Origin: an archaeon UBA543 | GTDB lineage: Archaea > Undinarchaeota > Undinarchaeia > Undinarchaeales > UBA543 | NCBI GenBank assembly: GCA_002502135.1 | Contig: DAPM01000017.1 | Location: 5,548 to 69,547 of the forward strand | DNA: 64,000 bases | Direction of reading: 5' to 3' | In this document: positions 1 to 64,000 of the stretch, in pieces | How positions within the stretch are numbered: the first letter of the stretch is position 1 | How the letters are laid out: every line of letters begins with the position of its first letter | Translations under genes and position numbers: made by a program | Notes under the pieces: generated by a model | Told to the model about the DNA's origin: nothing | What the model saw: the letters and a program-made list of their open reading frames with translations, nothing else | Databases searched by the model: none

Positions 1-213
1 TCTATTCCTTGTACGGTGCCTCATAGCTTCTATTACGCCAGCACTTATGTAAACTTCAATTGGACCTTTCCCTGGATATGTATAACTAATATTATCTTCA
101 GGAGGTTCTGCTTCCATAACCTCTACTTTTGTTTCACTAACAATCTTTGGTTGTGTCTTCCTCACAATTCTTGGTGGTTTCTTCTTCACAATCCTCGGCG
201 TTGGCACTGTCAT
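1..213 (-). CDS. Hypothetical protein, partial; ORF runs off the window start
   Basis: Minus-strand ATG at 213..211 reads without a stop to position 1 (71 codons). The product contains PRIVKKKPP/PRIVRKTQP/PKIV repeats. It is absent from the ORF track because it has no stop inside the window. No family recognised. Confidence 0.25.
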   Translation of the reverse strand, partial: MTVPTPRIVKKKPPRIVRKTQPKIVSETKVEVMEAEPPEDNISYTYPGKGPIEVYISAGVIEAMRHRTRNR

Positions 214-285
214 ACTTATCCTTGTATCTGTTTTCCCTTATATCCTTTCCCAAAGTATTTATCCAGCGAAACCACAGTTTCTCTA

Positions 286-705
286 ATGAAACAGAATATT
301 ACAGCTCACGGCCATGCAAATGTACTCAGCACACACTCTACAACTATTGAAATCACAAAAGAAACAGAATTAACATCAGCTGGTGATTGTATTATTGCAA
401 TTGGGGCTTCAGCTTCCTGCGCTGACTTGAATATTGAGCTGAGGAAAGCAATTCAGGAAGGCAAGAAGATTAAAGTGACTCTGAAAGTCGGAGAAACTGA
501 GGATGTTGTTACTGGTTTTGGAAACCCTGAATTGACTTTGAAGCACACCCATGACATTGTTATTCGCAAATCAGATTTCAAATGCTCCAGAACTTTAATG
601 ATTAATTCTGACAAAGCTGCTTGTGATTTGAAACCTGAATTAATTGAGAAATTGAAGAAACCAACAAGCAAACTGAATTTTACTATTGAAGTATTAAACC
701 TATAA
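286..705 (+). CDS. DUF371-like conserved archaeal protein
   Basis: Track ORF 16..705. The N-terminal 90 aa are low-complexity (W/F/C/H-rich) and look non-coding. The internal Met at 286 gives a ~139-aa protein (MKQNITAHGHANV...GDCIIAIGAS...IVIRKSDF) that resembles DUF371 proteins from memory. Confidence 0.45.
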   Translation: MKQNITAHGHANVLSTHSTTIEITKETELTSAGDCIIAIGASASCADLNIELRKAIQEGKKIKVTLKVGETEDVVTGFGNPELTLKHTHDIVIRKSDFKCSRTLMINSDKAACDLKPELIEKLKKPTSKLNFTIEVLNL

Positions 706-1524
706 CCTTTTCCTTGTTTTATTATATTCACGTGTTATATGCGTACACACATCTCCCATATTCAATTTTCCATAATATGAAATAATCTTTCTAAGTTCCT
801 CTCTGAACTTTCTTTCATCTGTTCCACGTTCTGAATTTCCATAATCAATTATCCTAATCTTATCTTTTAATTGGAGTTTTGTGTTAGCTACATTAGTTTT
901 ATTTATGAAGACGTGAGCCCCAGGATCATCATTATGAAGTATTCCTGCTGAGTGAAGATTTGCCACTATTTGTCCAATAAGCTTGCATACAGTAACCTTT
1001 CTCTTATTAACTGTTTTCATTATTTCTGGATTGTAAATTTCTCCCCACCCTTTGGCAGGGTCTAGAAACTCCTCCTCAAACATGTAAATATTTGATTTCA
1101 TATACATGAGGTTCGTATAAATAAAATCATAAACCTCTGGCGATGCTCTTGCTTTTTCAAAAGCGTCTTTTGAAATATCATACTCTGTTTGTGATTCTCC
1201 TTCTCTATCCAGTGTTATACAATGCTCTGGTTTAACTACTCTAAACTCCCGTCTTTTTGTATAAAGAAAGACCAAATCATATTTATTATCCATTAAGTAA
1301 TTGCTTAATAACTCATACCCAGCCTCGTTGTACATAACTGTTCTTTTTTTATGAAAATCACCTTTTGCAAGATATTCTGGGTTTTTGAATATGTATATCT
1401 TCTCTGCTCCCAAATCTTTTAATGTCTTGTAGAAAACTTCAACACAAGTGTATAGTTTTCTATCCTTTCTTTGTCCAAATGGGTTTATTAATTTCCAATA
1501 ATTCTTGTAAATTCTTTCTGCCAT
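700..1524 (-). CDS. Protein-kinase-like fold protein (lipopolysaccharide/Kdo-kinase-like family)
   Basis: 274 aa. Contains LHSAGILHNDDPGAHVFI (catalytic-loop-like H-x-D) and IIDYGNSE (DFG-like), as in PKL/Kdo-kinase/RIO-type small kinases. The assignment is tentative. Confidence 0.35.
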   Translation of the reverse strand: MAERIYKNYWKLINPFGQRKDRKLYTCVEVFYKTLKDLGAEKIYIFKNPEYLAKGDFHKKRTVMYNEAGYELLSNYLMDNKYDLVFLYTKRREFRVVKPEHCITLDREGESQTEYDISKDAFEKARASPEVYDFIYTNLMYMKSNIYMFEEEFLDPAKGWGEIYNPEIMKTVNKRKVTVCKLIGQIVANLHSAGILHNDDPGAHVFINKTNVANTKLQLKDKIRIIDYGNSERGTDERKFREELRKIISYYGKLNMGDVCTHITREYNKTRKRL

Positions 1525-1558
1525 TGCATTTTTAATAGACTTTCTGAATACTTATAGC

Positions 1559-2380
1559 TTACGCGCTCTCTTTAAACTTCAACACATTCTGATCTAATTC
1601 AACACCCAAATCATTAGCAACAGGCTCACACTTTGCCTTCAGCATAAACAAAATCCTTCTTGGATTCTCACTCAAGGTTTCGTAATGCCCCATCCCCTTT
1701 GCAATTACCAAGTCAGCTGTTTCAAATTCTTTCAAAAACTCTTCAGAAGCTTCAACAAGATTTGTTCCAATACAATCAGTTCCAATTGAAATCACTTTAC
1801 AATATTTTTCATAACCAGCTTCCTTTAAATCAGTAACAGTAGCATCATTAGTAATGTCACTTTCTTTTCCAGCAACAATAACGTCAGCTTCTATTTTCTT
1901 AATAAACAGCAAATCAAACAAATGCTCCCCGCAATTGTCTGTTAAATACAAAATCTTCTTTCCTTTTTGGAAATATTTCTTAGCCTTGTCAAAATCATCA
2001 ATCGCCAGTTTAATATTGAATGCATCAGCAACATTTTCCAACTCCTGCTCACTTCTTACAGTAACAACATCAACAAAATTACCAGCTACAGCAGATCGGC
2101 AAGCATCTTTCAGGGTTTTAATAGTTGGCTCAACTTCTTTCAGGATTTCAGTAGCTGCTTCAGTGCCTTCCTGTTTCTCCCCTGCAAATGGGTTCTTGCC
2201 AGTCTCTTTCATTATCAATCTGTGAAAAACAGTGCCTTCTGTTGCAGGAATACCTTGGATGTGCTCTTTAGAATATTTCAATGCCTCTTGTTTAACTTCT
2301 TCAGAAACTTTTCCTAATGTCACAGCTCGCTCTATCTGCTGTTTCTGGCACTCCAAGCAATATTTCGGGTCACTTTTCAT
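1559..2380 (-). CDS. DUF89 (ARMT1-like) damage-control phosphatase family protein
   Basis: 273 aa. The YLTDNCGEHLFDLLFIKK...IAKGMGHYETL arrangement matches DUF89 architecture (D-N-x-G-E plus later acidic motifs). Confidence 0.5.
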   Translation of the reverse strand: MKSDPKYCLECQKQQIERAVTLGKVSEEVKQEALKYSKEHIQGIPATEGTVFHRLIMKETGKNPFAGEKQEGTEAATEILKEVEPTIKTLKDACRSAVAGNFVDVVTVRSEQELENVADAFNIKLAIDDFDKAKKYFQKGKKILYLTDNCGEHLFDLLFIKKIEADVIVAGKESDITNDATVTDLKEAGYEKYCKVISIGTDCIGTNLVEASEEFLKEFETADLVIAKGMGHYETLSENPRRILFMLKAKCEPVANDLGVELDQNVLKFKESA

Positions 2381-3378
2381 TTACTTAAAACAGTTCTCCC
2401 AGTCTTTGTAACCAAAATATCATCCTCAATCCTGATTCCGAACTTCCCTTTAATGTAAACACCAGGCTCTACAGTGAAAACCATGCCCGGCTCCAAAACA
2501 GTTTCGAACTTCTTGCCAATATATGGCCACTCATGAATTGTCAAGCCAATTCCATGTCCAGTTGAATGTCTGAGTGTGTACCCGTTCTTTTTCAAATGGT
2601 TTGAGCAGATGTTATCAATCTCTTTAGCTGTTTTACCAGGAGCAACAGCGTCAATAGCAAGTTCCTGAGCTTCTTTAACAATCTCATATGCTTTTTCAAA
2701 ACTCTTATCTCTCTTCAGCCGAACCGTTCTTGTTAAATCAGCATGATAACCTTTCCACTTTGCTCCAATATCGCATAACAGGCAAACTCCATTCTTATCT
2801 TTAGTCGGTTTAGCATGCGGAAGTGCCGCATTCTTGCCATAAGAAATTATTGGATCAAAAGACCATCTGGCTTCTTTCCGCCTCAGAAACGCTGACATAT
2901 CTGCAGAAATATCCAATTCACTTTTTCCAGGAACCGCCAGCTTGAACATTTCTTTTGTCAGGCTTATTGCTTTCCTCAATTTCGCAACCTCAGCAGGAGT
3001 TTTAATTGCCATCATCTTCACAAGCTCCCTAGAAACATCCTTAATCAGAATATTGTGCTTTTTCAGAAACTTGTAAATCTCAAAAGGAAGAGCCTTTCCA
3101 TTAATCCCTACTGTTTTCCCTTTCATCTTTTTGAAAATACTCTCAAAACTTTTCTTCGGCCTTGCTATAACATTCAACTCTGAATCTTTTTTTGCTCTAG
3201 GAGTCTCAAAACCAGAAACATAAACTTTCTGCGTCGAACTGCCCATATAAACAGCTTTTTCGTAATCAAGCAAGCCGGTCATGTAGCTGAAAGCCGGGTC
3301 TATCAAGTGCAGTTTTGGGCTGACAAGAACTAGTGCATCCAATTCTTTTTCTTTCAACAGAGGCTTGATGTTAATCAC
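2377..3378 (-). CDS. Xaa-Pro aminopeptidase / M24 metallopeptidase (creatinase-prolidase fold)
   Basis: 333 aa. C-terminal pita-bread motifs HSTGHGIGLTIHEWP and FTVEPGVYI...GIRIEDDILV. Confidence 0.85.
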   Translation of the reverse strand: MINIKPLLKEKELDALVLVSPKLHLIDPAFSYMTGLLDYEKAVYMGSSTQKVYVSGFETPRAKKDSELNVIARPKKSFESIFKKMKGKTVGINGKALPFEIYKFLKKHNILIKDVSRELVKMMAIKTPAEVAKLRKAISLTKEMFKLAVPGKSELDISADMSAFLRRKEARWSFDPIISYGKNAALPHAKPTKDKNGVCLLCDIGAKWKGYHADLTRTVRLKRDKSFEKAYEIVKEAQELAIDAVAPGKTAKEIDNICSNHLKKNGYTLRHSTGHGIGLTIHEWPYIGKKFETVLEPGMVFTVEPGVYIKGKFGIRIEDDILVTKTGRTVLSK

Positions 3379-3409
3379 AATTAGAATTAGTCTTTAAGCG
3401 TATTAAAGC

Positions 3410-3775
3410 TTAGTGATTTGCAATATGCTTCAGCTTTTCAGCGTGGATTAACTGGTTTTTGTTATGGTCGTAGAAGTGCCGCAGGAACTCCCTTCCAGCT
3501 GCTTCAATACCGAATTCTTTCTCAAATTTCTCCAGTGCTGCAATATGATGCCTGTTTCCAGGTTTTTCAACAAACCGAACCATCTTTTCCAAGTCAGTGT
3601 CTGTTAGTTGATCCAGTGCTTCAGCGTATTTGTCTCCTAGAATCTTGTGCTGGTCAATAGAAGTTCTGAGTTTTGCAATATGATCCTGCACATCTGCGTG
3701 CATTGGTGTGATTTTTGTTAGAATATGAAGTATTTCGTCAAAGAATTGGCTGATTTCTGCGTGGTCTGGGGTCAT
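3410..3775 (-). CDS. Hypothetical small helical protein
   Basis: 121-aa ORF, overlaps the next gene by 4 nt (operon-like). No family recognised. Confidence 0.35.
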   Translation of the reverse strand: MTPDHAEISQFFDEILHILTKITPMHADVQDHIAKLRTSIDQHKILGDKYAEALDQLTDTDLEKMVRFVEKPGNRHHIAALEKFEKEFGIEAAGREFLRHFYDHNKNQLIHAEKLKHIANH

Positions 3776-4389
3776 TTGTATCCAAAAAGTTCTTTTGCAA
3801 AATTTTTCTTTAGGTTATTTGTTCCTTTATCAATATTATCTAAAAGCTCTATTTTTTTCTTTGCATCACTATTAAAAAGAGTTTGACAAATTATTATCTG
3901 TTCTCTAAGTGCTGTTAAAAACTCTTTCAATATATCTTGTTCTTCTGTATCTTTATCGGTGTAAAATTTTATAGTATTGTTATATGTGTCCTCAAGTTCT
4001 GTTAGTTCTTTTCCGTGTTTCTCTCCAAGCTCTTCCTGTATTGATTTATGTTTTTCCAAAAAATCTATCATTTGGTCCTGAAGTTCTTTTGGGGTATGTT
4101 TTAAAAGGTATTTTTTATTTAAGTTAGAGATAGTTTCTAAAGTCTCAAATGTGTGCATAAACTGGTAAATACTCTCTTCACCTTTTTTTAATTCTTCTTT
4201 TAATTCTGTCGGCACATTCATATCTAAAAGTACTTCTTGCATTCCCATAATTATCTGTGCTCTAGTGAAATATATATTAAAATCGACATTGAGTGTTTTT
4301 TCCCATAATAAATCAACATGTATCCAATCTTTTAATAATTCCTTTACCAAGAATGGACTTATCTTCGTCTTGAGTTTTTCAAATTTCAT
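3772..4389 (-). CDS. Hypothetical coiled-coil protein
   Basis: Track ORF 3772..4494 runs into the tRNA-Leu gene. Trimmed to the internal Met (MKFEKLKTK...) at 4389. The product is lysine/glutamate-rich. Confidence 0.35.
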   Translation of the reverse strand: MKFEKLKTKISPFLVKELLKDWIHVDLLWEKTLNVDFNIYFTRAQIIMGMQEVLLDMNVPTELKEELKKGEESIYQFMHTFETLETISNLNKKYLLKHTPKELQDQMIDFLEKHKSIQEELGEKHGKELTELEDTYNNTIKFYTDKDTEEQDILKEFLTALREQIIICQTLFNSDAKKKIELLDNIDKGTNNLKKNFAKELFGYK

Positions 4390-4424
4390 TGTGTTCTCTT
4401 GTATTACTTCATATAAATAATTAA

Positions 4425-4510
4425 TGCGGGAGAAGAGATTCGAACTCTCGAAGGCACTAAGCCACAGCGACCTGAACGCTGCACATTTGACCAAACTTTG
4501 CTACCCCCGC
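4425..4510 (-). tRNA. tRNA-Leu (anticodon CAG), type II with a long variable arm
   Basis: The reverse complement folds into a cloverleaf: acceptor GCGGGGG/CTCCCGC (one G-U), 3-bp D-stem, anticodon stem CAGCG/CGCTG with loop TTCAGGT (anticodon CAG), variable arm GGC-TTAGT-GCC, T-arm GAGAG-TTCGAAT-CTCTT, discriminator A. CCA is not encoded. Confidence 0.85.
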
Positions 4511-4547
4511 AATAACTTTTTCTATAAAATCGCTATTTAATAAGCTT

Positions 4548-4865
4548 TTACACAGGTCGTCCAGCATTAACAAAAGTAACAGTATCAACACCATCAACTT
4601 CATTCAAAGCCTGTTCCAGTGCATCCTGTGACCCACCAGCATCTGGTATTTCATAAGTAGCAACAACTTTCTTAGTTCCAAAAACAAAATCCTGAACTTC
4701 AATTGCACCAACATTGCAGTAATACTGCTCGTCCACACTCTCATCTTTAGAGCTAGGCCCGGAGCCAATTATAGTAACTCCTTTCAGCTTCTCAGCAACA
4801 ACGTCGGCTCCCGCCTGGTCGTTCTGGCTTGGTACAACATCGTAAACAATTATTACGCTTCCCAT
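4548..4865 (-). CDS. Hypothetical protein (small alpha/beta protein)
   Basis: Track ORF 4548..4889. The likely start is MGSVIIVYDVV at 4865, immediately after the stop of the upstream Zn-ribbon gene (TAAAAATG). Confidence 0.35.
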   Translation of the reverse strand: MGSVIIVYDVVPSQNDQAGADVVAEKLKGVTIIGSGPSSKDESVDEQYYCNVGAIEVQDFVFGTKKVVATYEIPDAGGSQDALEQALNEVDGVDTVTFVNAGRPV

Positions 4866-4867
4866 TT

Positions 4868-5029
4868 TTAAGGTCCCACAAATTTGCATTTAGAGCAAGT
4901 GTACTCTCTAGACAGCTTCTTGCACCTCTGGCATCTTCCAATCACAATGTCGCTGCAACCAGGGCACTTGAATTCTGCTTTCACTTCTTCTGCTTCGAGA
5001 TTTGCTCCGCAACTAGTACATGTAGTCAT
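4868..5029 (-). CDS. Small Zn-ribbon protein (two CxxC pairs)
   Basis: 53-aa ORF missed by the ORF track: MTTCTSCGANLEAEEVKAEFKCPGCSDIVIGRCQRCKKLSREYTCSKCKFVGP. It has CxxC...CxxC...CxxC...CxxC Zn-ribbon spacing and is tightly coupled to the downstream gene. Confidence 0.5.
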   Translation of the reverse strand: MTTCTSCGANLEAEEVKAEFKCPGCSDIVIGRCQRCKKLSREYTCSKCKFVGP

Positions 5030-5132
5030 AGTAGGGTTTTGTATAAAATGGGTTGGTTATAAATGTTATTGTTTACCTGCCCCTACAAATCCAATTTACA
5101 TAATGCTTTTAAACTAAATTTAGGACTATTTC

Positions 5133-5798
5133 TTGTTCAAAATGGGACTAGTGATTTTAAATTTCAAGGCGTATGAAGAAGCAACAGGCTCTAAAGCAGA
5201 GGAACTCTCAAAAATCTGCAAAGAGACAGCTGAAGCAACAGGAGCTCGGATTATAGTGGCTCCGCAAACAGCAGATATTCTAAGAACTTCTCCATTAATT
5301 GAGACTATTGCACAGTCTGCAAGTTCTATAAAACCAGGATCTGGCACAGGTTCTAATCTTGTTGAATCTCTGAAACAAGCTGGAGCAGTTGGCTCAATTC
5401 TGAACCACTCAGAACACAGAATTCCGCACATGCAGATTTCTGAAACAGTTCTGAGACTAAAAGAAGCTGGAATGATTAGTGTTGTCTGTGCTCAGGACGA
5501 TGAAGAAGCCAAGGCTTTGGCAGAATTCGCTCCAGATTACATTGCAGTTGAGCCTCCAGAACTAATTGGCTCAGGTGTTTCAGTATCACAATCAAAACCA
5601 GAAGTAGTTACCAAAACAGTTGAAAATATAAAACAGGTTAATCCTGATGTTAAGGTACTCTGCGGTGCAGGAATCTCAAACGGATCTGATGTGAAAAAAG
5701 CATTGGAACTTGGTGTTGATGGTGTTCTGCTTGCAAGCGCTTTCACAAAAGCAGCTGACCCAAGGGCAGTGCTTCTGGATATTTGTGGTGGATTATAA
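5133..5798 (+). CDS. tpiA: Triosephosphate isomerase (archaeal short type)
   Basis: 221 aa, the typical archaeal TIM length. Motifs NFKAY, SEHR and GAGIS... are present. Its stop overlaps the pgk start (TAATG). Confidence 0.85.
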   Translation: MFKMGLVILNFKAYEEATGSKAEELSKICKETAEATGARIIVAPQTADILRTSPLIETIAQSASSIKPGSGTGSNLVESLKQAGAVGSILNHSEHRIPHMQISETVLRLKEAGMISVVCAQDDEEAKALAEFAPDYIAVEPPELIGSGVSVSQSKPEVVTKTVENIKQVNPDVKVLCGAGISNGSDVKKALELGVDGVLLASAFTKAADPRAVLLDICGGL

Positions 5799-7021
5799 TG
5801 GCTTTCAAAACTATTGACAACTTTGACTTCAAGGGCAAAACAGTCCTTGTCCGTGTGGATATAAATTGTCCAATTGATCCTGAAACTAATGAGTTCCTGG
5901 ACACACGAAGAGTACGAATTCACACTAAAACCATCAAAGAGCTTTCAGATAAGGGTGGCAAAGTTGTTGTTTTAGCTCACCAAGGCAGACCAGGCTCTGA
6001 ATACGACTTTACAAGCCTGGAAAAGCACGCTGAAGAGCTTTCAAAGCACACAGGCAACGGTGTCAAGTACATTCCTGATGTTATTGGTCCTACTGCTCAA
6101 GCAGCAATAAAGGCCATGCAGGACGGCGACATTATTGTTCTTGAAAATGTCAGATTCCTGGCTGAAGAACTGCTCAAAAGACCTTCAGATGTGCAGGCTA
6201 ATACTCACTTTGTGAAAACACTAGCACCACTTGCAGACTACTTTGTGTGCGATGCTTTTGCAACAGCACACAGGTCACAGCCTTCAATTGTCGGATTCAC
6301 AGAAGTTCTTCCATCCTGCGCAGGTCGGGTAATGCAAGAAGAAGTTGAAGTAATGGCAAAAGTCTTGGAATCAAACAAAAAGCCAGCAATTTACATTGCC
6401 GGCGGAGCAAAAGTAAAGAGTTCACTTAGGGTTATTAAAACTTTCCTGGAATATGGAGTAATGGACAAAATCCTGACAAGCGGACTTGTAGCTTCTGTTT
6501 TCCTTTCAGCAAAAGGATATGATATTCCTGGAAAAGATTACATTGACAATTACGAAACTCACCTGAAAACAGCAAAAGAATTACTTGCAGAATACTCAAC
6601 TCAGATTGAAATTCCAATGGATCTTGCACTTGACAAACAGGGCAAAAGGTTTGAAGTAGCACTTTCAGAAATGCCACTTCCTTACAAAGTTGCAGATATT
6701 GGAAACGGCACAATCGGAAGGTACAAGTACATTATTGAAAACGCAGGCACAATTATTGCAAATGGCCCAGCTGGTGTTTTCGAAGAAGCTGCATTTGAAA
6801 AAGGGACAATGGAAATTGTAAAATCAATAGCAGAAGCAGATGCTTTCTCAGTAGTCGGAGGCGGACACATTGCAATTGCAATTGTGAAAGCAGGTCTTGA
6901 GGATAAAATAACTCACATCAGCACTGGTGGCGGAGCTTGCATAACTCACTTGGCTGGAATAAAGTTGTGGGCTTTGGATGCACTTGAGCGAGCTGCTCAA
7001 AAAGAGGTCAAAAATGATTAA
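5798..7021 (+). CDS. pgk: Phosphoglycerate kinase
   Basis: Start set at MAFKTIDNFDF. The PGK N-domain (RVDINCP..., HQGRPG) and C-domain (GGGACITHLAG) are present. Confidence 0.9.
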   Translation: MAFKTIDNFDFKGKTVLVRVDINCPIDPETNEFLDTRRVRIHTKTIKELSDKGGKVVVLAHQGRPGSEYDFTSLEKHAEELSKHTGNGVKYIPDVIGPTAQAAIKAMQDGDIIVLENVRFLAEELLKRPSDVQANTHFVKTLAPLADYFVCDAFATAHRSQPSIVGFTEVLPSCAGRVMQEEVEVMAKVLESNKKPAIYIAGGAKVKSSLRVIKTFLEYGVMDKILTSGLVASVFLSAKGYDIPGKDYIDNYETHLKTAKELLAEYSTQIEIPMDLALDKQGKRFEVALSEMPLPYKVADIGNGTIGRYKYIIENAGTIIANGPAGVFEEAAFEKGTMEIVKSIAEADAFSVVGGGHIAIAIVKAGLEDKITHISTGGGACITHLAGIKLWALDALERAAQKEVKND

Positions 7022-8027
7022 AGTCGGAATTAATGGATACGGAACAATTGGAAAACGCGTTGCAGATGCGGTTTCCAAGCAGGATGACATGGAAATTGTC
7101 GGTGTTACAAAGACTCGCCCTACTTGGGAAGCAAAAAATGCAATCAAAGCAGGCTACAAACTATTCTGCGGAATTCCAGATAATGTAAATAATTTCAAGG
7201 AAGCTGGAATTGAGCTAGCTGGAGACATTAATGATTTGCTAGGTCAGTGCGATATTATGATTGATTGTTCTCCAAAAAAGATTGGAGCTGAAAATTTGGA
7301 GAAATATTACAAACCACAAGGCATCAAGGCAATTTACCAGGGTGCTGTGAAACACGATGCAATTGGGGAGAGCTTTAATGCACAGTCTAATTACGATTCA
7401 GCAAAAGGAAAACAGAATGTTAGAGTTGTTTCCTGTAATACCACAGGGCTCAGCAGAGTTCTTGGAGCTTTAGACAAGGCTTACGGAGTAAAGAAAGCTA
7501 GAGTTGTGCTAGTTCGAAGAGCTTCCGATCCTGGCAGTTCAAAGAGCGGGCCTGTTGATGGAATTGTTCCAAACCCAATAACAGTGCCAAGTCATCACGG
7601 TCCTGATGTTCTAACTGTTCTTCCAAAGTTGAATATTGTTACAAGCGCATTCAAAGTTTCAAGCACTTTCATGCACGCCCATTCACTTATGATAGAATTG
7701 GACAAGGAAGTTTCAGCAGAAGAAGTTAAAGAACTTTTCAAGAAAACACCACGCTTGCTTATGGTTAATTCTTCAGAGGGATTGACTTCAACAGCAGAGT
7801 TGATGGAATTTGCACGAGACTTTGGCAGACCAAGGTATGATATGTATGAGAACCTAGTCTGGGAAGACTCAATTGGAGTTGAAGGCAATGAATTGTACTT
7901 CTTCCAGGCAGTTCCGCAAGAATCCATAGTTATTCCAGAAAATATTGATTGTATTCGCGCAATGTGCAGTGATGTTAGTGCAGAAGAGAGTATGGAGAAG
8001 ACTAACAAAACACTTGGAATTAAATAA
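7014..8027 (+). CDS. gap: Glyceraldehyde-3-phosphate dehydrogenase, archaeal type II
   Basis: Start MIKVGINGYGTIGKRVADAV is the archaeal GAPDH N-terminus. There is an 8-nt overlap with pgk, consistent with translational coupling. Confidence 0.9.
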   Translation: MIKVGINGYGTIGKRVADAVSKQDDMEIVGVTKTRPTWEAKNAIKAGYKLFCGIPDNVNNFKEAGIELAGDINDLLGQCDIMIDCSPKKIGAENLEKYYKPQGIKAIYQGAVKHDAIGESFNAQSNYDSAKGKQNVRVVSCNTTGLSRVLGALDKAYGVKKARVVLVRRASDPGSSKSGPVDGIVPNPITVPSHHGPDVLTVLPKLNIVTSAFKVSSTFMHAHSLMIELDKEVSAEEVKELFKKTPRLLMVNSSEGLTSTAELMEFARDFGRPRYDMYENLVWEDSIGVEGNELYFFQAVPQESIVIPENIDCIRAMCSDVSAEESMEKTNKTLGIK

Positions 8028-8667
8028 ACCCAACCAAATATCCATAAATCAACATTCCAACATACTTCACTAACCACCAATTAAACAGAAAAGCAACTGA
8101 GGTTCCAATTACATATTTTGACAACGGAGTTTTCATTGGGAATATAATTCTTAGCATCAGCAATAATCCGAGCCACGGGCCATACAAAATCAAATAGTAA
8201 AACGGAAGATTGGAAACAACAACACCGACACTAATCACCTGAACAAACACACCCATCACACTAATTGAAATAACACTATACCCCAACTGTTTCAAAATAT
8301 TTCTTTCCCCAGCTCTGAAAAAACTCTTTAATGGAATATCGGCCATGTAAAGCCACATCCTTAACGGAACCGACAGTAGTCTAAGCACAAGCGCTGTAAT
8401 CGGCCCAAGAGTCAGCACAATCATAAACAGCAAAAAATACGAAAACCGAATCCCAAACTCAGTAAACCTTGTCATTCTAGAAATTGTCAGAAGCAACAAA
8501 AGCCCAACATACAATCCAAGCAAACCCCAATTAACAAAAGAAGCTGCACCAACAAGTAATTTCCAAACCAAATAAACAATAGACAATCCAAAAACAACAA
8601 CAGTCAGCACTATTTTCCAAGGCTCCAGCTTGAACAGAAAGTCTTTAAAGCTCGATTTCCTCTTCAT
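8020..8667 (-). CDS. Hypothetical polytopic membrane protein
   Basis: 215 aa with about 6 hydrophobic segments. No family recognised. Confidence 0.4.
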   Translation of the reverse strand: MKRKSSFKDFLFKLEPWKIVLTVVVFGLSIVYLVWKLLVGAASFVNWGLLGLYVGLLLLLTISRMTRFTEFGIRFSYFLLFMIVLTLGPITALVLRLLSVPLRMWLYMADIPLKSFFRAGERNILKQLGYSVISISVMGVFVQVISVGVVVSNLPFYYLILYGPWLGLLLMLRIIFPMKTPLSKYVIGTSVAFLFNWWLVKYVGMLIYGYLVGFI

Positions 8668-8740
8668 TTCTTTCTTTCTGGTTTGTCCTCATAATTTATA
8701 TAATACTTGGTATTTAATATAGGAAAAGGGGGAGATACAT

Positions 8741-9931
8741 TTGGCAGAGATTTCAAACAGAACAGCTACACTAGGCACTGAAAACGCATTTGTTGTTCTT
8801 GCAGAAGTGAAGAAGCGCATAAAGCAAGGCGACGATATTGTTAATTTTTGTATTGGTCAGCCCGACTTCGATACACCTGATAATATAAAAAAAGCTGCAA
8901 TCAGGGCCATTATCGAAGGGAAAACTGGCTACACACCATCTGCTGGAATTACCGAACTTCGAGAAGCAGCTGCAAAATACTTTTCACGAACAAGGGGCAT
9001 TGAAGTTGATCCAAAACATGTTGCAACAGCTTGCGGAGGCAAACCGTTCATTTACTGGACAATTCTGAGTACAACTGATCACGGGGTTGGTGATGAAATC
9101 CTATACCCAAATCCTGGTTTCCCAATTTACGAATCACAAATCAAAGCATGTGGAGCAGTTCCAGTTGCCCTCCCACTTCGAGAAGAGAACGCATTCTCTT
9201 TCAGTATTGACGACTTAGCAGAGAAAATCACTTCGAAAACCAAAATGCTCATACTCAACTCACCACACAACCCAACTGGCAATGTCCTAAAAAAGCACGA
9301 ACTTAAGGGAATTGCCGACCTTGCTATGGAGCACGATTTTTGGGTGTATTCTGATGAGGTTTACTCCAGTCTGATTTATGATGGCAAGTTTGAGTCAATA
9401 GTTTCAATTCCTGGGATGGAGGAACACACAATAGTTGTGGATTGCGTTTCAAAATCATATGCAATGACTGGTTGGCGTCTTGGTTACGCTTACAACAAGC
9501 ACTTATCAGAGCATTTTGCAAGATGGATGACAAATACTGATTCCTGTGCTTCTCATCCTATCCAATGGGCAGGCGTTGAGGCTTTGAATGGTCCGCAGGG
9601 GCACAGTCAGTTAATGACTGAAAGCTTTAAAGAGCGCCGGAACTTAATTGTTAATGGTTTGAATGAAATGTCTGGTGTTTCTTGCTTATCTCCTGGTGGC
9701 GCTTTCTATGCCTGGCCAAATGTTACTGAAGCTTGCAGAAAGGTTGGAGCAGCGAATTCAGAGGAGTTCAGAAAGATGCTTTTGGATCACGGCGTAGCGG
9801 TTTTGGCCGATACCCACTTTGGTCCTAAGAATCCTGGCCAAGAACAGGAATACATAAGGTTTTCATATGCCACTTCACAAGAAGAAATCAGTGAAGGGCT
9901 TAAAAGAATGAAGGAATTTGTGGAAAAATGA
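8741..9931 (+). CDS. Aspartate/aromatic aminotransferase (class I, PLP-dependent)
   Basis: 396 aa. Motifs NFCIGQPDF, NSPHNPTG and SKSYAMTGWRLGY (PLP lysine). Confidence 0.85.
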   Translation: MAEISNRTATLGTENAFVVLAEVKKRIKQGDDIVNFCIGQPDFDTPDNIKKAAIRAIIEGKTGYTPSAGITELREAAAKYFSRTRGIEVDPKHVATACGGKPFIYWTILSTTDHGVGDEILYPNPGFPIYESQIKACGAVPVALPLREENAFSFSIDDLAEKITSKTKMLILNSPHNPTGNVLKKHELKGIADLAMEHDFWVYSDEVYSSLIYDGKFESIVSIPGMEEHTIVVDCVSKSYAMTGWRLGYAYNKHLSEHFARWMTNTDSCASHPIQWAGVEALNGPQGHSQLMTESFKERRNLIVNGLNEMSGVSCLSPGGAFYAWPNVTEACRKVGAANSEEFRKMLLDHGVAVLADTHFGPKNPGQEQEYIRFSYATSQEEISEGLKRMKEFVEK

Positions 9932-11880
9932 AAAAATATTCAGTTGAAGAACTTGAAAATGCAGCAAAAGAAATGCGGGCTTATATGCTAGTTGCTCTCC
10001 ATGCTGCTGGTTCCGGCCACTCAGGTGGATCACTTTCTTGTATGGATCTTGTTGCAGCAGCTTATCTGAATGTAATGAATCACGATCCAAAAAACCCAAA
10101 ACTGGAAGACCGCGACCGTTTCTTATTCTCTGCAGGACACAAAGCACCTGCACTTTATGCAGCCCTTGGCTACTCAGGTTATTTTGATATCAAAGATTTA
10201 ATGAAGCTCAGAAAACTGGAAAGCCCTTACCAGGGACACCCACACTGGCTCAAACTTGAAGGTGTTGAAGCTTCAACTGGCTCGCTTGGTCAGGGTTTGA
10301 GTATTGCTATTGGGTTCGCACTCAGGGCAAAACTTGACAAAAAGGATTACAGAATTTACTGCTTAATGGGTGATGGTGAGCAACAGGAAGGACAAGTTTG
10401 GGAAGCTGCAATGGAAGCTTCGCATTACAAATTGGGCAATTTAACAGCAATTGTTGATGTTAATAATCTCCAAATTGACGGAAACGTTTCAGATGTTATG
10501 ACTATTCAGCCTCTGAAAGAAAAATACGAGTCTTTTGGCTGGAATGTTATTGAAATTGACGGGCACGATATGCAGCAGATTGTGGATGCTTATTCAAAAA
10601 CAGCAACAGACAAACCTACAGTTATTCTTGCAAAAACAGTAAAAGGCAAGGGCGTTTCCTTTATGGAAGACCAGGCTGGATGGCATGGTAAAGCTCCAAA
10701 CAGGGAAGAACTTGAAACAACTCTCAAAGAACTCGGCGTAGAACTTCCAATTGACGATCTTTTGAAAATTGCGCAGGATTATCAGGCAAAAATGGATAAG
10801 AAAGTGGCTGATATGATTCCGAAATTCTCCAAAAACTACTGGTGGAATGAACAGGACAATATGAAAGCAGAAATGAAGCCAACCAGAAAAGGATTTGGTG
10901 AATGTCTGGCAGAAATCGGCGATGACGAGAGAATTGTCTGCCTGGGTGCGGATATTTCAGGATCAATTTGTATTAATCAGTTCAACAAAGACAAACCAGA
11001 ACGCGACAACCGCTTTTTGAGTATGGGAATTGCAGAGCAGAGTGGAACAGCAGTTGCAGCAGGACTTGCAAAAGAAGGAAAGATTCCGATTTTCGGAACT
11101 TATGCTGTTTTCTCAGCTGGAAGAGCACTTGACCAGATCAGAACAACTGTTTGTTATGGAAATTTCAATGTTAAGATCACTGGAGCTCACGGCGGTGTCT
11201 CAGTTGGACCAGATGGTGCAACCCACCAAGCACTGGAAGATATTTTCCAGATGTGTGGTTTGCCAAACATGAATGTGTTTGTGCCTTGCGATTCTGTAGA
11301 AACCAAGAAAGCATCTAACGCAATGATTCTTGATGTTGAAGGGCCTTGTTATATCCGATATGCAAGAGAATCAACTCCAATTATTTCAACTGAAGATACT
11401 CCTTACAAGTCCGGAACAGCGAACGTAATCCGATACAGGGGGGCAAAAGATAATTTCATTGAAGCTTTTGAAACCAAATTAGCAAGTGATTACAATTCAG
11501 AAAATGAAGACTTGACAATTGTGGCCTGCGGTCCTGAAGTACCAGAAGCAATGCGAGCTGCCTGGATTCTGAAAGGAGAATTCGGACTTGAAACCAGAAT
11601 TATCAACATGCACACCTTAAAACCACTTGACACAGACGCACTCACAGCAGCTGGAAAAGAAACTAAAATAATCATAACTGCTGAAGAACACCAGAAAGGC
11701 GGACTTGGAAACCTGGTTGCTGCAGCACTACTTGAAGCTGGTGTTGCTCCAGAAAAGTTCGCAATGATTGGAGTTCCTGATAGGTTCGGCGAATCTGGTG
11801 GTTCCTGGGAATTAGTCAAGTATTTCAGGCTTTCTGCAGAGTTTATTGCTCAAAAAGCAAAAGAGCTTGCAGGGAAATAA
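9928..11880 (+). CDS. tkt: Transketolase (fused N/C full-length form)
   Basis: 650 aa. TPP site GSGHSGGSLS...GDGEQQEG, followed by pyrimidine-binding and C-terminal domains. Confidence 0.9.
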   Translation: MKKYSVEELENAAKEMRAYMLVALHAAGSGHSGGSLSCMDLVAAAYLNVMNHDPKNPKLEDRDRFLFSAGHKAPALYAALGYSGYFDIKDLMKLRKLESPYQGHPHWLKLEGVEASTGSLGQGLSIAIGFALRAKLDKKDYRIYCLMGDGEQQEGQVWEAAMEASHYKLGNLTAIVDVNNLQIDGNVSDVMTIQPLKEKYESFGWNVIEIDGHDMQQIVDAYSKTATDKPTVILAKTVKGKGVSFMEDQAGWHGKAPNREELETTLKELGVELPIDDLLKIAQDYQAKMDKKVADMIPKFSKNYWWNEQDNMKAEMKPTRKGFGECLAEIGDDERIVCLGADISGSICINQFNKDKPERDNRFLSMGIAEQSGTAVAAGLAKEGKIPIFGTYAVFSAGRALDQIRTTVCYGNFNVKITGAHGGVSVGPDGATHQALEDIFQMCGLPNMNVFVPCDSVETKKASNAMILDVEGPCYIRYARESTPIISTEDTPYKSGTANVIRYRGAKDNFIEAFETKLASDYNSENEDLTIVACGPEVPEAMRAAWILKGEFGLETRIINMHTLKPLDTDALTAAGKETKIIITAEEHQKGGLGNLVAAALLEAGVAPEKFAMIGVPDRFGESGGSWELVKYFRLSAEFIAQKAKELAGK

Positions 11881-11909
11881 GTTTAAACTAGCAATTTCTT
11901 AATTTTACT

Positions 11910-12260
11910 ATGGATTTCAACTACAAACAAGCAATCTTAATCAGAAAAGACCTTAACCTGAGCAAAGGCAAGGCAATAGCACAGGGAGCGCACGCCAGTG
12001 TTGAAGCATTTGTTAAATCAAAAGAAATTGGAAACACCTGGCTGCAAGAAGGAATGAAGAAAGTCGTGCTCGAAGTTGCAGATGAAGCAGAATTAATCAA
12101 ATATTTCCAAACTGCTAAAGATCTTGGCCTGCCAGCTTGCTTAATCACAGATGCTGGCCACACTGAAATTCCTGCTGGAAAAAAAACCGCAGTTGGTATT
12201 GGCCCTGCTCTTGATGCTGATATTGACAAAGTTACTGGGGAGTTGAAACTTTTAGGGTGA
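11910..12260 (+). CDS. pth2: Peptidyl-tRNA hydrolase, archaeal Pth2
   Basis: 116 aa. KAIAQGAHASVEAF...TDAGHTEIPAGKKTAVGIGP matches the Pth2 family. Confidence 0.85.
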   Translation: MDFNYKQAILIRKDLNLSKGKAIAQGAHASVEAFVKSKEIGNTWLQEGMKKVVLEVADEAELIKYFQTAKDLGLPACLITDAGHTEIPAGKKTAVGIGPALDADIDKVTGELKLLG

Positions 12261-13402
12261 TGGATTTCTCAACATTCGGAATAACACAATTTGCCACTAA
12301 GGCAGACGGATTTTCAGGAAAATTCAAGCAAGAGCCTGGCGACTTTGTTGTTCAAGAAATTCTAGTTGACGGAACAGTTGCCAGTTTGGAACCTGATAAT
12401 TCTGCTAAACCCTTGGATTCTGAATACACTCAATTCACTTTAGTAAAACGGGACTGGAATCAGGACACAATCCTAAAGAAAATCGCAATGTATTGCGGTG
12501 TTTCCAGAAAACGAGTTTCCTACGCAGGAACAAAAGACAAATACGCTCTAACAGCTCAGAGAATTTCAGCTTGGAAAATTTCTCCAGAACAACTTGCAAA
12601 TATCAGAATCAAAGATGTTGAAATCGGTGACTTCACTGCATTTGACAAGCGTTTAGAGCTTGGAGATCTCTGGGGAAACAGATTCACAATTAAAATCACA
12701 GATGTGGCCGATCCAAAATCTGCAGTCAAATCCTGCAATGAAACTTTCAAACAACTTGAAAAACTTGGTGGACTTCCAAACTTCTTTGGTCAGCAAAGAT
12801 TCGGAATGCGCAGAAACAATCACATTATCGGAAAGCACCTGCTCCAAGGAAAAATGGAAGATGCTTGCAAGGGCTTCCTTATTGAAACAACCGATGATGA
12901 AAAACCTGAAGGAAAAGCAGCAAGAGAAGACCTTGCAAAGAACTGGGGCACTTTCAAACAGTTCCCGAAATTTATGAGATTTGAAAACGCAGTAATAAAT
13001 CAGTTGATCCAGCATCCAAGCGATTTTGTGGGAGCTTTCAAAAGACTAAGCAAGAATATTTACAAAATTTTCACTCACGCTTACCAATCCAACTTATTTA
13101 ACATTCTTTTATCTGAGCGACTGGAGAAACAAGATTCTCTGAGTGGTGAGGGAAACTTAGTAGGATATGATTCTGAGCTAACTGAGCAAGAGTTGAGCTT
13201 GCTAAAGAAAGATGAGCTGACACAAAAAGGTCTGCGAATCAAACAGTTTCCAGAAGCAAGCGTCAGTGGGGGCAAGCGAAAATGGCTGGCAGAAATGAAG
13301 AACTTCTCCTGCGAAGCTGGCGACAATTCTGTAACAATCAAGTTCGATTTGCAAAAAGGAGCATATGCAACAGTCCTTCTCAGAGAATTATTGAAATCAT
13401 AA
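12257..13402 (+). CDS. truD: tRNA pseudouridine(13) synthase TruD/Pus7
   Basis: 381 aa. Motifs GTKDKYA and NFFGQQRFG are TruD signature motifs. Confidence 0.8.
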   Translation: MMDFSTFGITQFATKADGFSGKFKQEPGDFVVQEILVDGTVASLEPDNSAKPLDSEYTQFTLVKRDWNQDTILKKIAMYCGVSRKRVSYAGTKDKYALTAQRISAWKISPEQLANIRIKDVEIGDFTAFDKRLELGDLWGNRFTIKITDVADPKSAVKSCNETFKQLEKLGGLPNFFGQQRFGMRRNNHIIGKHLLQGKMEDACKGFLIETTDDEKPEGKAAREDLAKNWGTFKQFPKFMRFENAVINQLIQHPSDFVGAFKRLSKNIYKIFTHAYQSNLFNILLSERLEKQDSLSGEGNLVGYDSELTEQELSLLKKDELTQKGLRIKQFPEASVSGGKRKWLAEMKNFSCEAGDNSVTIKFDLQKGAYATVLLRELLKS

Positions 13403-13437
13403 CCTTTTTATATTATCAAACAGGGATGAACTAATCC

Positions 13438-14199
13438 ATGATAAACCCGGTCAGATCTATTTATAGAAGAGTGGTCTCAATTCCACATATCTTATTTCCA
13501 AAAAAGCTAAACACGATGCCTTATTTCCAGAGAATGAAACTCTTCTACAAACTCGAGCGAGTTCACTGGAACATCAGGTGCTATCACAAAAGGAGTCACA
13601 TAGTACCGTTTATCAAATGGCTTATTGAAAATCCTGAGATCGGGGGCTCTATTATTGAAGCAGGATGCGGACAGGGCGGAAGTACAACTAAACTCAGCAT
13701 TATCGCCAAAATGCTTAACAAGAAACTAATAGTTTTTGACAGTTTCCAAGGTCTTCCACATGGAAGCGACGAAGTTAAAAACATTCTTGGAAATCCTGCA
13801 GAGAAATTCAAAACTGGAAATTTCGCAACTCCACTTAAACAAGTCAAAGAAAACATTTCAAAATACGGAGAACTTGGCCAGTGCAAATTTGTTGAAGGCT
13901 GGTTCAAGGACACTCTGCCCTCTTTTAACGAAACCATCTGCGCAGCATATATTGATGTTGATCTCCCATCCAGCACAGCAACTTGTATCAAATATCTGTT
14001 CCCACATCTCTCTGAACATGGGCTTTTCTATTCACAAGATGGTGATTACCCTTCTGTTCTCGCAACCTTCTTATCAACAGATATATGGCATGACATCCAA
14101 TATAATGTTCCTAAAATCCGCCATCTTGGAAGCAAATTAAAAATCATCTGGATTGAAAGAACAATTCCAAGCGCTAGGCAAAAGCATAATCTTTATTAA
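13438..14199 (+). CDS. TylF/MycF-like SAM-dependent O-methyltransferase
   Basis: 253 aa. GSIIEAGCGQGGST...FDSFQGLP...GWFKDTLP matches the macrocin-O-methyltransferase family layout. It sits immediately upstream of the aglB pair. Confidence 0.55.
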   Translation: MINPVRSIYRRVVSIPHILFPKKLNTMPYFQRMKLFYKLERVHWNIRCYHKRSHIVPFIKWLIENPEIGGSIIEAGCGQGGSTTKLSIIAKMLNKKLIVFDSFQGLPHGSDEVKNILGNPAEKFKTGNFATPLKQVKENISKYGELGQCKFVEGWFKDTLPSFNETICAAYIDVDLPSSTATCIKYLFPHLSEHGLFYSQDGDYPSVLATFLSTDIWHDIQYNVPKIRHLGSKLKIIWIERTIPSARQKHNLY

Positions 14200-14224
14200 T
14201 ACCTGTTTTCAACCAGTGTGCATG
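14180..14224 (+). promoter_or_regulatory. Putative archaeal TATA promoter for aglB copy 1; member of a duplicated 45-nt upstream sequence
   Basis: AAAAGCATAATCTTTATTAATACCTGTTTTCAACCAGTGTGCATG is near-identical to 16442..16486. The TTTATTAATA box is centred ~27 nt before the ATG, which implies a leaderless mRNA. Confidence 0.5.
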
Positions 14225-16435
14225 AATGAGGGGGGAGAGGATGATTCATCCTTTGATTTTTCAAAGTTAAAGAATCGATTCAAGCGCGACAAAGCGTCTG
14301 GCGACAGCATGGCTCTGGATCTTTCTGGCCCAGCCAAGTGGCTCAAAAACAACAAGAAGTTCCTAATTTACGGGCTTCTGGTTTTGCTTTTATTATTCTC
14401 CGGATGGCTTAGATTTATGCCAGAGGAAAAGTACACTGGAATTTATGAAAATTCACTTTCTGCCATGGATCCTTACTGGCATTACAGACATGCAAACGAC
14501 GTTTATGAGCATGGTTTTGTTGGTGACGAAGAAGTCTGCTATAATGAGGCAGCGAAACTAACAACCAAATATGATGGCTCGTGTCCACCCGGTTCTGAAC
14601 ACGCCTATTGGGATTTCATGCACGATGCCCCTGAAGGAAGTCGTATTGACCAGGAATTCTACCCATACTTTTCTGCATATTCTTACAAGTTTTTCGGTAG
14701 AGCATTTGCACCTAACTTGCTTGTCTGGCACCGCTGGACACCTGCGCTTTTCGGAATACTAGCAGTTCTTGGAATGTTCCTTCTGGCAAAACAATTATTC
14801 GGGCCTTACGCAGGACTTGCTGCAGGTTTCCTCTTTTCACTAGCGCCTTCATTTTTAACAAGAAGTGTTTCTGGATTTGCAGATACTGACGCAGTAATCG
14901 GGTTCTTCACTGTATTCTCGCTTTATTTCTTCATAAAAGCCTGGGATAACAACTCCATATTATATGCAATAATCGGTGGAGTCTGTCTTGGTTTGTTTGG
15001 TGTAGCCTGGCCAGGGTACGAGTTCATGCCACTTCTATTGATGGGCATGGCTGGATTTTTCTTTGTTTACAAAACCGTCCCTAAAATAATTGAAGGTTCC
15101 AGAAATTTCATAAAATTGGTTGTCGATCATTTGAAAGAGTATTGGAAAAAGTATGCAATTCTTGCGCTCTTACTATTGGTTACTCTAACTCTTGTAGGAT
15201 CTATCCGCGGTTTCAAGGAAGTTAATGTGTTTGAAGCAATAACTGCTTCTACAAGATTCAAAGTTGAAGATGTTGTTGACACTTCTGTTGAAGGAGAGGA
15301 CGTACTTGAGGTTTACAAAACCGTTGCTGAGATGAATCCTTCAAATCTCAGAAATATTGTTATTCGTCTTCATTACGCTCTTGTACTTCTTGCTGTTGGT
15401 TTCATAGCCTTACTCCCATTTGGATTATGGAAAAAGGTGAAAGATAATACACACCATATCGCCTTCCTCTTACTTTGGTTCGGTGCTACATTCTACATGT
15501 CTTTCAAGGCAATGAGGTTTATTGGAATGGCAGTATTCCCTGTTTGTATTTTTGCAGGAATCACTATTGCATTCTTGATTTCAAAAATCAAGCTGAAGCG
15601 CCCTGTTATTTCAGTTATATTTGCACTTATCATTTTCCTTTCAATCTTTGCAGTTCCTAATATTGCTATGGTCAAGGGGCAGGAATGGGGTGTATCCTAT
15701 TACGCCAGTGGAAGAGCAACTGCAGATCAAACTGGTCCATCTTTAGGACCTAATTGGTTTGACTTCCTCTACTGGGCCAGAGACTCGACTCCTGAAGGCT
15801 CAATATTCGCATCTTGGTGGGATCCTGGACATGCAATGACAGCTATCGGTGAGCGTCCTGCGGTTGCTGACGGAAGTCAGAACTCCTGGCATATCCACGA
15901 TCTCGCAGTCATCTTCACCACAACTGATGAAAATCTCGCAGTTGAACGGCTCAAAAAATATGATGTGTCTTACTTTTACACAAGTTCTGACCTGATTAAC
16001 AAGTATGGTGCAATCAGTTTCCTGTCTAATGGACAGGGTGAAAACTATCCGTTCCTCAATCTTGCTGAATCCAAGGAAGTTGCTTCAGGAAATGTTTTGA
16101 TATATCCTGTTGCTTCTCAGACAGACATAATCCTTGAATTAAGAGAAGATGGGATGAGTGCAGTTATATCTCAGAGATTCCAGAAACAGACAATAAAACG
16201 GATCTTCTACACTCAGAACGATCAGAGCTATGTTTCAGAATCAGATGACCCAGATGCATTCGAAGCAATGCTGTATCTCCAGCCTAATTTCCAGCAGGCC
16301 ATATTCCTTCCAATTCATCTGGAAAACAATATGCTCACCCAGCTTCACTTCTTCAATGGTCAGAATCTTGAGCACTTTGAGTATGTTGGCAATTACGGTG
16401 ATGAAATAAAAGTTTTCAAAGTCATTTATGACTAG
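14222..16435 (+). CDS. aglB: Oligosaccharyltransferase AglB/STT3 family, paralog 1
   Basis: Start placed at MNEGGEDD (leaderless, after the TATA). N-terminal polytopic membrane domain carries a DPYWHYR first-loop motif (cf. STT3 DPWFNYR), a T-x-x-E-like KTVAEM and a C-terminal WWDPGH (variant of the WWDYG motif). Confidence 0.75.
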   Translation: MNEGGEDDSSFDFSKLKNRFKRDKASGDSMALDLSGPAKWLKNNKKFLIYGLLVLLLLFSGWLRFMPEEKYTGIYENSLSAMDPYWHYRHANDVYEHGFVGDEEVCYNEAAKLTTKYDGSCPPGSEHAYWDFMHDAPEGSRIDQEFYPYFSAYSYKFFGRAFAPNLLVWHRWTPALFGILAVLGMFLLAKQLFGPYAGLAAGFLFSLAPSFLTRSVSGFADTDAVIGFFTVFSLYFFIKAWDNNSILYAIIGGVCLGLFGVAWPGYEFMPLLLMGMAGFFFVYKTVPKIIEGSRNFIKLVVDHLKEYWKKYAILALLLLVTLTLVGSIRGFKEVNVFEAITASTRFKVEDVVDTSVEGEDVLEVYKTVAEMNPSNLRNIVIRLHYALVLLAVGFIALLPFGLWKKVKDNTHHIAFLLLWFGATFYMSFKAMRFIGMAVFPVCIFAGITIAFLISKIKLKRPVISVIFALIIFLSIFAVPNIAMVKGQEWGVSYYASGRATADQTGPSLGPNWFDFLYWARDSTPEGSIFASWWDPGHAMTAIGERPAVADGSQNSWHIHDLAVIFTTTDENLAVERLKKYDVSYFYTSSDLINKYGAISFLSNGQGENYPFLNLAESKEVASGNVLIYPVASQTDIILELREDGMSAVISQRFQKQTIKRIFYTQNDQSYVSESDDPDAFEAMLYLQPNFQQAIFLPIHLENNMLTQLHFFNGQNLEHFEYVGNYGDEIKVFKVIYD

Positions 16436-16441
16436 AGCAGA

Positions 16442-16486
16442 AAAAGCATAATCTTTATTAATACCAGTTTTCAACCAATGTCTATG
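16442..16486 (+). promoter_or_regulatory. Putative TATA promoter for aglB copy 2 (duplicate of 14180..14224)
   Basis: AAAAGCATAATCTTTATTAATACCAGTTTTCAACCAATGTCTATG has the same TATA box and spacing. Confidence 0.5.
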
Positions 16487-18697
16487 GCAGATGGGGAAGA
16501 AGGTAAATCCTTTAAGTTTTCAGATATAGAGAGCCGGCTAAATGAAGGTCGCGATATCTCTAAAAGTATTACCTGGGTCAAGGAGAACAAAAAGACTGTA
16601 ATCTATCTTGTCTTGTTTCTGATATTACTATTTTCAACGGTTATCCGATTTGCTCCTGAACAACAGTATACAGGAATTTATGAGGACACTCTTGCTCTTG
16701 GGGACTCTTACTGGCATTACAGACACGCAAAAAACGTTTATGAGCATGGTTTTGTGGGTGATGAAGAGCTTTGCTATAACGAGCAAACCAAAGATACCCA
16801 GGCCTATGACGGTTCGTGCCCTGATGGATATGAACCAGCGTATTTTGACACACTGCACGATGCTCCATTTGGGGTTAAAATTGAGCAGGAATTCTATCCA
16901 TATTTCTCAGCTTATTCCTATAAATATTTCGGTAGAGCATTTGCACCTAACTTGCTTGTCTGGCACCGCTGGACACCTGCATTTTTCGGAATCCTATCAG
17001 TTCTTGGAATGTTCCTTCTCGTTAAACAATTATTCGGACCTTATGCCGGACTTGCTGCAGGTTTAATTTTTTCCCTTGCTCCCTATACTATAATCAAAAC
17101 TATTTCAGGAACAGCTGATACTGAAGCAGTTGTGACATTTTTCACTATATTTACTTTCTACTTTTTTGTAAAGGCGTGGAATCTTTCATCATTTAAATAT
17201 GCTGTAGCCGGAGGCATCACTCTCGGATTGTTCGGAATTGCCTGGGCATCCTATAGGTTCGCTCCTGTCCTCATGCTGGCTGTACTATTCTTCTTCTTTT
17301 TGCAGAAAGTTTATCCTAAATTCAAACAAGGGCGCAGGGATATCTTCAAATTAATAAAAGAGCACTTGACAGAGTACTGGAAAAAATATACTACATTCTT
17401 AATAATACTCGCCATTGGACTTCCTATTATCGGTTTTGTCCGCGGCTTCATTCATATTAATTTCTTCTATGCAATTACAACAGCTTTAAAATTAAAAACA
17501 ACAACAGCTGCGACAACAGTTGGAGGAGAAGTCATCCGTGATGTTTACTCTACAATCACTGAAATGAAGCAAATCGGACTTCATACTATTGTAACAAGGC
17601 TTCACCTTGTTCCAGCACTTCTCTGCGCATCTTTCTTTGCTCTTCTTCCATTTGGCTTGTGGAAAAAATACAAGGATAAAGCTCCCCAGGTTCTTTTTAT
17701 TTTAGTCTGGTTTGCAGCTGCAGTTTTTATGACTTTTAAGGCAACCCGATTTATTATAATGCTGATTCTTCCAGTTTCAGTACTTGCTGGAACAGCTGTT
17801 GGATTCGTGATCTCAAAGATGAGGCAAAAGAAGCTTGTTTTTTCGGTTGTAATTGCTGTTATCCTTCTCATAGTGCTTTTTGTTCTTCCAAACATTCCTG
17901 CTCAGCAAGGCCAGCCAGAACTTCCACAATCTGGTGTTTCACGAAATCGTTCATATTTCTCAACTGGAATTGAATTTACATCTCTTCCAAAACCTCTTTT
18001 AAACCAAAATTGGATAAATTTCTACAAATGGGCGCGTGAACAAACTCCAGAAGATGCAATCTTTGCTTCATGGTGGGATCATGGCCACCTAACTACCGCT
18101 GTTGCTGAACGGGCTATTGTAGCAGACGGAAGTCAAAACAATCTTCATATTCACGATCTTGCCGTTATTCTTACTACTAATGACGAAGATCTAGCTGTAG
18201 AGCGATTGAAAAAATACAATGTTTCATACTTCTTCACAAGTTCAGATATGATAAACAAGTATGGACTGATACTATATCTTGCTGATAAACAGGGCAGTGA
18301 GTATACATTAATTGTTAACCCTGAAATCCAAACCACCCCTCTCGGGCCGGTTTTAGTTTATACTATGGATGAAGCAAATAAAATCACTTTGAAACAGGAA
18401 GAAGATGAACGAATATCTGCTACATTAAGACAGGGGTATCAAACAACACCAATCAATCGAACTCTTTATTACACTAATAATTCTACGCCACTCATTTCTG
18501 AAAGCGAGGCAGAGGATGCGCTCGACATGCTGATTTATGTTCTTCCTCAATGGTTTGGAATCTTTCTTTTAAACCCTGAGATTGAAAAATCAATGCTCAC
18601 TCAACTCCACTTTTTCAATGCAGATTATCTTGAGCATTTCGAATTTATTGAAAGTTTTGGCGGAGAAATCAAGGTCTTTAAGGTAAATTATGACTAA
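16484..18697 (+). CDS. aglB: Oligosaccharyltransferase AglB/STT3 family, paralog 2
   Basis: Track start is 16478; the ATG homologous to copy 1 is 16484 (MADGEEG). Motifs: DSYWHYR, STITEM, WWDHGH. A stretch around 16929..16982 is nucleotide-identical to 14697..14750. Confidence 0.75.
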   Translation: MADGEEGKSFKFSDIESRLNEGRDISKSITWVKENKKTVIYLVLFLILLFSTVIRFAPEQQYTGIYEDTLALGDSYWHYRHAKNVYEHGFVGDEELCYNEQTKDTQAYDGSCPDGYEPAYFDTLHDAPFGVKIEQEFYPYFSAYSYKYFGRAFAPNLLVWHRWTPAFFGILSVLGMFLLVKQLFGPYAGLAAGLIFSLAPYTIIKTISGTADTEAVVTFFTIFTFYFFVKAWNLSSFKYAVAGGITLGLFGIAWASYRFAPVLMLAVLFFFFLQKVYPKFKQGRRDIFKLIKEHLTEYWKKYTTFLIILAIGLPIIGFVRGFIHINFFYAITTALKLKTTTAATTVGGEVIRDVYSTITEMKQIGLHTIVTRLHLVPALLCASFFALLPFGLWKKYKDKAPQVLFILVWFAAAVFMTFKATRFIIMLILPVSVLAGTAVGFVISKMRQKKLVFSVVIAVILLIVLFVLPNIPAQQGQPELPQSGVSRNRSYFSTGIEFTSLPKPLLNQNWINFYKWAREQTPEDAIFASWWDHGHLTTAVAERAIVADGSQNNLHIHDLAVILTTNDEDLAVERLKKYNVSYFFTSSDMINKYGLILYLADKQGSEYTLIVNPEIQTTPLGPVLVYTMDEANKITLKQEEDERISATLRQGYQTTPINRTLYYTNNSTPLISESEAEDALDMLIYVLPQWFGIFLLNPEIEKSMLTQLHFFNADYLEHFEFIESFGGEIKVFKVNYD

Positions 18698-19652
18698 AAC
18701 AAGATCAATTGTTTCAAAAGCACTCCCTATCTTTGGAGTCCTTTTGTTCGCATATATTCTTTACAGGGTTGGGCTTGGAAATATCTGGGGCAATATACGA
18801 GTTCTCAATCTAAAGTACTTTTCAATAGCAGTCGCACTGTTAATTCCTACAATTCTCATCAAAGCGTTCAAATGGAACCGAGTCCTGGCTGCCATGGGAT
18901 TCAAATATCCTCTTGGTGAGAGTTCAAAGTCTCTTACAATCTCTTATTTTATTGGCTCGTTAACCCCAGCCCGCCTTGGAGACTTTACAAGAGCACTTTA
19001 TTTGAAAAAATACAAGGTTTCACTTTCAAAAGCATTCTCCTCTGTTCTAATTGACAGATTATTTGATGTCGGAATCCTTGTCCTAATGGCTGTGTTCAGT
19101 GTAATAACACTTGTTCAGAGATTTTCTCTTGCGTTTTCAAGCATTTTACTCGTGCTCTTCATAGCGGTTTCATTTGGAGCTATTCTTCTACTTGTGCTCA
19201 GAAAAAAATTAATGCGAAAACTTCTCAAGCCATTCTTCTATATGTTGATTCCTGAGAAATTCCAGAAACAGCTCATAAATATCTTCGATGACTTTTATAC
19301 TAGCATTGCCGAATTCAGTCAGAATTTGTCAGTGATGTTCTCACTCTCGTTTTTGACATTAATTTCCTGGATAATCTCATTTATTTCAACATATTTTATT
19401 GCACTTTCACTTGGAATTGAAATCAAATTCTTTATACTTCTATTAATGCTCCCATTCTCAACACTAGTTGAAATGCTTCCAATCTCATTCTCAGGAGTCG
19501 GAACCAGAGATGCAGTATTTATCTTAATGTTCTCCCTCCTAGCAATACCAGCTGCAAAAGCAGTTTCATTCTCACTCATGATACTGATTTTCAATTATAT
19601 CCTATGTCTGGTCGGAGCCCTGCTCTGGGTCAAAAAACCATTCAAGGTCTAA
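18690..19652 (+). CDS. UPF0104 / lysylphosphatidylglycerol-synthase-TM-like (flippase-like) membrane protein
   Basis: 320-aa polytopic protein. The overall pattern resembles the flippase-like domain family often found beside GT2 genes. Confidence 0.5.
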   Translation: MTKTRSIVSKALPIFGVLLFAYILYRVGLGNIWGNIRVLNLKYFSIAVALLIPTILIKAFKWNRVLAAMGFKYPLGESSKSLTISYFIGSLTPARLGDFTRALYLKKYKVSLSKAFSSVLIDRLFDVGILVLMAVFSVITLVQRFSLAFSSILLVLFIAVSFGAILLLVLRKKLMRKLLKPFFYMLIPEKFQKQLINIFDDFYTSIAEFSQNLSVMFSLSFLTLISWIISFISTYFIALSLGIEIKFFILLLMLPFSTLVEMLPISFSGVGTRDAVFILMFSLLAIPAAKAVSFSLMILIFNYILCLVGALLWVKKPFKV

Positions 19653-19697
19653 ATTTCCATAAGTTATAAAAACCCAACAAATGAGTTCTAGAATACA

Positions 19698-22013
19698 ATG
19701 CAGATTGTAGTACTAGCTGGCGGATTGGCAACACGTATGAGACCGGTTACAGAGACCATTCCAAAAGCAATGATTCAGGTCAATGGCAAGCCTTTTCTGG
19801 AGCACCAGATTAAACTATTCCGAAGGAACGGAGTTACTGATATTATCTTGTGTGTTGGATACAGGGCTCAGCAGATAAAGGATTATTTCGGGGACGGCTC
19901 TAAATTCGATGTCAGAATCCGCTACAGTGACGAAGGAGACAACCTAAAAGGCACAGCAGGCGCTCTAAAGCAAGCAGAAGCGCTTCTGGATGACGAATTC
20001 CTTGTGATTTATGGAGATTCTTTTCTCACAACCAATTTTCAGGATGTAATTGATCATTTTAACAAGAATGACAAGTCAGCTCTTTGCACTGTTTACAAAA
20101 ACGATTTAGAATATCACAAAAACAATATGCAGGTTGCAGACGGGATGATTGTAAAGTACGACAAAACTGCTCAGACACCTGAAATGAAGCATGTTGACTA
20201 CGGACTTTCTATTCTCAGAAAATCAATATTGGATTCAATTCATCCTGATCGTGTAATCCAACTTGACGAAATATTCCAAACTCTAATCGCTAACAAGGGG
20301 TTACTTGCTTACGAAGTTTCTGACAGGTTTTATGAAATTGGTGAACCTGAAGGACTTAAACAGTTTGAGGATTATTTGAAGAGTAAAGACGAAACTACAA
20401 AAGCTTCAGGATGTGCTGGGTGTCCAAAATCAAGAATGTGCGGTACTGGGGTTCAGACTTCTTTTGAGCACAAGCGAGTTGAAACAATTGTTGGGCTTCC
20501 TGATAGTGTTGGAAAAGGGAAAAGTATCAAGAAGGTTCTGTTAATCTTTCCACACAGGATAAGTTTTTCCGGATACAAAGAGGATTTATCTCCTCCAATG
20601 GGCATGGCTTGTCTTGGTGCAGTTCTGGAAAACGCAGGATATGAAGTTAAAATTATTGATGCTGCAGCAGAGGATTTCAACCATTCTGAAAAAATTAATG
20701 ACAACATGGTACGGCTCGGAATAAGTATGGAAGACTTGAAACAGAGAATTACAGACTATCATCCTGATTTTGTTGGGGTGTCTTGTCTTTTCACAGCTCA
20801 GATCAAGACTGTTCTTGAAATCTGCAAGTCAATTAAGGAAGTTGATCCAAGTGTTCCTGTTGCAGTTGGTGGTTCTCATCCATCCGCTTTGCCTGAGCAG
20901 TCACTCAAATCACAATTCTTGGATTATGTAATCATTGGAGAAGGTGAATACACTTGCCGAGAGCTTCTCAACAAGCTGAAAACCAATGAGTCAGTTTCTG
21001 ATATTGACGGTTTTGCCTGGAAAGAAGACGGCAAGATTCACGTAAATCCTAAAACAAAATTTATAGAAGACATTAATGAGCTTCCTGAGCCAGCAAGGCA
21101 CTTACTGCCTATGAAAACATATTTTGACATTAATCTACCTCAGTGCGGAACCTCTCTCAAGAGACCGAACACTACAATTGCAACTTCAAGGGGGTGCACA
21201 GGCAACTGTGTGTTCTGTGCAACTACAAAACTCTGGGGAAGACGGTTCAGGCCGTTTGCAGTTGAGCGAGTTCTGGATGAAATGGAGACACTAATCAAGG
21301 ATTACGGAATTAAGGAGTTCCAATTTATTGACGACAACCTCACACTCAACAAAGAACGTGCAATGAAGATTTTCCAGGGAATGATTGACCGAAAATTCAA
21401 TATTGTCTGGAATACTCCGCAAGGTATAGCAATCTGGGCACTGGATAATGAGCTTCTGGACAAAATGAAAGAATCTGGGTGCTACGAAATCACAATTGCT
21501 GTTGAGAGCGGAGACCAGGATGTTCTTACTAACATAATCCACAAGCCAACAAACCTTTCAAAAGTTGAGGGAATTGTAAAACATGCAAAGAAACTCGGCT
21601 TGATTGTGAAAGGATACTTTGTTGTAGGATTCCCGGGTGAAAAGAAATGGCAGATGCAGAAAACTTTTGATATTGCAAAAGACTTGAAGTTTGATGCAGC
21701 TGGAATTTTCATTGCAACACCACTTCCAGGCACACAATTATACAAACAATGCAAGGAAAAAGGGTATCTTCGCCCTGGTTTTGATTTTGAACGTGTGAAT
21801 TATGGAGTTGGAAATATTATTACTCCAGATTTCAAGCCTGAAGAAATCGAGCAGATGGTTTCAGAAAATATTATCAAAATCAACATGGCTCTCTTGTACA
21901 GAAATCCTTGGAAGTTTGCAAAGAAGTATTTCCAGCTTGTTAAGCGAAATCCAAGAGTTATGTTTGATTATATGGGCTTCTTATGGAAGAAAGCAAGGAG
22001 GAAGAAATCATAA
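19698..22013 (+). CDS. Fusion protein: sugar-1-phosphate nucleotidyltransferase (N-terminal) plus cobalamin-binding radical SAM enzyme (C-terminal)
   Basis: 771 aa. The N-terminus MQIVVLAGGLATRMRPVTETIPKAMIQVNGKPFLEHQI is a G-x-G-x-R NTP-transferase fold (HddC/RmlA-like). The middle region is a B12-binding Rossmann (VLLIFPHRISFSGY...VIIGEGEY). Then comes ATSRGCTGNCVFCATT, the CxxxCxxC radical-SAM cluster. Confidence 0.8.
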   Translation: MQIVVLAGGLATRMRPVTETIPKAMIQVNGKPFLEHQIKLFRRNGVTDIILCVGYRAQQIKDYFGDGSKFDVRIRYSDEGDNLKGTAGALKQAEALLDDEFLVIYGDSFLTTNFQDVIDHFNKNDKSALCTVYKNDLEYHKNNMQVADGMIVKYDKTAQTPEMKHVDYGLSILRKSILDSIHPDRVIQLDEIFQTLIANKGLLAYEVSDRFYEIGEPEGLKQFEDYLKSKDETTKASGCAGCPKSRMCGTGVQTSFEHKRVETIVGLPDSVGKGKSIKKVLLIFPHRISFSGYKEDLSPPMGMACLGAVLENAGYEVKIIDAAAEDFNHSEKINDNMVRLGISMEDLKQRITDYHPDFVGVSCLFTAQIKTVLEICKSIKEVDPSVPVAVGGSHPSALPEQSLKSQFLDYVIIGEGEYTCRELLNKLKTNESVSDIDGFAWKEDGKIHVNPKTKFIEDINELPEPARHLLPMKTYFDINLPQCGTSLKRPNTTIATSRGCTGNCVFCATTKLWGRRFRPFAVERVLDEMETLIKDYGIKEFQFIDDNLTLNKERAMKIFQGMIDRKFNIVWNTPQGIAIWALDNELLDKMKESGCYEITIAVESGDQDVLTNIIHKPTNLSKVEGIVKHAKKLGLIVKGYFVVGFPGEKKWQMQKTFDIAKDLKFDAAGIFIATPLPGTQLYKQCKEKGYLRPGFDFERVNYGVGNIITPDFKPEEIEQMVSENIIKINMALLYRNPWKFAKKYFQLVKRNPRVMFDYMGFLWKKARRKKS

Positions 22014-22046
22014 AGCCTTTAAATTAAAATCATCGATTTAACTACA

Positions 22047-23027
22047 ATGATCATAACACAAACCCCACTCAGAATAACACTCGGCGGAGGAGGCACAGAT
22101 TTAGCTTCCTATTACTCAAAACACACAGGATTCCTGATAAGCGCTGCAATCGACAAGTATGTTTACATTAGTTTGCACAAGACTTTTGACAAGGATATTA
22201 CAGCCCACTATTCAAAACATGAGAAAGTTTCAAATGTTGCAGAATTACAGCACCCCATCATCATGGAAGCACTCAAACTCACAGGAATCGAGAGTGGTAT
22301 AGAGGTTTCCAGCATGGCAGACATCCCAGCAGGAACAGGATTAGGTTCTTCCGGATGTTTCACAGTCGGACTTCTGAATGCACTTCACACTTCTAAAAGA
22401 GAAAAATTATCTTCACACGAGCTAGCAGAAGAGGCTTGCAAAATCGAAATTGATCTTCTAAAAGAGCCAATTGGCAAGCAGGATCAGCACGCTTGTGCTA
22501 CAGGGGGCTTGACTGCATTCACTTTTGAGAAAGACGGCACTGTCAAAGCAGAGCCAATGAAAGTTTCCCAGAAAACAATGAATGCACTGGAAGACAATCT
22601 CTTACTTTTCTTTACAAATTACTCCAGAAGTGCTTCAGGTATTCTGAAAGAGCAGGATGACAAGAGCAAACAGGATGAAGATGAAATGATTCAGAACCTG
22701 CACAAAGTCAAAGAGCTTGGTGTTGAGAGCAAGCTTGCACTTGAATCTGGAAATCCTGACAAGCTTGGAGAATTAATGCACATTCACTGGGAGAACAAGA
22801 AAAAACGCTCAGGTTCAATGAGTAATCCTAAAATTGACAAATGGTACAACATTGCAATGGAGAATGGTGCTCTTGGCGGAAAACTGGTTGGCGCTGGCGG
22901 AGGCGGATTCCTGATGTTCTACGCAAATGACAAAGAGAAGCTTCGGGAAGCAATGCGCAAGGAAGGTTTGAGTGAGGTCAGGTTCAGATTCGACTTTGAT
23001 GGTTCTAAAGTATTGGTGAATGTATGA
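22047..23027 (+). CDS. GHMP-family sugar kinase, HddA-like (D-glycero-alpha-D-manno-heptose-7-phosphate kinase-like)
   Basis: 326 aa. MIITQTPLRITLGGGGTDL is the HddA-type N-terminus; the GHMP motif PAGTGLGSSG is present. Confidence 0.7.
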   Translation: MIITQTPLRITLGGGGTDLASYYSKHTGFLISAAIDKYVYISLHKTFDKDITAHYSKHEKVSNVAELQHPIIMEALKLTGIESGIEVSSMADIPAGTGLGSSGCFTVGLLNALHTSKREKLSSHELAEEACKIEIDLLKEPIGKQDQHACATGGLTAFTFEKDGTVKAEPMKVSQKTMNALEDNLLLFFTNYSRSASGILKEQDDKSKQDEDEMIQNLHKVKELGVESKLALESGNPDKLGELMHIHWENKKKRSGSMSNPKIDKWYNIAMENGALGGKLVGAGGGGFLMFYANDKEKLREAMRKEGLSEVRFRFDFDGSKVLVNV

Positions 23028-23788
23028 AGAGAGCAGTTGTAACTGGTGGAAGCGGTGGAATTGGAAAAATTATAGCAAAAGCACTGCACGATAACGGTTT
23101 TGAAATCATTCTTGTTGCTAGAAATGAAGAGAATTTGAAAAAAGCTGCACCAGAAATTGGAACTAATGTTAAAACATTCCCTTGCGATGTTACAAGCTAC
23201 ACTCATGTTGAATCTCTTTTCGCAAATTTTGATAAAATTGATGTTCTAGTAAATTCTGCAGGCATTCTTGGGCCAACTGAAACCCTTGCAGATTCTGACA
23301 TTGCTAATTGGAAGCGAGTACTTGAAGTTAATTTAATAGGAACAGTAAATTGCTGCAAAGCTGCTGGCCCCATTCTTGAAAAGTCAGAGCACGGGAAAAT
23401 TGTGAATATTGCAGGCGGTGGTGCTGCATATGCAAGACCACTTCATTCTGCTTATGCAACTTCAAAAGCAGGAGTAGTCAGGTTCACCGAAGAATTATCA
23501 TTGGAACTGAAGAACACAGATGTTAATGTTATTGCTCCTGGAGCGCACAACACAAAACTCTGGGAAGATGAGAAGGTTGATGAACCGCCAGAGCAGTGGG
23601 CAAACCCAGAAGATGTTGCAAAACTTGTGCTCTATCTTGCTTCTGAAAAATCTAATGGAATTACTGGCAAATTCATACACATCAAGGATGATTACGAAAG
23701 TTTCACTCCAGAGCTTTCAAAATCTGACAAATGCGCATTGAGGCGCGTTGACGACATATTGCTGGAGAAATTGAAAAATGAATTATAA
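23024..23788 (+). CDS. Short-chain dehydrogenase/reductase (SDR)
   Basis: 254 aa. Motifs TGGSGGIGK and YATSKAG (Y-x3-K). Confidence 0.8.
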   Translation: MKRAVVTGGSGGIGKIIAKALHDNGFEIILVARNEENLKKAAPEIGTNVKTFPCDVTSYTHVESLFANFDKIDVLVNSAGILGPTETLADSDIANWKRVLEVNLIGTVNCCKAAGPILEKSEHGKIVNIAGGGAAYARPLHSAYATSKAGVVRFTEELSLELKNTDVNVIAPGAHNTKLWEDEKVDEPPEQWANPEDVAKLVLYLASEKSNGITGKFIHIKDDYESFTPELSKSDKCALRRVDDILLEKLKNEL

Positions 23789-23816
23789 AGTTGAGGAGGT
23801 TGGAAAATACTAATAT

Positions 23817-23889
23817 CGGGGCACTGTGGAACCGCGGGGCCGGAGCGCCGAACGGCGCCCCTGCGCACCCGCGCCCCGGATCCACTGGA
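23817..23889. repeat. GC-rich structured intergenic element (copy A)
   Basis: A ~73-nt stretch of very high GC in a ~40% GC context. The core 23852..23879 (ACGGCGCCCCTGCGCACCCGCGCCCCGG) is the exact reverse complement of 60499..60526. It contains internal hairpins GCGCC-GAAC-GGCGC and GCGC-ACCC-GCGC. Confidence 0.6.
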
Positions 23890-23894
23890 CAAAA

Positions 23895-24860
23895 ATGAAA
23901 ACAGGAATTATTGGTTGCGGTCTAATCGGCTGGCGCAGAGCTAGTTTTCTAGGCGAGGATGAGCTTGTAATGTGCGCAGATGTCGATGAGGAGCGCGCCA
24001 AAAAGCTTGCAGAGGAATTTGATTGCGAATATTCTACTGATTCTACAAAAGTAACAAGTGATCCTCGAATTGAAGCTGTAATTATTTCGACTACAAACCA
24101 ATTCTTAGCAGAAATCGCTACCGATGCTGTCCGAAATAACAAACACTGCTTAATTGAAAAACCAGGAGCAAGAACTCTTGTTGAATATGAGCAGTTGATG
24201 AATGTTGCTAAAGAGCAAGGCGTTAAAGTGAAAATCGGTTACAATCACAGATTCCACCCATCCTTCTTGAAAGCTAGGGAGATTGTTGATTCTGGAGAAA
24301 TTGGTGAAGTAATGTATGTCAGGGGAAGGTATGGTCACGGCGGACGGCTTGGGTACGATAAAGAGTGGCGTGCAGATCCGCAAAAGTCTGGTGGTGGTGA
24401 GATGCTAGATCAGGGAACTCACTTAATTGACTTGGCTCGATGGTTCTGTGGCGAATTCACAGATGTTAAAGGCCATGTTGGCACTTTCTTCTGGGACATG
24501 CCAGTTGAGGATAATGGTTTTGCGCTCCTAAAAACAGATTCAGGCAAAGTTGCATGGCTGACTGCAAGCTGTACTCAGTGGAAGAATTTGTTCTGCTTTG
24601 AGATTCACTGCAAAACTGGATTGCTTGTAATTGACGGTCTTGGCAAGAGTTATGGCAAAGAAACACTCACTTTCCACAAAATGAAGCCTGAAATGGGTAT
24701 TCCTGATACTGAAACCTTCACTTGGGATGAAGATGATTCCTGGAAAAAGGAGTGGGTTGAGTTTAGAAGTGCGATTTCAGAGAATCGGGAGCCAATGAGC
24801 TCAATCTCAGATGCTTATGGAAACTTTAAGGTTGTTTCTGACCTCTACAAAACCCACTGA
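23895..24860 (+). CDS. Gfo/Idh/MocA-family NAD(P)-dependent oxidoreductase
   Basis: Track ORF starts at 23826, but its first 23 aa translate the GC-rich element. The real start is MKTGIIGCGLIGWRRA (Rossmann), followed by a C-terminal Gfo/Idh/MocA alpha/beta domain. Confidence 0.8.
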   Translation: MKTGIIGCGLIGWRRASFLGEDELVMCADVDEERAKKLAEEFDCEYSTDSTKVTSDPRIEAVIISTTNQFLAEIATDAVRNNKHCLIEKPGARTLVEYEQLMNVAKEQGVKVKIGYNHRFHPSFLKAREIVDSGEIGEVMYVRGRYGHGGRLGYDKEWRADPQKSGGGEMLDQGTHLIDLARWFCGEFTDVKGHVGTFFWDMPVEDNGFALLKTDSGKVAWLTASCTQWKNLFCFEIHCKTGLLVIDGLGKSYGKETLTFHKMKPEMGIPDTETFTWDEDDSWKKEWVEFRSAISENREPMSSISDAYGNFKVVSDLYKTH

Positions 24861-24904
24861 TTTTAACATACATAACCCTTAAAACCTCTTTTCCCGACCA
24901 TTTT

Positions 24905-25516
24905 TTGATAATAATGGATAATGTAGAGTATATCAACAAATACTTTTCCGAAATGAAAGATGTTATTGGAAACATCTCTGCGGAAGACACAGCTGGGGTA
25001 GTTAATGCGCTATTCACAGCCTGGAAAAACGGAAACCAAGTATTCCTAATTGGAAACGGTGGTTCTGCAAGCACAGCCACTCACATGGCATGCGACCTAA
25101 ACAAGTGCACAATTGTTGAGGGAAAACCTCGAATGAAAGCTCTTGCACTGGTTGACAATATTCCAGTAGTCAGCGCACTTACAAATGACGACGGCTGGGG
25201 TGAAATTTATGTTGAACAGCTTAAGAATTTCTTTAAAACAGGTGATGTTGTTATTGCTTTTAGTGTTCACGGCGGATCTGGAAGCGACAAGGCAGGTGCC
25301 TGGTCACAGAACCTTTTGAAAGGACTGCAGTATGCAAAAGATAATGGCGGAGTTGCAATTGGAATCTCCGGGTTTGACGGCGGAGCAATGAAGCAAATGG
25401 CAGACCACTGCATTGTAGTGCCTGTGGAATCAACACCACACACCGAATCACTGCATTTAGCAATCGAGCATCTCATTACAAACTGCTTGAAGGAGAAAAT
25501 AATCAACCAAGCATGA
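24905..25516 (+). CDS. gmhA: SIS-domain sedoheptulose-7-phosphate isomerase (GmhA-like), copy 1
   Basis: 203 aa. FLIGNGGSASTATHMACDL is the GmhA signature. Confidence 0.75.
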   Translation: MIIMDNVEYINKYFSEMKDVIGNISAEDTAGVVNALFTAWKNGNQVFLIGNGGSASTATHMACDLNKCTIVEGKPRMKALALVDNIPVVSALTNDDGWGEIYVEQLKNFFKTGDVVIAFSVHGGSGSDKAGAWSQNLLKGLQYAKDNGGVAIGISGFDGGAMKQMADHCIVVPVESTPHTESLHLAIEHLITNCLKEKIINQA

Positions 25517-26118
25517 AAAGAGCAGTTTTCCTTGACAGAGATGACACAATAAATAAGTCAATTTACATTTCAGATGAGAACAGGATTGAGAGTCCTCTAA
25601 AACCAGAGGAATTCGAACTGTTTTCAACAGCAGGAGACGCAATCAAAATCTTCAATGAACTTGGATTCCTGGTAATTGTGGTCACAAATCAGCCCGCAAT
25701 TGCAAAAGCAAAAACAACAGTTGAACTAGTTGATCAAATTCACGAAAAAATGAAAGCAGATCTTGAAGCTCAAGGCACTCAGGTGGATGAGGTTTACTAT
25801 TGCCCTCACTCAGAACCTGGAAAAGGAAAAATCCCTGAGTTTACAAAAATCTGTGACTGCAGAAAGCCTGGACAAGGTATGTTTTTGCAGGCAAAAGAGA
25901 GATTCGATATTGACATGGAAAATTCATATATGATAGGTGATAGCTGGCGAGATATTAAAGTTGGAAATTCGCTAGGCTGCACTACATTTAAAGTCGATCA
26001 TTCAATGATCGAAACTCATAGTGATTTAATCACAGAACAGCTAAATAATCCAGATCACAAGGTTAAGGATTTATATGAGGCTGCATTACTAATCAAAAAC
26101 TTAGAGGAGAAAAAATAA
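25513..26118 (+). CDS. gmhB: D-glycero-D-manno-heptose-1,7-bisphosphate phosphatase (HAD, GmhB-like)
   Basis: 201 aa. FLDRDDTIN (DxDxT), VVTNQ, and CPHSEPGKGKIPEFTKICDCRKP (GmhB Zn-binding Cys/His insert). Confidence 0.75.
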   Translation: MKRAVFLDRDDTINKSIYISDENRIESPLKPEEFELFSTAGDAIKIFNELGFLVIVVTNQPAIAKAKTTVELVDQIHEKMKADLEAQGTQVDEVYYCPHSEPGKGKIPEFTKICDCRKPGQGMFLQAKERFDIDMENSYMIGDSWRDIKVGNSLGCTTFKVDHSMIETHSDLITEQLNNPDHKVKDLYEAALLIKNLEEKK

Positions 26119-26119
26119 A

Positions 26120-26773
26120 ATGGACATTTATATAGACACTGCAAATCTTGAAGAAATAAAAAACGCTGTTGATATGGGCATCATAGATGGGTGCACAACC
26201 AATCCAGCAATTGTTGCCAAAGAGGGATGTGAATTTGAAAGCAGGATGAAGGAAATCCTTGCACTTGTCAAAGGCCCTGTCAGCATTGAAGTTACTACAA
26301 TTGATGTTGACACAATGGTTGAAGAAGCTGTAAAGTATTCAAAATGGGGCGACAATGTTGTTGTCAAAATCCCTATGGATGCAAACGGGCTTCGCGCAAC
26401 AAAAATCCTAACGGAAAAAGGCATCAAAACTAATGTGACCTGTTGCATGAGCTCAACTCAGGCAGTTCTGGCTGCAAAAGCAGGAGCAACATACGTTTCT
26501 CTGTTCTACGGCAGAATCGCTGACATGGGTTATGATGCAATGTACGAACTTGCAGATGCTGTAAATATTTTTGAACATTCTGGATTTGAATCCAAGATTA
26601 TTGCAGGAAGCCTAAGATCTGTTGCTGATGTTATGACAGCAATCCGCGCAGGAGTGCACATAGTTACTGTTCCGCCTGCATCTCTTAACAAAATGTACGT
26701 TCACCCAAGAACAAAAGAAACTATCCAGGAATTCCTGGACTTCTGGGCTGACTACAAGAAAAAACATAAGTGA
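26120..26773 (+). CDS. Transaldolase / fructose-6-phosphate aldolase (short TalC/FSA type)
   Basis: 217 aa. Begins MDIYIDTANLEEIK with the Schiff-base-lysine region VVVKIP. Confidence 0.8.
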   Translation: MDIYIDTANLEEIKNAVDMGIIDGCTTNPAIVAKEGCEFESRMKEILALVKGPVSIEVTTIDVDTMVEEAVKYSKWGDNVVVKIPMDANGLRATKILTEKGIKTNVTCCMSSTQAVLAAKAGATYVSLFYGRIADMGYDAMYELADAVNIFEHSGFESKIIAGSLRSVADVMTAIRAGVHIVTVPPASLNKMYVHPRTKETIQEFLDFWADYKKKHK

Positions 26774-27510
26774 GAATGGACGGAGACCACGACATAACAC
26801 TGTTTTTCCCTGTTTATAATGAAGAGGGGAACATACGTTCAGTTATCACTACTGCAAGCAATGTTCTGAAAAAGATTTCACGGAATTATGAAGTTCTGCT
26901 TGTGCTTTATGCTGGTTCTACTGATAAAAGTGAGGAAATCATCCGAGAAATGGCTAAAGAGGATCCGCACATCAGGCTGGTAATTCAGCCTACAAGCGAT
27001 CCTGGAGTCGGCAGAGCTTACAGAATTGGTTTTGAGCAGGCAAAGTATCCGATTATTGCTTATTCTGATTCTGACAACCAGTTCAACTTAAATGAGCTTG
27101 TGAAATTCCTCCCATACCTTGATGAGTATGACATTATTGCAGGTTACAAATTGAAACGACAGGATCCACTTCCAAGAATAATCACTTCTTGGGGCTACAA
27201 CACACTAGTGAGAACTCTTTTCAGGATAAACACAATGGATGTTAATACTGCTTTCAGGGTTGTGAAGAAACCAGTTCTGGATAAAGTCAAATTAACTTCA
27301 AGACTTGGAACAGTCACAACCGAACTTCTTGTAAAAGCAAAAAAGAACGGGTTCAGCATAAAACAGATAGGCGTAACCCACTTTCCAAGAACAGAAGGCA
27401 AGCCTTTATACGAAGTTACAAGCGGAATGCTGTCACCAAAAACAATAATCAATGTTTCAAAGGAAATTGTAAGGCTTTGGTGGAGTGTTAATGTGAGGAA
27501 ACAATACTAA
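26770..27510 (+). CDS. Family-2 glycosyltransferase (Dol-P-sugar-synthase-like, soluble)
   Basis: 246 aa. LFFPVYNEEGNI...YSDSDNQ (DxD). Confidence 0.75.
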   Translation: MRMDGDHDITLFFPVYNEEGNIRSVITTASNVLKKISRNYEVLLVLYAGSTDKSEEIIREMAKEDPHIRLVIQPTSDPGVGRAYRIGFEQAKYPIIAYSDSDNQFNLNELVKFLPYLDEYDIIAGYKLKRQDPLPRIITSWGYNTLVRTLFRINTMDVNTAFRVVKKPVLDKVKLTSRLGTVTTELLVKAKKNGFSIKQIGVTHFPRTEGKPLYEVTSGMLSPKTIINVSKEIVRLWWSVNVRKQY

Positions 27511-28481
27511 TGGAGATTAAGGGAAAGAAGATTTTCATAACTGGCGGAGCAGGATTCGTTGGCAGTCACACTGCTGACAAGCTTCTGGAAATGGATTGCA
27601 GTGTAACTGTTTATGACAATCTGAAAACAGGGCAATCTGATATTTTCCTAAAAGACGCCAAGACCAACAAGGATTTCAAAATGGTTGAGGGCGATATTCT
27701 CGATCTTGACAAATTGAAATCTGAAATGGATGGTCACGATTTTGTATTCCATCTTTCTGCAAATGCTGATGTGCGCGGAGGTCTTGACAACACTCGAATT
27801 GATCTTGAGCAGAACACAATCGGAACTTGGAATGTTCTTGAAGCAATGAAAATCAACAATGTGAAAGGAATTGCATTTTCTTCAACATCTGCAATGTATG
27901 GCGAGCCTGATAAATTCCCAACACCTGAAAACTATAATCCTACTCAAACCTCACTTTACGGAGCGTCAAAACTCGCAGGAGAAGCAATGATACAGGCATT
28001 TTGCGAGGGTTTTGGCATAAAATCGTGGATTTTCCGCTTTGTTTCGCTTATTGGAGAGAGGTATACCCACGGGGTGATATTCGACTTCATCAAGAAGCTC
28101 CATTCCGACCCAAAAGAGCTGGAAATCCTCGGAGATGGCGAGCAAAAGAAATCCTATTTGTATATTGGCGACTGTGTGAATGCAATGGTATTCGCAATCC
28201 AGAATGCTGATGAAAAAGTTAATACTTTCAATCTAGGAAATGTCGAATATATGAATGTAAAAGATGTTGCAAACATCATAATCGAGGAAATGAAACTCTC
28301 AGATGTCAAATTCAAGTTCACTGGCGGTGAAAAAGGCTGGATCGGAGATGCTCCGTTTGTCCAGCTTGCTGTTGACCGCATTCAATCACTAGGATGGAAG
28401 CCCGAAGTGTCTATAGAGGACGGAATTAGGAAAACTGCGCAGTACCTTTTGCAAAACAAAGAGCTTCTTGACAGGAGATAA
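27510..28481 (+). CDS. NAD-dependent nucleotide-sugar epimerase/dehydratase (extended SDR)
   Basis: 323 aa. ITGGAGFVGSH and YGASKLAGE (Y-x3-K). Confidence 0.8.
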   Translation: MEIKGKKIFITGGAGFVGSHTADKLLEMDCSVTVYDNLKTGQSDIFLKDAKTNKDFKMVEGDILDLDKLKSEMDGHDFVFHLSANADVRGGLDNTRIDLEQNTIGTWNVLEAMKINNVKGIAFSSTSAMYGEPDKFPTPENYNPTQTSLYGASKLAGEAMIQAFCEGFGIKSWIFRFVSLIGERYTHGVIFDFIKKLHSDPKELEILGDGEQKKSYLYIGDCVNAMVFAIQNADEKVNTFNLGNVEYMNVKDVANIIIEEMKLSDVKFKFTGGEKGWIGDAPFVQLAVDRIQSLGWKPEVSIEDGIRKTAQYLLQNKELLDRR

Positions 28482-28483
28482 TC

Positions 28484-29425
28484 TTGGAAATCAATGATTT
28501 CGTAAGCTTGCTGAAATGCCCGGCGTGTTGGAAGCCTGGTCTTGAACCTGTAATACAGAATGATAGGACTTTTTTGCATTGCAAATCCTGCAGTCTTTTG
28601 TATGCATTCAGGAAGAATTTTGTGAATTTTATGGATTCTTTCAAATCTGCTGGGATGAAATTAAAAGATTTCAAACCAGAGAAGCTTGGTGAGCAGGATT
28701 CAAGCAGAACAGACTTGAGGATGATTTCCTACAACTACTACACAAGACACAAAGCATTTTTCAAAAAAGCAGACATTGATTTCAAGAGCACTGTTGTTGA
28801 TGTTGGGTGTTCAGCAGGTGTGCTGGCCCAGAACTTCGAGAATTATGTTGGTCTTGACTTATCAGAAGATCTAGAAAATGTTGCAAAAGACAATCCTGCG
28901 AAGTTTTTTGTCAGAGCCGATGCAATGCAAATGCCATTTGTTGATAACTGTTTTGACTCTTTTGTATCAAGACACCTTCTTGAGCACACTCCAACACCTC
29001 GAAAAGTTCTATCAGAACTGAAAAGGGTTTGCAGAAGTGGTGGTGTTCTTGAACTTCCTGTAAAAGAATTCCCCTTCCTCTTCGATCCTCTTAATTTCAC
29101 TCTTCAAAAAATGAAAAAACAGCCTAAGAAGTTCGGAATCTATGGTTTCGGACATCAACGGGTGTTTGCAACAAAAGAATGGGATGAAATTATTACAAGC
29201 ACTTTCAAAATCAAGGATTCTGTAAAGTTGTGCAGAGGCGCTTTCTACAATCTAATCTGTCTTTTTGAGAATATTCTGTTCTCCAGAAAAGATGATTATG
29301 ATGTGCCTAGCCAGCAAGTTAAAAAGTGGCTGCTCAAACCACTAAATCTTATTTACGATCTCCTGAACCTGATCGATCCTAAGATCACAGGCTCTCACAC
29401 CATTCTTTACAATGTTGAACCATGA
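28484..29425 (+). CDS. Class I SAM-dependent methyltransferase with N-terminal Zn-ribbon
   Basis: 313 aa. CPACW...CKSC ribbon, then VVDVGCSAGV (motif I). Confidence 0.6.
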   Translation: MEINDFVSLLKCPACWKPGLEPVIQNDRTFLHCKSCSLLYAFRKNFVNFMDSFKSAGMKLKDFKPEKLGEQDSSRTDLRMISYNYYTRHKAFFKKADIDFKSTVVDVGCSAGVLAQNFENYVGLDLSEDLENVAKDNPAKFFVRADAMQMPFVDNCFDSFVSRHLLEHTPTPRKVLSELKRVCRSGGVLELPVKEFPFLFDPLNFTLQKMKKQPKKFGIYGFGHQRVFATKEWDEIITSTFKIKDSVKLCRGAFYNLICLFENILFSRKDDYDVPSQQVKKWLLKPLNLIYDLLNLIDPKITGSHTILYNVEP

Positions 29426-30993
29426 AAAACAAGACTCTACTCCTATTATTGCTTATAATTCTAACTGGAGCTGTGCTCAGGTTTGCTTTTCTTGCAAGTC
29501 CTAGCATCAGAGGAGATGAAGGTCCTGCTCTTTTCATGAGTGAGCGTCCTTTTGGAGAATTGTGGGAGAACACTAAAGCAGATTCCCATCCTCCACTATT
29601 CTATCTTGTGCTTAGGGCGGTTCCAAAAATCGGGGAAATCCTACCATACCGCTTGCTTGTTGCAATTCTAAGTATTGCAGCGATTCCAGTTGCATTCCTG
29701 CTCGGTAAAAAACTGTTTAATGAAAATGTTGGCTTGTTTTCAGCATTCATGTTCTCAATTTCGCAGATGAATATAAAATACGCCCAAATGGTGAGAAGCT
29801 ATTCTCTGATAACTTTACTTGCAATGCTTTCAATTTACTTTTTCATATCATACTTGAAAGATAGAAAGACTTCGCAAATTACCTGGTGGGTTGTTTTCTC
29901 AGCATTAGCCTGCTGGACTCACTACTTCATGCTGTTCGTGCTTGTTGCTGAAGCAGCTTACATTCTGTCTTATCATTTGAAAGACAAAAAACTCATTAAA
30001 TCATTTTTCTTCCATGGATTTTTGCTGGTGATTCTAATTGCCCCGCTTGCTCCGCTTTTCCAAGCTCAATCTGCAACAATAAAGGATGTCTTGGCTCCGA
30101 TTTATCAGTATAATGATCCACTTCTCCAGCCAACCCTGACTACACCAATTGCAAATAATATCCTGGTCCGGAATGCAATGATGTTCTTTCATTTGAGTGT
30201 TGGTCACACAAAATTCACTCCAACAGTCTTTTTCGCAGTCTTTTTTGCGCTCACTGCTCTTGCATTCGGCTTGCCATTGCTTGCTAATCTGAAAAATCTA
30301 CTTAAAGATAAGAAAACATTCTTGCCATTAGCCCTATTCCTTTCAGTTCCAATCTTCATGTCGCTTATGTGGATTACAAAGTTCTTGATTTACCATACGT
30401 ATGCTCGATATCTTTTGTTTGTATCACCTCTTTACTATCTCTTTATTTCAAAAGGAGTGTTTAATCTAAAGAATTTAATTCCGAAAATCAATTTAAAGAA
30501 AGTGGTAATTGTTTTTGCAATCCTGATTCTTGCTTTGAATGCAGTTTCCTTGTATGGATATTATACAAGCACACTCCAGCATGAAAATTTCAAATATTTG
30601 ACTTCAAAAATCACTGGAGCTGGCTCTGAAGATGTTATAATTATCCACACTGGTTTTTATTCCCAAAATATTGAGCGAACTTACAAAGGAGAAGCTCAAA
30701 TCTGTCTTGGCCCAGATGGAATAAAAGTAGGTCCAGACATTACGATTTTGGATTATTTGAAATCAAAGAAACCAGCAACAGAAGAGAACAAGTGCGACAT
30801 TCTCAAATGTACCGAAGGCGCTGATAATATCTGGCTTATGCAGAACAATCCTAGTGTTCATGACTCTGAAAAACTTTTGAAAAACTGCCTTGAAAATAAT
30901 TTCAAGCTGGAAAACACTTATTCCAATACCTATAAGAACGCTCAAGGGGAAGACGAAACAGATTTCTTCCTTTATGAATTCACTAAACAATGA
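29422..30993 (+). CDS. GT-C fold membrane glycosyltransferase (ArnT/PMT, GT39/GT83-like)
   Basis: 523-aa polytopic protein. The first loop carries RGDEGPALFMSER...SHPPLFY, typical of ArnT/PMT-type Dol-P/Und-P-sugar-dependent transferases. Confidence 0.6.
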   Translation: MKNKTLLLLLLIILTGAVLRFAFLASPSIRGDEGPALFMSERPFGELWENTKADSHPPLFYLVLRAVPKIGEILPYRLLVAILSIAAIPVAFLLGKKLFNENVGLFSAFMFSISQMNIKYAQMVRSYSLITLLAMLSIYFFISYLKDRKTSQITWWVVFSALACWTHYFMLFVLVAEAAYILSYHLKDKKLIKSFFFHGFLLVILIAPLAPLFQAQSATIKDVLAPIYQYNDPLLQPTLTTPIANNILVRNAMMFFHLSVGHTKFTPTVFFAVFFALTALAFGLPLLANLKNLLKDKKTFLPLALFLSVPIFMSLMWITKFLIYHTYARYLLFVSPLYYLFISKGVFNLKNLIPKINLKKVVIVFAILILALNAVSLYGYYTSTLQHENFKYLTSKITGAGSEDVIIIHTGFYSQNIERTYKGEAQICLGPDGIKVGPDITILDYLKSKKPATEENKCDILKCTEGADNIWLMQNNPSVHDSEKLLKNCLENNFKLENTYSNTYKNAQGEDETDFFLYEFTKQ

Positions 30994-32489
30994 ATACTGA
31001 AAAAAAATACAGCAAAATCTCTGGACAAGTAATCTTCTCAAACATCGTTTTAGTTCTAACAATCCTGATTTCTCCAGTTCTGATTGCGCTTCTTACAAGA
31101 GTTCTTAGTATTGCAGATTTTGGAGTTTATTCTCTTCTGACTTCTTTTGTAGCATTAATGTCACTGCTTCTGATTCTTGGATTGTCAAAATATATTATTG
31201 CCCGCTTGCCTGGAAAACAAAGAACTGAGCAAGCAACCAAATTCTATGCAATTGTAATTTTCAATGCAGTAATTGTTGCAGTTCTCTTACTTGTTGCATA
31301 CTTCAGTCCATTCAAACCATGGTTCTTAGGGATAACAAACCTGCAAGCATACAGCGCTGAATTTGGAATTTGTTTGTTTGTAATCTTTGCAATGGCAATG
31401 GGTAAGTTGTTTTTTGAATACTACAGTGCCAAAGAACGCCTAAATTTCGCAAATACAATGGATTTTTTAGTTAACAAGGGCTGGATGTTTATTCTTGTTG
31501 CAATTTTCCTGATTTTCAGAAGCTTCACCCTCTCTCAGGTGTTTATTGTTTGGCTTGTCGGAGTTGTGCTCGCTGTTTTAATCTATTCTCTCTGTTCACT
31601 CGGAGATATCAAAATATTCCTTAAAGAAAAATTCAATACTGCTGTGCTGAAACGAGCATTGTGGTTTGGGCTTCCGGTTATACCAGTTGTAATTTCTGGT
31701 TGGCTTATCTCACTTAGCGATCGATTTATTCTAAACCACTTTATGACTGCAGAAGCAGTAGGACTCTATACTCTTCCATATTCACTTCTTGGAGTTGTCA
31801 AAACTTTCGGAACATCTGCAAGTGTTGTAATTCTGCCTTATTTTGCAGCTGCATACAACAATAAGAATAAAGATTCTACAAAACTGATAAGTGCTGCAAT
31901 GAAATTCGGGCTTGTTCTAATTGTTCCTTTCTTGGTGGGCGCAGCAGTTCTTGGAAAGCAGATTATTCTGATAATTTCTGGAGCAAAATACCTTCCTGCA
32001 GTTCCATATCTTCTTCCACTTCTTCTCTATCCACTATTCTACTTCATGGCTTCAATTTTCTATGATGGTCTTGTTGTTGCTGGCCAGACAAAACATGCTG
32101 GAATCGCTTATACTGGCGCTGCAATTCTAAATATTATTCTAAATATCTGGTGGATTCCAAAAATAGGCATCTATGGAGCCGTTTTCTCAACAGTTCTTAG
32201 CTACTTGCTAATGTCTATTTACATGTATTCTGTGTTCAAAAAATACTGTAAAATCAGTCCAAGCTTTATAAAATTCGGGAGAATACTGATTGCTAGCATT
32301 ATCATGGGCATTCCTATTTACTTTATCAATCCTAGTGGACTTTTCATGACAGTAGCTACAACAGCACTCGGTGGAGCAATATATTGTATCCTTCTGCTTG
32401 TTTTCAAAGTAATTTCACATCACGAATTAAGATTATTCTTCAGCAAAGTGCCTGTAGTTCATAAAATTATTGATAAAATATTTGCTTAA
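30990..32489 (+). CDS. Wzx-like polysaccharide/oligosaccharide flippase (MOP superfamily)
   Basis: 499 aa with about 12-14 TM segments and a polysaccharide-biosynthesis-protein-like pattern. Confidence 0.7.
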   Translation: MNTEKKYSKISGQVIFSNIVLVLTILISPVLIALLTRVLSIADFGVYSLLTSFVALMSLLLILGLSKYIIARLPGKQRTEQATKFYAIVIFNAVIVAVLLLVAYFSPFKPWFLGITNLQAYSAEFGICLFVIFAMAMGKLFFEYYSAKERLNFANTMDFLVNKGWMFILVAIFLIFRSFTLSQVFIVWLVGVVLAVLIYSLCSLGDIKIFLKEKFNTAVLKRALWFGLPVIPVVISGWLISLSDRFILNHFMTAEAVGLYTLPYSLLGVVKTFGTSASVVILPYFAAAYNNKNKDSTKLISAAMKFGLVLIVPFLVGAAVLGKQIILIISGAKYLPAVPYLLPLLLYPLFYFMASIFYDGLVVAGQTKHAGIAYTGAAILNIILNIWWIPKIGIYGAVFSTVLSYLLMSIYMYSVFKKYCKISPSFIKFGRILIASIIMGIPIYFINPSGLFMTVATTALGGAIYCILLLVFKVISHHELRLFFSKVPVVHKIIDKIFA

Positions 32490-32986
32490 GCAGTTGGTTT
32501 TTCCAAAACCATCTCAACAGCAGGCCTGTCTTTGTGCGTAATATCTGTTTTTTCTGTGAATCCAAGCTTTTTGAAAACTGCAATTGAAATTGGATTGTCT
32601 GTTCTTATGTAGGTCTGGTATTTTTCAATTCCAAGACTGTCAAAACCATACTGGCAAGCAGTTCTTATTACTGCAGTTCCATATCCTTTACCTTGTTCTG
32701 GCTTGTCAATGTAAATTGCAATATCGGAAATACCTGAGTCAATGTCAAACCGTATTACACCCATTGGTGTTGACTCAGAATTCTCTATAATAAAAAATCT
32801 AGTTGTTTCAGAATCCACTCTGTTTGCAAACCATTTCTCATGGTTTTCAAACGGAATTTCATCTGCTTCAAAAGCTCTCTGTCGTGTTTCCGGATCATTT
32901 CGCCACCCCCACAACATTCTACTATCCTCTAGAGTTGCAGGTCGTGCCTTCAATTCCTTCTCTGCAATTTCGAAAACATACGCCAT
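32486..32986 (-). CDS. GNAT N-acetyltransferase
   Basis: 166 aa. PEQGKGYGTAVIRTACQYGFDSLGIEK is the acetyl-CoA-binding motif A. Confidence 0.75.
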   Translation of the reverse strand: MAYVFEIAEKELKARPATLEDSRMLWGWRNDPETRQRAFEADEIPFENHEKWFANRVDSETTRFFIIENSESTPMGVIRFDIDSGISDIAIYIDKPEQGKGYGTAVIRTACQYGFDSLGIEKYQTYIRTDNPISIAVFKKLGFTEKTDITHKDRPAVEMVLEKPTA

Positions 32987-33059
32987 AATTCTAACTCTGC
33001 CTTATGCCTTTAAACCTTTTATGATAATTAATTCAAAAACATTATAAACCGATTTCGCC

Positions 33060-34091
33060 GTGTGTTTTAATAACATGGCACGATTTTCACACGAAATTGG
33101 ACAGTCTTTTAGGTCTCTGCTGACATCTAGAGGCAAAGGCCTAGATTGGGCTTACAGGAAGTATCGCTACTTATGGAAGCGTGCACCTGCGAAGCAGAAA
33201 GTGCTGAAATTCCCACTTCACTTGGATATTGAAAACACCAACAACTGCAATCTTCGCTGTGTAATGTGCGCTATTAATTTTGCTGAAGAGGCTTTCGGAT
33301 CAATGGATTGGAACCTCTACACAAAGATTATTGACGAGGGTGCAAAGAACGGACTGGCATCTATCAAGCTCAACTGGCGCGGAGAACCACTTCTTCATCC
33401 AAAAATTGTTGAAATGGTGAAATATGCAAAAGATAAGGGAATTGTTGAAGTGCAGTTCAACACCAATGCTCAGCTTTTAACAGAAGACTTATCTCGCAGA
33501 TTAATTGACGCAGGTCTGGACAGGATTATTTTCTCAGTAGACGGAGCTACAACCGAAACTTACGAGAAAATAAGACGTGGCGGTAAATACGACAGACTTG
33601 TTAATAATATTGAAACTTTCCTAAGACTCAAAAAAGAAAAAGGAACCAAACTTCCTCTTACAAGAATACAATTTGTGAAAATGAAAGAGAACGAGAACGA
33701 AGCTGACTTGTTCAAGAAAACTTGGGATGGGAAAATTGATGAAGTGATTGTTAATCCATTCCTTGATTACACTTCCCTCAGCGACACAGCTGAGAAACAG
33801 GACAATCTAAAATCTTCCGACCAAATTAAAATAACTGGAAGAAAGCCATGTAACCAGCTTTGGCAGAGATTAATAATCAGTTATGATGGTGAAGTGATGA
33901 TGTGTTGTGATGACTGGAACATGGAAGTTAAACTCGGAAATGTTAATAATCAGAATATTTACGATATCTGGCATGGTGAAAAGCTGAACAAAATCCGCAA
34001 GCTTCATGCAACTGGCCAATGGGACAATATTCCTGTTTGCAAAAACTGTACAGAACTTGACGGATGTACTTACGAGAAAAATGAAAATTAG
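33060..34091 (+). CDS. Radical SAM enzyme with C-terminal SPASM domain
   Basis: 343 aa. NTNNCNLRCVMCA (CxxxCxxC), then C-terminal CNQLW...MMCCDDW...CKNCTELDGC auxiliary-cluster cysteines. Confidence 0.75.
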   Translation: MCFNNMARFSHEIGQSFRSLLTSRGKGLDWAYRKYRYLWKRAPAKQKVLKFPLHLDIENTNNCNLRCVMCAINFAEEAFGSMDWNLYTKIIDEGAKNGLASIKLNWRGEPLLHPKIVEMVKYAKDKGIVEVQFNTNAQLLTEDLSRRLIDAGLDRIIFSVDGATTETYEKIRRGGKYDRLVNNIETFLRLKKEKGTKLPLTRIQFVKMKENENEADLFKKTWDGKIDEVIVNPFLDYTSLSDTAEKQDNLKSSDQIKITGRKPCNQLWQRLIISYDGEVMMCCDDWNMEVKLGNVNNQNIYDIWHGEKLNKIRKLHATGQWDNIPVCKNCTELDGCTYEKNEN

Positions 34092-35373
34092 CAAATTAAT
34101 TGAAGAATCATACCTTTTGAATCGGGTTTTTGTATCTGATGATTTAGTAAAAGCTCTGGACAACCTATCTGCTCACACTGATGTTGAATTTAAGGATTAC
34201 AAATTCAAAACAGGCACTGATGTTAATGGTTTTGTAATTCCTAGCAAATGGAGTGTTGATGATGCAAAGATTTTGAAAGATGGTAAAGTTGTTTATGATG
34301 GAATGCAGCATGTTCTTTGTGTTATTGCAAATTCAGCAAGCTTTGAAGGAAAAGTTTCCAAAGAAGAGCTTGTAAAACATCTACACACTGCTCCAAAACA
34401 GCCAAAAGCAATTCCATTCCACTTCAGGCAGATGTACAGACCTTGGCAGGAAGATTGGGGATTCTGTATGCCACAGGAATTATTTGATTCTCTAGAAGAT
34501 GGCGAATATGAAGTTGTTCTAAAAACAAAATCAGAACCTGGAGAAATGGTAATGCGAGAATTCACTTTGCCTGGAAAATCAAAGGAAACAGTTCTTTTTG
34601 TTGCTCATATTGATCATCCAGGACTTTCAAATGATGATTTGTCTGGTTGTTCTGTCGGAATTGCGCTTTTAGAAGAGCTCAAGAAACTGAAAGATCGCAA
34701 ATACACTTACAAACTTCTGCTTACTCAGGAAATAATCGGCTCAGTTTTTTACTTGAATGCAATTAAACAAGCGAAAAAGGATCTGAAATATTCATTATTC
34801 ATTGAAATGTTCGGAAACAGTACAGATTTGGCTTTACAGAAGTCTTTTTCAGGAGAAACTGAAATTGACAAAGCCTGCGAATTAGTTCTGCAGGGAATAG
34901 TGAAAGAACCTGTAATAAAACCTTTTAGAGAGCATGTTGGCAACGATGAAATTGCTTTTGAAGCTCCTGGTTTTGAAATTCCAATGCCTTCAATTTCAAG
35001 ATGGCCTTATCCTGAATATCACACTAATCTGGAGAACATGGATTTGATTGATGAGGACAAATTGCAGGAAGCTTTGAAGTATTTGCTCGATGTTGTGAAT
35101 GTTTTGGAGAAAAATGCTATTGTCAAGAGAAAATTTGAAGGATTAGTTGGTCTTGCCAATCCAAAATACGATTTGTATATGGGTCCTGGTCAGATTCTGA
35201 GCACAAGCGAGAAAGGGGACAAGCTGAAATGTCTGTTCCAGTACAAAATGCCTCGTTATCTTGAAGGCGACAAAACTGTTTTGGACATAGCTCTAGAATT
35301 CGGACTTGATTTTAACTGGACTCACGATTATTTCTGTAAAATGGCTGAGAAAGATTTAGTTGAACTTCTTTAA
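34081..35373 (+). CDS. Zinc-aminopeptidase-fold (M28/DUF4910-like) protein
   Basis: Track ORF 34006; the likely start is MKISKLIEE at 34081, overlapping the radical-SAM stop. VAHIDHPGLSNDDLSGCSVGIALLEEL resembles the metal-binding core of M28-like domains. The assignment is tentative. Confidence 0.4.
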   Translation: MKISKLIEESYLLNRVFVSDDLVKALDNLSAHTDVEFKDYKFKTGTDVNGFVIPSKWSVDDAKILKDGKVVYDGMQHVLCVIANSASFEGKVSKEELVKHLHTAPKQPKAIPFHFRQMYRPWQEDWGFCMPQELFDSLEDGEYEVVLKTKSEPGEMVMREFTLPGKSKETVLFVAHIDHPGLSNDDLSGCSVGIALLEELKKLKDRKYTYKLLLTQEIIGSVFYLNAIKQAKKDLKYSLFIEMFGNSTDLALQKSFSGETEIDKACELVLQGIVKEPVIKPFREHVGNDEIAFEAPGFEIPMPSISRWPYPEYHTNLENMDLIDEDKLQEALKYLLDVVNVLEKNAIVKRKFEGLVGLANPKYDLYMGPGQILSTSEKGDKLKCLFQYKMPRYLEGDKTVLDIALEFGLDFNWTHDYFCKMAEKDLVELL

Positions 35374-35395
35374 GTGGTAATTTTACAAGCTATTT

Positions 35396-36346
35396 TCAGA
35401 TTCCCTGCATATCAGGCTCAACATACTTGTCTAAATTCTCTTTGTAATAATCTATAACAGCTTTCAAACCGTCTTCAATAGTCCATTTTGGTTCGTATCC
35501 AAGTTTTTCCTGTGCTTTTTTAATCTCAGGAACTCTCTTGAACACTTCCCGCCACTTTCCACGGATCTTATCACCGAATTCCACGTGCTCAATCTTGCTC
35601 TGGCTTCCAGAAATCTCCACAATCTTTTGTGCAAGCTGTTCCATGCTGACTTCTCCTCCAGGGTTTCCAATATTGAAAATTTCGTTTTTTGCTTTCTCTT
35701 CAAAAATACCTTTGCAAATTCCCTGAACAATATCATCAACATAACAGAATGCTCTTGTTTGCTGGCCATCTCCGAAAAGTTTCAGTGTCTCATTCTTGAG
35801 GGCTGCTGTTATGAATAATGGAACAACAAACTCATTTCTCTGTTCTCCATAAACATTGAAGAATCGTAGAATTGTATAATCTAAATTGTATTTCTTGCTG
35901 TAAGCTTTGATATATTCCTCGCCAATAACCTTACTTGCACCGTATTCTGATTTTGGTGAATAGTCTGCAGTTTCCAGGATAGGTAGTTCTCTAGGCTCAC
36001 CATAAATTTCTGAAGAACTTGAGAAAACAAATCTCTTGATATCGTTTTTGACACTTGCTTCCAACATATTTCTTGTGCCGAGAACATTAACGTCAAGACA
36101 TTCAAGAGGTGCTTTCAGTGATCTGTCTACACCAACAGTAGCTGCTAAGTGAACAACATATTCACAGCCGTCCATGGCCTTGTCAATATCCATTGGGCTC
36201 AAAATTGTACCCTGGATATAATTAGTGCCTTCAATCTTAACATCGTGAATGTCAAGCATGTTGACTTCGTGGCCGTCCTTGACGAGTTTCTCGACAAGCG
36301 CGGCTCCTACCATTCCTGATCCTCCTGTAACTAAAATTTTTACCAT
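35396..36346 (-). CDS. NAD-dependent nucleotide-sugar epimerase/dehydratase
   Basis: 316 aa. ILVTGGSGMVGAAL and YGASKVIGE. Confidence 0.8.
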   Translation of the reverse strand: MVKILVTGGSGMVGAALVEKLVKDGHEVNMLDIHDVKIEGTNYIQGTILSPMDIDKAMDGCEYVVHLAATVGVDRSLKAPLECLDVNVLGTRNMLEASVKNDIKRFVFSSSSEIYGEPRELPILETADYSPKSEYGASKVIGEEYIKAYSKKYNLDYTILRFFNVYGEQRNEFVVPLFITAALKNETLKLFGDGQQTRAFCYVDDIVQGICKGIFEEKAKNEIFNIGNPGGEVSMEQLAQKIVEISGSQSKIEHVEFGDKIRGKWREVFKRVPEIKKAQEKLGYEPKWTIEDGLKAVIDYYKENLDKYVEPDMQGI

Positions 36347-36347
36347 T

Positions 36348-37028
36348 TTAATAGCTCCTCATGTCTTCGATAATTTTACCGTGTTTTTCCAAAAGGTACT
36401 TTTTCGCTTCTTCAACCTTTGTTTTATCCCCGGTTATGCTATCAGGTCTCCTGTTATAGGTAAATAAAGGTTCTGAAACATGGATACTCGTGCATTTTTC
36501 CTGGGCTTTTATGATAATGTCGTACTCTGGAAGCACAATAGCTTCATCATATGGGCCTGCGTCTTGTAAAACACTTTTTTTGTACAAAATACCGCCTGCA
36601 ATTGTGTCCATTAGGTTATCAACAGTGACAGTTTTCACTTCCTCTCTTGTTTTCTCAAAATAATCACAATAAGAGAATCCCAAATCAGGATCTGTTTCAA
36701 ATGGTTTGTATAATTTCTCTAATGCAGTTGGTTCCAACCAATCGTCAGAGTCCAGAATTATGATAAAGTCGCCTGTTGCAGTATCAATTCCCTGATTCAA
36801 GGCTTTGATAGCACCCAAATGCGCATTTTTGATAACTACAACATTCCCTTGTGCGTTTGCAAAGGTGTCTAGAAGCTCTTGGGTGTTATCTGTAGAACCA
36901 TCATCAACACAAATCAATTCAATTTGCTCTTTTGTCAGAGTTTGTGCTGCCACGCTATCTAGTGCTTTCTGAACAAAAGCTGAACTATTGTAAGTTCTTA
37001 GAATGATGCTAATTTTTCCTAATTCCAT
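36348..37028 (-). CDS. Family-2 glycosyltransferase (short)
   Basis: 226 aa. ISIILRTYNSSAFV...VDDGSTD...LDSDD. Confidence 0.7.
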   Translation of the reverse strand: MELGKISIILRTYNSSAFVQKALDSVAAQTLTKEQIELICVDDGSTDNTQELLDTFANAQGNVVVIKNAHLGAIKALNQGIDTATGDFIIILDSDDWLEPTALEKLYKPFETDPDLGFSYCDYFEKTREEVKTVTVDNLMDTIAGGILYKKSVLQDAGPYDEAIVLPEYDIIIKAQEKCTSIHVSEPLFTYNRRPDSITGDKTKVEEAKKYLLEKHGKIIEDMRSY

Positions 37029-37759
37029 GTTCGTGCTGTACCTGCTGGTATATTTTCATTCAAAGCCTTAATTTCTGGATTTGCATCAAGCCATTTCAAA
37101 ACATCTTTCAGCTTGACAAAATTACCATCCTGAACCAAAGCATCGTAACTTCGCCTTGCAACAATCAAATCTTCTGGATTATCAACTGTCAGTCTGACTT
37201 CAGGTCGTCTTAATTCCTCATCTACTTGCTGCATCTGAATCTTGAATTTGTCAGGATTCTCATTAATGTAAAGTGAGATCAGTTCGCTCCTGTGTTTGTC
37301 CTCGCCATCTTGGTGTGATTTCCTAAGTGCATCCATTGTTATAATTTCCACGTGAGTTCCTACTGGAATATTCTCGCAAACTGCAAGAGATGCTTTCTCA
37401 TCCAAAAGTTTCTGATACATCTCATCAACTTTTTCAACATAAATGTAAGGGTTCTCAGTAGTGCTTCTCAGAATAACATCAGCTTCAACCAAGTCTCCGC
37501 CTTTTATCAGTCGTCCAAGAACATCTTTCTCATTTCCATAAACATAAGGAATGTTGTGTTCTTTTGCTAGAAGTTCGAAATGAACATTCTCCTGACCTTC
37601 GCTAATTGCAAAAACAATTTCATCAATTGATTTACATTGCTCTCTGATCCTGTCAACAACATGCATAACTATTGGCTTTCCGCCAACAAGCTGTAACGGC
37701 TTAGCATAAAGTCGTGTTGATTTATTTCTGCAAGCTAATACTGCAACAAATTTTGTCAT
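37019..37759 (-). CDS. Acylneuraminate/pseudaminate-type cytidylyltransferase (CTP_transf_3, NeuA/SpsF/PseF-like)
   Basis: 246 aa. VAVLACRNKSTRLYAKPL is the N-x-x-S-T-R-L nucleotide-binding motif of CMP-ulosonic acid synthetases. Confidence 0.65.
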   Translation of the reverse strand: MTKFVAVLACRNKSTRLYAKPLQLVGGKPIVMHVVDRIREQCKSIDEIVFAISEGQENVHFELLAKEHNIPYVYGNEKDVLGRLIKGGDLVEADVILRSTTENPYIYVEKVDEMYQKLLDEKASLAVCENIPVGTHVEIITMDALRKSHQDGEDKHRSELISLYINENPDKFKIQMQQVDEELRRPEVRLTVDNPEDLIVARRSYDALVQDGNFVKLKDVLKWLDANPEIKALNENIPAGTARTWN

Positions 37760-38790
37760 TTTAACATATCCTCCACAATAACTTCATTTTTTGGAACGTC
37801 CCTTGCTGCTGTTTTTCCAACAACTTCCTCTACTCGCAGGAAGGGCAAGTCTTTTTCAACTCTTTTGAGATGAATATCATCAATTTTAATTTCGTCTCCA
37901 GCTTTCAGGTCTTTCTGAGCTAGAATGTGCTTTCTTACAAGTTTTCTGTACTCTTTCTCGCCGTCATTCAGAACATATTCTTTGCTTCCCAAACTCTTCT
38001 CAACTCTTCGCACATATTCCACGAACTTTTTGAACTCATCAGGATTCAAGGATGACTGGTAATCCACTCCTTTCTGGCTTCTGTCCCAAGTAATGTGCTT
38101 TTCCATTATCACTGCATTCATTCCCATTGGCATAAGTGGATATGGAACTGCAAGCTCATCATCACCATCAAGATGTCCCGCATAACCTACAGGCAATCCG
38201 AACTTCTCTTGAATCATTCTAATCCGCTCAAGATTTGTGTCCTCTAATTTTGTAGGGAAGTTCTGGAACCCGTGCATGATTGCGATTTCAGTTGCTCCAT
38301 ATTCCTTTGCTTTAGCAACAGCGTACTCTGCATCATCTAAGCTTGCGCCACCAACGTAAAGGAACACTGGTTTTCCTGTTTCAGCAACTTTTTTGATTAA
38401 AATTGAGTTTGTAATATCTGAGGAATGGATTTCATAAGCATCCAGATTGAATTGTTCCATATCTGCAAGGCTGGTTTCGCCAAAAACATCTGCAAAGACC
38501 ATTAATCCAAGATCTTTTGCATATTCAACAAGTCCTTTCCATTCATCAATTGGCATTTCACACTTTTTCAGAATTTCATAATATGAATATCCCGGTACTG
38601 AAATCTCATCTGCAAGAATTCTTTGCACTTTGACTGCATTAGCTCCGCCATCTGCAGAAGCTTTAATTATCTTTTTGGCAATTTCCACATTCCCGTCATG
38701 AGCATTTGCCATTTCTGCAATAACAAGTGTGTTCCTGCTATTGAATTCCTCTCCTTTGATTGTTATTTTCGGATTGTACATTCTTCCCAC
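37756..38790 (-). CDS. N-acetylneuraminate / nonulosonic acid synthase (NeuB/PseI/LegI family)
   Basis: 344 aa. NeuB TIM-barrel (IAEMANAHDG...GANAVKVQ) plus a C-terminal SAF/antifreeze-like domain. Confidence 0.8.
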   Translation of the reverse strand: MGRMYNPKITIKGEEFNSRNTLVIAEMANAHDGNVEIAKKIIKASADGGANAVKVQRILADEISVPGYSYYEILKKCEMPIDEWKGLVEYAKDLGLMVFADVFGETSLADMEQFNLDAYEIHSSDITNSILIKKVAETGKPVFLYVGGASLDDAEYAVAKAKEYGATEIAIMHGFQNFPTKLEDTNLERIRMIQEKFGLPVGYAGHLDGDDELAVPYPLMPMGMNAVIMEKHITWDRSQKGVDYQSSLNPDEFKKFVEYVRRVEKSLGSKEYVLNDGEKEYRKLVRKHILAQKDLKAGDEIKIDDIHLKRVEKDLPFLRVEEVVGKTAARDVPKNEVIVEDMLK

Positions 38791-38841
38791 CTAATTACTA
38801 TGAATTTTGATTTTTGCTTTAAATTGTTTATGATTTTACTT

Positions 38842-40686
38842 TCACAGCATGTTTTCAATGATCTTTGCAACTTCTACTGCTGCTGGTTTTCCCTTCTGCT
38901 TTACATACTGTTTTGCAAGTTCTTTAGCTTCTTCCGTTTTTCCTGTTCTAAGTATTCTGTCAAGTGCCTCACTTAATTCTTGCCCTGTTTTAACAATTTC
39001 AACCATTCCTTCTTTCCTTTTCGGGAAACTTGAAAGCGGAGCATTCATTGTGTTAATATAAATCACTGGCTTGCCATAAGCCATTGCTTCAAGTGCTACA
39101 GTTGATTTTGTTGTTACAAGAGCTGTACAACCTGCAAGAAGTTCTAAAAGATGTTTTTTTGTCAGTATGTTATTACTCACCCCATGCTTTTTCAACAGAG
39201 TCTTGTAAAGTCGTTCACTTTCTGCAGGATGAGGTTTTGAAACCACTTGCAAATTCCTGTATTTCTTTATTGTGTTGTAGAAAATATCATATGGGTGATA
39301 TGATGCACTTTCGGGAACGCAAGTTCCTCCAAAAACAATTATTGGTCTTGTTCTGTCAAGCCCAAGTGCAGTTAGCACATTATTTACCTTTTCCATACTG
39401 AGCTCCTTATTCTCTTTTCCTTCTGGTTGACCAACTGCAAACAATCGAGTTCTACTCACACCACTTCTCACAAGAGTTTCTACTGAAGATTGACCATATA
39501 CTGCCATTCTATCTGCATTAACTGGAACTCCTTTTGGTCTTTGGTCAAGAAGACCGTACCGCATTACAAAAGTTTTCAAGTTCTTCTGTTTTGCAATTGC
39601 AAGCAGTGTGTTTGGATATCTGCTCCAGTCATCAACACCACACACAATCTCTGGTTTTTCAGTATCAAGAATTTTGTTGAACACTTCAATTCTGATTAAA
39701 GTTTCAATAAATCTCTCGTAGAACAGGAATGAAAATAGTTTTGAGCAAACCGGCCACAACCTGACTCCTTTGTACTCGAATTTTGTTTTGAAGTTTTCAT
39801 TTTTCTCCAATTTGTCCAGAATACCTTCTAGTTTTTTCTGCAAACCCTCAATTTTTCTTATAATTTCTTTGTCAGCATAGTCTTGGAATCGCTCATATCT
39901 TATTCCAGCTTTCTTGAATTCATCTGAAACTTCTTTTCTAGGATCAAGTCCAACACACACCCTGTCACAATTCTGCAATTCTCTAGCCCATGGCAGAACC
40001 TTGTCAGTTTCACAGTGATCGTAGAAGAACAGAGTCTTAGGATCTTTAGATTCTGTTGGTTTTGGGGTTCTATTCTTCAAGCCTTTCAAAATCTTGTCAG
40101 CATGTCGACCTGTGAACAATTTCACTCCTCGGTCTTTGTTCTCATTGATTTTTCCAATAACTTTCAAGCCCATTGACTTTGCAACAAGTGCAAACACTTT
40201 CTGGTGCATACTTGAATTATTGAAAATAACAACCTGCTCAATCTTTTCTTTTTTCAAAACTCTAAATGCCTCGTCAATTGTTTTTATAATTGGAACCAGA
40301 TAGAAGCGCCATACTTCTGCAACATTTAAATTCCAGAGCTTCAAGCCCCTGTACTTCATTATTGAATCAATTCCTGCAATTGTTGATTCCATTTCTCGCA
40401 TAAACTGATAAGTATTATTCCAAGTTTCGTCATCCAGGAACTGTTCTGTTACTTCTGAAAGGCAGATATGAATGATTTCCTGCCTCTCTAGTTCCTGACT
40501 TGTCATGTAGTCAAGAGCAATTATTGAAATATCCTTGTATTTTTTCTCCAGACTACTAAGTTTTTGGTGCAGTCTTTTGAACATTACATCACTTTCACAA
40601 TCCTTTACAAAATCATAAACACCCCGAAGTGGGTGCGAGAACGCCATTTTCTGAACATCAAGTATAACTGCAGTTTTTTTTATCAT
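38842..40686 (-). CDS. Large GT-B-like glycosyltransferase with a K-x-H-P motif (candidate CMP-ulosonic acid transferase)
   Basis: 614 aa. The C-terminal half PIIVFGGT...VVSKPHPAE...ALVTTKSTVALEAMAYGKPVI looks like a GT-B C-domain with an HP motif. Such motifs are seen in KpsC/KpsS-type and sialyltransferase families. Family placement is tentative. Confidence 0.4.
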   Translation of the reverse strand: MIKKTAVILDVQKMAFSHPLRGVYDFVKDCESDVMFKRLHQKLSSLEKKYKDISIIALDYMTSQELERQEIIHICLSEVTEQFLDDETWNNTYQFMREMESTIAGIDSIMKYRGLKLWNLNVAEVWRFYLVPIIKTIDEAFRVLKKEKIEQVVIFNNSSMHQKVFALVAKSMGLKVIGKINENKDRGVKLFTGRHADKILKGLKNRTPKPTESKDPKTLFFYDHCETDKVLPWARELQNCDRVCVGLDPRKEVSDEFKKAGIRYERFQDYADKEIIRKIEGLQKKLEGILDKLEKNENFKTKFEYKGVRLWPVCSKLFSFLFYERFIETLIRIEVFNKILDTEKPEIVCGVDDWSRYPNTLLAIAKQKNLKTFVMRYGLLDQRPKGVPVNADRMAVYGQSSVETLVRSGVSRTRLFAVGQPEGKENKELSMEKVNNVLTALGLDRTRPIIVFGGTCVPESASYHPYDIFYNTIKKYRNLQVVSKPHPAESERLYKTLLKKHGVSNNILTKKHLLELLAGCTALVTTKSTVALEAMAYGKPVIYINTMNAPLSSFPKRKEGMVEIVKTGQELSEALDRILRTGKTEEAKELAKQYVKQKGKPAAVEVAKIIENML

Positions 40687-41381
40687 TTCTTTTTCTTTAG
40701 GAAGTCACTTCTAACAGATCTGTGCTGCATAATGAAATATGCAAACCAATACAGGTTGCCTACAACAGCCAGGCCCCATAACACCAGGTAAAGCTGGTTT
40801 AGCAGAGCCCCAACAGCAATAATGTTAATGTGCCACTGCCTTGCATAGAAGAATAGATTGTACCATTTCCCAAACCCGCTAAATTTCTTTTTAACTACTT
40901 TGTGTGGGATTTGGTTCAAGGTATAAAATCTTGCTGTGACATAAAATACTGTGAAGAAGTAAAGGCTGGCAAGTCCGAGAATCCAGATGTGAGTTACTGG
41001 ATAAATTCTGTATGCGCCAATTGTAATTGCAATTATCAGAAGTGGATCGAGTATTAAGTCAAGTGCCGAATCAAGATATCCGCCGTAATAGCTGGATTCT
41101 TTCCTGCATCTTGCAAGTTCGCCATCACAAAGATCAAGAATGTATCCGAATTCAAGCAGAACAGCTCCCCAGATCAGACATTTCCAAACTCCTGTTGTGA
41201 AAAGAGCAGCTCCTGCCATGCAAAACAAGAAACCGATAACAGTAACCTGATTTCCAGTAAGCGAAGTATGATTGTAAAGGAATGGAGTTATCCTTCTTGA
41301 GATTTTCCTGTGAACCCAATGAGTTATTAACTGGTCATTCTCCCTGTCAGGAACATCTTTTGTAGTGATTTTCTTTTTCAT
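40683..41381 (-). CDS. CDP-alcohol phosphatidyltransferase-family membrane enzyme
   Basis: 232 aa. DLCDGELARCRKESSYYGGYLDSALDLILD matches the D-G-x2-A-R-x8-G-x3-D-x3-D signature. Confidence 0.75.
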   Translation of the reverse strand: MKKKITTKDVPDRENDQLITHWVHRKISRRITPFLYNHTSLTGNQVTVIGFLFCMAGAALFTTGVWKCLIWGAVLLEFGYILDLCDGELARCRKESSYYGGYLDSALDLILDPLLIIAITIGAYRIYPVTHIWILGLASLYFFTVFYVTARFYTLNQIPHKVVKKKFSGFGKWYNLFFYARQWHINIIAVGALLNQLYLVLWGLAVVGNLYWFAYFIMQHRSVRSDFLKKKK

Positions 41382-42097
41382 TTGAGTAGTTTAGGATAAA
41401 TTTCGTTTTTAGCTTTTTCCAAATCATCTGGAAAGTCGATTTCAATCCACGGAAGTTTGTCAGTTGGCACAATTTTTATTGGAAATCCTTTTTCTGCAAG
41501 ATTTGTCAGTGCTGAAGTGTCGTAATCCATGAATCTGCCTTCTGCAAGTAGTGATTCAATTTCTGGAATTAGTTTTTTCCAGCCTTCTGAACTGAATTTG
41601 ATAATTCCAGTCCATTCTCCGCCTGCTTGGTCAAGTGGAATTGCCTTACTGGATTCAATTAAGTGTCCTTTCTCATCCAATTTGACTTTCATTGACTCTT
41701 CATCAAAAACTTCAGTGTCTGTAACAAGAACAATATCTCCCTCAGCGTCAATCGCTTTTTTTATTAGCTCATCGTGGTAGAGCAGGTCGCTGTGCAAGTA
41801 AAGAAACGGCTCGTCTCCTACTGCTTCTTTTCCGAACCAGAGCGAAGCCATGTCATTTGTAGTTTCGTAAAATGGATTGAACAGGTGAGTTACAGAATCT
41901 CCAAGTTTCTCATGAATTTTCTCTTTTTTCCAGCCACTAACAATTGCAATATCTGTAATTCCGTGCTTTTTCAGATTTTCAAGAGTGAGATCGAGAAGTG
42001 TTTTTCCTTCAGCAACTTCTGTAAGGCATTTCGGAATCTCAGAATCATTCCCGTATAACCGGGTTCCGCGCCCTGCTGCAACAATTACTGCTTTCAT
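41378..42097 (-). CDS. Nucleotidyltransferase (NTP_transf_3-like; candidate phosphonate- or alcohol-phosphate cytidylyltransferase)
   Basis: 239 aa. The N-terminus is MKAVIVAAGRGTRL. It overlaps both neighbours by 4 nt, consistent with an operon. Confidence 0.7.
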   Translation of the reverse strand: MKAVIVAAGRGTRLYGNDSEIPKCLTEVAEGKTLLDLTLENLKKHGITDIAIVSGWKKEKIHEKLGDSVTHLFNPFYETTNDMASLWFGKEAVGDEPFLYLHSDLLYHDELIKKAIDAEGDIVLVTDTEVFDEESMKVKLDEKGHLIESSKAIPLDQAGGEWTGIIKFSSEGWKKLIPEIESLLAEGRFMDYDTSALTNLAEKGFPIKIVPTDKLPWIEIDFPDDLEKAKNEIYPKLLK

Positions 42098-43047
42098 TCT
42101 AGTATTTTCTTGAAAATGTTAATCAAGTCCTCCTTTGAAACTTCTTTTGGATTATTATCAAGATGCCTTTTGTCTGGGAACACAACTTCTGCAAGTTCTT
42201 CAGCTGTTCCTGTAATCTCCACATTTCCTAGTCCTGTTTCTGTAATAATGCTTTTAATCTCTTGTGAAAGCGCAGGATCTGTTCCATTAAAGTCCATTGC
42301 GTGCGGAAGAACAATTGCAATTGCCTCTCCATGTGGAATTCCCTGGTTTGAGAGTGGATAAGAGAGTGCATGCGCAAGAGTTGTTCCAGAATTGCCGAAA
42401 GCTTTTCCAGCAACCAGACTTGCGTAAGACATCTGCTCTTTTGCCAATTCGTCACCTTCAATTGCTTTCTTGAGATTAATTTTGATTATGTCAATTGCTT
42501 CTTTTGCCAGTGTCTTGGTTGTTTCATCACTCTTTTTTGATTCAGAACATTCAACTGCATGAGCTAGAGCATCAATTCCTGTGCAGGCTGCGAGCTTCTT
42601 CGGCATTGTAAATGTGAGCTCAGGATCCACTAGCGCAACATCAGGAAGAAGGTTTTCGTTTTTAATTCCCTTTTTCTTGCCTTCCACTTTCAGGACAGCA
42701 TCATGGGTTACTTCACTTCCAGTTCCTGCAGTTGTTGGGATCATAATTTTCTTTGCATTTAGCTCCATTGCAGCGTATTTTGCAACATCCAAAACAGACC
42801 CTCCACCTAGTCCAATAATTGTGTCAGCCCCAAGTGCTTTAACTTTCTCAACAGTTTCCATACTTGGTTCTGGTTCTACATCTGAGAAGATTTTGATTTC
42901 ACCTAGAAGTGTTTTGATTTTGTCAACTGGTCCGCGTGTTAGCATACCTTTAGAAGTAACTAGAAGAACAGCGCCTTCTGTAAATTCAGGCAGTTTGCTG
43001 ATTGCTCCTCTTTCGAATATTATGTGCTCCGGCAGTATCAATTCCAT
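42094..43047 (-). CDS. Iron-containing (group III) alcohol dehydrogenase superfamily; candidate phosphonoacetaldehyde reductase
   Basis: 317 aa. The GLGGGSVLDVAKYAA NAD-binding motif and the His-rich metal-site region (AHAVEC...) are present. Confidence 0.65.
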   Translation of the reverse strand: MELILPEHIIFERGAISKLPEFTEGAVLLVTSKGMLTRGPVDKIKTLLGEIKIFSDVEPEPSMETVEKVKALGADTIIGLGGGSVLDVAKYAAMELNAKKIMIPTTAGTGSEVTHDAVLKVEGKKKGIKNENLLPDVALVDPELTFTMPKKLAACTGIDALAHAVECSESKKSDETTKTLAKEAIDIIKINLKKAIEGDELAKEQMSYASLVAGKAFGNSGTTLAHALSYPLSNQGIPHGEAIAIVLPHAMDFNGTDPALSQEIKSIITETGLGNVEITGTAEELAEVVFPDKRHLDNNPKEVSKEDLINIFKKILE

Positions 43048-43152
43048 ACAAAACAGGTGTTTGAATTGGGTATTTTAAGGTTATGCAAGTTTATAGCACC
43101 GAATAGTTTATCACAACCTTAATAACCACTTTTCAGAACACAATTCTTACAA

Positions 43153-43629
43153 ATGGTTAATACAAGTGAGTTTCTCGCTAAACTTTCAGAACTTGGATAC
43201 AATTTCTACGCTGGAGTACCTTGCTCTATTTTCAAAACTCTAATCAGCCAGCTAGAATCTGGAGATAATTACACACCAGTTACTCGAGAGGATGAAGGTC
43301 TTGGATTATGCACAGGGGCTCAGCTAGCTGGAAAGAAGCCTGTAATGGTTATGCAGAATTCCGGTCTTGGAAATTCAATTAATGTTCTGTCTTCACTGCT
43401 TCTACTCTACAAAATCCCGACACTCATGCTGATCAGCTGGAGGGGCGAGACAAAAGAGGATGCTCCTGAGCATTGGGTAATGGGAGAATCAATGACTAAA
43501 CTGCTTGATTCAATTGGTGTTCCGTATTTTATTTTTGAAACACTTGAGGATATGGAAAAAGCTAATGCAAAACTGACTGAAACAAACCAGCCAGTTGCAG
43601 TTATTTTCAAAAAGGGGTCACTTGAATGA
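43153..43629 (+). CDS. Phosphonopyruvate (or sulfopyruvate) decarboxylase, alpha subunit (TPP enzyme, PYR domain)
   Basis: 158 aa. The pattern is like split Ppd/ComD N-terminal halves. Its stop overlaps the start of the beta subunit. Confidence 0.7.
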   Translation: MVNTSEFLAKLSELGYNFYAGVPCSIFKTLISQLESGDNYTPVTREDEGLGLCTGAQLAGKKPVMVMQNSGLGNSINVLSSLLLLYKIPTLMLISWRGETKEDAPEHWVMGESMTKLLDSIGVPYFIFETLEDMEKANAKLTETNQPVAVIFKKGSLE

Positions 43630-44174
43630 AAACACAAGAAGCAGTTGCAAAAATAGTATCTCTTTTGAAAGGGGATGAAGTTATTATTTCTGCTAATGGT
43701 TTTATTTCACGAGAACTTCACGACACTGGCGACAATGAGCGGAATTTCTATATGATTGGCTCAATGGGAATGGGTGCATCAATTGGAGCTGGAATTGCAC
43801 TGAATTCTCAAAAGAAAGTGGTTGTTCTGGATGGCGACGGGAATGTTCTGATGAATCTGGGTGCGCTGGCTACAATTGGCAATAAAAAACCTGAGAATTT
43901 CCTTCATATTGTAATTGACAATGGTGTTTACGAATCAACTGGCTCTCAGAAAACTGTTTCTGCAACAATTGAGCTGGAAAATGTTGCAAAATCAGCTGGA
44001 TACACTACTTGTGTTAAAGTTTCTAATCTTGAAGAACTGGAATCAGCAATTGTCAGCGAGTACACTGGTTCGGTTTTCATTCGAGTAATAGTTGAAGCAG
44101 GCAAAAGAGAAGTTGGCAGAGTGCAGGCAAGCCCGGAAGAAATTGCAAACCGGCTCAGAACTTACCTTCCATAA
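43626..44174 (+). CDS. Phosphonopyruvate (or sulfopyruvate) decarboxylase, beta subunit (TPP-binding)
   Basis: 182 aa. LDGDGNVLMNLGALATIG...IVIDNG is the G-D-G...N-N TPP-binding motif. Confidence 0.75.
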   Translation: MKTQEAVAKIVSLLKGDEVIISANGFISRELHDTGDNERNFYMIGSMGMGASIGAGIALNSQKKVVVLDGDGNVLMNLGALATIGNKKPENFLHIVIDNGVYESTGSQKTVSATIELENVAKSAGYTTCVKVSNLEELESAIVSEYTGSVFIRVIVEAGKREVGRVQASPEEIANRLRTYLP

Positions 44175-44207
44175 CTCTTTTAACCTAAAATCAGGACGTT
44201 CAATTCA

Positions 44208-45830
44208 ATGACCAAGGCTAAAAAGCTCAGAGAACTGTTTGAAAGCAAGGATCTTGTACGGATCGTTGGAGCTCACAATGGACTAACTGCAAAACTTGTA
44301 GAGCTGAACGGTTTTGATGGTGTATGGGCTTCTGGTTTAGAAGTTTCAGCATCCAACGCTGTTCCTGATGCTAATATTCTCACAATGTCTGATTATCTTG
44401 CAGCAGCAGCCAGCATGAATGATGCTACAAGCATTCCAGTTGTTGTGGACTGCGATACTGGATACGGCAATTCAATGAATGTAATCCGAATGGTGAAGAA
44501 ATTCGAGGATGCCGGAATTGCTGCTGTTTGCATGGAGGACAAGAAATTCCCAAAAACCAACAGTTTGCTTGAAGGCGGGAAACAGGAGCTGGCTCCAATT
44601 GCTGAGTTTGTTGGCAAGATAATGGCTGCTAAGAATGCTCAGGAGTCAGATGATTTTATGGTTATTGCTCGTGTTGAGGCTTTGATTGCTGGCTGGGGAC
44701 AGGAAGAAGCACTCAAAAGAGCTCGCGCTTATGCTGATGCAGGCGCTGATGCAATTTTTATTCACTCAAAAAAGTCTGATCCTAAAGAAATTGAGGATTT
44801 CCTCAAAGCTTGGGACAATTACAAACCAGTTGTGTTGGTTCCAACAAATTATCCTAGCTTCACAGAAGCTCAGATGAAGCAGTATGGTGTGAAACTTGTT
44901 ATTTATGCTAATCACGGAATCCGGACAATTGTAAAACACGTTAATGAAACTCTTGCAGAAATTAAGGAAAAAGGGATTACTGAAATTGATTCTAAAATCG
45001 CTAGCGTGAAAGACCTTTTTGCTTTGCAGGAAATGGATAAATTCAAGGAAGATCAGGACAAGTTTGTCAGAACAAAAGAATCTGTAAAAGCAATTATTCC
45101 AGCTGCTGGGGACAGAAGCGTTGAACCTAGTTTGAAAGAACTTCTACAGGACAGACCACTTACAATGATTGATGTTAATGGAAAGTCAATTCTGCAGAGA
45201 AGTGTTGAGAATCTGAAGCAGTGCGGTGTTGATGACATCAAAGTTATTGGCGGTTACAAGGCAGAGCATGTTGTTGCTGATGATATTAATCTAGTTGTGA
45301 ATGAGGCATATGCTGACGGGCATATTATGGATTCAATTTCAAAAGCTGGAGAGGAATATGCTGAAAAGAATCTGATAATCTACTCTGACATTATTTTCGA
45401 AACAGAAATTCTTGATAAATTGCTAAAAACTGACAAGGATATTACACTTGTAATTGACAGTTCTGTTAGAAAGTCTGAAGTCAGGTCTGATATTGATCTT
45501 GTAATTGCTGAAAAGCCTCCTTTGGACGGCGAGAGAGTGATTAATGTTAATAAAGAGAATAAAATTCTGAACATTGGAAAGGATTTGGACAGAGAGAAGG
45601 CAAAACACGAGTTTGTTGGAATAGTTCTGCTTTCAAAAATTGGAATGCAGAAGCTGATGCAGGTTTACAAGGATGCTGGAGATCAGAAAATGGGTCTCTG
45701 CACTGCGATTCAGAAGCTTATTGATTCTGGTGAGGCTGTTAATTCACTTGAAATCAGCAGAGGGTGGAGTGAAATTCACGATTTTGAAGATTATAAGAAA
45801 GTTTCTGAGATGTTGGCTACTGAAAATTAA
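44208..45830 (+). CDS. Phosphoenolpyruvate phosphomutase (PepM) fused to a C-terminal nucleotidyltransferase domain
   Basis: 540 aa. The N-terminal ~290 aa belong to the ICL/PEP-mutase superfamily and carry the PepM-diagnostic EDKKFPKTNS (EDKX5NS). The C-terminal ~230 aa are AIIPAAGDRS...IDVNGKSIL, an NTP-transferase fold. Confidence 0.85.
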   Translation: MTKAKKLRELFESKDLVRIVGAHNGLTAKLVELNGFDGVWASGLEVSASNAVPDANILTMSDYLAAAASMNDATSIPVVVDCDTGYGNSMNVIRMVKKFEDAGIAAVCMEDKKFPKTNSLLEGGKQELAPIAEFVGKIMAAKNAQESDDFMVIARVEALIAGWGQEEALKRARAYADAGADAIFIHSKKSDPKEIEDFLKAWDNYKPVVLVPTNYPSFTEAQMKQYGVKLVIYANHGIRTIVKHVNETLAEIKEKGITEIDSKIASVKDLFALQEMDKFKEDQDKFVRTKESVKAIIPAAGDRSVEPSLKELLQDRPLTMIDVNGKSILQRSVENLKQCGVDDIKVIGGYKAEHVVADDINLVVNEAYADGHIMDSISKAGEEYAEKNLIIYSDIIFETEILDKLLKTDKDITLVIDSSVRKSEVRSDIDLVIAEKPPLDGERVINVNKENKILNIGKDLDREKAKHEFVGIVLLSKIGMQKLMQVYKDAGDQKMGLCTAIQKLIDSGEAVNSLEISRGWSEIHDFEDYKKVSEMLATEN

Positions 45831-46972
45831 AGCAATTTCTCAGCTGCTTCAACAATTTTTCTAGGTTCTAATTCAACAAGGCACTTCCTGTCCTTGCAAT
45901 TAAAATAATTAGCAGTAAAAGAATCAACACAAGGAATACAAGCCAAGTCTTTTTTCACAACAATAACTTTCTCACCATAAGGTTTTGCTTTTTCAGAATC
46001 TGTAGGACCGAAAATACTAACTACTGGAATTCCAAGTGCTGCTGCAAGATGCCCAGGCCCAGTATCTGTGCTAATGAAAATATCACAATTCTTAATCAAA
46101 GCAGCTGTTTCTGGAATAGTTTTGTCAAAGAACATCAACGGTTTCTCTTGCATCATTGCGTGAATACTCTTGCCAGCATGAGCTTCTTCTGGCCCACCAA
46201 CTATCATAATCTTTGTATTATGCTTCTTGGCAAGTTCAGTACATGCTTCTGCAAAGCCATGCTGAGTCCACTGTTTGTATTTGGTTTCATGAACTGAGCC
46301 GGTGTGCACGCCAATAAGTTTCTGACCTTCACCAAGTCCTCTGGATTTCAGAAGGTTTCGAGCACCATATACTTTAGCGTCTGGCAATTCAAGTTTAATA
46401 CTTCTGTCAATTTCTTTTTCACCAAGCATTTTAGCAATATCCAAATTCACATCAACACAGTGCTTGCTAGTGCTTTTAACAACAATATTTGAGAAAACTC
46501 CTGATTTGAAGAACCCGACGTTCTGCTCAACTCCAATCATTTTCTTTGCTCCAATGAATTTTGTAGCTACCCCGCTGAACTTTCCGCTTGGGTATGTTAG
46601 AATTGAAAGATCGAATTTTCTTTTTCCAAGTTCTTTCATGAATTTTCTTTTCTTGAAAATCCCTCTATGCTCTTCTGGATTGAAGAAAACAATATCGTCC
46701 ACTAGTTTGTTTGCCTGCATTAATTCAACAACTGGTTTGTATGAAGCAAGCAGAGTGATTTTTGCAGTTGGAAACCTTTTTCTTAAAGTTTTGAGCAAAG
46801 GAATTGAAAAAATCATATTTCCCAAGCCCATCAGGTTTACAACAACAATATTCTGAAAATTCTCATCAACTGGTCTGCTTCTTGCAAATAACAAATCCCA
46901 CGGAATCAAGAATTTCAAGGCTAGTATGTTCTCAAACATTCTAACATGCAAAGGAATTTTTATTTTAGACAT
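45827..46972 (-). CDS. GT9 family heptosyltransferase-like glycosyltransferase
   Basis: 381 aa. IVVVNLMGLGNMIFSIPLLKTLRKRFP is the GT9 N-terminal motif. C-terminal HTGS...GGPEE... GT-B half is also present. Confidence 0.7.
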   Translation of the reverse strand: MSKIKIPLHVRMFENILALKFLIPWDLLFARSRPVDENFQNIVVVNLMGLGNMIFSIPLLKTLRKRFPTAKITLLASYKPVVELMQANKLVDDIVFFNPEEHRGIFKKRKFMKELGKRKFDLSILTYPSGKFSGVATKFIGAKKMIGVEQNVGFFKSGVFSNIVVKSTSKHCVDVNLDIAKMLGEKEIDRSIKLELPDAKVYGARNLLKSRGLGEGQKLIGVHTGSVHETKYKQWTQHGFAEACTELAKKHNTKIMIVGGPEEAHAGKSIHAMMQEKPLMFFDKTIPETAALIKNCDIFISTDTGPGHLAAALGIPVVSIFGPTDSEKAKPYGEKVIVVKKDLACIPCVDSFTANYFNCKDRKCLVELEPRKIVEAAEKLL

Positions 46973-46973
46973 T

Positions 46974-47432
46974 TTAAAGTTTTGAAATTATGTCTGTTGT
47001 TGAATCACAATCAACTAACTTCAATATTTCCAGTCTTCCGCCATATTCTTCTAAAGCTTTTTTCTCAGGAACTTGTTCTGGGGTATAATCTCCGCCTTTA
47101 GCTTGGATTCCTGGTTTCAGCTCGCGGATAAGCTGTTCTGGAGTGTTTTCATCATAAATCACAACATAATCCACGCTTTCTAGGGAATCAAGCACTTCAG
47201 CTCGCTGATCCTGCTGAATTAATGGTCGTTTCTCACCTTTCAACTTTTTAACTGATGCATCGCTGTTCAGTCCAACAATCAGAACATCTCCGAGTTCTCT
47301 GGCTTCTTTCAAATAGCGAATATGACCAATATGCAGAATATCAAAACAACCATTAGTGAAAACTACTGTTTTCCCTGCTGTTTTCAGCTGGTCTACAGTC
47401 TGTTTTGCATCTTCTCTTGACAAAACACTCAT
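46974..47432 (-). CDS. D-beta-D-heptose-1-phosphate adenylyltransferase (HldE domain II / RfaE2-like)
   Basis: 152 aa. TNGCFDILHIGHIRYL...IVGLNSD...KGGDY...CDSTTDIISK is collinear with the E. coli HldE C-terminal domain. Confidence 0.8.
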   Translation of the reverse strand: MSVLSREDAKQTVDQLKTAGKTVVFTNGCFDILHIGHIRYLKEARELGDVLIVGLNSDASVKKLKGEKRPLIQQDQRAEVLDSLESVDYVVIYDENTPEQLIRELKPGIQAKGGDYTPEQVPEKKALEEYGGRLEILKLVDCDSTTDIISKL

Positions 47433-48349
47433 TTTAGAGCCTCCCTCAGGTCGATTTTGTGAACGCGCCTCTTCCCAATAACAAAACCAGCTGCTTTGTT
47501 AGCCAGTTTTGCAGATTCAAGATCATTTATTCCAGATGCAAGAGCAACAGCAAGCACTGCAGCAACAGTATCTCCAGCTCCTGTAACATCATAAACCTCT
47601 TTAGCTTCTACTGGAATTTGTTCTGCAGTTCCATTTGAAACAAGCATCATTCCTTCTGCTCCCATTGTCATCAAAACTTTGCAGTTCAGCTTTTCTGAAA
47701 GTGTTTTTCCGATTTCTTCAGAAGTGCTGTTCTCAGAATTAACAATTTCTCTGGATTCTTTTAAGTTCGGAGTAATAATTTCAACTCCTTTGAAAATTTC
47801 AGCATTAACTGGTTTTGGATCCACAAGCACTTTCTTTCCAGTTTGCTTTGCAGCTTCCACAATTTTATCAGTCATAACACCTTTTGCATAATCTGAAAGA
47901 ACAATTATGCTGGCGTCTCCTGCTTTTTCTGAAATAGCAGATATGATTTTATCCTCATCCTCTTCACTGATTTTGTCTTTTTTTTCAGTATCAATTCTGA
48001 GCAACTGCTCTAACTCACTAGTTACAATCCTTTTCTTAACAGTTGTAGGACGGTTTTTGTCAATTATAATTGAGTCAGCCGTTATTCCGCTGGATTTGAT
48101 AAGTTCTGCAAGCTCTTTGCCTTCTGAATCATCACCAATAACACCAACCAGCTCTGCTTTTGCTCCAAGCTCAACAATATTTTTTGCAACATTTGCAGCT
48201 CCGCCAAGAACATCCTTTATTTTCTCTTTGTTAAAAACCGGTACAGGAGCTTCTGGTGAAATCCTACTTGCATCTCCAATAACATATCTGTCCAGCATTA
48301 AGTCTCCAATAATAAGTACTTTGACTGATTCTGGTTTCAGCTCGCTCAT
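47429..48349 (-). CDS. D-beta-D-heptose-7-phosphate kinase (HldE domain I / RfaE1-like, PfkB family)
   Basis: 306 aa. IIGDLMLDRYVIGDASRISPEAPVPV...GGAANVAKN matches HldE domain I. C-terminal DVTGAGDT is the PfkB motif. Confidence 0.75.
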   Translation of the reverse strand: MSELKPESVKVLIIGDLMLDRYVIGDASRISPEAPVPVFNKEKIKDVLGGAANVAKNIVELGAKAELVGVIGDDSEGKELAELIKSSGITADSIIIDKNRPTTVKKRIVTSELEQLLRIDTEKKDKISEEDEDKIISAISEKAGDASIIVLSDYAKGVMTDKIVEAAKQTGKKVLVDPKPVNAEIFKGVEIITPNLKESREIVNSENSTSEEIGKTLSEKLNCKVLMTMGAEGMMLVSNGTAEQIPVEAKEVYDVTGAGDTVAAVLAVALASGINDLESAKLANKAAGFVIGKRRVHKIDLREALK

Positions 48350-48888
48350 TCAAGCGCCTCGCAAATTTCATGAAGTATGAAAGCGTGCATTTCTTGAATT
48401 CGTGGAACCTGATCTGATTGCACCTGAATACCAAGATCGCATTCTCCAGCAAGTGTTCCGACATTTCCTGTCAATGCAATTGTCTTTATTCCAAGTGATT
48501 TTGCTTTCTGAGCAGCTTTAACAACATTCTCAGAAGTTCCGCTTGTGCTAATCACAATTAAAACATCTCCTTGCTTGCCTAGAGCTTCAACCTGCCTCTC
48601 AAAAACTTTGTCATAACCATAATCATTGGAAATTGCTGTCATAACAGCAGTGTTAGCATTAAGAGAAATTCCTTCAAGGGGCTTCCTGTCGCTTTTGTAC
48701 TTGCAAACCAGTTCTGCAATAAAATGGTTAGCATCAGAAGCAGATCCGCCATTACCGCAAGCAAGAACTTTGTGCCCAGCCAGGTGGCACTCTTTAATTG
48801 CATTTACTGCATTCTGCACCTGATCTTTCAGGCCAATAGCGCTTCGCGCCAGGCTTGCTAAATTTTCTGCTCGCTCTTCAAATGTCAT
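48346..48888 (-). CDS. gmhA: Sedoheptulose-7-phosphate isomerase GmhA (SIS), copy 2
   Basis: 180 aa. LACGNGGSASDANHF...ISTSGTSENV. Confidence 0.8.
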   Translation of the reverse strand: MTFEERAENLASLARSAIGLKDQVQNAVNAIKECHLAGHKVLACGNGGSASDANHFIAELVCKYKSDRKPLEGISLNANTAVMTAISNDYGYDKVFERQVEALGKQGDVLIVISTSGTSENVVKAAQKAKSLGIKTIALTGNVGTLAGECDLGIQVQSDQVPRIQEMHAFILHEICEALE

Positions 48889-49009
48889 AGTTTTAGAACT
48901 CCTGATTTTGTTATTTAAAGTTAATGAAAGGCTAATTTATCTTGAAGTGGCAGAAAATCCATGTTTTCAAATCACTCAGACCGCTTCAAGATTCACCCAG
49001 GAAATAGAA

Positions 49010-49029
49010 CCCCGGCCGTTAGGTCGGGG
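49010..49029 (-). terminator. Candidate stem-loop terminator downstream of the 49046..49999 gene
   Basis: CCCCGGCC-GTTA-GGTCGGGG hairpin, 17 nt after the stop of the minus-strand gene and followed by a T-rich stretch on the transcribed strand. Confidence 0.3.
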
Positions 49030-49045
49030 ATTGAATGACTGGGTG

Positions 49046-49999
49046 TTATCTGATTCCTGCGCGTATTTTGCTCTTCAAACCGCTCCCAATCTTCGAGTAA
49101 GCAGAAGCAGCTAATTTCAATGAACTACTAGAGTAAACACGAGTGTAATCAGCAATTTCACCACCCCAGCCTAGTTTGAAGTTTCGGATTCCCTCAATTC
49201 CGGCTCCCAACATGTCGTATTTCTTAAAACCATTTTCATAAGCCCATTTTATTATATGCCACTGGATTACATTATTTGGATACAATTTTGCAAGTTCTCC
49301 CTTGATCGATGCACCTGTCCAATAATAAATTGTTTTTCCAGAGTGCGGGAAAGCAGCACAGCCTATTGTTTTTCCCTGATACTTTGCAAATAAGAGTTTG
49401 ATCTGGTTCTTTGCATGCAAGCCCTGGATTATTTTCTTGTAAAATTCTTTTGGAAGTGGATTATAGTCGCTTGCAGAGTAGGTTTCCATTAGCATTTTGT
49501 AATAAGTTTCAATTGCTTCATCAGAATAATCTTCTTCAATTGTTACTCCATCCTTCTCAGCTTTGTTAACGCAGTATCTGTGCCCTTTTTTGATTATTTT
49601 GAAGTGCTCCTCAGCACTTGGTTGATTGAATTTTGTAATAATTGTCTGAGCTGTTTCAGAAGAGCCGAAATCTGTCTGAGTTCCAGGTGGAAGTATCATG
49701 AAAAAGTTTCCAGCTTCTTTTTTGAGTTGTTTGAGCTTGCTGTTAATATCAGAATCTTTTGAAACAATGCCAAGGTATGCTGTTTCTGTTCCGAAAATCG
49801 GTGAGAATCCAATCTCCACTGGCCCCATCTTTTTTCTGAAAATCGGGCAAATAGCATTTTTAAAAACAGCAATTTCGCATTTAGTTCCTAGACTTTCTAA
49901 TGCAGACAACCATTCATAAGAATGGAAAGGCGTTGCTTGCTCAAGCTGACTATATTCTTCAACAAGTTCCTTTGCTTCTTCAAGTGTTTTGATTTCCAT
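49046..49999 (-). CDS. FemAB-like / GNAT-fold (Acetyltransf_6-like) aminoacyl- or acyl-transferase candidate
   Basis: 317 aa. Two-lobed GNAT-like pattern with a conserved ...QWHIIKWAYENGFKKYDMLGAG... C-terminus, as in FemAB/BioF2-like proteins. The assignment is tentative. Confidence 0.4.
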   Translation of the reverse strand: MEIKTLEEAKELVEEYSQLEQATPFHSYEWLSALESLGTKCEIAVFKNAICPIFRKKMGPVEIGFSPIFGTETAYLGIVSKDSDINSKLKQLKKEAGNFFMILPPGTQTDFGSSETAQTIITKFNQPSAEEHFKIIKKGHRYCVNKAEKDGVTIEEDYSDEAIETYYKMLMETYSASDYNPLPKEFYKKIIQGLHAKNQIKLLFAKYQGKTIGCAAFPHSGKTIYYWTGASIKGELAKLYPNNVIQWHIIKWAYENGFKKYDMLGAGIEGIRNFKLGWGGEIADYTRVYSSSSLKLAASAYSKIGSGLKSKIRAGIR

Positions 50000-50855
50000 T
50001 TACTTTTTCTGCAATTTTCATGCAGTTTGCTTTCCAGCATTTCTGATCTTTTGAAACTCTTTCAACTAACCACTGGTAGAACTGTCTCTGTCTTGGTAGG
50101 TCTTCGGAAAGCGAGCGCTGGTGTACGATTATGTTTATTATTTTTCTATCTTGTTTGGCTTTCTGAATTAATGCCTCGACTTTCTCAATCGCTTTTTCCA
50201 GTTTCAGATTTTCGTAAAATGGACTGAACAAGTAGGTCTCCATTAAATGAACAGGAATTTCAACAATCCCTTCTGGAGTTTTGTAAGCCTGCTTTAATCC
50301 TCCTGATTTGTCAAGTTCTGTTGTATCATATTCATATCCAGCAGTTTTCAGGAGCTTGAGCATATTTGGGTGAGTTTTGAGGTAATGCATCCGAATTCCT
50401 CTCGGCCTTCTATGAAGCATATTGTAAAGAGTTGCATATTCGTCCTTGATTTCTTTTTCATTATCCTGAAACTGTCCATGCACTCCAACTTCAAAATTGA
50501 ATGGAATTGTTTTTACTTTCTCCCTTGCTTGGTCTCGGTCGTACTTCAAGCCGATTCCTGGGTTCATTGCAAAAAAGAAAGTGCTTGGAATACTGTTTTT
50601 GAAATCCAGTTCACACATTTCGTGAACACAATCCCATGAATCTTTTTTAGTGAAAAAAGAGTTTTTTATAACTTTCAGATAGCTTAGGATACTTCTCCTA
50701 AGTCTGAGTACTTCAATCGAACAGGTAACCCAGAATTCAATTATTTCCCAAAACCGGTGCTCCTTGTGCCCTAAATGGTCAACATCGTGACTAATGCAGA
50801 TTCCCCACTCATATTCTTCAGGAAGTATTGACGCCATGTTCGAAGCTTCCTTCAA
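49980..50855 (-). CDS. Hypothetical protein, possibly polysaccharide-deacetylase-like (CE4-like His/Asp motif)
   Basis: 291 aa. ICISHDVDHLGH suggests a metal-dependent deacetylase-type site. Confidence is low. Confidence 0.3.
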   Translation of the reverse strand: MKEASNMASILPEEYEWGICISHDVDHLGHKEHRFWEIIEFWVTCSIEVLRLRRSILSYLKVIKNSFFTKKDSWDCVHEMCELDFKNSIPSTFFFAMNPGIGLKYDRDQAREKVKTIPFNFEVGVHGQFQDNEKEIKDEYATLYNMLHRRPRGIRMHYLKTHPNMLKLLKTAGYEYDTTELDKSGGLKQAYKTPEGIVEIPVHLMETYLFSPFYENLKLEKAIEKVEALIQKAKQDRKIINIIVHQRSLSEDLPRQRQFYQWLVERVSKDQKCWKANCMKIAEKVNGNQNT

Positions 50856-50894
50856 AAAGTATTTAAGAGTTATTAAGGAGAAATCGTTACTACA

Positions 50895-52184
50895 ATGAGA
50901 ATAAGTGTTATCGGAACTGGTTACGTCGGTCTAATTACTGGAACAGGCCTTGCCAGCAAGGGGCATACAGTCACTTGCGTGGATATTGATAAAGAGAAGG
51001 TTGAGAAGATCAACAAGGGGATTTCTCCTATTTTTGAAGAGAATCTGGATGAAATGCTGAAAAAAGCTATTGCAAAAGGCAATTTCAATGCAACTCTCGA
51101 TATCAAAAATGCAATTTTCAATACTGAACTTTCTTTTATTTGTGTAGGAACTCCTTCCAAGGATGACGGAAGCGCTGACCTGAAATACGTTGAAGCTGCT
51201 GCAAAATCAATAGGAGAAGCACTGAAAGAAAAAGATGCTTACCATCTTGTTATTATGAAAAGCACTGTAATCCCTGGAACAACTGAGAATGTGCTTATTC
51301 CAATACTGGAGAAAGAATCTGGCAAGAAAGCTGGTGAAGCTTTCGGAGTCTGCATGACCCCTGAGTTTCTGCGAGAAGGCAGAGCAGTTGAAGATTTCCT
51401 GAATCCTGACCGAGTTATAATTGGACAACTGGACAGCAAAGCTGGAAATCTGGCAAAACAGGTTCATGAAACAAAGGACAGGCCGTTCCTGCGAACAGAT
51501 TTGAGAACTGCAGAAATGATAAAATACTCAAGTAATGCTTTCCTTGCTACAAAAATCTCATTCATTAATGAAATTGGTAATATTTGCAAGAAAATTGGAG
51601 CAGACACACTACAGGTTTCACGCGGAATTGGTATGGATCATAGGATTTCACCGCACTTTCTGCGTCCTGGAATTGGGTTCGGAGGCTCCTGCTTTCCAAA
51701 AGATGTGAAAGCACTGATGCACCAGGCATCTGATGATTATGATTACAAACCAAAGATTCTGAATGCAGTAATGGAAGTTAATGATGACCAGCCATTGAGA
51801 CTTATTGAATTAGCTGAAAAGAAACTTGGCGACTTAAACGGCAAGACTGCTGCTATCCTTGGATTGGCGTTTAAGGCAGGTACTGACGACTTGAGAGAGT
51901 CCAGAGCTATTCCAATTATTCACAAACTCATTGAAAAAGGTGTTAAAGTGCAGGGTTATGATCCAAAAGCTGGTGAAACTGCCAAGGAAGAGTTTGGAGA
52001 CAAGATAACTTATGCTCAAAACATCCAAGAAGCTTTGAAAGATGCTGACTTTTGTTTAATAACAACTGAGTGGCCTGAGTTCAAGAACATTAATTTTGAT
52101 GGAATGAAGGGAAAAGCAGTGTTTGACGGAAGAAATATTCTTGAGAACCGCGCAGATGTTGATTATGAAGGGCTTTGTTGGTGA
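50895..52184 (+). CDS. UDP-glucose/UDP-N-acetyl-hexosamine 6-dehydrogenase (nucleotide-sugar dehydrogenase)
   Basis: 429 aa. Begins MRISVIGTGYVGLITG. Catalytic region GFGGSCFPKDV is present. Confidence 0.85.
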   Translation: MRISVIGTGYVGLITGTGLASKGHTVTCVDIDKEKVEKINKGISPIFEENLDEMLKKAIAKGNFNATLDIKNAIFNTELSFICVGTPSKDDGSADLKYVEAAAKSIGEALKEKDAYHLVIMKSTVIPGTTENVLIPILEKESGKKAGEAFGVCMTPEFLREGRAVEDFLNPDRVIIGQLDSKAGNLAKQVHETKDRPFLRTDLRTAEMIKYSSNAFLATKISFINEIGNICKKIGADTLQVSRGIGMDHRISPHFLRPGIGFGGSCFPKDVKALMHQASDDYDYKPKILNAVMEVNDDQPLRLIELAEKKLGDLNGKTAAILGLAFKAGTDDLRESRAIPIIHKLIEKGVKVQGYDPKAGETAKEEFGDKITYAQNIQEALKDADFCLITTEWPEFKNINFDGMKGKAVFDGRNILENRADVDYEGLCW

Positions 52185-52305
52185 GATTTAGCTAATTTCT
52201 CTATATTTCGTTGTTTTAGCTGTGCGATTATGAGTTTAATGCCTTTAGCGGTATCTCAATACACGACATATGAACATATAAATACTAGTAAAAATAACCC
52301 AGATT

Positions 52306-52917
52306 ATGCGTGAAATCAGGTTTTCAATAAAACATAAGGGAAGCTGGTCTTTAGAAGCAGTTGCGGACTTCTTTGATGTGAAGGCTAGTCTAATTGGAAA
52401 TAACTTGTGGAAGTTTGAAGCCAAAGATGAGAGACAGATTGCGGACTTTCTAAAATTCTTTCAGAATCACAGATCTGTTGATGCTTCAAAACTCGTTTTC
52501 CAGCAGGGAAAGTTTGCAGTTGTTCACGAGAAATCAGGTTCTGAAATCCGCAATCTAATTTCCAAACACAATTGCCACGCAGGTTCGAACATGTCAGTAG
52601 CAAATGGTTTTGAGAACTGGGTTGTTTTTGCAGAGAATTCACAGGATGCAACCAATTTGATGAAAGACTTGAACAAGCTTGGCGAAGTTATTGTTGATAA
52701 AATGGGGAAATATGATCCAAATAAGAGCCAATTCCAGCTTACTGACAAGCAATTACATTCAATAAATCTGGCTGTTGCTTATGGTTACTACAACTGGCCT
52801 CGCAAAGTAACTCTAGAAGAGCTAGCAACTGTCCGAAAAGTTTCCAGACGCACTTATCAGGACCATCTGAGAAAAGCTGAAGAGAAAATTCTTAGGAAAA
52901 TTGTTGAAGAACTCTAA
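52306..52917 (+). CDS. Putative transcriptional regulator with C-terminal HTH_10 (bacterio-opsin-activator-type) domain
   Basis: 203 aa. The C-terminus NWPRKVTLEELATVRKVSRRTYQDHLRKAEEKILRK matches the archaeal HTH_10 pattern. An ATATAAAT box lies ~30 nt upstream. Confidence 0.5.
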   Translation: MREIRFSIKHKGSWSLEAVADFFDVKASLIGNNLWKFEAKDERQIADFLKFFQNHRSVDASKLVFQQGKFAVVHEKSGSEIRNLISKHNCHAGSNMSVANGFENWVVFAENSQDATNLMKDLNKLGEVIVDKMGKYDPNKSQFQLTDKQLHSINLAVAYGYYNWPRKVTLEELATVRKVSRRTYQDHLRKAEEKILRKIVEEL

Positions 52918-53888
52918 AACAGAATTCCCCACAACAAACCTAAACCGTAACTAAAGTGCACAACCATATACCCTACAAACATTACAATACCTTCATTAGC
53001 ATTCTTTGCAATTTTCGTGCAGGAGTAGATTATCGGTGCAACATAGATCACAAAACCAGCAAGCAGGAGCTGTTTTGCAATTGGGAACATACAGCTCAGA
53101 ATTGATAGTGTTACAAAGAATAGAACCATTGAAGCTGGAACAAGATAAACTGGTTTGAATGAGTAATGATGCTTCTCAATCATTTTTGTGCGGGCCCACC
53201 CGTACCAGAACATCTGCTTTGCCAATCCAGTATAGCTCGGTCGCTTGTATTGCTCAACATAAGTCTGCGGAGTGTACAGAAGTTTGTAACCGTCTTTTCT
53301 CAATTTAATATTTAATTCAGCATCTTGTCCGATTCTGAATTTCGGATCATTCAAACCAACATCAAGAAGCGCTTTTTTTCTATAAAGTGTAAATGAAACT
53401 GACTCCACAAAATTGTCTTTTTCATCCTGACTTTGCGAAGTTCCTATTCCGCCAACTCTGCTGTAAAGGATTTTCCCAACTGCTTTCTGGAAATCTGTGG
53501 AATCTGCAGGATCTTTGTGCCTGCACCCAACTCCTGCAACATTTGTTGGCTGGCTGTCCAGTTTTTTAGTAAGAATTTTCAGTAAATTTGGAGCAACTAG
53601 TGTGTGTCCGGACAACTGCATAATGTATTTGCCTTTTGCTTTCTTTATTCCAATATTTCTTCCTGATCCTGACTCCTGATGCTGGTTGTTCAGCAGAGTA
53701 ATTTTCACTTTAGACTTCTTCTGCCACTCTCGAATAATGTCTCTAGTATTATCTTCAGACTTTCCGTCTGCAAAAATGATTTCGTAGTCCTTTACAGGGT
53801 AATGCTGTTTGACCAGGGTTGGAATTACTTTCGTAAGGTTTCTGCCCTCATTCCTCACAGCAATTACAATTGATACTTTTACTCCCAC
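52914..53888 (-). CDS. Family-2 glycosyltransferase with C-terminal TM helices (GTG start)
   Basis: The track ORF (to 54050) has no in-frame ATG before the GT2 core. The only candidate start is GTG at 53888 (VGVKVSIVIAVRNE...ADGKSED...). The upstream 'coding' stretch is actually a repeat element. Confidence 0.65.
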   Translation of the reverse strand: MGVKVSIVIAVRNEGRNLTKVIPTLVKQHYPVKDYEIIFADGKSEDNTRDIIREWQKKSKVKITLLNNQHQESGSGRNIGIKKAKGKYIMQLSGHTLVAPNLLKILTKKLDSQPTNVAGVGCRHKDPADSTDFQKAVGKILYSRVGGIGTSQSQDEKDNFVESVSFTLYRKKALLDVGLNDPKFRIGQDAELNIKLRKDGYKLLYTPQTYVEQYKRPSYTGLAKQMFWYGWARTKMIEKHHYSFKPVYLVPASMVLFFVTLSILSCMFPIAKQLLLAGFVIYVAPIIYSCTKIAKNANEGIVMFVGYMVVHFSYGLGLLWGILF

Positions 53889-53942
53889 ATTATCTGTTCT
53901 AATTAGTGTATTTAAGAGTTTTGTGGATTGCTGTTGTTTTGT

Positions 53943-54050
53943 AGGATTAGGTGTTAGGCGTTGGGCTTTAGGCTTTAGGTTTTGATAGAACAGAACTAAC
54001 GCCCAAAGCCCATTCTGTTTACTCAAATAACTCAGAACGCCTAACGCCAT
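53943..54050. repeat. Imperfect long palindrome built from TTAGGC-type heptamer repeats
   Basis: Left arm TTAGGTG-TTAGGCG-TTGGGCT-TTAGGCT-TTAGG, spacer TTTTGATAGAACAGAACT, right arm AACGCCC-AAAGCCC...GAACGCC-TAACGCC (reverse complements). It lies in a divergent promoter region. Confidence 0.6.
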
Positions 54051-54095
54051 CGTTCCCCAACTTATTTAAACAACAAATTCTGATACTTTTCGGGA

Positions 54096-55028
54096 ATGGG
54101 CGACAAAGTTTTAGTAACAGGTTCAGCTGGTTTTATCGGCTCTAATCTAGCAGAAGCACTCTGCAAAAAAGACTACAACGTTCTTGGGATTGACTGTTTT
54201 ACTGATTATTATCCAAGGAAGCTGAAAGAACAGAACCTTTCAAACCTAAAATCAGAGAAGAATTTCGAGTTTCTGGAAACAAATCTGGTCGACTGCGATA
54301 TTTCAAAGCTTCTAGACGGTGTTTCAACAATCTACCACGAAGCTGCACAACCAGGTGTTCGATACAGCTGGGATCATGTGCAAGTCTATATTGATAACAA
54401 CATAATCGCAACCCAGCGCCTGCTTGAAGCTGCAAGAAAAAACAAGCAGAAAATTGTTTTTGCATCATCCTCTTCTGTTTACGGAGATGTGAAAGAGCTT
54501 CCAGTAAAAGAATCCACCGAATTGAATCCAATTTCGCCCTACGGTGTCACCAAAGTCACTTGCGAGGATCTTCTCAAGATTTACAATGAAGCTCATGGAA
54601 TTCCTTCTGCGATTCTCAGATATTTCACAGTTTACGGGCCAAGGCAGAGGCCGGATATGGCGATTAATATTTTCAGTAATAAAATAATGAATGGTGAAGC
54701 ATTTGAATTGTACGGCGATGGTTCGCAGTCCCGTGATTTCACTTATGTTGATGACATTGTTGCAGGAACAATTTCTGCAGGCGAGTCTTCAAAAGAATTT
54801 GAAACTTACAATATTGGCGGCGGTTCTACTATAACTGTGAAGGGATTAATTGACAAAATCGGAGAAATAGTTGGAAAAGAGCCGAACTACAAGTGTGTAG
54901 GAGAGCAGAAAGGGGATGTAAAACACACTCATGCTGATATCACAAAAGCTAAAAACGATCTTGGCTATTCACCAAAGACGAAAACCGCTGAAGGTCTTCA
55001 AAATTATATTAATTTCATTAAAGGTTAA
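54096..55028 (+). CDS. NAD-dependent nucleotide-sugar epimerase (UDP-glucuronate/UDP-glucose 4-epimerase-like)
   Basis: 310 aa. LVTGSAGFIGSNL and YGVTKVTCE. Confidence 0.8.
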   Translation: MGDKVLVTGSAGFIGSNLAEALCKKDYNVLGIDCFTDYYPRKLKEQNLSNLKSEKNFEFLETNLVDCDISKLLDGVSTIYHEAAQPGVRYSWDHVQVYIDNNIIATQRLLEAARKNKQKIVFASSSSVYGDVKELPVKESTELNPISPYGVTKVTCEDLLKIYNEAHGIPSAILRYFTVYGPRQRPDMAINIFSNKIMNGEAFELYGDGSQSRDFTYVDDIVAGTISAGESSKEFETYNIGGGSTITVKGLIDKIGEIVGKEPNYKCVGEQKGDVKHTHADITKAKNDLGYSPKTKTAEGLQNYINFIKG

Positions 55029-55034
55029 CCCAAA

Positions 55035-56702
55035 ATGGCTGAAAAAACCAAAAAATTCGACAAAAAATACGTCATCTATATAGCACTCGTGCTTTTGATA
55101 CTTGTTGGCGCATACTTCCGTTTTTACCATGCGGATTATCCTGCTGTGGGGTACCACAATTGGAAAGAAACCCACTATCTCACTGAAGCTAGGAACTTCA
55201 ATCAGGACGGTTTCTTTGCAAATGGATTCTTTGCACCAGAATGGGATTATCCTGCACTTAACACAAATCAAGCTGGTTTGCACGGCGATACTTTCCCCAT
55301 GATAAGTGTGCTTACTGCAGTTTCTTTCAAAATTTTCGGAGAAACATTGCTTGCAGCGCGGATGATAGGAATCCTATGCGGACTAGCTGCAATTTATCTG
55401 ATGTTCCAGATCTGCAAGAAAATGTTCAAGCGCGATGATATTGCAATCGTTGCTGCAGCTCTTACGGCTATAAGTCCGCTGTTTGTGTTTTTCAGCAGAA
55501 ATGTTCAGCTTGTAAATCCTGCACTTCTATTCATGCTGTTGTCCTGGTATTTCTTCCTTGATTGGCGTGAGTCACTTGCTTTGAAGAAAGGTATACTGAC
55601 TGCGTTATTTTTGATGCTATCTCTTCTGACAAAATATTCATTCTTCTTAATTGCAATTCCAATGCTTGCAACAATTCCTAAGAAAGTTTGGAAAGAAGTT
55701 GGCGGAGCTGCAAAGAAATTCAATTTGAAAAAGCTCAAACCATATCTGATTTATGGTGCACTCATGCTTCCGGTTCCTGCCTGGTATGCTTATGCAAAAG
55801 TCCTTGAAGCAAAGAGTGGAATGACAACTGTTTCAAGCTCTATTTTCACTGCAGACATGGCTGGAATTCTTTCCAGTTCATGGTGGACTGCAGTTAAGGG
55901 ATATGTAGCTGACAATTACACAATGATTGGGTTTATTATTGCAATTGTCGGGCTTCTGCTTGTTTACTTTATGAAAAAGGACAGTTTCGGCAACAAATTC
56001 ACACTCTGGTATGCTGCAGGATCTGTTCCATGGATTCTAATGATGGTCGGACAGCTTGGAGGCCACTCTTACCATCAATATCCAATTGCTCCTTTGATTA
56101 TAATTCTGATGTCATATGCGCTTGTGGCTGTTGTAACAAACATTGCTGGAATGGTTGGAAAAGGAGTTACAAGAGATTATGCAAAGTATGGACTCCTCTT
56201 GTTAGCAGTAATTCTTCTCCTAATACCGTCTGTAAGTGCAGCTTCCAGGCAGTTTGATGTTCAATTCCTGGGATTGGATATTGCTGGCGAATATATTAAA
56301 GATCACAGCTCTCCTGAAGACAGAATAATTTTCTCCAGAGGCCAGAGCTTTGGAGTATTATGGCATGCAGACAGGAAAGGATATGGAATTCCGCTTCCAG
56401 AAGCGGATCAGATAATGGCTGGAGAAGCTCAAGGTGTGAAGTGGATTTTGCTTTATCAATGGGGATTAGGAACTTTCCAGAATCCTGGCAGTGCTGGATA
56501 CTTGCAGGAAAATTATGCTCCTGTGCAAATGGGCTTCATGAGCAATGGCGAGCAGACTCAACTGGTTTATATCTTGTTAAAGAAGGGAGGCTCTTTCACT
56601 CAGGAGAGTTTGCAAGCATTCCCTAATGAACATGGGGTTGACACTAAAATCTATGAATTCTCCAAAGGATACATAGAATTTGCATACTCTTCTGCTGACT
56701 AA
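55035..56702 (+). CDS. GT-C fold membrane glycosyltransferase (PMT_2/ArnT-like)
   Basis: 555-aa polytopic protein. The N-terminus FRFYHADYPAVGYHNWKETHYLTEAR resembles YkcB/ArnT-like proteins, and there is a large C-terminal soluble domain. Confidence 0.5.
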   Translation: MAEKTKKFDKKYVIYIALVLLILVGAYFRFYHADYPAVGYHNWKETHYLTEARNFNQDGFFANGFFAPEWDYPALNTNQAGLHGDTFPMISVLTAVSFKIFGETLLAARMIGILCGLAAIYLMFQICKKMFKRDDIAIVAAALTAISPLFVFFSRNVQLVNPALLFMLLSWYFFLDWRESLALKKGILTALFLMLSLLTKYSFFLIAIPMLATIPKKVWKEVGGAAKKFNLKKLKPYLIYGALMLPVPAWYAYAKVLEAKSGMTTVSSSIFTADMAGILSSSWWTAVKGYVADNYTMIGFIIAIVGLLLVYFMKKDSFGNKFTLWYAAGSVPWILMMVGQLGGHSYHQYPIAPLIIILMSYALVAVVTNIAGMVGKGVTRDYAKYGLLLLAVILLLIPSVSAASRQFDVQFLGLDIAGEYIKDHSSPEDRIIFSRGQSFGVLWHADRKGYGIPLPEADQIMAGEAQGVKWILLYQWGLGTFQNPGSAGYLQENYAPVQMGFMSNGEQTQLVYILLKKGGSFTQESLQAFPNEHGVDTKIYEFSKGYIEFAYSSAD

Positions 56703-57679
56703 TGAAAATAAGCAAGCGTATTAAGACAGTTCTCGCAATCTTACTGACTGTTGGTCTTGTCTGGTTTCTTGCAATGCAGGTTAATTTAGCTGATGTTATT
56801 CAGATTATTCAGCAAATGCCGATTAGTTTGCTTCTTGCAAGTTTTGGTTTGTATGTATTGGGTCATCTTGGCAGAACTATTCGGTTTTACAAGCTTCTTG
56901 GCTGGAAAAACGGATTTCACGAGCTTTTCAGTATTGTTGCCCTGCACAACTTGTTCATAAATACGCTTCCTGCAAGGACAGGTGAGCTTTCATACCTTTA
57001 CATGACTAAAAAACGAGATGTTTCTATTGCAAAGAGTGGTTCTGTGCTTGTAATTGCTCGTATTCTGGACATGATTGCTATTGCAGTTATTCTATTGGTT
57101 GCTGTAATTATGGTTCCAGTGCTTCCTGCATTTTTGGCAACTGTTTCTTATTTTGTTGCAGGATTGTTAGTTGTGAGCTTGTTTATGCTGTTTTCACTTG
57201 TTCATTTCGGAAAGCATTTTATGAGCGGAATTGGGAAGCTTTTCAGCTTATTCAGACTTGGAAAAACTAGTATTGCTAAATGGGTTTTGGAAAAAGGTGA
57301 TGAAGCTATTGACAGTTTCAAGGTTTTGAAGTCAAAAGGAAGTTTTTTCGAGCATTTGTTCTACTCACTTTTCATCTGGGGAGTTCGGTTTGTACTGTTT
57401 TGGCTAATAACAATTGGATTAGGTGTTGAAGTTGGTATCTGGGTTGGTATTATTGGAATTACTTTGCCTATGCTTTCAACATTTTTGCCAATTCAAGGGC
57501 TAGGTGGTTTTGGAACTCTAGAAGGTGCTTGGGTTCTGTCGTTTATGTCACTTGGAATTGCTAAAGAAGTTGCTATTCTCACTGGTTTCGGGTTCCATAT
57601 TGTGTTCTTGACATTTTCAATAATTACTGGTGTTTATGGGTTTATGGCGCTGTCGCTAATTAAGAAATTAACAAAATAG
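56702..57679 (+). CDS. UPF0104 / flippase-like membrane protein (second copy)
   Basis: 325 aa. Same overall pattern as 18690..19652. Confidence 0.5.
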   Translation: MKISKRIKTVLAILLTVGLVWFLAMQVNLADVIQIIQQMPISLLLASFGLYVLGHLGRTIRFYKLLGWKNGFHELFSIVALHNLFINTLPARTGELSYLYMTKKRDVSIAKSGSVLVIARILDMIAIAVILLVAVIMVPVLPAFLATVSYFVAGLLVVSLFMLFSLVHFGKHFMSGIGKLFSLFRLGKTSIAKWVLEKGDEAIDSFKVLKSKGSFFEHLFYSLFIWGVRFVLFWLITIGLGVEVGIWVGIIGITLPMLSTFLPIQGLGGFGTLEGAWVLSFMSLGIAKEVAILTGFGFHIVFLTFSIITGVYGFMALSLIKKLTK

Positions 57680-58615
57680 TTATTTCTTCCTCTGAACCTT
57701 TTCAATACTGTAAGTATCACGTGGATCGTGTCTGGTTCTCACAAGCATTTCTGCAAGCACTCCTGTAAAGAACAACTGCACTCCCATAATCACTAAAAGA
57801 AGTGTAAGTATGAGCATTGGCCTGCTTGCTATTGATTCACCATAAACGAATTTTTCTATAAGCAGGTATGCGCCTGAAAGACCACCAAGGAACAGAACCC
57901 CTGCTCCAAGTGTACCAAGAATATGAACTGGCCTTTCGCTGTATCTAAGCAAGAATTTCAGAGTCAGAAGATCAAGCAATCCTTTCATCAGTCTTCCAAC
58001 ACCGTATTTTGATTTTCCAAAGCGTCTTGGCCTGTGATTAGTAACTGCTTCTGAAACTTTGTATCCTTTGCTTGCAATCAGTGCAGGAATGTACCTGTGG
58101 TTTTCCCCAAAAAGCTTCAAACCTTCAACTGCTTCACGTCTGTATGCTCTTAGGGTGCAACCGGAATCATGAATTTTCAATCCTGTAAGCTTCCTGTTTA
58201 AGAAATTTGATAATTTTGAAGGCAGTTTCTTCACAACATTGTCTTTTCTTGCCATTCTCCATCCGCAGACTACATCGTGTCCTGTTTCCAGTTTGTGAAT
58301 CAGCTTTGGAATGTCTGCAGGATCGTTCTGCAAATCAGCATCAAGAGTTACAAGTATTTTCCCTGTTGCGTGGTTGAAACCTGCCATAAGTGCCGGAGTC
58401 TGCCCGAAATTCTTCCTAAGTTTTACAATAACAACGTGAGGATCTTTTCCAGCAATTTCTGTAAGTGCGCGATGAGTTGTGTCTGTAGAGCCGTCGTCAA
58501 TAAAAATCAGCTCGTACTTTCTCTTCATCCTCTGCATAACGTCTGTTAACTCGTCGTATAGCTGCTTCACACTTTCTTCTTCATTGTAAGTTGGAAGAAC
58601 AATTGAGATATCCAT
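57680..58615 (-). CDS. Dolichyl-phosphate sugar synthase-like GT2 (DPM1/AglD/ArnC type) with C-terminal TM helices
   Basis: 311 aa. MDISIVLPTYNEEESV...FIDDGSTD...DADLQ, followed by two C-terminal TM segments. Confidence 0.8.
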   Translation of the reverse strand: MDISIVLPTYNEEESVKQLYDELTDVMQRMKRKYELIFIDDGSTDTTHRALTEIAGKDPHVVIVKLRKNFGQTPALMAGFNHATGKILVTLDADLQNDPADIPKLIHKLETGHDVVCGWRMARKDNVVKKLPSKLSNFLNRKLTGLKIHDSGCTLRAYRREAVEGLKLFGENHRYIPALIASKGYKVSEAVTNHRPRRFGKSKYGVGRLMKGLLDLLTLKFLLRYSERPVHILGTLGAGVLFLGGLSGAYLLIEKFVYGESIASRPMLILTLLLVIMGVQLFFTGVLAEMLVRTRHDPRDTYSIEKVQRKK

Positions 58616-58654
58616 ATACTGAATTTTAGCTGAGATGTTTATATAGGTTATTAT

Positions 58655-58690
58655 TTACTGTTCTGGGTGGATTAGGGGCACGGGGGCTTA
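58655..58690 (+). repeat. G-rich TTAGGGG-repeat element in a divergent promoter region
   Basis: GGATTAGGGGCACGGGGGCTTAGGGGCTTGGAG has three G4-5 runs plus GG. It shares GGGGCAC(C)GGGG with the 60492 element and TTAGG units with the 53943 element. Confidence 0.5.
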
Positions 58691-58751
58691 GGGGCTTGGA
58701 GTTGTTCTTTTTTTCTCAAAACTTAAATACACTTCCAGCAAGTTTTATTGT

Positions 58752-60092
58752 ATGGATATCAAATTCAGCACAACTGGAATCAGGGGAATTTCAAACAAGA
58801 CAATGACAGCAGAGCTTGCGCTGAAGCTAGGACAGACTTTTGGAACGTTTTTTAATGGAAAAGGGAAGGTTTTAGTTGCAAGAGACACCCGAACCAGCTC
58901 GGAAATGTTGCGCAGTGCACTGATTTCAGGTTTGCTTTCTACAGGAATTAATGTTGTGGATGCTGGTCTGGCTCCAGTTCCTGCGCTTTCCCATTGCGTT
59001 AAAGAAGGTTTTGATGCTGGAGTAATGATCACAAGTTCTCATAATCCGCCTGAATATAATGGAATGAAGTTCATGACAGGTGAAAGTGTTGAGTTTTCAT
59101 CTGGTGAAGAGAAGAAATTCATAGAATTAGCAAAAAAAGAGCCAATTAAGGCTGACTGGGATAAGGTTGGCAAGCTGGAAGAGCAGGATATTCTGGAAAA
59201 ATACAGCAAAAAACTAATTGGATTGATTGATGCTGAAGCAGTTAGGTCAGGAAAATTCAAAGTTGTTGTTGATACTGGTAATGGCGCACAGGGAAAACTG
59301 ATGCCAGGGTTGCTGGAGAAGCTGGATTGTGAAGTTGTTGGACTTTTCACAAAATTGACAGGAATTTTCGAAAGAGCACCTGAACCAAGACCAGAAACCC
59401 TTGATGTGTTGATTGAGAAAGTAAAAGCTGAGAATGCTGATTTCGGAGTTGCTTTTGATTGTGACGGTGACAGATGTATTTTTGTTGATGAAACTGGAGA
59501 AGTTGTTATGGGTGATGTTACTGGAACTCTGCTTGCAAGAGAGATTTTAAGAGAAAAGAAAGGTGCAAGAGTTGTTACACCGATTTCCACTTCAAAAGTA
59601 ATGGATGATGTTGCAGAAGCTGAAGGTGGAGAGATTATTAAGACAATGGTTGGTGCTAAATACATTGGTGAGACTTTGAAAAATGAAGGTGCTGATTACG
59701 GTTTTGAAGAAACTGGCGGAAGCTTTTTCCCGGAAATCAGTTTTACTCGAGACGGCTCTGCTGCTACAGTTAAAGTTCTTGAAGTTCTTGCAAAATCTGG
59801 GAAGAAGTTCTCTGAATTAATTGCTGAACTGCCAAAATATTATCAGATTAAGCTGAAAGTTGGCTGTGAAGAGGATAAAAAGTCGGATATTCCTAATTTG
59901 AAAGACAAAATTGACAAAGAGAATAAGGAAATTGTTACAATGGACGGAATTAAAGTTGTTTTTGAAGACGGCTCAGTGCTGATGCGCGCTTCTGGAACAG
60001 AGCCGCTGATAAGAATTTTCGTGGAAGCAATTACAAAAGAGAAAGTTGAGGAGTATGCAAGTTGGGGCGAGAGTTTGGTTAAAGCTCTTTGA
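58752..60092 (+). CDS. Phosphohexomutase (phosphoglucosamine/phosphomannomutase family)
   Basis: 446 aa. The active site ITSSHNPPEYNGMKF and four-domain layout are present. Confidence 0.85.
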   Translation: MDIKFSTTGIRGISNKTMTAELALKLGQTFGTFFNGKGKVLVARDTRTSSEMLRSALISGLLSTGINVVDAGLAPVPALSHCVKEGFDAGVMITSSHNPPEYNGMKFMTGESVEFSSGEEKKFIELAKKEPIKADWDKVGKLEEQDILEKYSKKLIGLIDAEAVRSGKFKVVVDTGNGAQGKLMPGLLEKLDCEVVGLFTKLTGIFERAPEPRPETLDVLIEKVKAENADFGVAFDCDGDRCIFVDETGEVVMGDVTGTLLAREILREKKGARVVTPISTSKVMDDVAEAEGGEIIKTMVGAKYIGETLKNEGADYGFEETGGSFFPEISFTRDGSAATVKVLEVLAKSGKKFSELIAELPKYYQIKLKVGCEEDKKSDIPNLKDKIDKENKEIVTMDGIKVVFEDGSVLMRASGTEPLIRIFVEAITKEKVEEYASWGESLVKAL

Positions 60093-60093
60093 G

Positions 60094-60468
60094 TTATTTC
60101 TTTTTCTTAACAGGTTTCTTTTTCTCAATCTCATCCATCCGAATAGCAACTTTCCTAACTAAATCAGTAATTTGCCTCTGTGTCTCCTGGTTTCTAATAT
60201 AAACATGGAAGATCAATGCAAATGCTCCAAGCAATCCAAGAAGCATCAGTGCATCCAAACCACGTCCAATATCTGTGAATAAGCTGAGGAAATTAGCAAA
60301 AGTCAGAGGGAACAGTGCAACTATTAACAGCAACACAGAAACAGAGCTCCAAATAACAATATCTTTTCTCTTGAACCTGCCTTTTTTGTATAAGACTCTT
60401 GTCTCAAAAGCAATCAGGAGCGCTATTGCGATCCCGACCAGTTGTATTCCAAGTATTTGTAGTTCCAT
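60094..60468 (-). CDS. Small membrane protein (DUF2304-like, GT2-associated)
   Basis: The track ORF starts 10 codons further upstream; the probable start is MELQILGIQ. Two or three TM segments plus a basic C-terminal tail. Confidence 0.4.
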   Translation of the reverse strand: MELQILGIQLVGIAIALLIAFETRVLYKKGRFKRKDIVIWSSVSVLLLIVALFPLTFANFLSLFTDIGRGLDALMLLGLLGAFALIFHVYIRNQETQRQITDLVRKVAIRMDEIEKKKPVKKKK

Positions 60469-60491
60469 TTTTTGTTTGTCCTCCTTATGAA

Positions 60492-60569
60492 GGGGCACCG
60501 GGGCGCGGGTGCGCAGGGGCGCCGTCTTGAGTTTTCGGTGCCCCGGCTACCGGTGCACCGGATCCACGG
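60492..60569. repeat. GC-rich structured intergenic element (copy B, inverted relative to copy A)
   Basis: The core 60499..60526 is the reverse complement of 23852..23879. GGGGCACCG (60492-60500) can pair with CGGTGCCCC (60537-60545). A CCGGTGCACCGG palindrome is also present. Confidence 0.6.
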
Positions 60570-60571
60570 AG

Positions 60572-61276
60572 TTACCTTTTCACCCCTATTGTCCGGAGCA
60601 ACATACTCCACACAATTCTAAGGCCGTTCTTGAACGGCATTTGATTAGTACCTCGCTGAACACTGCGGTCATCATAAATAGCTTTTATTGGTATTTCAAG
60701 TATTCGCAGGTTGTGATGTCCAAGTTGGTGGATTATTTCTGAGCTAACTTCGTATTTATCACACAAAATTATCAGTTTTTCAGCAGCTTCTCGGTTAAAT
60801 GCCCGCAAACCGCTTTGTGAATCAGTGATTGTGGTATCTGAAAGAATGTTTGTAACTCCTGTTAGAAGAGTGTTTCCAAAGCGTTTGATTCTTGGCATTA
60901 ACTCAACATCCTTTTTGCTCATAAAACGGGAACCAATAACTGCATCTGCTTTGTTGTTCTGGATTGGCTTGATTAATCTTTCAACATCTTTTCCTAAGTG
61001 CTGAAGATCTGCATCAAATGTAACTACAATATCTACATTACTCCTGATTGCTGCCTGAATTCCAGTTGAAAGCGCTGCACCAAGTCCGCGGTTGATAACA
61101 TGAGTGAGAACATGAACGCCTTGCGCTTCTGCAAATTCTTTAGTCCTGTCTTTAGATCCGTCATTTACTACAAAAATATCATTTTTCGGGAACTGTCTTT
61201 TCACATCCTTGAGAGTCTGTACTATTGACTCTTCTTCATTGTATGCAGGAATTACAAAGACTAAATTCTGTTTCAT
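60572..61276 (-). CDS. Family-2 glycosyltransferase (soluble Dol-P-sugar synthase-like)
   Basis: 234 aa. LVFVIPAYNEEESI...VNDGSKD...FDADLQ. Confidence 0.75.
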   Translation of the reverse strand: MKQNLVFVIPAYNEEESIVQTLKDVKRQFPKNDIFVVNDGSKDRTKEFAEAQGVHVLTHVINRGLGAALSTGIQAAIRSNVDIVVTFDADLQHLGKDVERLIKPIQNNKADAVIGSRFMSKKDVELMPRIKRFGNTLLTGVTNILSDTTITDSQSGLRAFNREAAEKLIILCDKYEVSSEIIHQLGHHNLRILEIPIKAIYDDRSVQRGTNQMPFKNGLRIVWSMLLRTIGVKR

Positions 61277-61324
61277 TGTTTTTATGCTCTTGATTTTCGG
61301 TTATAAAGATTATGTATTGGGGCT

Positions 61325-62206
61325 TCAGATTAGCAAAGTGACTATTCCTAGTGCAATTTCAATTCCCCAAATCACTGCAACCACTTGCCATTCTTTTCTG
61401 AAGCCAAGCCACATCACAACTTTGATAAGTGAAATATACTTTCCGCGTGGAACTAGTCGTCCATTCTCAATTCCAGTTGGCTGGTGCTCACGTCTGTCCA
61501 TTATTCCAGTGCTGAGGAATTTCAAACCAGAATCAATTGCATACGGAATCAGGAGTATTCCCAAACTCAGCAGGGGAGCGCCAATCAAATACGCTGCAAC
61601 CATCATTGTGCCGATTGGCAAAGTTCCAACATCTCCTGGGAAAACTGTTGCAGGATACTTGTTAAACAAGAGGAATGCAAACAAACAGGCTGTATAAATG
61701 TAGAGTATTGAACTGGCTGGATTGTTGCTTGAACCTGCAAGGAACAGGATTGCAATCATTCCAGTTCCCATTTCAAGACCATTAAATCCTGCGAGCATGT
61801 TTGTCCAGTTTGAAGCAACTGCAACTAATAAGAAAATCATGAGCATTGGTTTTAATTCCCAAGGCACAAGCCATAGAAGTGGAATTGCTGCACAACTGAC
61901 TATGAAGAACTTGCTTTTTGGCGGAAATCCGAAAATATCATCAAACAAGCCGATTGCTGCTGATGTCAAGAATGCTAAAAGAAGAATCAGAGTTGTTATG
62001 TTCTGGTTAATGAAATACATTACAAGCATCAGAATTGTGAATGCTCCTGCAACTGCAATGCCGCCGCTTATTGGTTTCTTTGGTTTTCCTTCCTTGTGAA
62101 AGTCATCAGAAACCAGCCCTTTGATTGTGAATTTCTTTATTGCAAGTTTTGTGAGAACTACTGTTAGGATAAAGGCTGCGCAAATGAGGTAGATAAGTTG
62201 GCTCAT
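61325..62206 (-). CDS. aglH: Polyprenyl-phosphate HexNAc-1-phosphate transferase (AglH/WecA/MraY family)
   Basis: 293 aa with about 9 TM segments. LFDDIFGFPPKSK is the cytoplasmic DDxxD-type motif of the MraY/WecA family. Confidence 0.75.
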   Translation of the reverse strand: MSQLIYLICAAFILTVVLTKLAIKKFTIKGLVSDDFHKEGKPKKPISGGIAVAGAFTILMLVMYFINQNITTLILLLAFLTSAAIGLFDDIFGFPPKSKFFIVSCAAIPLLWLVPWELKPMLMIFLLVAVASNWTNMLAGFNGLEMGTGMIAILFLAGSSNNPASSILYIYTACLFAFLLFNKYPATVFPGDVGTLPIGTMMVAAYLIGAPLLSLGILLIPYAIDSGLKFLSTGIMDRREHQPTGIENGRLVPRGKYISLIKVVMWLGFRKEWQVVAVIWGIEIALGIVTLLI

Positions 62207-63204
62207 AGTTCTAGTGCTTCTCGAACTTTAACAAGCGGATCTTCAAATTCGCCCATTGCATTTTCTGCAATTTTTCTGGAATGGTCTTTGTTTGATTCAC
62301 TAATCATTCTTGCGATTTCTGCAGGATTAAGTGAGTGCTGCATTAAATTCTTGCCTATCAACAGATTGTCAACTTCGAGCAGTTGCTGAGGATAGCAGGA
62401 TACTGTTGGAGTTCCAAGTAGTGCAGATTCCCTTGTCATTGTTCCGCCTTCTCCAAGGAATGCTTCTGAGTAGTAAACCAGGCTGTGGAAGTCAATCCCG
62501 TTTTCAGAAACCTTTGCTCCACACTTTTCAAAAACTGCCTTGTCGTGCTGGTTTCTAGGGAATGCAATTATGTCATAGTCTTTTGAAAGTTCAGAAATGT
62601 GTTTTTCAAGTGAAGTGTCTTTGTTGAAATAGGTTGCATCCAGCGGACCTGTTCTAATAGTCAGAATTTTACCTTCTTCTAATCCGAGCTGATCTAAAAC
62701 ATCTTTTTTAGCAGTGAATCCAGCAATATTAGCAACTTCACAAGTTCCATTAAAGCCAATTATATCCACGTTTCCAAAAGCGAGCTTCATTTTAGCTTCA
62801 ATACATTCCGGAACCACTGTTTTTTCAGAAAAAGGAGTTGTTAGATTGTTCTGCTCAGTGCTCTGATCATTGTCAATCACTAAAGTGCTTGGAATTCCAA
62901 GTCCGTAAGCAATTCGCATTCCTTCAATTGAGTATTTGCACAAGAATTTGTCAGGATTGAACTGTTTTACAATTGGTAGAAGCTCATTTGTGCGGTTTAT
63001 GCTGGCCTGAAGCTTTTCAGAATGGTCTTTTCCAGCGTGTTCTCCTATAATTTTAGCGTCAATGCCTTCTTGTTTTATAATATCCTCTAGGTATCCATAT
63101 TTCCTTGCTGTTATGAGCAGTTCATGATCCGGTTCCAGTTGCTTAATCAGCCGTCTGAAGAACAGAACATGCGGTGAATTGCTTAAATCAATCCATATTT
63201 TCAT
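62203..63204 (-). CDS. DUF354-like protein (GT-B-like, archaeal glycosylation-associated)
   Basis: 333 aa. The N-terminus MKIWIDLSNSPHVLFF resembles DUF354 proteins. Function not established. Confidence 0.45.
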   Translation of the reverse strand: MKIWIDLSNSPHVLFFRRLIKQLEPDHELLITARKYGYLEDIIKQEGIDAKIIGEHAGKDHSEKLQASINRTNELLPIVKQFNPDKFLCKYSIEGMRIAYGLGIPSTLVIDNDQSTEQNNLTTPFSEKTVVPECIEAKMKLAFGNVDIIGFNGTCEVANIAGFTAKKDVLDQLGLEEGKILTIRTGPLDATYFNKDTSLEKHISELSKDYDIIAFPRNQHDKAVFEKCGAKVSENGIDFHSLVYYSEAFLGEGGTMTRESALLGTPTVSCYPQQLLEVDNLLIGKNLMQHSLNPAEIARMISESNKDHSRKIAENAMGEFEDPLVKVREALEL

Positions 63205-63272
63205 CCCTAATCCCTTTCAAAAGTTAATATTAGCTGTATAAATACGTTTTCAATAGTGAAATTGTTTGAAAT

Positions 63273-64000
63273 CTACTTTTTTGAGAGTCTCAGCACATAA
63301 GTCTTGCCTTTCTTTTCCCTGACAACTGTTTTCATCTTTCTCAGCTCTGCAACTATCCTGCTCACTTTCGGACGAGAGAAGCCAGTTAGTTTTGGAAGTG
63401 CTTCTTGCCGTAGTTTTCCTTTACTCTGCTCTATTAAATTGATAATTGTCTGCTCATCATCTTCCAGAGCTTCTGCAGGAACAGATTTTTTCCTGAACAT
63501 CATTGCACCCCACAAACTAGACACTAAAAACACTGCTAATCCACCGATTATTAGTCCAATTACAAGGAATGTGCTCTTTTTTGGATCTTCGCGCTTTATT
63601 GGACGCACATTAGTTTGTTGAAGTCCGCCTAGGTTTGCAAGATCTTTCTTTACAGAATTAGAAGCGTCGCCTATGAGTATTATGCGTGTAGCGCCCAGAC
63701 GCTCAATTGCTGTTTCAACTGCTTCTGGGAGTTCGTCTGGTTCTGTAATCAGGAGAGGGCTGTTGTATTCTATTGCTGTGCGTGCTGCAAGCATGAGTTC
63801 TCCGGCATTTCCTTGAGTAACTACTACTGTTTCTGCAGAGGACCATAAGGTCATTGCAACTCTAGCTGAAGTGCCGTAACGGTTCCAGTCCCAAATACGA
63901 GTGCTGGTCATGCCGATGTTATCTAGTTTTGATTCAATGCTCTTTGGAATAGCTTCAGTTCCACCTATAATCAGGACATCTGTGTATCCTTGCTCTTTGT
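63273..64000 (-). CDS. Membrane-anchored winged-HTH regulator with extracytoplasmic CW_binding_2-like repeat; N-terminus beyond the window
   Basis: The ORF stays open to the window edge, so the track's Met at 63911 is internal. The N-terminal part (...VLIIGGTEAIPKSIESKL..., ...ILIGDASNSVKKDL...) looks like cell-wall-binding-2 repeats. One TM segment follows (FLVIGLIIGGLAVFLVSSLW). The cytoplasmic C-terminus LTGFSRPKVSRIVAELRKMKTV is a winged HTH. Confidence 0.5.
   Translation of the reverse strand, partial: KEQGYTDVLIIGGTEAIPKSIESKLDNIGMTSTRIWDWNRYGTSARVAMTLWSSAETVVVTQGNAGELMLAARTAIEYNSPLLITEPDELPEAVETAIERLGATRIILIGDASNSVKKDLANLGGLQQTNVRPIKREDPKKSTFLVIGLIIGGLAVFLVSSLWGAMMFRKKSVPAEALEDDEQTIINLIEQSKGKLRQEALPKLTGFSRPKVSRIVAELRKMKTVVREKKGKTYVLRLSKK

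Follow-up and report, generated by a model that had tools for sequence, protein, structure and literature searches.

The two GC-rich intergenic islands in this archaeal DNA most probably belong (we would put the odds at roughly three in four) to a selfish family of GC-rich, palindromic, MITE-like repeats that is mobile between sites. The copies of this family are lineage-specific insertions at sites that are empty in close relatives, and the sites that they occupy are tolerated ones: the stop/start junctions of formerly overlapping genes, a promoter spacer and the loops of proteins that accept additional residues in frame. In all, nine insertions are found at seven distinct sites in at least four lineages, each of them specific to its lineage; the elements measure ~50-100 nt and have 70-90% GC, while the genomes of their hosts, marine Undinarchaeota-like (DPANN) archaea, have 35-43% GC.

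The Islands and Their Genomic Setting

The window, by which we mean the whole stretch of 64 kb that was analysed, has an overall GC content of 39.45%, and its only 40-nt windows reaching 72% GC or more lie in two islands, one for each of the elements that we call copy A and copy B (table 1). A sequence of 28 nt, ACGGCGCCCCTGCGCACCCGCGCCCCGG, has one exact occurrence per strand, in one island and in the other; no third site with up to three mismatches exists in the window, 0 being expected from 100 shuffles. Searches of the window by blastn-short with the elements as queries returned no further close copies. This method missed a decayed copy, copy C, which was found only by combining a profile search with comparative alignment.

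Table 1. Islands, element copies and neighbouring genes in the numbering of the window; the parts of copy B are given in minus-strand order with plus-strand coordinates.
Feature	Positions	Strand	Details
GC island A	23814-23894		peak 88% GC
GC island B	60478-60547		peak 82% GC
SDR gene	23024-23788	+	neighbour of copy A
GFO/IDH/MocA gene	ATG at 23895	+	neighbour of copy A
Total extra DNA at locus A	23777-23903	+	relative to L026, the closest insert-free relative
Degenerate direct duplicate	23767-23796	+	of the GFO gene 5' end; partner at 23891-23920
Perfect 9-mer on both sides of copy A	23772-23780 and 23890-23898		AAAAATGAA
Copy A	23817-23889	+	GC-rich element, 81% GC
Copy A, start	23826-23834	+	GGGGCAC (starting at 23818), then degenerate left inverted repeat GTGGAACCG at the positions given
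Copy A, hairpin	23845-23858	+	GCGCC-GAAC-GGCGC; palindrome GCGCCGAACGGCGC at 23845
Copy A, 28-mer	23852-23879	+	follows the hairpin
Copy A, end	23874-23888	+	right terminal repeat CCCCGGATCCACTGG
Segment CCGGATCCAC	23876 and 60558		one in each copy
GT2 gene	60572-61276	-	neighbour of copy B
DUF2304 gene	ATG at 60468	-	neighbour of copy B
Copy B	60475-60571	-	97-nt insertion between the GT2 TAA stop (60572-60574) and AAAAAATG of DUF2304
Copy B, part 1	60558-60571		left terminal repeat CTCCGTGGATCCGG
Copy B, part 2	60550-60561		palindrome CCGGTGCACCGG
Copy B, part 3	60536-60544		GGGGCACCG, then long loop GAAAACTCAAGAC
Copy B, part 4, 28-mer	60498-60525	-	28-mer
Copy B, part 4, end	60492-60500		CGGTGCCCC, after the 28-mer; GGGGCAC starts at 60492
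Copy B, part 5	60480-60486		Shine-Dalgarno-like AAGGAGG at the positions given, within TTCATAAGGAGGACAAAC
GT2 gene	57680-58615	-	neighbour of copy C
PGM gene	58752	+	neighbour of copy C
Copy C	58657-58709	-	decayed half-element, ~52 nt; plus-strand core 58665-58701, GGGTGGATTAGGGGCACGGGGGCTTAGGGGCTTGGAG

Much of what the first-pass annotation had read from the letters of the window holds. A sequence scan confirms that the 28-mer forms an exact inverse pair in two high-GC islands, and both islands are intergenic, A lying in the gap between the SDR and GFO genes and B in that between GT2 and DUF2304; GGGGCAC and CCGGATCCAC are common to both of them, the two palindromes are found as described, and the 9-bp stem of copy B, GGGGCACCG/CGGTGCCCC, is present. 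Two of its formulations need to be qualified. The 28-mer had been taken as the shared core, which is right as regards the exact match, but the likeness between the islands is wider if gaps are allowed, running from GGGGCAC through a variable segment to the 28-mer. The expression 'inverted pair' is correct for the strands of the window but describes something incidental, since A and B point the same way with respect to the operons that contain them, the C-rich 28-mer being on the mRNA-sense strand in both. The islands also generate spurious ORF extensions, among them the pseudo-ORFs containing PCAPAPR to which the annotation had drawn attention. Variants of DUF2304 with 134-139 aa (P0002 and P0003) are spurious extensions of the same origin, produced by the island.

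The gene content of the window (glycolysis genes, transketolase, PTH2, TruD and two genes for STT3/AglB) is that of chromosomal DNA, and is followed by a long surface-glycan block with heptose-like, sialic-acid and phosphonate genes and many glycosyltransferases. The nearest named homologues, with 74-84% identity, are annotated as Candidatus Undinarchaeales or Undinarchaeota, a DPANN phylum. The proteins flanking the islands recur with 100% identity in independent marine assemblies, from Tara Oceans and elsewhere, on 16 contigs in which the islands too are unchanged apart from one SNP; elements that turn up in 16 independent assemblies are not an artefact of assembly. In every assembly seen so far, the segment from 23.9 to 60.5 kb has one and the same orientation. 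Within the window's own population no polymorphism of empty and filled sites was seen. The exact 28-mer is absent from GTDB species genomes and JGI metagenome contigs, and a 22-mer of the element has no match in IMG/VR; these collections evidently do not include the source population.

Empty and Occupied Sites in Related Genomes

The corresponding loci of relatives were fetched via the proteins flanking copies A and B; these relatives, at protein identities of 70-92%, are labelled Candidatus Undinarchaeales or Undinarchaeota. They bear out the comparison that the first-pass annotation had proposed, namely a search for presence or absence in related genomes: each copy is lineage-specific and its site is empty in close relatives. 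At locus A, the insert-free relatives are L026 (GFO 92% identical), L027-L029 (80%) and L030-L032 (81%), in all of which the stop of the SDR gene and the start of the GFO gene overlap (ATGA), while the window has ~110-125 nt of extra DNA. By blastn, identity to L026 in the flanks is 88.5-90.2% and the alignment breaks at 23776/23904, versus an 8-nt gap in L026. The insert lengthens the C-terminus of the SDR protein by 3 aa (..KNEL*). Copy A is flanked by a perfect 9-mer on either side, and the AT-rich left part of the insert (23767-23796) matches the opening 30 nt of the GFO gene at 24 of 30 positions, a local alignment score that was reached by 6 of 2,000 shuffles; judging from the sequence, this degenerate duplicate may possibly be a long target duplication produced by the insertion. 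Another alignment of the flanks at locus A has 17/20 matches.

At locus B, insert-free relatives are L017 (DUF2304 84% identical), L021-L024 (74%) and L025 (70%), which have in common the gene order Alba...DUF7343-DUF354-GT4-GT2-DUF2304-PGM. Here the stop codon of GT2 either overlaps the DUF2304 start codon (TAATG) or precedes it by five A's, and there is no GC island. The blastn alignment breaks at positions 60476/60577 of the window where L017 is contiguous, the flanks being ~78% identical up to the insert. Duplication of the flanks at locus B is not significant, and the A-run makes the target change ambiguous.

Copy C sits in the spacer between the divergent GT2 and PGM genes, between two TATA-like boxes, and is flanked by direct repeats of AGAACA. 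The match of the family profile to this decayed copy is weak (nhmmer, 58667-58695, E = 0.53), and the alignment shows that the segment is missing in L017 and L021; L025 has a different insert with CCGGGGCACCGG at the same spot.

Further copies, whose absence the first-pass annotation had listed among the refuting outcomes, exist as homologues at other sites. The relative L027, on a contig of 368 kb with 42% GC, is without copy A yet carries three other GC islands: one is intergenic, in the gap between TAL and GT2, and is missing in the window and in L030; another lies in frame in PTH2 (...KVKGRGGSGAPGRRSEADE...), whose product is 11 aa longer than that of the window; and another lies in frame in TruD (...EVGGSGAPGLRGA...), where the loop is replaced and the window has no insert. 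Scanning metagenomes with a degenerate 20-mer gave, among the matches listed, one true relative, L052, and at least 118 chance matches in high-GC contigs; scanning GTDB genomes with a 25-mer gave one true match, L191, from an Undinarchaeota MAG, besides 41 chance matches in high-GC bacteria. L052 and L191 have the same sequence, and L191 derives from the same Undinarchaeota MAG as L017. The element of L191 lies in frame in a kinase of the RIO/Bud32-like type, flanked by HGELSxADKHIIVR and YFIDFEKG; at this place the loop of the homologues P0136-P0139 and P0141 is short and AT-rich (TIGKNVKP and similar), without an insert. Kinase inserts that are GC-rich or derived are those of L191 (the same as in L052), P0133 (L194-196) and P0134; P0135 and P0140 have other inserts at the loop. 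That of P0135 (L203), C/A-rich with 50% GC, was considered as a member of the family and set aside, as it has no confident relation to it.

P0133 comes from Tara contigs (L194-196) of 40% GC that possibly represent the window's own species. An AlphaFold (AF2) model of this kinase, with a mean pLDDT of 86 and a pTM of 0.83, predicts that the insert (residues 144-165) is unstructured between two beta strands, with pLDDT below 50 at residues 150-161. In a neighbour-joining tree of the kinases computed without the loop, insert-bearing and insert-free proteins are interleaved, and P0133 clusters with the insert-free P0137-39 (bootstrap 0.99). The kinase-loop copies K191 and K194 differ in length by 9 nt and keep the reading frame, and the inserted peptide differs with orientation, SGAPQGRSTEKLTQRPGAPAPRCPR for K191 and SGAPGHRGTERRSGSTVSRCPR for K194. 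An intron of the BHB type and translational bypass were considered for the coding copies and rejected; frame is kept and length differences are multiples of three, which points to simple read-through. Counting by lineage, there are three copies in the 64 kb of the window, three to four in ~42 kb of the L027/L197 lineage and none in ~40 kb of the L021/L200 lineage.

Anatomy of the Element Family

The copies share terminal inverted repeats, CGTGKATCCGGGGC... and ...GCCCCGGATMCACG, and between these the arms are runs of GGGGCNCC on the left and GGNGCCCC on the right, arranged around GAAC or a longer loop. Every copy has the terminal motif CGTGKATCCGG(G/T)GC, its complement GCCCCGGATMCACG, or both. 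The pairing of the two ends is seen in L027-3, where CCGTGAATCCG...CGGATACACGG agree at 10 of 12 positions, and in copy A, where GTGGAACCG...CGGATCCAC agree at 8 of 9; B, K194 and C end in CGTGKATCCGG(G/T)GC, and B, which is without a matching right end, uses GGGGCACCG/CGGTGCCCC. L027-3 is a minimal element of 52 nt, with little beyond the two terminal repeats.

Homology between copies at unrelated loci is well above chance: copy A aligns over its full length with the reverse complement of K194 (63/79, 80%), B with K191 (48/56, 86%), A with L027-3 (29/34) and L027-1 with L027-2 (29/32), and none of 500 shuffles scored as high in any of these four comparisons. A family HMM recovers the homologous copies with E values from 4e-19 to 5e-11. 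Two types can be distinguished by their interior, the A-type (A and K194) with a short GAAC loop and the B-type (B and K191) with a long loop, GAAAAnTnAAnAC. The structure is mosaic and the copies occur in both orientations. Relative to the arms, the GAAC loop of A is inverted with respect to the GTTC of K194; K191 and K194 have the same outer ends and interiors that align better in the inverse sense (score 27 vs 17, equalled by 0 vs 24 of 1,000 shuffles), an inversion that is only suggestive because the arms are quasi-palindromic. The number of tandem octamer-like units varies as well, with three GGGGCACC in K194 and three units resembling GGGGCTCC in both L027-1 and L027-2.

These tandem units, together with the replacement of native sequence at coding sites, might suggest that each island is merely local filler, arising on its own at each site when octamers of the GGGGCNCC type slip or expand, or through GC-biased repair, and not mobile at all. 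We regard this as very unlikely, since A and B share an exact 28-mer at unrelated loci, and copies at unrelated loci retain 80-86% identity over 56-79 nt that includes asymmetric terminal repeats. Such homology between copies disfavours independent expansion; slippage probably modifies the copies after they have been inserted.

How the Elements May Move

In mechanistic terms this family poses a question: How would elements that are so short (below ~500 bp) and have no ORF of their own, as is the rule for MITEs, reach new sites? The elements would be selfish DNA that is copied to a new site by a mechanism acting at the DNA level. One route would be mobilization in trans by an unseen transposase; another, which the variable target changes and the mosaic structure perhaps make the more likely, would be templated repair, mediated by hairpins or microhomology, or gene conversion. 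Transposase matches to Pfam are absent from the window and from the gene tables of ~250 kb of related loci. The terminal repeat motif has no relevant context in IMG/VR, and the matches to family motifs in that collection were chance ones lying outside any GC island, so that nothing points to a parent virus or plasmid.

The target changes are inconsistent among copies, amounting to a duplication of ~9-30 bp at A, ~5 bp of (G/A)TGAC at L027-3 and ~6 bp of AGAACA at C, while the coding copies in PTH2, TruD and the kinase replace 20-28 nt of native sequence. A single classical transposase is therefore a poor fit. Alignments reveal that several target sites have A-tracts of the type G(G)AAAAATG, and both the kinase loop and the PGM/GT2 spacer are occupied in lineages that are not sisters. 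Considering the pattern of the targets, the mosaicism and this repeated occupation, templated repair or gene conversion fits the data at least as well as classical transposition.

Under the reading of a mobile selfish family, the 28-nt identity between A and B would reflect recent copying or gene conversion between elements, and not co-regulation, and the two copies would be transcribed passively within two glycan-biosynthesis operons. Their near-absence of A and T renders the elements almost free of stop codons, which would help them to survive in coding DNA: in copy A all six frames are open throughout, and the other copies have none or one stop codon per frame. Possible side effects in the window are the loss of translational coupling at both junctions, the three residues added to the SDR protein and the new AAGGAGG before DUF2304.

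A bolder version of the mobile family would see in it an archaeal counterpart of mitochondrial GC clusters, which spreads without transposase by templated repair of hairpins or cruciforms, or by biased conversion ('homing'), into A-tracts. The shared occupation of the kinase loop and the spacer, the inverse interiors of K191 and K194 and the inverted loops of A and K194 would all fit such behaviour, which we nevertheless hold to be unlikely. If it were true, streamlined DPANN genomes would host a self-propagating, flip-flopping palindrome that remodels the loops of essential proteins and the spacers between cistrons.

Regulatory and RNA-Based Alternatives

The first-pass annotation had left three options for the islands, a structured small RNA, a MITE-like repeat or a shared operator, of which the second is favoured by the empty sites in relatives, the other copies in both orientations and the terminal inverted repeats. 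Could the islands nevertheless act as RNA? If the hairpins were functional cis-acting RNA, perhaps exapted, they would lie between cistrons to stabilize or process the upstream message, or to uncouple or retune translation of the downstream one. Such a role would agree with the sense orientation of A and B between cistrons of glycan operons, with predicted RNA hairpins of -40 to -45 kcal/mol for the two copies, with the Shine-Dalgarno-like AAGGAGG that B brings to a position 11 nt before the DUF2304 ATG, and with the identity of the copies across the 16 contigs, although this identity may reflect a young clonal population. The GC-rich hairpins noted earlier are indeed stable in absolute terms, but the suggested comparison with shuffled controls reveals only a modest gain over dinucleotide shuffles, with RNA z-scores of -1.9 to -2.8; for DNA, copy A has a z-score of -0.3 and copy B one of -2.5, in a family range from -0.3 to -2.7, and self-complementarity exceeds that of shuffles weakly. 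Moreover, A and B fold differently, and the stem GGRGCRCC/GGCGCYCC, read along the sequences, has mismatches and no compensation. The elements are missing in the same operons of all the relatives examined, and family members are found in the opposite orientation and inside ORFs. Rfam contains nothing that matches the whole window at the gathering score and nothing real at E <= 10 for the two loci, the best match being noise (U6, E = 1.1). We therefore consider a cis-acting function as quite unlikely; passive transcription in operons, the occurrence of both orientations and the copies in ORFs disfavour any strand-specific role of the RNA. It is possible that individual copies have acquired a secondary, exapted role, as an mRNA hairpin, a G-quadruplex or, in copy B, a new Shine-Dalgarno sequence.

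A GC island in an AT-rich archaeon is often the mark of a structural RNA, and those of copies A and B are the only ones of this sort in the window, as would be expected if each were an independent gene for a GC-rich small ncRNA. This option is hardly credible for elements that have no promoter- or terminator-like context of their own, lack an Rfam match, are not conserved at orthologous positions in relatives and have in-frame coding counterparts; besides, the organism is a marine mesophile, in which RNAs do not need additional GC to be stable. Among more specific candidates, H/ACA and C/D sRNAs have no Rfam support and are unconserved, integron attC sites would require the RYYYAAC/GTTRRRY core, which is absent, and CRISPR is discounted because there is no array. 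It is just as improbable that the islands are shared protein-binding sites, or att-like boundaries of a glycosylation island of 36.6 kb, that co-regulate or invert the segment between them, even if identical inverted 28-mers bracket variable surface-glycan genes (sialic acid, phosphonate and heptose pathways) and the G-rich strand of B, like that of K191, is a canonical G-quadruplex motif. Relatives have the same operons without the sequence, in the same gene order and orientation, and no inversion or island junction is seen; as the succession of genes is undisturbed to the left and to the right, the elements mark neither the boundary of an island nor the end-point of an inversion. The elements lie between formerly coupled genes and not at promoters, and their homologues lie inside the coding sequences of the kinase, PTH2 and TruD, so that the operator envisaged by the first-pass annotation is not supported.

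Implications

Undinarchaeota are small-genome, probably host-dependent DPANN archaea, whose genomes are thought to be streamlined. If the elements are what we propose, even genomes of this sort carry active junk DNA, in parallel with Rickettsia palindromic elements (RPEs) and the GC clusters of yeast mitochondria, and a third domain or compartment would be added to these two. The family would split genes that are translationally coupled and lengthen loops of conserved proteins (PTH2, TruD and the RIO-like kinase), while the spurious ORFs it creates may mislead both the calling of start codons and screens for ncRNA that are based on GC content. The elements could also serve as strain- and lineage-level markers for uncultured archaea. 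In the literature open to full-text search, nothing relevant on GC-rich elements or MITEs was found for either Undinarchaeota or DPANN.

Comparison with Known Systems

The closest analogy is with the GC clusters of yeast mitochondria (Saccharomyces and relatives), short GC-rich palindromes in an AT-rich genome that are optional between strains, mostly intergenic but also present in frame in var1, passively transcribed and regarded as transposable, with a fast evolution by 'merger and shuffling' (PMC8811140). The elements of Undinarchaeota resemble them in their mosaic of A and B types, in the variation of their loops and in the repeated occupation of the kinase loop. They differ from them in residing on an archaeal chromosome, in having no sequence relation, in their terminal inverted repeats of ~15 nt and in the absence of AG/TAG repeats; moreover, their termini read CGTGKATCCGG..., they fall in none of the sequence classes M, G and V, and they give no evidence of biased gene conversion, of a ribozyme or of translational bypass.

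RPEs are small palindromic repeats of a reduced, host-dependent genome, often inserted in frame in housekeeping genes that are unrelated to one another, where protein folding can accommodate them (PMC10969869). In this they are similar to the in-frame inserts in PTH2, TruD and the RIO-like kinase, where the loop is predicted to be disordered. Unlike the elements described here, RPEs have ~100-150 bp, are not extreme in GC, encode a conserved peptide and belong to bacterial hosts; the peptides of our elements (e.g., SGAPQGRS...PGAPAPRCPR) depend on frame and orientation, and the elements themselves lie outside the RPE sequence families.

MITEs and REP/BIME sequences are non-coding, short and multicopy, have terminal inverted repeats, lie mainly between genes and can form stem-loops in mRNA (PMC10969869). 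Formally, our elements agree with MITEs in size, terminal inverted repeats and copy polymorphism; their putative target duplications differ in length from copy to copy, and the material searched yielded neither a cognate IS or transposase nor a RAYT. They also lack the GTAG head of REPs, are far more GC-rich than their genome, and insertions in frame in coding sequence are common among the few copies seen (3/9). The elements of Undinarchaeota lie outside the sequence families of yeast GC clusters, RPEs and MITEs, and we set them as a new family of a known kind.

Element Types in a Kinase Loop and in Gene Spacers

Both types of the GC-rich quasi-palindromes, the A-type with its short GAAC loop and the B-type with its long loop, have a single loop of one RIO/Bud32-like kinase as their site (see table): one lineage carries the B-type, another the A-type in opposite orientation. 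Moreover, insert-free and insert-bearing alleles are interleaved in the phylogenetic tree of this kinase. Taken together, the two element types in a single loop and the interleaved tree suggest recurrent invasion, inversion in situ, or exchange of alleles.

Inserts and element copies in the window and in loci of relatives
Feature	Location	Sequence or remark
GC-rich in-frame insert in PTH2	L027:1187-1236	peptide GRGGSGAPGRRSEA
GC-rich in-frame insert in TruD	L027:1592-1640	peptide GGSGAPGLRGA
B-type element in RIO/Bud32-like kinase loop	L191:4212-4302 (= L052:87-187)	
A-type element in RIO/Bud32-like kinase loop	L194:6447-6520	orientation opposite to the B-type element of L191
Copy C, decayed third member of the family	window 58657-58709	GGGTGGATTAGGGGCACGGGGGCTTAGGGGCTTGGAG

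Copy C is an insertion in the divergent GT2/PGM spacer, located between its two TATA-like boxes. The same spacer lacks this copy in two relatives (loci L017 and L021), and in a third (L025) the equivalent position is taken by another, unrelated-looking insert carrying CCGGGGCACCGG. In the window, the orthologues of PTH2 (11910-12260) and TruD (12257-13402) have short AT-rich loops in place of the GC-rich inserts that are present in the syntenic L027 locus.

Short intergenic clusters that are GC-rich or contain G-runs are found also in more distant relatives, within the TBP/MCM spacer (L197:3445-3492) and the DUF424/Rpb6 spacer (L203:427-470). They show only marginal similarity to the profile of the element family and may represent older or additional families.

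Anatomy of the Elements and Gene Calls

Copy A aligns over its full length with the reverse complement of K194, the kinase-borne copy of L194, while at window 23852-23858 the central tetraloop is GAAC in the former and GTTC in the latter; the tetraloop is thus inverted relative to the arms, which is the outcome that template switching within a quasi-palindrome would be expected to leave. In copy B (window 60492-60525, +) and in the L191 element (L191:4221-4249, +), the G-rich strand forms canonical G-quadruplex motifs such as GGGGCACCGGGGCGCGGGTGCGCAGGGG, and the complementary strand could form an i-motif.

Because the GC islands are free of stops, the elements also lengthen gene calls: the public proteins P0002 and P0003 have the DUF2304 start placed within copy B (window 60469-60498), giving 134-139 aa, and a 344-aa GTG ORF (window 23826-24860) likewise extends GFO through copy A. 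These extended calls are annotation artefacts. The AT-rich portion of insert A includes an archaeal TATA box-like sequence, TTATAAAG (window 23781-23788), which precedes the ATG of GFO by approximately 107 nt; were this box used, a new transcript would arise with copy A as its 5' leader.

Gene Content in Comparison with Relatives

From copy A to copy B, the window holds a glycan toolkit unusually rich for a small archaeal genome (37019-38790, 44208-45830, 45827-48888), which includes NeuB with a CMP-sugar cytidylyltransferase (sialic/legionaminic-type), a PEP mutase-nucleotidyltransferase fusion (phosphonate), and a GT9 heptosyltransferase with an ADP-heptose-like pathway (PfkB kinase, cytidylyltransferase-like, SIS). 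Between TruD and the conserved STT3 (16478-18697), the window encodes a TylF-like methyltransferase as well as a second STT3/AglB oligosaccharyltransferase (13438-16435); both are missing from the syntenic L027 locus, where a PhzF gene sits instead between transketolase and PTH2. A fusion protein of 771 aa, made up of a nucleotidyltransferase and a B12-binding radical-SAM domain (window 19698-22013), is conserved in both L027 and L001, where its gene precedes the GHMP kinase-SDR-GFO-SIS-HAD operon.

Follow-up and report, generated by a model that had tools for sequence, protein, structure and literature searches.

Divergent ulosonate genes, a GT-B transferase and a phosphonate pathway in a predicted glycan operon of an Undinarchaeota archaeon

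Main finding

In the window, by which we mean the whole 64,000-nucleotide stretch of DNA from archaeon UBA543, an unusual CMP-ulosonate enzyme pair, a GT-B ulosonate transferase and a 2-hydroxyethylphosphonate pathway may together constitute one glycan operon, a reading drawn from sequence comparisons to which we give a probability of about one half. The kinds of genes involved are already known; their combination and the enzyme subfamilies are new, and the large transferase family is undescribed. The synthase would condense PEP with an aldose into a 3-deoxy-2-ulosonic acid, which the cytidylyltransferase would convert with CTP into a CMP-activated sugar resembling sialic acid, and the 614-aa GT-B protein would use this CMP-ulosonate as donor to place the sugar on a lipid-linked or protein-bound glycan. 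Beginning with PEP mutase, operon enzymes would lead from PEP to phosphonopyruvate and, in predicted further steps, to phosphonoacetaldehyde and 2-hydroxyethylphosphonate; the latter would be activated as a CMP conjugate and then transferred by the membrane CDP-alcohol phosphotransferase. The surface glycan probably carries both ulosonic acid and phosphonate.

Organization of the locus

The three ORFs singled out in an earlier note on this DNA were confirmed on the minus strand, and their interval is the middle part of a run of eight minus-strand genes, almost without gaps, extending from position 43047 down to 35396 (Table 1). The run is embedded in an island of ~50 kb in a DPANN archaeon with a tiny genome, and the AglB/STT3 paralogues, flippase and PMT_2 genes of the island point to protein glycosylation. 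ATGA overlaps are found at four junctions, namely, FeADH/NTP-transferase, NTP-transferase/CDP-alcohol phosphotransferase, CDP-alcohol phosphotransferase/GT-B and NeuB/cytidylyltransferase, whereas NeuB is separated from the 614-aa gene by a spacer of 51-60 nt; this spacer and the overlap of the GT-B start with the CDP-alcohol phosphotransferase stop had been missed earlier. The epimerase and GNAT genes previously noticed nearby do exist. The top NCBIfam models of the SDR protein are LegB and dTDP-glucose 4,6-dehydratase, both far under cut-off, and the GNAT protein reaches 64.5 bits with TIGR03585 PseH (cut-off 93.1). The short GT2 has a 56% identical orthologue at the equivalent position in L001/L009.

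Table 1. Genes of the window discussed in the text
Feature	Position	Strand	Length (aa)	Matches and remarks
GNAT acetyltransferase, PseH-like	32486..32986	-		PF13302 66 bits
Radical SAM/SPASM protein	33060..34091	+	343	PF04055 + PF13186
SDR NAD-dependent sugar epimerase/dehydratase	35396..36346	-	316	PF01370 201 bits; last gene of the run
Short GT2 glycosyltransferase	36348..37028	-	226	PF00535 116.4 bits
Divergent CTP_transf_3 cytidylyltransferase, predicted CMP-ulosonate synthetase	37019..37759	-	246	PF02348 53.6 bits (gathering score 22.6)
Divergent NeuB-family synthase + SAF domain	37756..38790	-	344 (from GTG)	PF03102 168.9 bits, PF08666 36.4 bits
Soluble GT-B transferase, unannotated family	38842..40686	-	614	K484-P-H486-P487-x-E489 and S528-T529-x3-E533-A534 motifs
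CDP-alcohol phosphotransferase	40683..41381	-	232	PF01066 45.2 bits; about 6 TM segments
Nucleotidyltransferase	41378..42097	-	239	PF00483, PF12804; ATGA overlap at either end
Iron-containing alcohol dehydrogenase (Fe-ADH)	42094..43047	-	317	PF00465 + PF25137
Split phosphonopyruvate decarboxylase	43153..44174 (alpha 43153-43629, beta 43626-44174)	+		TIGR03297 Ppyr-DeCO2ase 119.5, 191.6 bits
PEP mutase + C-terminal nucleotidyltransferase domain fusion	44208..45830	+	540	PF13714 202 bits, PF12804

A divergent synthase and its cytidylyltransferase

As had been proposed, the synthase is NeuB-like, with a TIM barrel and an SAF domain (AF2 model, pLDDT 95.8). Among its Foldseek matches are the NeuB of N. 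meningitidis (E 3.8e-29, TM 0.83) and the PseI of C. jejuni (TM 0.86-0.87). A start at ATG 38781 (341 aa) is more likely than one at the GTG, since this ATG is preceded by a GGTG at 9 nt and a database protein of 341 aa (P0154) is 100% identical. The synthase keeps E26, K54, Q56, H206, H232 and D243; E26 is one of its catalytic residues, kept along with D125, E230 and the metal-binding His pair. The subfamily signature consists of H122, D125, G174 and Q176. Three active-site residues are replaced in the clade, by K120E, S145Y and D205G (K129E, S154Y and D214G in NmNeuB numbering). We take NmNeuB K129, S154 and D214 to line the PEP site in the structure (Gunawan et al. 2005), so that, with these residues lost, PEP use by the clade is not assured. 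With scores of 212.7 against the NeuB equivalog cut-off of 399.65 and 203 against that of PseI (340.25), the synthase is classified as a separate, divergent subfamily, outside the Neu5Ac, Pse and Leg equivalogs.

The CTP_transf_3 cytidylyltransferase was likewise recognized correctly, the string N-K-S-T-R-L occupying residues 12-17. Its P-loop, R-x-x-S-T-R-L-x-x-K-P-L, aligns with that of KdsB, and the protein scores far under the KdsB equivalog cut-offs; the top PDB match is 6oew ('Cytidylyltransferase', 1e-8), and the N-terminal half of TIGR04321 spiro-SPASM is matched weakly. The NeuB stop overlaps the cytidylyltransferase start by 4 nt (A-ATG-A), making the previously suggested translational coupling plausible, and the two are fused in a single protein in 42 of 120 homologues. 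In L013, the partner of the NeuB homologue shares 75% identity with the cytidylyltransferase of the window; for the C-terminal domain of the fusion protein in L014 the figure is 47%. Such recurrence marks the synthase and cytidylyltransferase as a conserved functional two-enzyme unit. In L001, L013 and L014 the divergent pair is accompanied by a second, canonical NeuB, and the two are therefore not interchangeable.

A classical nonulosonate product (Neu5Ac, pseudaminic or legionaminic acid), with its precursor genes lying outside the window, is improbable. The fold, the structural matches and the kept catalytic and metal-binding residues would suit such a product, as would E134D, typical among archaeal synthases (PMC8208679), the PseH-like GNAT, the SDR dehydratase-like gene, and the full Leg-like set (Epimerase_2, PglD-like, WbuX/HisH/HisF, formyltransferase) at sister loci L001 and L010. 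However, apart from the sub-cut-off scores, the three substitutions and the coexistence with canonical NeuB, the 64-kb window contains no canonical NeuB, canonical CMP-NulO synthetase, Epimerase_2 (NeuC/LegG-type), DegT aminotransferase, PglD-like acetyltransferase or formyltransferase. A classical sialic, pseudaminic or legionaminic acid is thus unlikely; an unusual ulosonic acid, possibly non-aminated or phosphosugar-derived, is the more likely product, given the divergence of the subfamily and a window devoid of amino-sugar precursor genes. NulO pathway components have been predicted in fewer than 20% of the archaeal genomes surveyed (PMC6137143).

The phosphonate module

The module upstream of the GT-B gene, adjoining and translationally coupled to it, had escaped the earlier note. 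The 540-aa fusion protein is identified as a PEP mutase by the diagnostic EDKKFPKTNS motif (EDKxxxxxNS) at residue 110 and by a TIGR02320 score of 321.1 bits, above the equivalog cut-off of 319.55. The split decarboxylase also matches the sulfopyruvate decarboxylase alpha and beta models (144.9 and 189.3 bits), and it was assigned to phosphonopyruvate because it adjoins this bona fide PEP mutase. The Fe-ADH, which scores 145.7 bits with TIGR03405 Phn_Fe-ADH (PsrA), under the cut-off, and has 80% identical orthologues at the equivalent position in L001 and L010, is predicted to be a phosphonoacetaldehyde reductase yielding 2-hydroxyethylphosphonate. The nucleotidyltransferase has the cytidylyltransferase half of IPCT/DIPPS as its top NCBIfam model (66.9 bits); its predicted role is to turn the phosphonate, or else an alcohol phosphate, into an activated CMP/CDP derivative. 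The CDP-alcohol phosphotransferase carries a DLCDGELAR...GGYLDSALD motif, its top NCBIfam models being the DIPP synthase half of IPCT/DIPPS and archaetidylinositol-phosphate synthase. Synteny of the module is conserved in two Undinarchaeota MAGs at 74-92% identity. Three Undinarchaeota loci are orthologous here. All of them have this upstream module, but their downstream ulosonate genes differ: the window has the divergent pair alone, L010 the canonical kind alone, and L001 has both.

The GT-B transferase family

The 614-aa protein belongs to a family of 725 cluster representatives (E<=1e-30). Its AF2 model has a GT-B fold (pLDDT 90.8, pTM 0.90), and no hydrophobic segment was found in the protein. 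The K-P-H-P string reported earlier is present (K484-P485-H486-P487), H486 and P487 being invariant and K484 nearly invariant in a 41-sequence family alignment. Fold model and motifs establish the protein as a soluble enzyme of the GT-B type that carries the H-P and S-T motifs for binding nucleotide phosphates. The H-P motif, previously read as a mark of CMP-ulosonic acid transferases, is not diagnostic, because UDP-GlcNAc 2-epimerases share the same region.

These epimerases, including the hydrolysing NeuC, make up the top 49 Foldseek PDB matches, followed by MshA, and the protein could in principle be an ordinary NDP-sugar GT-B enzyme (GT4/GT28-like), or an NDP-sugar 2-epimerase/hydrolase supplying the aldose of the synthase, rather than a CMP-dependent enzyme. 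We regard this as unlikely. PF00534 (27.7 bits) exceeds its gathering score, the best PDB profile matches are processive diacylglycerol glucosyltransferase (GT28, 1e-12) and then CapG, and a separate Epimerase_2 is missing from the window; moreover, the 30% identical relative in L003 follows NTP-transferase, 4,6-dehydratase and aminotransferase genes, a set for an NDP-4-amino-sugar. On the other hand, PF02350 reaches 25.7 bits against a gathering score of 30.6, and a separate full-length Epimerase_2 adjoins the GT-B relative in L002, L010 and L011. In the CapG alignment, where the epimerase reads HMEAG, the family has QHG and the window protein RYG, and the 'PEE' segment is gapped, so that E117 and E131, which we take to be the catalytic acids of WecB, are not conserved.

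By HMM comparison, the protein is closest to a NulO transferase family that has genetic support. The nearest named families, both matching the nucleotide-binding C-terminal domain only, are NF046086 (BFO_1060; Tannerella forsythia Pse/Leg transferase; 47.8 bits, cut-off 200) and TIGR04396 (53.7 bits, cut-off 125), which are matched by 41/41 (best 3e-35) and 40/41 (best 9e-33) family members, respectively. BFO_1060, from strain 92A2, corresponds to Tanf_01245, the knock-out of which leaves the O-glycan without terminal Pse (PMC5420450). GT-B relatives also lie within 10 kb of NeuB and CTP_transf_3 at seven loci (window, L001/L009, L010, L002, L006, L011, L012), with one clear exception, L003, where no NeuB was found within 10 kb. 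This homology and this family-wide association are our grounds for a CMP-ulosonate donor, and they keep the proposed ulosonate attachment by the 614-aa protein tenable. L003 speaks against it, as do the restriction of the two HMM matches to the C-terminal domain, far under cut-off, and the differing ulosonate genes of the three Undinarchaeota loci.

Translational coupling to the phosphonate module keeps a second role live, although we consider it the less probable one: a TagF/TagB-like phosphonyl transferase that would move the phosphonyl-alcohol of CMP-2-hydroxyethylphosphonate, possibly repeatedly, onto a sugar hydroxyl, leaving the ulosonate to another enzyme such as the GT2, which always follows the divergent pair in Undinarchaeota. 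Phosphonate genes precede the GT-B gene in 3/3 Undinarchaeota loci and represent the only donor pathway common to them. The recommended remote-homology search brought up a TagF-like polymerase, Cps3D, third among PDB profile matches (3.4e-9), while no GT38/52/80 structure was matched and KpsC appeared only at E 0.012. PF04464 Glyphos_transf scores 21.3 bits, just below its gathering score of 22.1, is a precomputed hit of P0004 and matches 30/41 family members (best 4e-18), and the TarB and TarF models match 7 and 3 members. Yet PF04464 matches fewer members than BFO_1060 or TIGR04396, and with a poorer best E-value. The TagF-family motifs YAPTWR and DYSS...D are absent, with VFGGTCVPES and TKSTVALEA in their places. 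Furthermore, phosphonate transfer is already served by a dedicated CDP-alcohol phosphotransferase, and at L002, L006, L011 and L012, with more distant relatives near NeuB and CTP_transf_3, no PEP mutase is in view.

The Radical SAM/SPASM protein, which scores 103 bits with TIGR04321 spiro-SPASM over the C-terminal half of that model, is a conserved companion of GT-B and NeuB genes at related loci: in L010/L005 a 44% identical orthologue comes immediately after the GT-B gene, and L002 has one with 35% identity.

Organization of the glycosylation locus

The three open reading frames that the earlier note had combined into a nonulosonic acid (NulO) module with its transferase were recovered where it had placed them, all on the minus strand. 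They sit centrally in a series of eight genes on that strand (see the table below). Overlaps of 4 nt (ATGA) chain the Fe-ADH, nucleotidyltransferase, CDP-alcohol phosphotransferase and GT-B genes, and the sole real spacer of the run is the gap of 51–60 nt between the GT-B and synthase genes, which contains TTTAAA and GGTG. The surrounding glycosylation island spans ~13.4 to 63.2 kb of the window. It encodes two AglB/STT3 paralogues, a flippase, PMT_2 proteins, several GT2s, a GT4-family phosphosugar transferase, DUF354, UDP-glucose dehydrogenase and two heptose gene sets. Close relatives of the GT-B gene were found in a single-protein locus scan on only two MAG contigs, both labelled Candidatus Undinarchaeota, and the phosphonate genes of both contigs are 74–92% identical to those of the window, which makes an Undinarchaeote the probable host. 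The locus is a predicted composite operon of a DPANN archaeon, directing synthesis of a surface glycan with ulosonate and phosphonate components. Whereas the kinds of genes are known, their combination, the host lineage and the subfamilies of both the synthase and the GT-B protein are uncharacterised.

Demonstrated cases of NulOs in Archaea are very few, and our literature search returned nothing linking them to DPANN archaea. A genome-reduced and probably host-dependent archaeon carries here ~50 kb for surface glycosylation, a PEP-mutase pathway included, suggesting a central role of the cell surface in its way of life.

Features of the predicted ulosonate–phosphonate locus and of the surrounding glycosylation island (window coordinates)
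Feature	Coordinates	Strand	Remarks
AglB/STT3 oligosaccharyltransferase paralogues	14153-16435, 16478-18697	+	in tandem
LPG_synthase_TM	18690-19652		follows the AglB/STT3 pair
HddC/MurU-like nucleotidyltransferase–B12-binding radical SAM fusion	19698-22013	+	771 aa
GHMP kinase, SIS, HAD phosphatase, transaldolase	22047-26773	+	GDP-heptose type
Radical SAM/SPASM	33060-34091	+
DUF4910/DUF2172/M28-peptidase-like	34006-35373	+	455 aa from first in-frame start
SDR epimerase/dehydratase	35396-36346	-	eighth gene of run
GT2	36348-37028	-	seventh gene of run
Cytidylyltransferase	37019-37759	-	246 aa; CTP_transf_3 (PF02348) 53.6 bits; N-K-S-T-R-L
NeuB-like synthase	37756-38790	-	NeuB (PF03102) 168.9 bits, then SAF (PF08666) 36.4 bits
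GT-B protein	38842-40686	-	614 aa; K484-P-H486-P487
CDP-alcohol phosphotransferase	40683-41381	-	DxxDGxxAR...GxxxDxxxD motif; ~6 hydrophobic segments
Stand-alone nucleotidyltransferase	41378-42097	-	second gene of run
Fe-ADH	42094-43047	-	first gene of run
Split phosphonopyruvate decarboxylase (Ppd)	43153-44174	+	divergent from Fe-ADH
PEP mutase fused to nucleotidyltransferase domain	44208-45830	+	540 aa; divergent from Fe-ADH
SIS, PfkB kinase, cytidylyltransferase-like protein, GT9 heptosyltransferase	45827-48888	-	ADP-heptose type
FemAB-like/GNAT (Acetyltransf_6) protein, WbmS-like putative deacetylase	49046-50855	-
Second LPG_synthase_TM	56702-57679

A divergent NeuB subfamily coupled to a cytidylyltransferase

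The proposed coupling of synthase and cytidylyltransferase is borne out by gene overlap and by fusions among homologues. In the synthase + CYTIDYLYLTRANSFERASE unit, ATGA is shared by the stop of the synthase gene and the start of the cytidylyltransferase gene, and 42 of the 120 best synthase homologues (36–69% identity) are single polypeptides with a fused CTP_transf_3 domain. The window cytidylyltransferase is 75% identical to the partner of the divergent-synthase homologue in L013, and it shares 47% identity with the domain fused to the synthase in L014. Together, the overlap, the fusions and the partner identities argue that the two proteins constitute one conserved functional unit. The probable synthase start is the ATG at 38781, with GGTG 9 nt upstream, and the database protein P0154 (341 aa) is identical.

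The predicted AF2 model of the synthase (pLDDT 95.8) has the NeuB/PseI fold. Foldseek matched it to Neisseria meningitidis NeuB (NmNeuB; E 3.8e-29, TM 0.83) and Campylobacter jejuni PseI (TM 0.86–0.87), with PDB matches 2wqp and 8h2c cited for TM 0.83–0.87. Like NeuB, PseI and LegI (PDB 1xuu, 8h2c), the protein combines a TIM barrel with an SAF domain and retains the metal-binding His pair H206 and H232 (NmNeuB H215, H236), the acids E26 and E230 (E25, E234) and an R314 equivalent. Unlike these enzymes, it belongs to a separate subfamily and reaches about half of the equivalog cut-offs, scoring 212.7 against 399.65 with the Neu5Ac model TIGR03569 and 203 against 340.25 with the pseudaminic acid model TIGR03586. 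NmNeuB E134 is an aspartate (D125) in the window, a substitution typical of archaeal and eukaryotic synthases and tied to phosphorylated substrates (PMC8208679).

The 120 homologues share a signature of their own, H122, D125, G174 and Q176, versus G, E, C and T/S in canonical enzymes. The window synthase and its three closest relatives (the clade of database proteins P0154–P0157) additionally have E120, Y145 and G205, corresponding to K129E, S154Y and D214G in NmNeuB. At these positions K, S and D are found in all four canonical references and in 85%, 74% and 93%, respectively, of the other subfamily matches, the three close relatives excluded. NmNeuB K129, S154 and D214 reportedly line the PEP site (Gunawan et al. 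2005); a literature search on the role of K129 gave no usable result. The co-occurrence of K120E, S145Y and D205G in the Undinarchaeota clade may reflect neofunctionalisation or loss of PEP use. A strict tie of this clade to phosphonate genes was rejected: the L013 synthase (51% identity) has E120, Y145 and G205, yet neither the 10 kb upstream nor the ~5 kb downstream encodes a PEP mutase.

In the cytidylyltransferase, R-N-K-S-T-R-L-Y-A-K-P-L aligns with R-Y-A-S-T-R-L-P-G-K-P-L of KdsB (KdsB-type R-x-x-S-T-R-L-x-x-K-P-L). The protein scores far under all equivalog cut-offs (34.8 versus 193 for the best KdsB model; 25.1 versus 155.2 for TIGR00466), and the canonical CMP synthetase of the sister locus L010 found no tblastn match in the window. 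Most likely, the unit makes a CMP-activated 3-deoxy-2-ulosonic acid. Synthase and cytidylyltransferase represent a divergent, often fused subfamily outside the established equivalogs.

While the reading frames, the coupled unit and the GT-B protein with its HP motif described in the earlier note stand, its suggestion of a sialic, pseudaminic or legionaminic acid product is not supported for the window, given the sub-threshold equivalog scores and the lack of precursor genes in the 64 kb. Specifically, tblastn of this region detected no Epimerase_2, DegT aminotransferase, PglD-like acetyltransferase, formyltransferase, canonical NeuB or canonical CMP-NulO synthetase. The sole candidate precursor gene encodes a PseH-like GNAT scoring under its cut-off. 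In L001, L013 and L014/15, a second NeuB, of canonical type and accompanied by amino-sugar genes, occurs next to the divergent unit, which is therefore not simply ‘the’ NulO synthase.

Two sister Undinarchaeota loci, L001 (10939-13522) and L010 (12889-20851), encode a WbuX amidotransferase (400 bits), HisH/HisF homologues, a formyltransferase and a PIG-L deacetylase, and further carry Epimerase_2, a PglD-like acetyltransferase, canonical NeuB and canonical CMP synthetase. This set, not present in the window, corresponds to a legionaminic-acid-like pathway in which acetamidino or formyl groups are added.

A phosphonate module next to the predicted ulosonate genes

A complete early phosphonate pathway (41378-45830) adjoins the three genes. 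The PEP mutase passes the TIGR02320 equivalog (321.1 versus a cut-off of 319.55), and EDKKFPKTNS at residue 110 corresponds to the diagnostic EDKxxxxxNS motif. Because the module has no accompanying aminotransferase, its predicted product is 2-hydroxyethylphosphonate (HEP). As in the early steps of fosfomycin biosynthesis (Fom1, Fom2, FomC), HEP would be produced by the fused PEP mutase–nucleotidyltransferase, the phosphonopyruvate decarboxylase and the Fe-ADH, and might then be activated as a CMP conjugate. Precedents for CMP activation of a phosphonate are Fom1 and PntC (PMC6697681), and by this analogy the module predicts CMP-HEP in a DPANN archaeon.

The sister loci L001 and L010 continue with a B12 radical SAM enzyme, as the fosfomycin pathway does with Fom3. 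Unlike in Fom1, the nucleotidyltransferase domain of the window PEP mutase is C-terminal rather than N-terminal. The window also differs from fosfomycin clusters in its archaeal host and in having no late fosfomycin genes; instead, a CDP-alcohol phosphotransferase and the GT-B enzyme follow, which indicates surface attachment and not a small-molecule product. Bacterial Pnt (PntC; PMC6697681), to which the module was also compared, is a system of cell-surface phosphonate tailoring. Our literature search found nothing linking phosphonates to NulOs.

An undescribed family of GT-B proteins

The K-P-H-P motif noticed earlier in the 614-aa protein does lie in a GT-B context: the AF2 model (pLDDT 90.8, pTM 0.90) has a GT-B fold with extra N-terminal alpha/beta elements. 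The protein contains no hydrophobic segment and has no sequence match among PDB entries. A word-index search returned four homologues only; the profile search of the family yielded 11,530 cluster representatives, including 725 at E≤1e-30, with lengths mostly of 600–670 aa. In an alignment of 41 sequences, G419, H486, P487 and S528 are invariant, and K484, T529, E533, A534, K539 and N545 nearly so.

In the Foldseek search of the model against the PDB, UDP-GlcNAc 2-epimerases ranked first (E 1e-14, TM to target ≤0.66), raising the possibility of an epimerase. The catalytic positions are not conserved: in the alignment with the epimerase CapG, HMEAG is replaced by QHG/RYG in the family and the window protein, and the PEE segment is gapped. 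These two segments presumably hold the epimerase catalytic acids. PF02350 (UDP-GlcNAc 2-epimerase) reaches 25.7 bits versus a gathering threshold of 30.6, and separate Epimerase_2 genes accompany GT-B relatives in L002, L010 and L011. The changes in both segments and the presence of these separate genes make an epimerase role unlikely, and we rejected it.

Compared with PDB sequences, the family profile matched GT28 diacylglycerol glucosyltransferase (1e-12), CapG (3e-10) and the TagF-like polymerase Cps3D (3.4e-9); KpsC appeared only at 0.012, and GT38, GT52 and GT80 gave no match. The most specific relationship by sequence is that to NF046086 (BFO_1060 family; matches to all 41 family members, best 3e-35) and TIGR04396 (matches to 40 of them). 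On the window protein, both matches are confined to the nucleotide-binding domain (residues 467–613) and lie well under the cut-offs; for NF046086, the match covers residues 467–592 (E 1e-12, 47.8 bits versus a cut-off of 200). By these scores the window protein is classed as a relative, not a member, of the BFO_1060 family. Its own GT-B family is undescribed and, although related to the known family of NulO transferases, lies outside it. A literature search on TIGR04396 gave no usable result.

In strain 92A2, the counterpart of Tanf_01245 is BFO_1060. When Tanf_01245 is deleted, the Tannerella O-glycan loses its terminal pseudaminic acid derivative (PMC5420450). As in Tannerella forsythia Tanf_01245 and TFUB4_00887, the C-terminal GT-B domain of the window protein has an HP motif, and genes of the family adjoin NeuB-type and CMP-synthetase genes. 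The Tannerella proteins are ~445 aa long, versus 614 aa here, with an extra N-terminal region of ~210 residues and an unrelated acceptor domain. Furthermore, the window protein is archaeal and its gene is coupled to phosphonate genes. NulO transferases are poorly known (PMC5420450), so that a new candidate family should be useful for glycoengineering and annotation. The analysis defines two uncharacterised enzyme groups, namely, the ~600-aa GT-B family linked to NeuB genes and the NeuB subfamily often fused to a cytidylyltransferase.

Candidate donors of the GT-B protein

NeuB and CTP_transf_3 genes were both found within 10 kb of the GT-B gene or its relative at seven loci (the window; the sister loci L001/L009 and L010; and L002, L006, L011 and L012, which carry more distant relatives), in a count that leaves out three contigs too short to judge. 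In L002, the cytidylyltransferase gene is next to the GT-B relative, and L011 has a full legionaminic-acid-like set. The one clear negative is L003, where the 10-kb flanks on either side contain no NeuB plus CTP_transf_3. NulO pathway components are predicted in fewer than 20% of surveyed archaeal genomes (PMC6137143), and with this published survey as the yardstick we read the association as enriched. The association supports CMP-ulosonate as the donor, a prediction to which we assign a probability of about 0.5.

The main alternative is that the protein is a TagF-like transferase using CMP-HEP to transfer a phosphonyl group. At the three orthologous Undinarchaeota loci, the GT-B gene is in each case preceded by the phosphonate genes and the CDP-alcohol phosphotransferase. 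The genes 3′ of it vary: the window has the divergent NeuB, L001 has WbuX/HisH/HisF, and L010 has radical SAM/SPASM with a canonical legionaminic-acid-like set. The phosphonate pathway is the sole donor pathway common to the three. The genes upstream of the GT-B gene (PEP mutase–NTP-transferase, Ppd, Fe-ADH, NTP-transferase) are predicted to form a pathway to a cytidylyl-activated alcohol phosph(on)ate donor. Moreover, PF04464 (TagF family) scores 21.3 bits on the protein, 0.8 bit short of its gathering threshold of 22.1. TagF/TagB and Cps3D (PDB 8qoy) share the GT-B fold and a His at the matching motif position, and the CMP-releasing chemistry of TagF/TagB would suit a CMP-phosphonate donor. 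The constant phosphonate pathway, the variable 3′ genes and the near-threshold PF04464 score make this alternative a serious one. However, the TagF motifs are not kept in the Cps3D alignment (YAPTWR is replaced by VFGGTCVPES and DYSS...D by TKSTVALEA), and the neighbourhood across the whole family favours NeuB, not polyol-phosphate genes. We consider a TagF-like activity the less likely of the two, and CMP-ulosonate remains our preferred donor.

More speculatively, and with a still lower probability than the TagF-like activity, the ~600-aa proteins could be a mainly archaeal new family of CMP-dependent transferases that in Undinarchaeota join an unusual ulosonic acid and HEP within a single surface structure, as a phosphonylated ulosonic-acid cap or a teichoic-acid-like C–P repeat. 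If so, the synthase clade with K129E, S154Y and D214G would have acquired a substrate different from the usual PEP/hexosamine pair, and no earlier phosphonoglycan chemistry would have been described in DPANN archaea.

Other genes of the island

The window cytidylyltransferase matches the N-terminal half of the spiro-SPASM model TIGR04321 and the radical SAM/SPASM protein the C-terminal half. Unlike in the fusion, the two halves of this split spiro-SPASM are encoded apart, on opposite strands and at a distance of 3 kb. Orthologues of the radical SAM/SPASM gene directly follow the GT-B gene in L010/L005 and lie inside the NeuB cluster of L002. The DUF4910/DUF2172/M28-peptidase-like gene overlaps the end of the window copy by 86 nt, and its product has no NCBIfam match.

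The best NCBIfam match of the 771-aa fusion is to ‘Sden_1168 family P-methyltransferase’ (304.6 bits, under the cut-off of 575). Its gene adjoins those for GHMP kinase, SIS and HAD proteins, and it could perform a second phosphonate/phosphinate tailoring step or C-methylate an NDP-heptose. B12-binding radical SAM genes also adjoin the GT-B relatives of ~30% identity in L003, L006, L007 and L008, and one lies ~7.5 kb downstream in L011. Orthology of these genes with the Fom3-like genes of L001 and L010 was rejected at only 22–28% identity; the copies of L003, L006 and L007 are 39–44% identical to each other.

Two heptose-type gene sets are unusual for an archaeon with a reduced genome. LPG_synthase_TM genes, present twice in the window, occur with GT-B relatives in L002 and L007 as well. 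A FemAB-like gene also occurs in L011, immediately behind the GT-B relative, a hint that the glycan may bear aminoacyl or peptide decoration.

What the first reader, a model, noticed from the sequence alone, without database searches (positions are those of the whole stretch)
40683..45830. Complete phosphonate biosynthesis-and-transfer module embedded in an archaeal N-glycosylation island
Seven adjacent genes make up the module. They are a PEP mutase with the PepM-specific EDKX5NS motif, a split TPP-dependent phosphonopyruvate decarboxylase (alpha and beta subunits), an iron-containing ADH, a stand-alone G-x-G-x-R nucleotidyltransferase and a CDP-alcohol phosphotransferase. The three minus-strand genes overlap by 4 nt, operon-style. 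From established pathways, PepM plus Ppd give phosphonoacetaldehyde and an Fe-ADH reduces it to 2-hydroxyethylphosphonate (FomC/PhpC-type step). Cytidylyltransferases activate 2-HEP or 2-AEP as CMP-conjugates (Fom1 cytidylyltransferase domain, PntC). The neighbouring CDP-alcohol phosphotransferase would then move the phosphonyl head group onto an alcohol acceptor such as a glycan or lipid. No MpnS-like oxygenase is present, so methylphosphonate is not the product. The cluster sits among agl genes, so the likely product is a phosphonate-decorated N-glycan/S-layer glycan or a phosphonolipid. Such products are essentially uncharacterised in archaea.
Basis: partly seen in the sequence, partly recalled or inferred. 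Interest (0 to 1): 0.88.

Follow-up and report, generated by a model that had tools for sequence, protein, structure and literature searches.

The report
Archaeal hydroxyethylphosphonate surface-decoration gene cluster
A tiny marine DPANN archaeon (Undinarchaeales relative) carries a complete gene set for making a carbon-phosphorus compound (2-hydroxyethylphosphonate), activating it with CTP and attaching it to a cell-surface molecule; clusters of this kind are already well known from bacterial genomes, so this is a new host for a known system.

Summary
Positions 40683-45830 contain six ORFs, not seven. The minus-strand operon continues by another ATGA overlap into a 614-aa GT-B protein (38842-40686), which is kept in the module of two sister genomes.

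PepM passes its equivalog cutoff and has EDKKFPKTNS. The split TPP decarboxylase scores like PepM-linked split Ppds from bacteria. The Fe-ADH's closest relatives sit behind Ppd in PepM operons. The stand-alone NT has the GXGTR-X8-PK signature, and its best solved relative is PntC. The membrane protein has the full CDP-alcohol phosphotransferase motif.

No AEP transaminase, MpnS or HEPD is present, so CMP-2-HEP is the likely donor. The acceptor is unknown.

The host is an Undinarchaeales-like DPANN archaeon from Tara mesopelagic water. A Dehalococcoidales bacterium has the same six genes in one collinear operon, and PepM-NT + PntC + CDP-OH clusters are described in the literature. Verdict: new member of a known kind.

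Two added points:
- The fused NT-like domain lacks the catalytic Arg/Lys signature.
- Two sister genomes insert a B12-radical-SAM gene, and the CDP-OH transferase co-varies with it.

The parts
44208..45071 (+). PEP mutase (PepM/Ppm) domain, aa 1 to about 288 of a 540-aa fusion protein
   Evidence: It scores 321.1 bits on TIGR02320 against a cutoff of 319.55, and 202 bits on Pfam PEP_mutase. The motif EDKKFPKTNS is at aa 110. The best solved relatives are PEP mutases 5UNC (327 bits) and 1M1B (293 bits), ahead of phosphonopyruvate hydrolase 2DUA (273 bits). In those alignments the Mg-binding, gating-loop, Arg and His positions line up.
45081..45830 (+). C-terminal PF12804 nucleotidyltransferase-like domain fused to PepM, with a non-canonical active-site signature
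   Evidence: It scores 35.6 bits on Pfam NTP_transf_3, and LicC 1JYK matches aa 292-401. An alignment with PntC, LicC and NT2 shows IPAAGDRSVEPSL...DRPL in place of GXG(T/S)R...PK. None of 184 PepM-NT homologs in which the domain could be located has GxGxR, and the aligned Lys position is L/V/I/A in all EDKx5NS-type homologs. Many residues of the domain are nevertheless invariant.
43153..43629 (+). Phosphonopyruvate decarboxylase alpha subunit (TPP pyrimidine-binding half)
   Evidence: NCBIfam gives 144.9 bits for ComD (below the 147.95 cutoff) and 119.5 bits for the Ppd model. PepM-adjacent split homologs in bacteria give the same score pattern. The gene overlaps PpdB by ATGA. It is 80-92% identical in the sister modules.
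43626..44174 (+). Phosphonopyruvate decarboxylase beta subunit (TPP diphosphate-binding half)
   Evidence: It scores 191.6 bits on the Ppd model TIGR03297 and 189.3 bits on the ComE model, the latter below its 221.5 cutoff. The GDG-X26-NG TPP motif is present. The best solved relative is 9IZ3, 'putative phosphonopyruvate decarboxylase beta subunit', at 121.8 bits. In 69 of the 83 fetched PepM-NT loci (80 independent ones plus three copies of the window's own contig) a homolog lies beside PepM.
43048..43152 (.). A 105-nt AT-rich divergent intergenic region between the Fe-ADH operon and the ppd-pepM operon
   Evidence: Read directly from the sequence. A promoter function is inferred only from its position.
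42094..43047 (-). Iron-containing alcohol dehydrogenase, a candidate phosphonoacetaldehyde reductase (PhpC/FomC-type step)
   Evidence: It scores 118.9 bits on Fe-ADH and 103.8 bits on ADH_Fe_C. The GGGS motif and the D159/H163/H226/H239 metal ligands are present. NCBIfam scores for AdhE, lactaldehyde-reductase and Phn_Fe-ADH models are 146-193 bits, against 45.6 bits for G1P dehydrogenase. The closest homologs (280-333 bits) directly follow Ppd in PepM operons L011, L012, L013, L019 and L023.
41378..42097 (-). Stand-alone LicC/PntC-like nucleotidyltransferase (NT2), the canonical cytidylyltransferase candidate
   Evidence: The signature GRGTRLYGNDSEIPK matches GXG(T/S)RX8PK. The best solved relative is Treponema denticola PntC-AEPT 6PD1 (54.7 bits, aligned over the full length), followed by LicC. 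The closest homologs (139-209 bits) lie in PepM loci L004, L013, L015 and L050.
40683..41381 (-). Integral-membrane CDP-alcohol phosphotransferase, the candidate CMP-phosphonate:acceptor phosphonyl transferase
   Evidence: It scores 45.2 bits on PF01066 against a cutoff of 22. The motif D83-x2-DG-x2-AR-x8-G-x3-D-x3-D is complete, and there are several hydrophobic spans. The best solved relatives are AF2299 (65.8 bits) and IPCT/DIPPS (48.7 bits). CDP-OH homologs lie within 10 kb of PepM in 31 of 80 independent loci. Its sequence co-varies with the presence of a B12-rSAM gene in sister modules.
38842..40686 (-). A 614-aa GT-B-fold transferase translationally coupled to the CDP-OH transferase; a conserved seventh gene of the module with an unknown donor (CMP-linked sugar or phosphonate)
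   Evidence: It overlaps the CDP-OH gene by ATGA. Homologs at 46-52% identity hold the same position in L088 and L095. Pfam and NCBIfam hits are weak: Glycos_transf_1, Epimerase_2, Glyphos_transf, TIGR04396 and the BFO_1060 GT family. The AF2 model (pLDDT 67) matches GT-B enzymes. It belongs to a full-length family with 152 representatives at E<1e-30. Distant homologs of about 600 aa directly follow PepM-NT in L042 and L057.

Best explanation
This is a chromosomal cell-surface phosphonate-tailoring module of an Undinarchaeales-like DPANN archaeon.

Proposed steps:
1. PepM converts PEP to phosphonopyruvate.
2. The split TPP enzyme PpdAB decarboxylates it to phosphonoacetaldehyde, which pulls the unfavourable mutase equilibrium.
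3. The Fe-ADH reduces the aldehyde to 2-hydroxyethylphosphonate (HEP).
4. The stand-alone PntC/LicC-type nucleotidyltransferase condenses HEP with CTP to give CMP-HEP.
5. The DIPPS/AF2299-like CDP-alcohol phosphotransferase transfers the hydroxyethylphosphonyl group from CMP-HEP to a hydroxyl of an acceptor and releases CMP.

The acceptor is most likely a membrane-anchored (dolichol-linked) glycan precursor made by the surrounding island. The translationally coupled GT-B protein acts on the same glycan.

What is shown by sequence and comparison: the identity of the enzyme families, their motifs, their conserved linkage, and the absence of transaminase, MpnS or HEPD genes in the window.

What is inferred: all substrates, CTP as the nucleotide, the donor role of CMP-HEP for the CDP-OH enzyme, and the acceptor.

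The PepM-fused NT-like domain lacks the catalytic Arg/Lys signature, so it probably does not carry out the standard cytidylyl transfer. Its role is open.
For: Enzyme families and motifs are established.

Conserved linkage:
- The same module occurs in two related archaeal genomes, with synthesis genes 74-92% identical.
- A Dehalococcoidales MAG (L013) has the collinear order PepM-NT, PpdA, PpdB, Fe-ADH (333 bits), NT (165 bits), CDP-OH (58 bits).
- Among 80 independent PepM-NT loci, 49 have a stand-alone NT, 31 have a CDP-OH transferase and 10 have the two adjacent.

Co-variation: the two sister modules that insert a B12-rSAM between NT and CDP-OH have CDP-OH proteins 74% identical to each other. 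Both are only 46-48% identical to the window's rSAM-less version, while the synthesis genes stay at 74-92%. This fits a CDP-OH enzyme that reads the phosphonate donor.

No PF00266 transaminase and no MpnS- or HEPD-sized unassigned ORF is in the window.

Literature:
- CMP activation of AEP by PntC and of HEP by Fom1, and Ppm-fused plus separate NTs in one cluster (PMC6697681).
- The cluster family with Ppm-PntC, a second PntC and CDP-OH genes, and PhpC-type HEP formation (PMC8942020).

The glycan context is shown.
Against: - No chemistry has been tested.
- The CDP-OH transferase is no more similar to those in bacterial PepM clusters (58-62 bits) than to AF2299/DIPPS (65.8 bits). There is therefore no evidence for a dedicated phosphonate-specific clade.
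- The stand-alone NT and the CDP-OH protein both hit the IPCT/DIPPS model best, although at 67-70 bits against a cutoff of 580.
- CDP-alcohol phosphotransferases classically make lipids or soluble phosphodiesters, not glycan decorations.
- The GT-B family is not strictly PepM-linked (L093) and may simply be a nonulosonic-acid or amino-sugar transferase.
- The Fe-ADH does not reach the cutoff of the phosphonate-cluster ADH model TIGR03405 (145.7 against 423.7).
Confidence: 0.65

Rival explanations
1. The biosynthesis and CMP activation are the same, but the acceptor is a membrane lipid such as archaeol or a diether/diacyl-glycerol-type alcohol, possibly a lipid scavenged from a host. The product would be a phosphonolipid made by a Kennedy-type head-group transfer.
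For: CDP-alcohol phosphotransferases are integral-membrane lipid enzymes in most characterised cases. The protein also hits archaetidylinositol-phosphate synthase (67 bits) and PIP synthase models. The analogous bacterial clusters are classified as putative phosphonolipid clusters (PMC8942020).
Against: The closest solved relatives (AF2299, IPCT/DIPPS) are of the type that uses a soluble CDP-alcohol. The gene is translationally coupled to a GT-B transferase and embedded in a 45-kb glycan island that contains no lipid-synthesis genes. L013 follows the CDP-OH gene with a GT4 glycosyltransferase.
Confidence: 0.22
2. The stand-alone NT and the CDP-OH transferase, possibly with the ADH, form an independent IPCT/DIPPS-like or CDP-polyol unit. 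It would make a phosphodiester (a polyol-phosphate decoration or solute) unrelated to the phosphonate, and the PepM-fused NT-like domain would be the true phosphonate activator.
For: Both proteins hit the bifunctional IPCT/DIPPS model NF041135 best, and together they cover it end to end. In the PDB, AF2299 and IPCT/DIPPS are the best hits for the membrane protein.
Against: The scores are 67-70 bits against a cutoff of 580. No inositol-1-phosphate synthase or glycerol-phosphate gene is in the window. The ADH is not G1PDH-like (45.6 bits), and its orthologs follow Ppd in PepM operons. The NT's best solved relative is PntC. The NT and CDP-OH pair recurs in PepM loci across phyla. The fused NT-like domain lacks the catalytic Arg/Lys signature. 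The CDP-OH protein co-varies with a tailoring rSAM gene inserted between NT and CDP-OH.
Confidence: 0.08
3. HEP is only an intermediate. Enzymes encoded elsewhere in the genome convert it further (MpnS to methylphosphonate, HEPD to hydroxymethylphosphonate), or the cluster makes a small diffusible phosphonate rather than a surface decoration.
For: Only 64 kb of the genome is visible. HEP is an intermediate in many pathways (PMC8942020, PMC8931226).
Against: No such gene lies in the window or in the 20-kb neighbourhoods of the two sister modules. The module is wired into transferase and glycan genes. DPANN genomes are small, and pathway genes here are tightly clustered.
Confidence: 0.05

Closest known systems
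Bacterial phosphonyl-tailoring (Pnt) clusters of the 'Burkholderiales_CDP-OH' / Group 1 phosphonolipid type (Rice et al. 2019, PMC6697681; Li & Horsman 2022, PMC8942020)
   Same: Both have Ppm fused to a PF12804 NT domain, Ppd, a second stand-alone PntC-type cytidylyltransferase, and a CDP-alcohol phosphotransferase gene. Both are predicted to decorate the cell surface. The products of the bacterial clusters are also uncharacterised.
   Different: The bacterial type uses AEP transaminase, often with an alpha-KG oxygenase, to make (1-hydroxy-)AEP. Here an Fe-ADH replaces them, giving the HEP branch. Ppd is split. The host is a DPANN archaeon, and the cluster is embedded in an N-glycosylation island and coupled to a GT-B transferase.
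Early fosfomycin pathway of Streptomyces (Fom1 CyTase-PepM, Fom2 Ppd, FomC Fe-ADH, Fom3 B12-rSAM acting on CMP-HEP)
   Same: The chemistry from PEP through PnPy and PnAA to HEP and then CMP-HEP is the same, including a nucleotidyltransferase domain fused to PepM. The sister genomes L088 and L095 even carry a B12-rSAM directly after the NT gene.
   Different: The Fom1 CyTase belongs to PF01467 and is N-terminal, whereas here the fused domain belongs to PF12804, is C-terminal and is non-canonical. The window's operon has no B12-rSAM and no FomD or Fom4. CMP-HEP is proposed here as a transfer donor, not as a transient intermediate.
Nitrosopumilus maritimus / marine pepM-ppd-pdh(-mpnS) clusters making methylphosphonate esters (as summarised in PMC8931226, PMC9381506)
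   Same: Both are marine archaeal hosts with PepM, Ppd and Fe-ADH leading to HEP. In both, neighbouring nucleotidyltransferase and glycosyltransferase genes suggest esterification to a surface polymer. Both are prevalent in the mesopelagic.
   Different: There is no MpnS here, so HEP itself is the likely head group. A CDP-alcohol phosphotransferase is present. The host is a DPANN archaeon rather than a Thaumarchaeote.
IPCT/DIPPS and AF2299 (archaeal CDP-alcohol phosphotransferases with a soluble CDP-alcohol donor)
   Same: These are the best sequence matches for the membrane protein, the full DxxDGxxAR...G...D...D motif is shared, and there is an NT plus transferase pairing.
   Different: Scores are far below family cutoffs (70 against 580). 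The two activities are on separate proteins. There are no inositol-phosphate genes. The linkage to PepM implies a phosphonate rather than a phosphate-ester donor.

Membership tests
PEP mutase (PepM/Ppm) | The equivalog HMM cutoff is reached and the EDKX5NS gating-loop motif distinguishes it from other isocitrate-lyase superfamily members | tested here: met
   TIGR02320 scores 321.1 bits against a cutoff of 319.55. EDKKFPKTNS is at aa 110. Solved PepMs score above phosphonopyruvate hydrolase.
PEP mutase (PepM/Ppm) | Catalytic conversion of PEP to phosphonopyruvate | not testable with these tools
   This needs an enzyme assay.
Phosphonopyruvate decarboxylase (Ppd/AepY/Fom2) | A TPP-dependent decarboxylase with the GDG...N motif, encoded next to PepM | tested here: met
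   The GDG-X26-NG motif is in the beta subunit. The pair lies immediately upstream of pepM, and the arrangement is conserved in L088, L095 and L013. The best solved relative is an annotated split Ppd beta subunit, 9IZ3.
Phosphonopyruvate decarboxylase (Ppd/AepY/Fom2) | Separation from sulfopyruvate decarboxylase ComDE by HMM or phylogeny | tested here: inconclusive
   The alpha subunit scores 144.9 bits on ComD (cutoff 147.95) and 119.5 bits on Ppd. The beta subunit scores 191.6 bits on Ppd and 189.3 bits on ComE (cutoff 221.5). PepM-adjacent split enzymes from bacteria give the same pattern, so the HMMs do not discriminate. No reference ComDE sequences were available for a tree.
PhpC/FomC-type phosphonoacetaldehyde reductase (Fe-ADH) | Fe-ADH fold with the NAD(P) GGGS motif and Asp/His3 metal ligands | tested here: met
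   Pfam Fe-ADH and ADH_Fe_C both match. GGGS is at aa 81, and the ligands are D159, H163, H226 and H239.
PhpC/FomC-type phosphonoacetaldehyde reductase (Fe-ADH) | Membership of a phosphonate-cluster ADH lineage | tested here: inconclusive
   TIGR03405 (PsrA) scores 145.7 bits against a cutoff of 423.7, so that cutoff is not met. However, the closest homologs (280-333 bits) directly follow Ppd in five PepM operons.
PntC/LicC-type phosphonate cytidylyltransferase | The GXG(T/S)R-X4-8-PK signature (Arg15 and Lys25 of Tde-PntC) | tested here: met
   This row concerns the stand-alone NT at 41378-42097. It reads GRGTRLYGNDSEIPK, and its best solved relative is PntC 6PD1.
PntC/LicC-type phosphonate cytidylyltransferase | The same signature in the PepM-fused PF12804 domain | tested here: not met
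   The fused domain reads AAGDRSVEPSL...DRPL, with no GxGxR and no Lys at the PK position. The same holds in all EDKx5NS-type PepM-NT homologs examined.
PntC/LicC-type phosphonate cytidylyltransferase | Preference for a phosphonate (HEP or AEP) and for CTP | not testable with these tools
   This needs enzyme kinetics.
CDP-alcohol phosphotransferase | The D(x)2DG(x)2AR(x)8G(x)3D(x)3D motif in a polytopic membrane protein, with a Pfam score above the gathering cutoff | tested here: met
   DLCDGELARCRKESSYYGGYLDSALD spans aa 83-108, and there are hydrophobic spans. PF01066 scores 45.2 bits against a cutoff of 22.
Burkholderiales_CDP-OH / Group 1 phosphonolipid cluster family | A seven-gene core that includes AEP transaminase (PF00266) and an alpha-KG/Fe(II) oxygenase | tested here: not met
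   No PF00266 gene and no oxygenase gene is in the island. An Fe-ADH occupies the post-Ppd step instead. The cluster shares the logic of this family but is not a member.
Fosfomycin (Fom) pathway | Fom3-type B12-rSAM, FomD and Fom4 present alongside PepM, Ppd and FomC | tested here: not met
   The window's operon has no B12-rSAM, since the NT and CDP-OH genes overlap by ATGA. No Fom4- or FomD-like genes are present. Sister loci do carry an in-operon B12-rSAM.
Methylphosphonate pathway (MpnS) | Presence of MpnS or an HEPD-type oxygenase | tested here: not met
   No ORF of suitable size in the window lacks another assignment.
IPCT/DIPPS | The equivalog cutoff of NF041135 is reached and inositol-phosphate genes are present | tested here: not met
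   The scores are 66.9 and 70.4 bits against a cutoff of 580. No inositol-1-phosphate synthase gene was found in the window.

The most novel reading that the evidence does not exclude
The module makes an HEP-esterified N-glycan or S-layer glycan in a host-dependent DPANN archaeon, and the phosphonate head group is a strain-variable surface character. Sister genomes keep the PepM/Ppd/ADH/NT core at 74-92% identity but swap in a B12-radical-SAM gene (with or without an additional methyltransferase), together with a matching, strongly diverged CDP-alcohol phosphotransferase. That suggests cassette-like diversification of the phosphonate (HEP versus a C-methylated, Fom3-like product).

In addition, the NT-like domain fused to PepM in about a third of all Ppm proteins may not be a cytidylyltransferase at all. 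It lacks the Arg/Lys signature yet is highly conserved, so it could have an unrecognised role, for example regulatory, scaffolding or phosphonyl transfer.
Probability: 0.3. Interest if true: 0.65.

Novelty: new member of a known kind. Interest (0 to 1): 0.4.

Why it matters
HEP and methylphosphonate esters of polysaccharides are a large, poorly sourced part of marine dissolved organic phosphorus, and they fuel aerobic methane production. Knowing which organisms make HEP esters matters for that budget.

A genome-reduced mesopelagic DPANN archaeon that devotes seven genes to a phosphonate surface decoration adds an unexpected producer group. It also suggests the decoration has a role at the symbiont-host or virus-cell interface.

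Two further points give experimentalists concrete handles on cluster classes that have been known from genomes for a decade but never chemically resolved:
- The comparative pattern: a conserved synthesis core, with variable tailoring and transfer genes.
- The non-canonical fused NT-like domain.

The cluster type itself, however, is not new.

Tried and rejected
- **ComDE reading.** HMM scores are ambiguous, but PepM-linked bacterial split enzymes score identically, both ComD and ComE cutoffs are missed, and the pair is fixed next to pepM in three archaeal genomes. I rejected it as unlikely. A proper tree could not be built because no reference ComDE sequences could be retrieved.
- **Context of the nearest non-Undinarchaeales PpdB homologs.** The Nitrospina gracilis copy is not next to pepM. 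Another sits in a Ppd-AEPT-PntC-PMT_2 row. The result is mixed and only mildly informative.
- **G1P-dehydrogenase / CDP-glycerol reading of the ADH.** Rejected: 45.6 bits against 146-193 bits for aldehyde-reductase-type models.
- **The NT-B12-rSAM fusion at 19698-22013 as the missing Fom3-like enzyme of this module.** Its best NCBIfam hit is the Sden_1168 family (304.6 bits), and relatives sit in PepM loci L015, L031 and L050. However, the sister genome has both this fusion and a separate in-operon rSAM that is only 25% identical to it. The fusion is also embedded in GDP-heptose genes. I therefore do not count it as part of the module.
- **GT-B protein as a TagF-like phosphonyl transferase.** The structure model (pLDDT 67) and Foldseek give only generic GT-B matches such as epimerase, LpxB and polysialyltransferase. 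A homolog in L093 is not PepM-linked. The donor is left undecided.
- **GTDB genome scan.** This species' PepM is not among the representatives. The best hit is 55% identical, from a Woesearchaeota MAG.
- **Rfam scan of the window.** It returned nothing.
- **Allen & Wang 2014 on SD_1168.** The paper is not held in the library.

Full report
**What is in the sequence**

The interval 40683-45830 holds six ORFs arranged as two divergent operons.

On the minus strand:
- An Fe-ADH at 42094-43047 (317 aa).
- A nucleotidyltransferase at 41378-42097 (239 aa), called NT2 below.
- A CDP-alcohol phosphotransferase at 40683-41381 (232 aa).

On the plus strand, after a 105-nt AT-rich spacer:
- A TPP-enzyme alpha half at 43153-43629.
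- A TPP-enzyme beta half at 43626-44174.
- A 540-aa PEP mutase at 44208-45830.

All junctions quoted as 4-nt overlaps are ATGA start/stop overlaps. Pfam and NCBIfam confirm every family.

First, the 540-aa protein is a fusion of PepM (aa 1 to about 288) with a C-terminal PF12804 NT-like domain, so the 'seven genes' are really six ORFs with seven domains. Second, the ATGA chain on the minus strand continues into a 614-aa protein at 38842-40686. After a 52-nt gap come NeuB, a CMP-sugar synthetase, a GT2 and an epimerase.

**Host and context**

The window encodes type II (archaeal) GAPDH, an archaeal TIM, PGK, TruD and two tandem STT3/AglB-like proteins. Exact copies of its proteins come from Tara Oceans station 039, mesopelagic, 0.1-0.22 um fraction. 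A member of the same 90% cluster as one window protein is annotated Candidatus Undinarchaeales. Contigs of two Undinarchaeales MAGs are syntenic with the window at 77-81% nucleotide identity. The host is therefore a DPANN archaeon related to, but not conspecific with, those MAGs.

From about 13.4 to 63 kb the window is one large surface-glycan island. It contains:
- an O-methyltransferase;
- two STT3 genes;
- two LPG_synthase_TM proteins;
- a GDP-heptose-type gene set;
- an ADP-heptose set with a GT9 heptosyltransferase;
- a flippase;
- two PMT_2 proteins;
- several GT2 genes;
- nonulosonic-acid genes;
- UDP-glucose dehydrogenase;
- PGM/PMM;
- an MraY/AglH-like transferase.

The 'N-glycosylation island' context holds.

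**Enzyme by enzyme**

*PepM.* It reaches the equivalog cutoff of TIGR02320 (321.1 against 319.55) and carries EDKKFPKTNS. It aligns best with solved PEP mutases (5UNC at 327 bits, 1M1B at 293 bits), ahead of phosphonopyruvate hydrolase (273 bits). The metal-binding Asp residues, the gating loop, the Arg and the His are in register.

*Decarboxylase halves.* They score almost equally on the Ppd and ComD/ComE models and miss both ComDE cutoffs. This ambiguity is a property of the models. Split decarboxylases that sit directly behind pepM in Dehalococcoidales, Chloroflexia and Sorangium loci give the same pattern, and one even passes the ComD cutoff. The best solved relative of the beta half is deposited as a split Ppd beta subunit (9IZ3). 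The GDG-X26-NG TPP motif is present. In 69 of the 83 fetched PepM-NT loci (80 independent ones plus three copies of the window's own contig) a homolog lies beside pepM. I could not build a tree with reference ComDE sequences, so this point rests on context.

*Fe-ADH.* It has the GGGS motif and the Asp/His3 metal ligands. It resembles aldehyde-reducing Fe-ADHs (146-193 bits) far more than G1P dehydrogenase (45.6 bits). Its nearest relatives among the fetched loci (280-333 bits) are the genes that directly follow Ppd in five PepM operons.

*NT2.* It has the canonical GXG(T/S)R-X8-PK signature. Its best solved relative is the phosphonate-specific cytidylyltransferase PntC of Treponema denticola (6PD1, aligned over its whole length), followed by LicC.

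*Membrane protein.* It has the complete CDP-alcohol phosphotransferase motif and several hydrophobic spans. It is closest to AF2299 and IPCT/DIPPS.

*What is absent.* The window holds no AEP transaminase (PF00266) and no MpnS- or HEPD-like candidate. Its only aminotransferase is a class I/II enzyme about 30 kb away, beside glycolysis genes.

**Comparative evidence**

The PepM-NT fusion is very common. It returned 2943 hits in the protein search and 581 loci in GTDB representatives. The nearest relatives outside the lineage, at 52-58% identity, include Woesearchaeota, Nanoarchaeota, Omnitrophota and Planctomycetota.

Among 80 independent loci:
- 49 carry a stand-alone NT;
- 31 carry a CDP-OH transferase within 10 kb;
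- 10 have the NT and the CDP-OH transferase adjacent;
- 16 carry an Fe-ADH.

One Dehalococcoidales MAG (L013) has exactly the window's gene set in a single collinear operon: PepM-NT, PpdA, PpdB, Fe-ADH, NT, CDP-OH. A GT4 and a methyltransferase follow.

Two related archaeal genomes carry the module in the same place, next to GT9 and the ADP-heptose genes (L088/L089 and L095). Between the window and these genomes the identities fall into three groups:
- The synthesis genes and NT2 are 74-92% identical.
- The GT-B protein is conserved in position, but only 46-52% identical among all three.
- The CDP-OH transferase is 74% identical between the two sister genomes, yet only 46-48% identical to the window's.

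Both sister genomes have a B12-radical-SAM gene inserted between NT2 and the CDP-OH gene (87.5% identical to each other), and one also has a class I methyltransferase. The window has none, because NT2 and the CDP-OH gene overlap by ATGA.

So the transferase co-varies with a tailoring enzyme placed exactly where Fom3 acts in fosfomycin biosynthesis, namely on CMP-HEP (PMC9204698, PMC8158854). This is indirect but specific support for the CDP-OH enzyme reading the activated phosphonate. It also supports unmodified HEP as the window's head group.

**The fused NT-like domain**

I aligned it with NT2, Tde-PntC, LicC and NTs from other PepM loci. The fused domain has a 3-residue insertion and reads AAGDRSVEPSL...DRPL. 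It lacks both the Arg of GXG(T/S)R and the Lys of PK.

None of 184 PepM-NT homologs in which the domain could be located has GxGxR. In all EDKx5NS-type homologs the Lys position is L, V, I or A.

Rice et al. showed that Ala substitution at Arg15, Lys25 and Lys153 of Tde-PntC leaves less than 10% activity. They characterised only stand-alone or AEPT-fused PntCs, and noted that clusters often have both a ppm-fused NT and a separate NT (PMC6697681).

The fused domain nevertheless has many invariant residues, so it is under selection. I infer that NT2 is the working cytidylyltransferase and that the fused domain has a modified or different role. This is an inference from sequence alone.

**The 614-aa protein**

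It belongs to a family of full-length proteins of about 600-670 aa (152 representatives at E<1e-30). Hits to GT-B, TagF-like and 'surface carbohydrate biosynthesis' models are weak. An AlphaFold model of moderate confidence (pLDDT 67) matches GT-B enzymes in general, including UDP-GlcNAc 2-epimerases, LpxB and a CDP-bound polysialyltransferase.

Distant relatives directly follow PepM-NT in two bacterial loci. Another relative, however, sits among amino-sugar genes with no pepM nearby. I count it as part of the operon, but I cannot say whether its donor is a CMP-sugar (NeuB and a CMP-sugar synthetase follow it) or the CMP-phosphonate.

**Mechanism proposed**

1. PEP is converted to phosphonopyruvate by PepM.
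2. Phosphonopyruvate is decarboxylated to phosphonoacetaldehyde by PpdAB.
3. Phosphonoacetaldehyde is reduced to HEP by the Fe-ADH.
4. HEP is activated to CMP-HEP by NT2.
5. The hydroxyethylphosphonyl group is transferred to an acceptor hydroxyl with release of CMP, by the CDP-OH transferase.

Steps 1 to 3 follow established enzymology of these families (PMC8942020). Step 4 follows PntC and Fom1 precedent (PMC6697681). Step 5 is inferred by analogy with CDP-alcohol phosphotransferases and from the co-variation above.

Given the island, the translational coupling to a GT-B enzyme and a GT4 in the bacterial counterpart, I favour a membrane-anchored glycan precursor as acceptor. I rate a lipid acceptor (rival 1) at about 0.2.

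**Comparison with what is known, and novelty**

- Ppm-fused NTs occur in about 60% of Ppm proteins, 33% of them with PF12804 (PMC6697681).
- A cluster family with Ppm-PntC, Ppd, a second PntC and CDP-OH genes makes up 36% of the RefSeq ppm neighbourhoods surveyed, and the HEP branch accounts for 8.5% (PMC8942020).
- pepM/aepY/phpC are enriched in the mesopelagic, with glycosyltransferase, 'choline kinase' (LicC-type) and similar neighbours in both bacteria and archaea (PMC9381506).
- A PepM-NT gene next to a CDP-alcohol phosphotransferase has been noted in Borg elements of Methanoperedens (bioRxiv 10.1101/2024.11.05.622173).
- I found no paper in the held library that links Undinarchaeota or DPANN to phosphonate synthesis.

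The finding is therefore a new member (new host lineage, HEP branch with a CDP-OH transferase, N-glycan island context) of a known kind of system. Products of this kind of system remain chemically uncharacterised everywhere.

I score interest at 0.4. The identification is solid and ecologically relevant, but a specialist would not find it surprising. The more novel threads are the degenerate fused NT-like domain and the cassette-like head-group variation among sister genomes.

Noticed in passing
window 19698-22013 (+): A 771-aa fusion of a sugar-1-phosphate nucleotidyltransferase (HddC/MurU/GlmU-like, about 105-121 bits) with a B12-binding radical SAM domain. The best NCBIfam hit of the radical SAM domain is the Sden_1168 'P-methyltransferase' family (304.6 bits, cutoff 575). 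It sits at the head of a GDP-heptose-type gene set (GHMP kinase, SDR, Gfo/Idh/MocA, GmhA-like SIS, GmhB-like HAD, transaldolase/FSA; 22047-26773). Sden_1168-like rSAMs scoring 236-297 bits lie inside PepM loci L015, L031 and L050. The sister genome, however, has both this fusion and a separate in-operon rSAM, so a link to the phosphonate module is doubtful. It may methylate a nucleotide-heptose.
   Followed up: partly
window 22047-26773 and 45827-48888: A DPANN archaeon carries two separate heptose-activation gene sets. One is GDP-heptose-like (HddA/GmhA/GmhB-type). The other is an ADP-heptose set (GmhA, and split RfaE kinase and adenylyltransferase) with a GT9 heptosyltransferase that abuts pepM. 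GT9 and ADP-heptose are classically bacterial LPS-core features.
   Followed up: no
L088/L089 5536-8483 and L095 5068-8004 (sister Undinarchaeales-like genomes): The sister modules insert a B12-radical-SAM gene (484-499 aa, best hit HpnJ-like at 94 bits) between the NT and CDP-OH genes. L088 also inserts a class I methyltransferase. The CDP-OH transferase is 74% identical between the two rSAM-bearing genomes but only 46-48% identical to the window's, while the synthesis genes are 74-92% identical. This suggests head-group diversification.
   Followed up: yes
L036, L039-L044, L047, L048, L051, L053, L054, L058, L059, L071 and other loci (distant PepM-NT homologs): 45 of 199 PepM-NT homologs (at most about 43% identical; Myxococcota, Acidobacteriota, Nitrospirota, Planctomycetota) carry EDN[VI]FPKRCS in place of the PepM-diagnostic EDKX5NS. 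They keep 'RPK' in the fused NT domain, and many still sit next to Ppd-like genes. By the usual motif filter they would not be counted as PepM.
   Followed up: partly
L004 10001-21646 (Woesearchaeota MAG ARS1419, marine): Another DPANN phosphonate cluster with a different branch: PepM-NT, fused Ppd, asparagine synthase, aldehyde dehydrogenase (a PhnY-like step towards phosphonoacetate), PntC-like NT, CDP-OH transferase, rSAM/SPASM, and two B12-rSAMs.
   Followed up: partly
window 14153-18697 (+): Two tandem, divergent STT3/AglB-like oligosaccharyltransferase paralogs (760 and 739 aa; 93 and 84 bits on the archaeosortase-associated STT3 model). They are conserved in the related MAGs.
   Followed up: no
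L084-L087 (related Undinarchaeales contigs): All four related contigs end within about 3-4.5 kb downstream of the NT-rSAM gene, inside the glycan island. In MAG GCA_964567575.1 the phosphonate module is on a different contig. This is consistent with a hypervariable island that breaks assemblies.
   Followed up: no
window 33060-34091 (+) and 34006-35373 (+): A radical SAM/SPASM protein lies next to a DUF4910/DUF2172/M28-like protein inside the glycan island. The rSAM/SPASM has a 44% identical homolog directly downstream of the sister module's GT-B gene (L088 1824-2804), and another rSAM/SPASM follows the CDP-OH gene in L004.
   Followed up: no
window 4424-4511 (-): ARAGORN calls a tRNA-Leu(CAG) here, overlapped by a probably spurious 240-aa ORF (3772-4494). 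The Rfam gathering-threshold scan of the window reported no hit at all, not even this tRNA.
   Followed up: no
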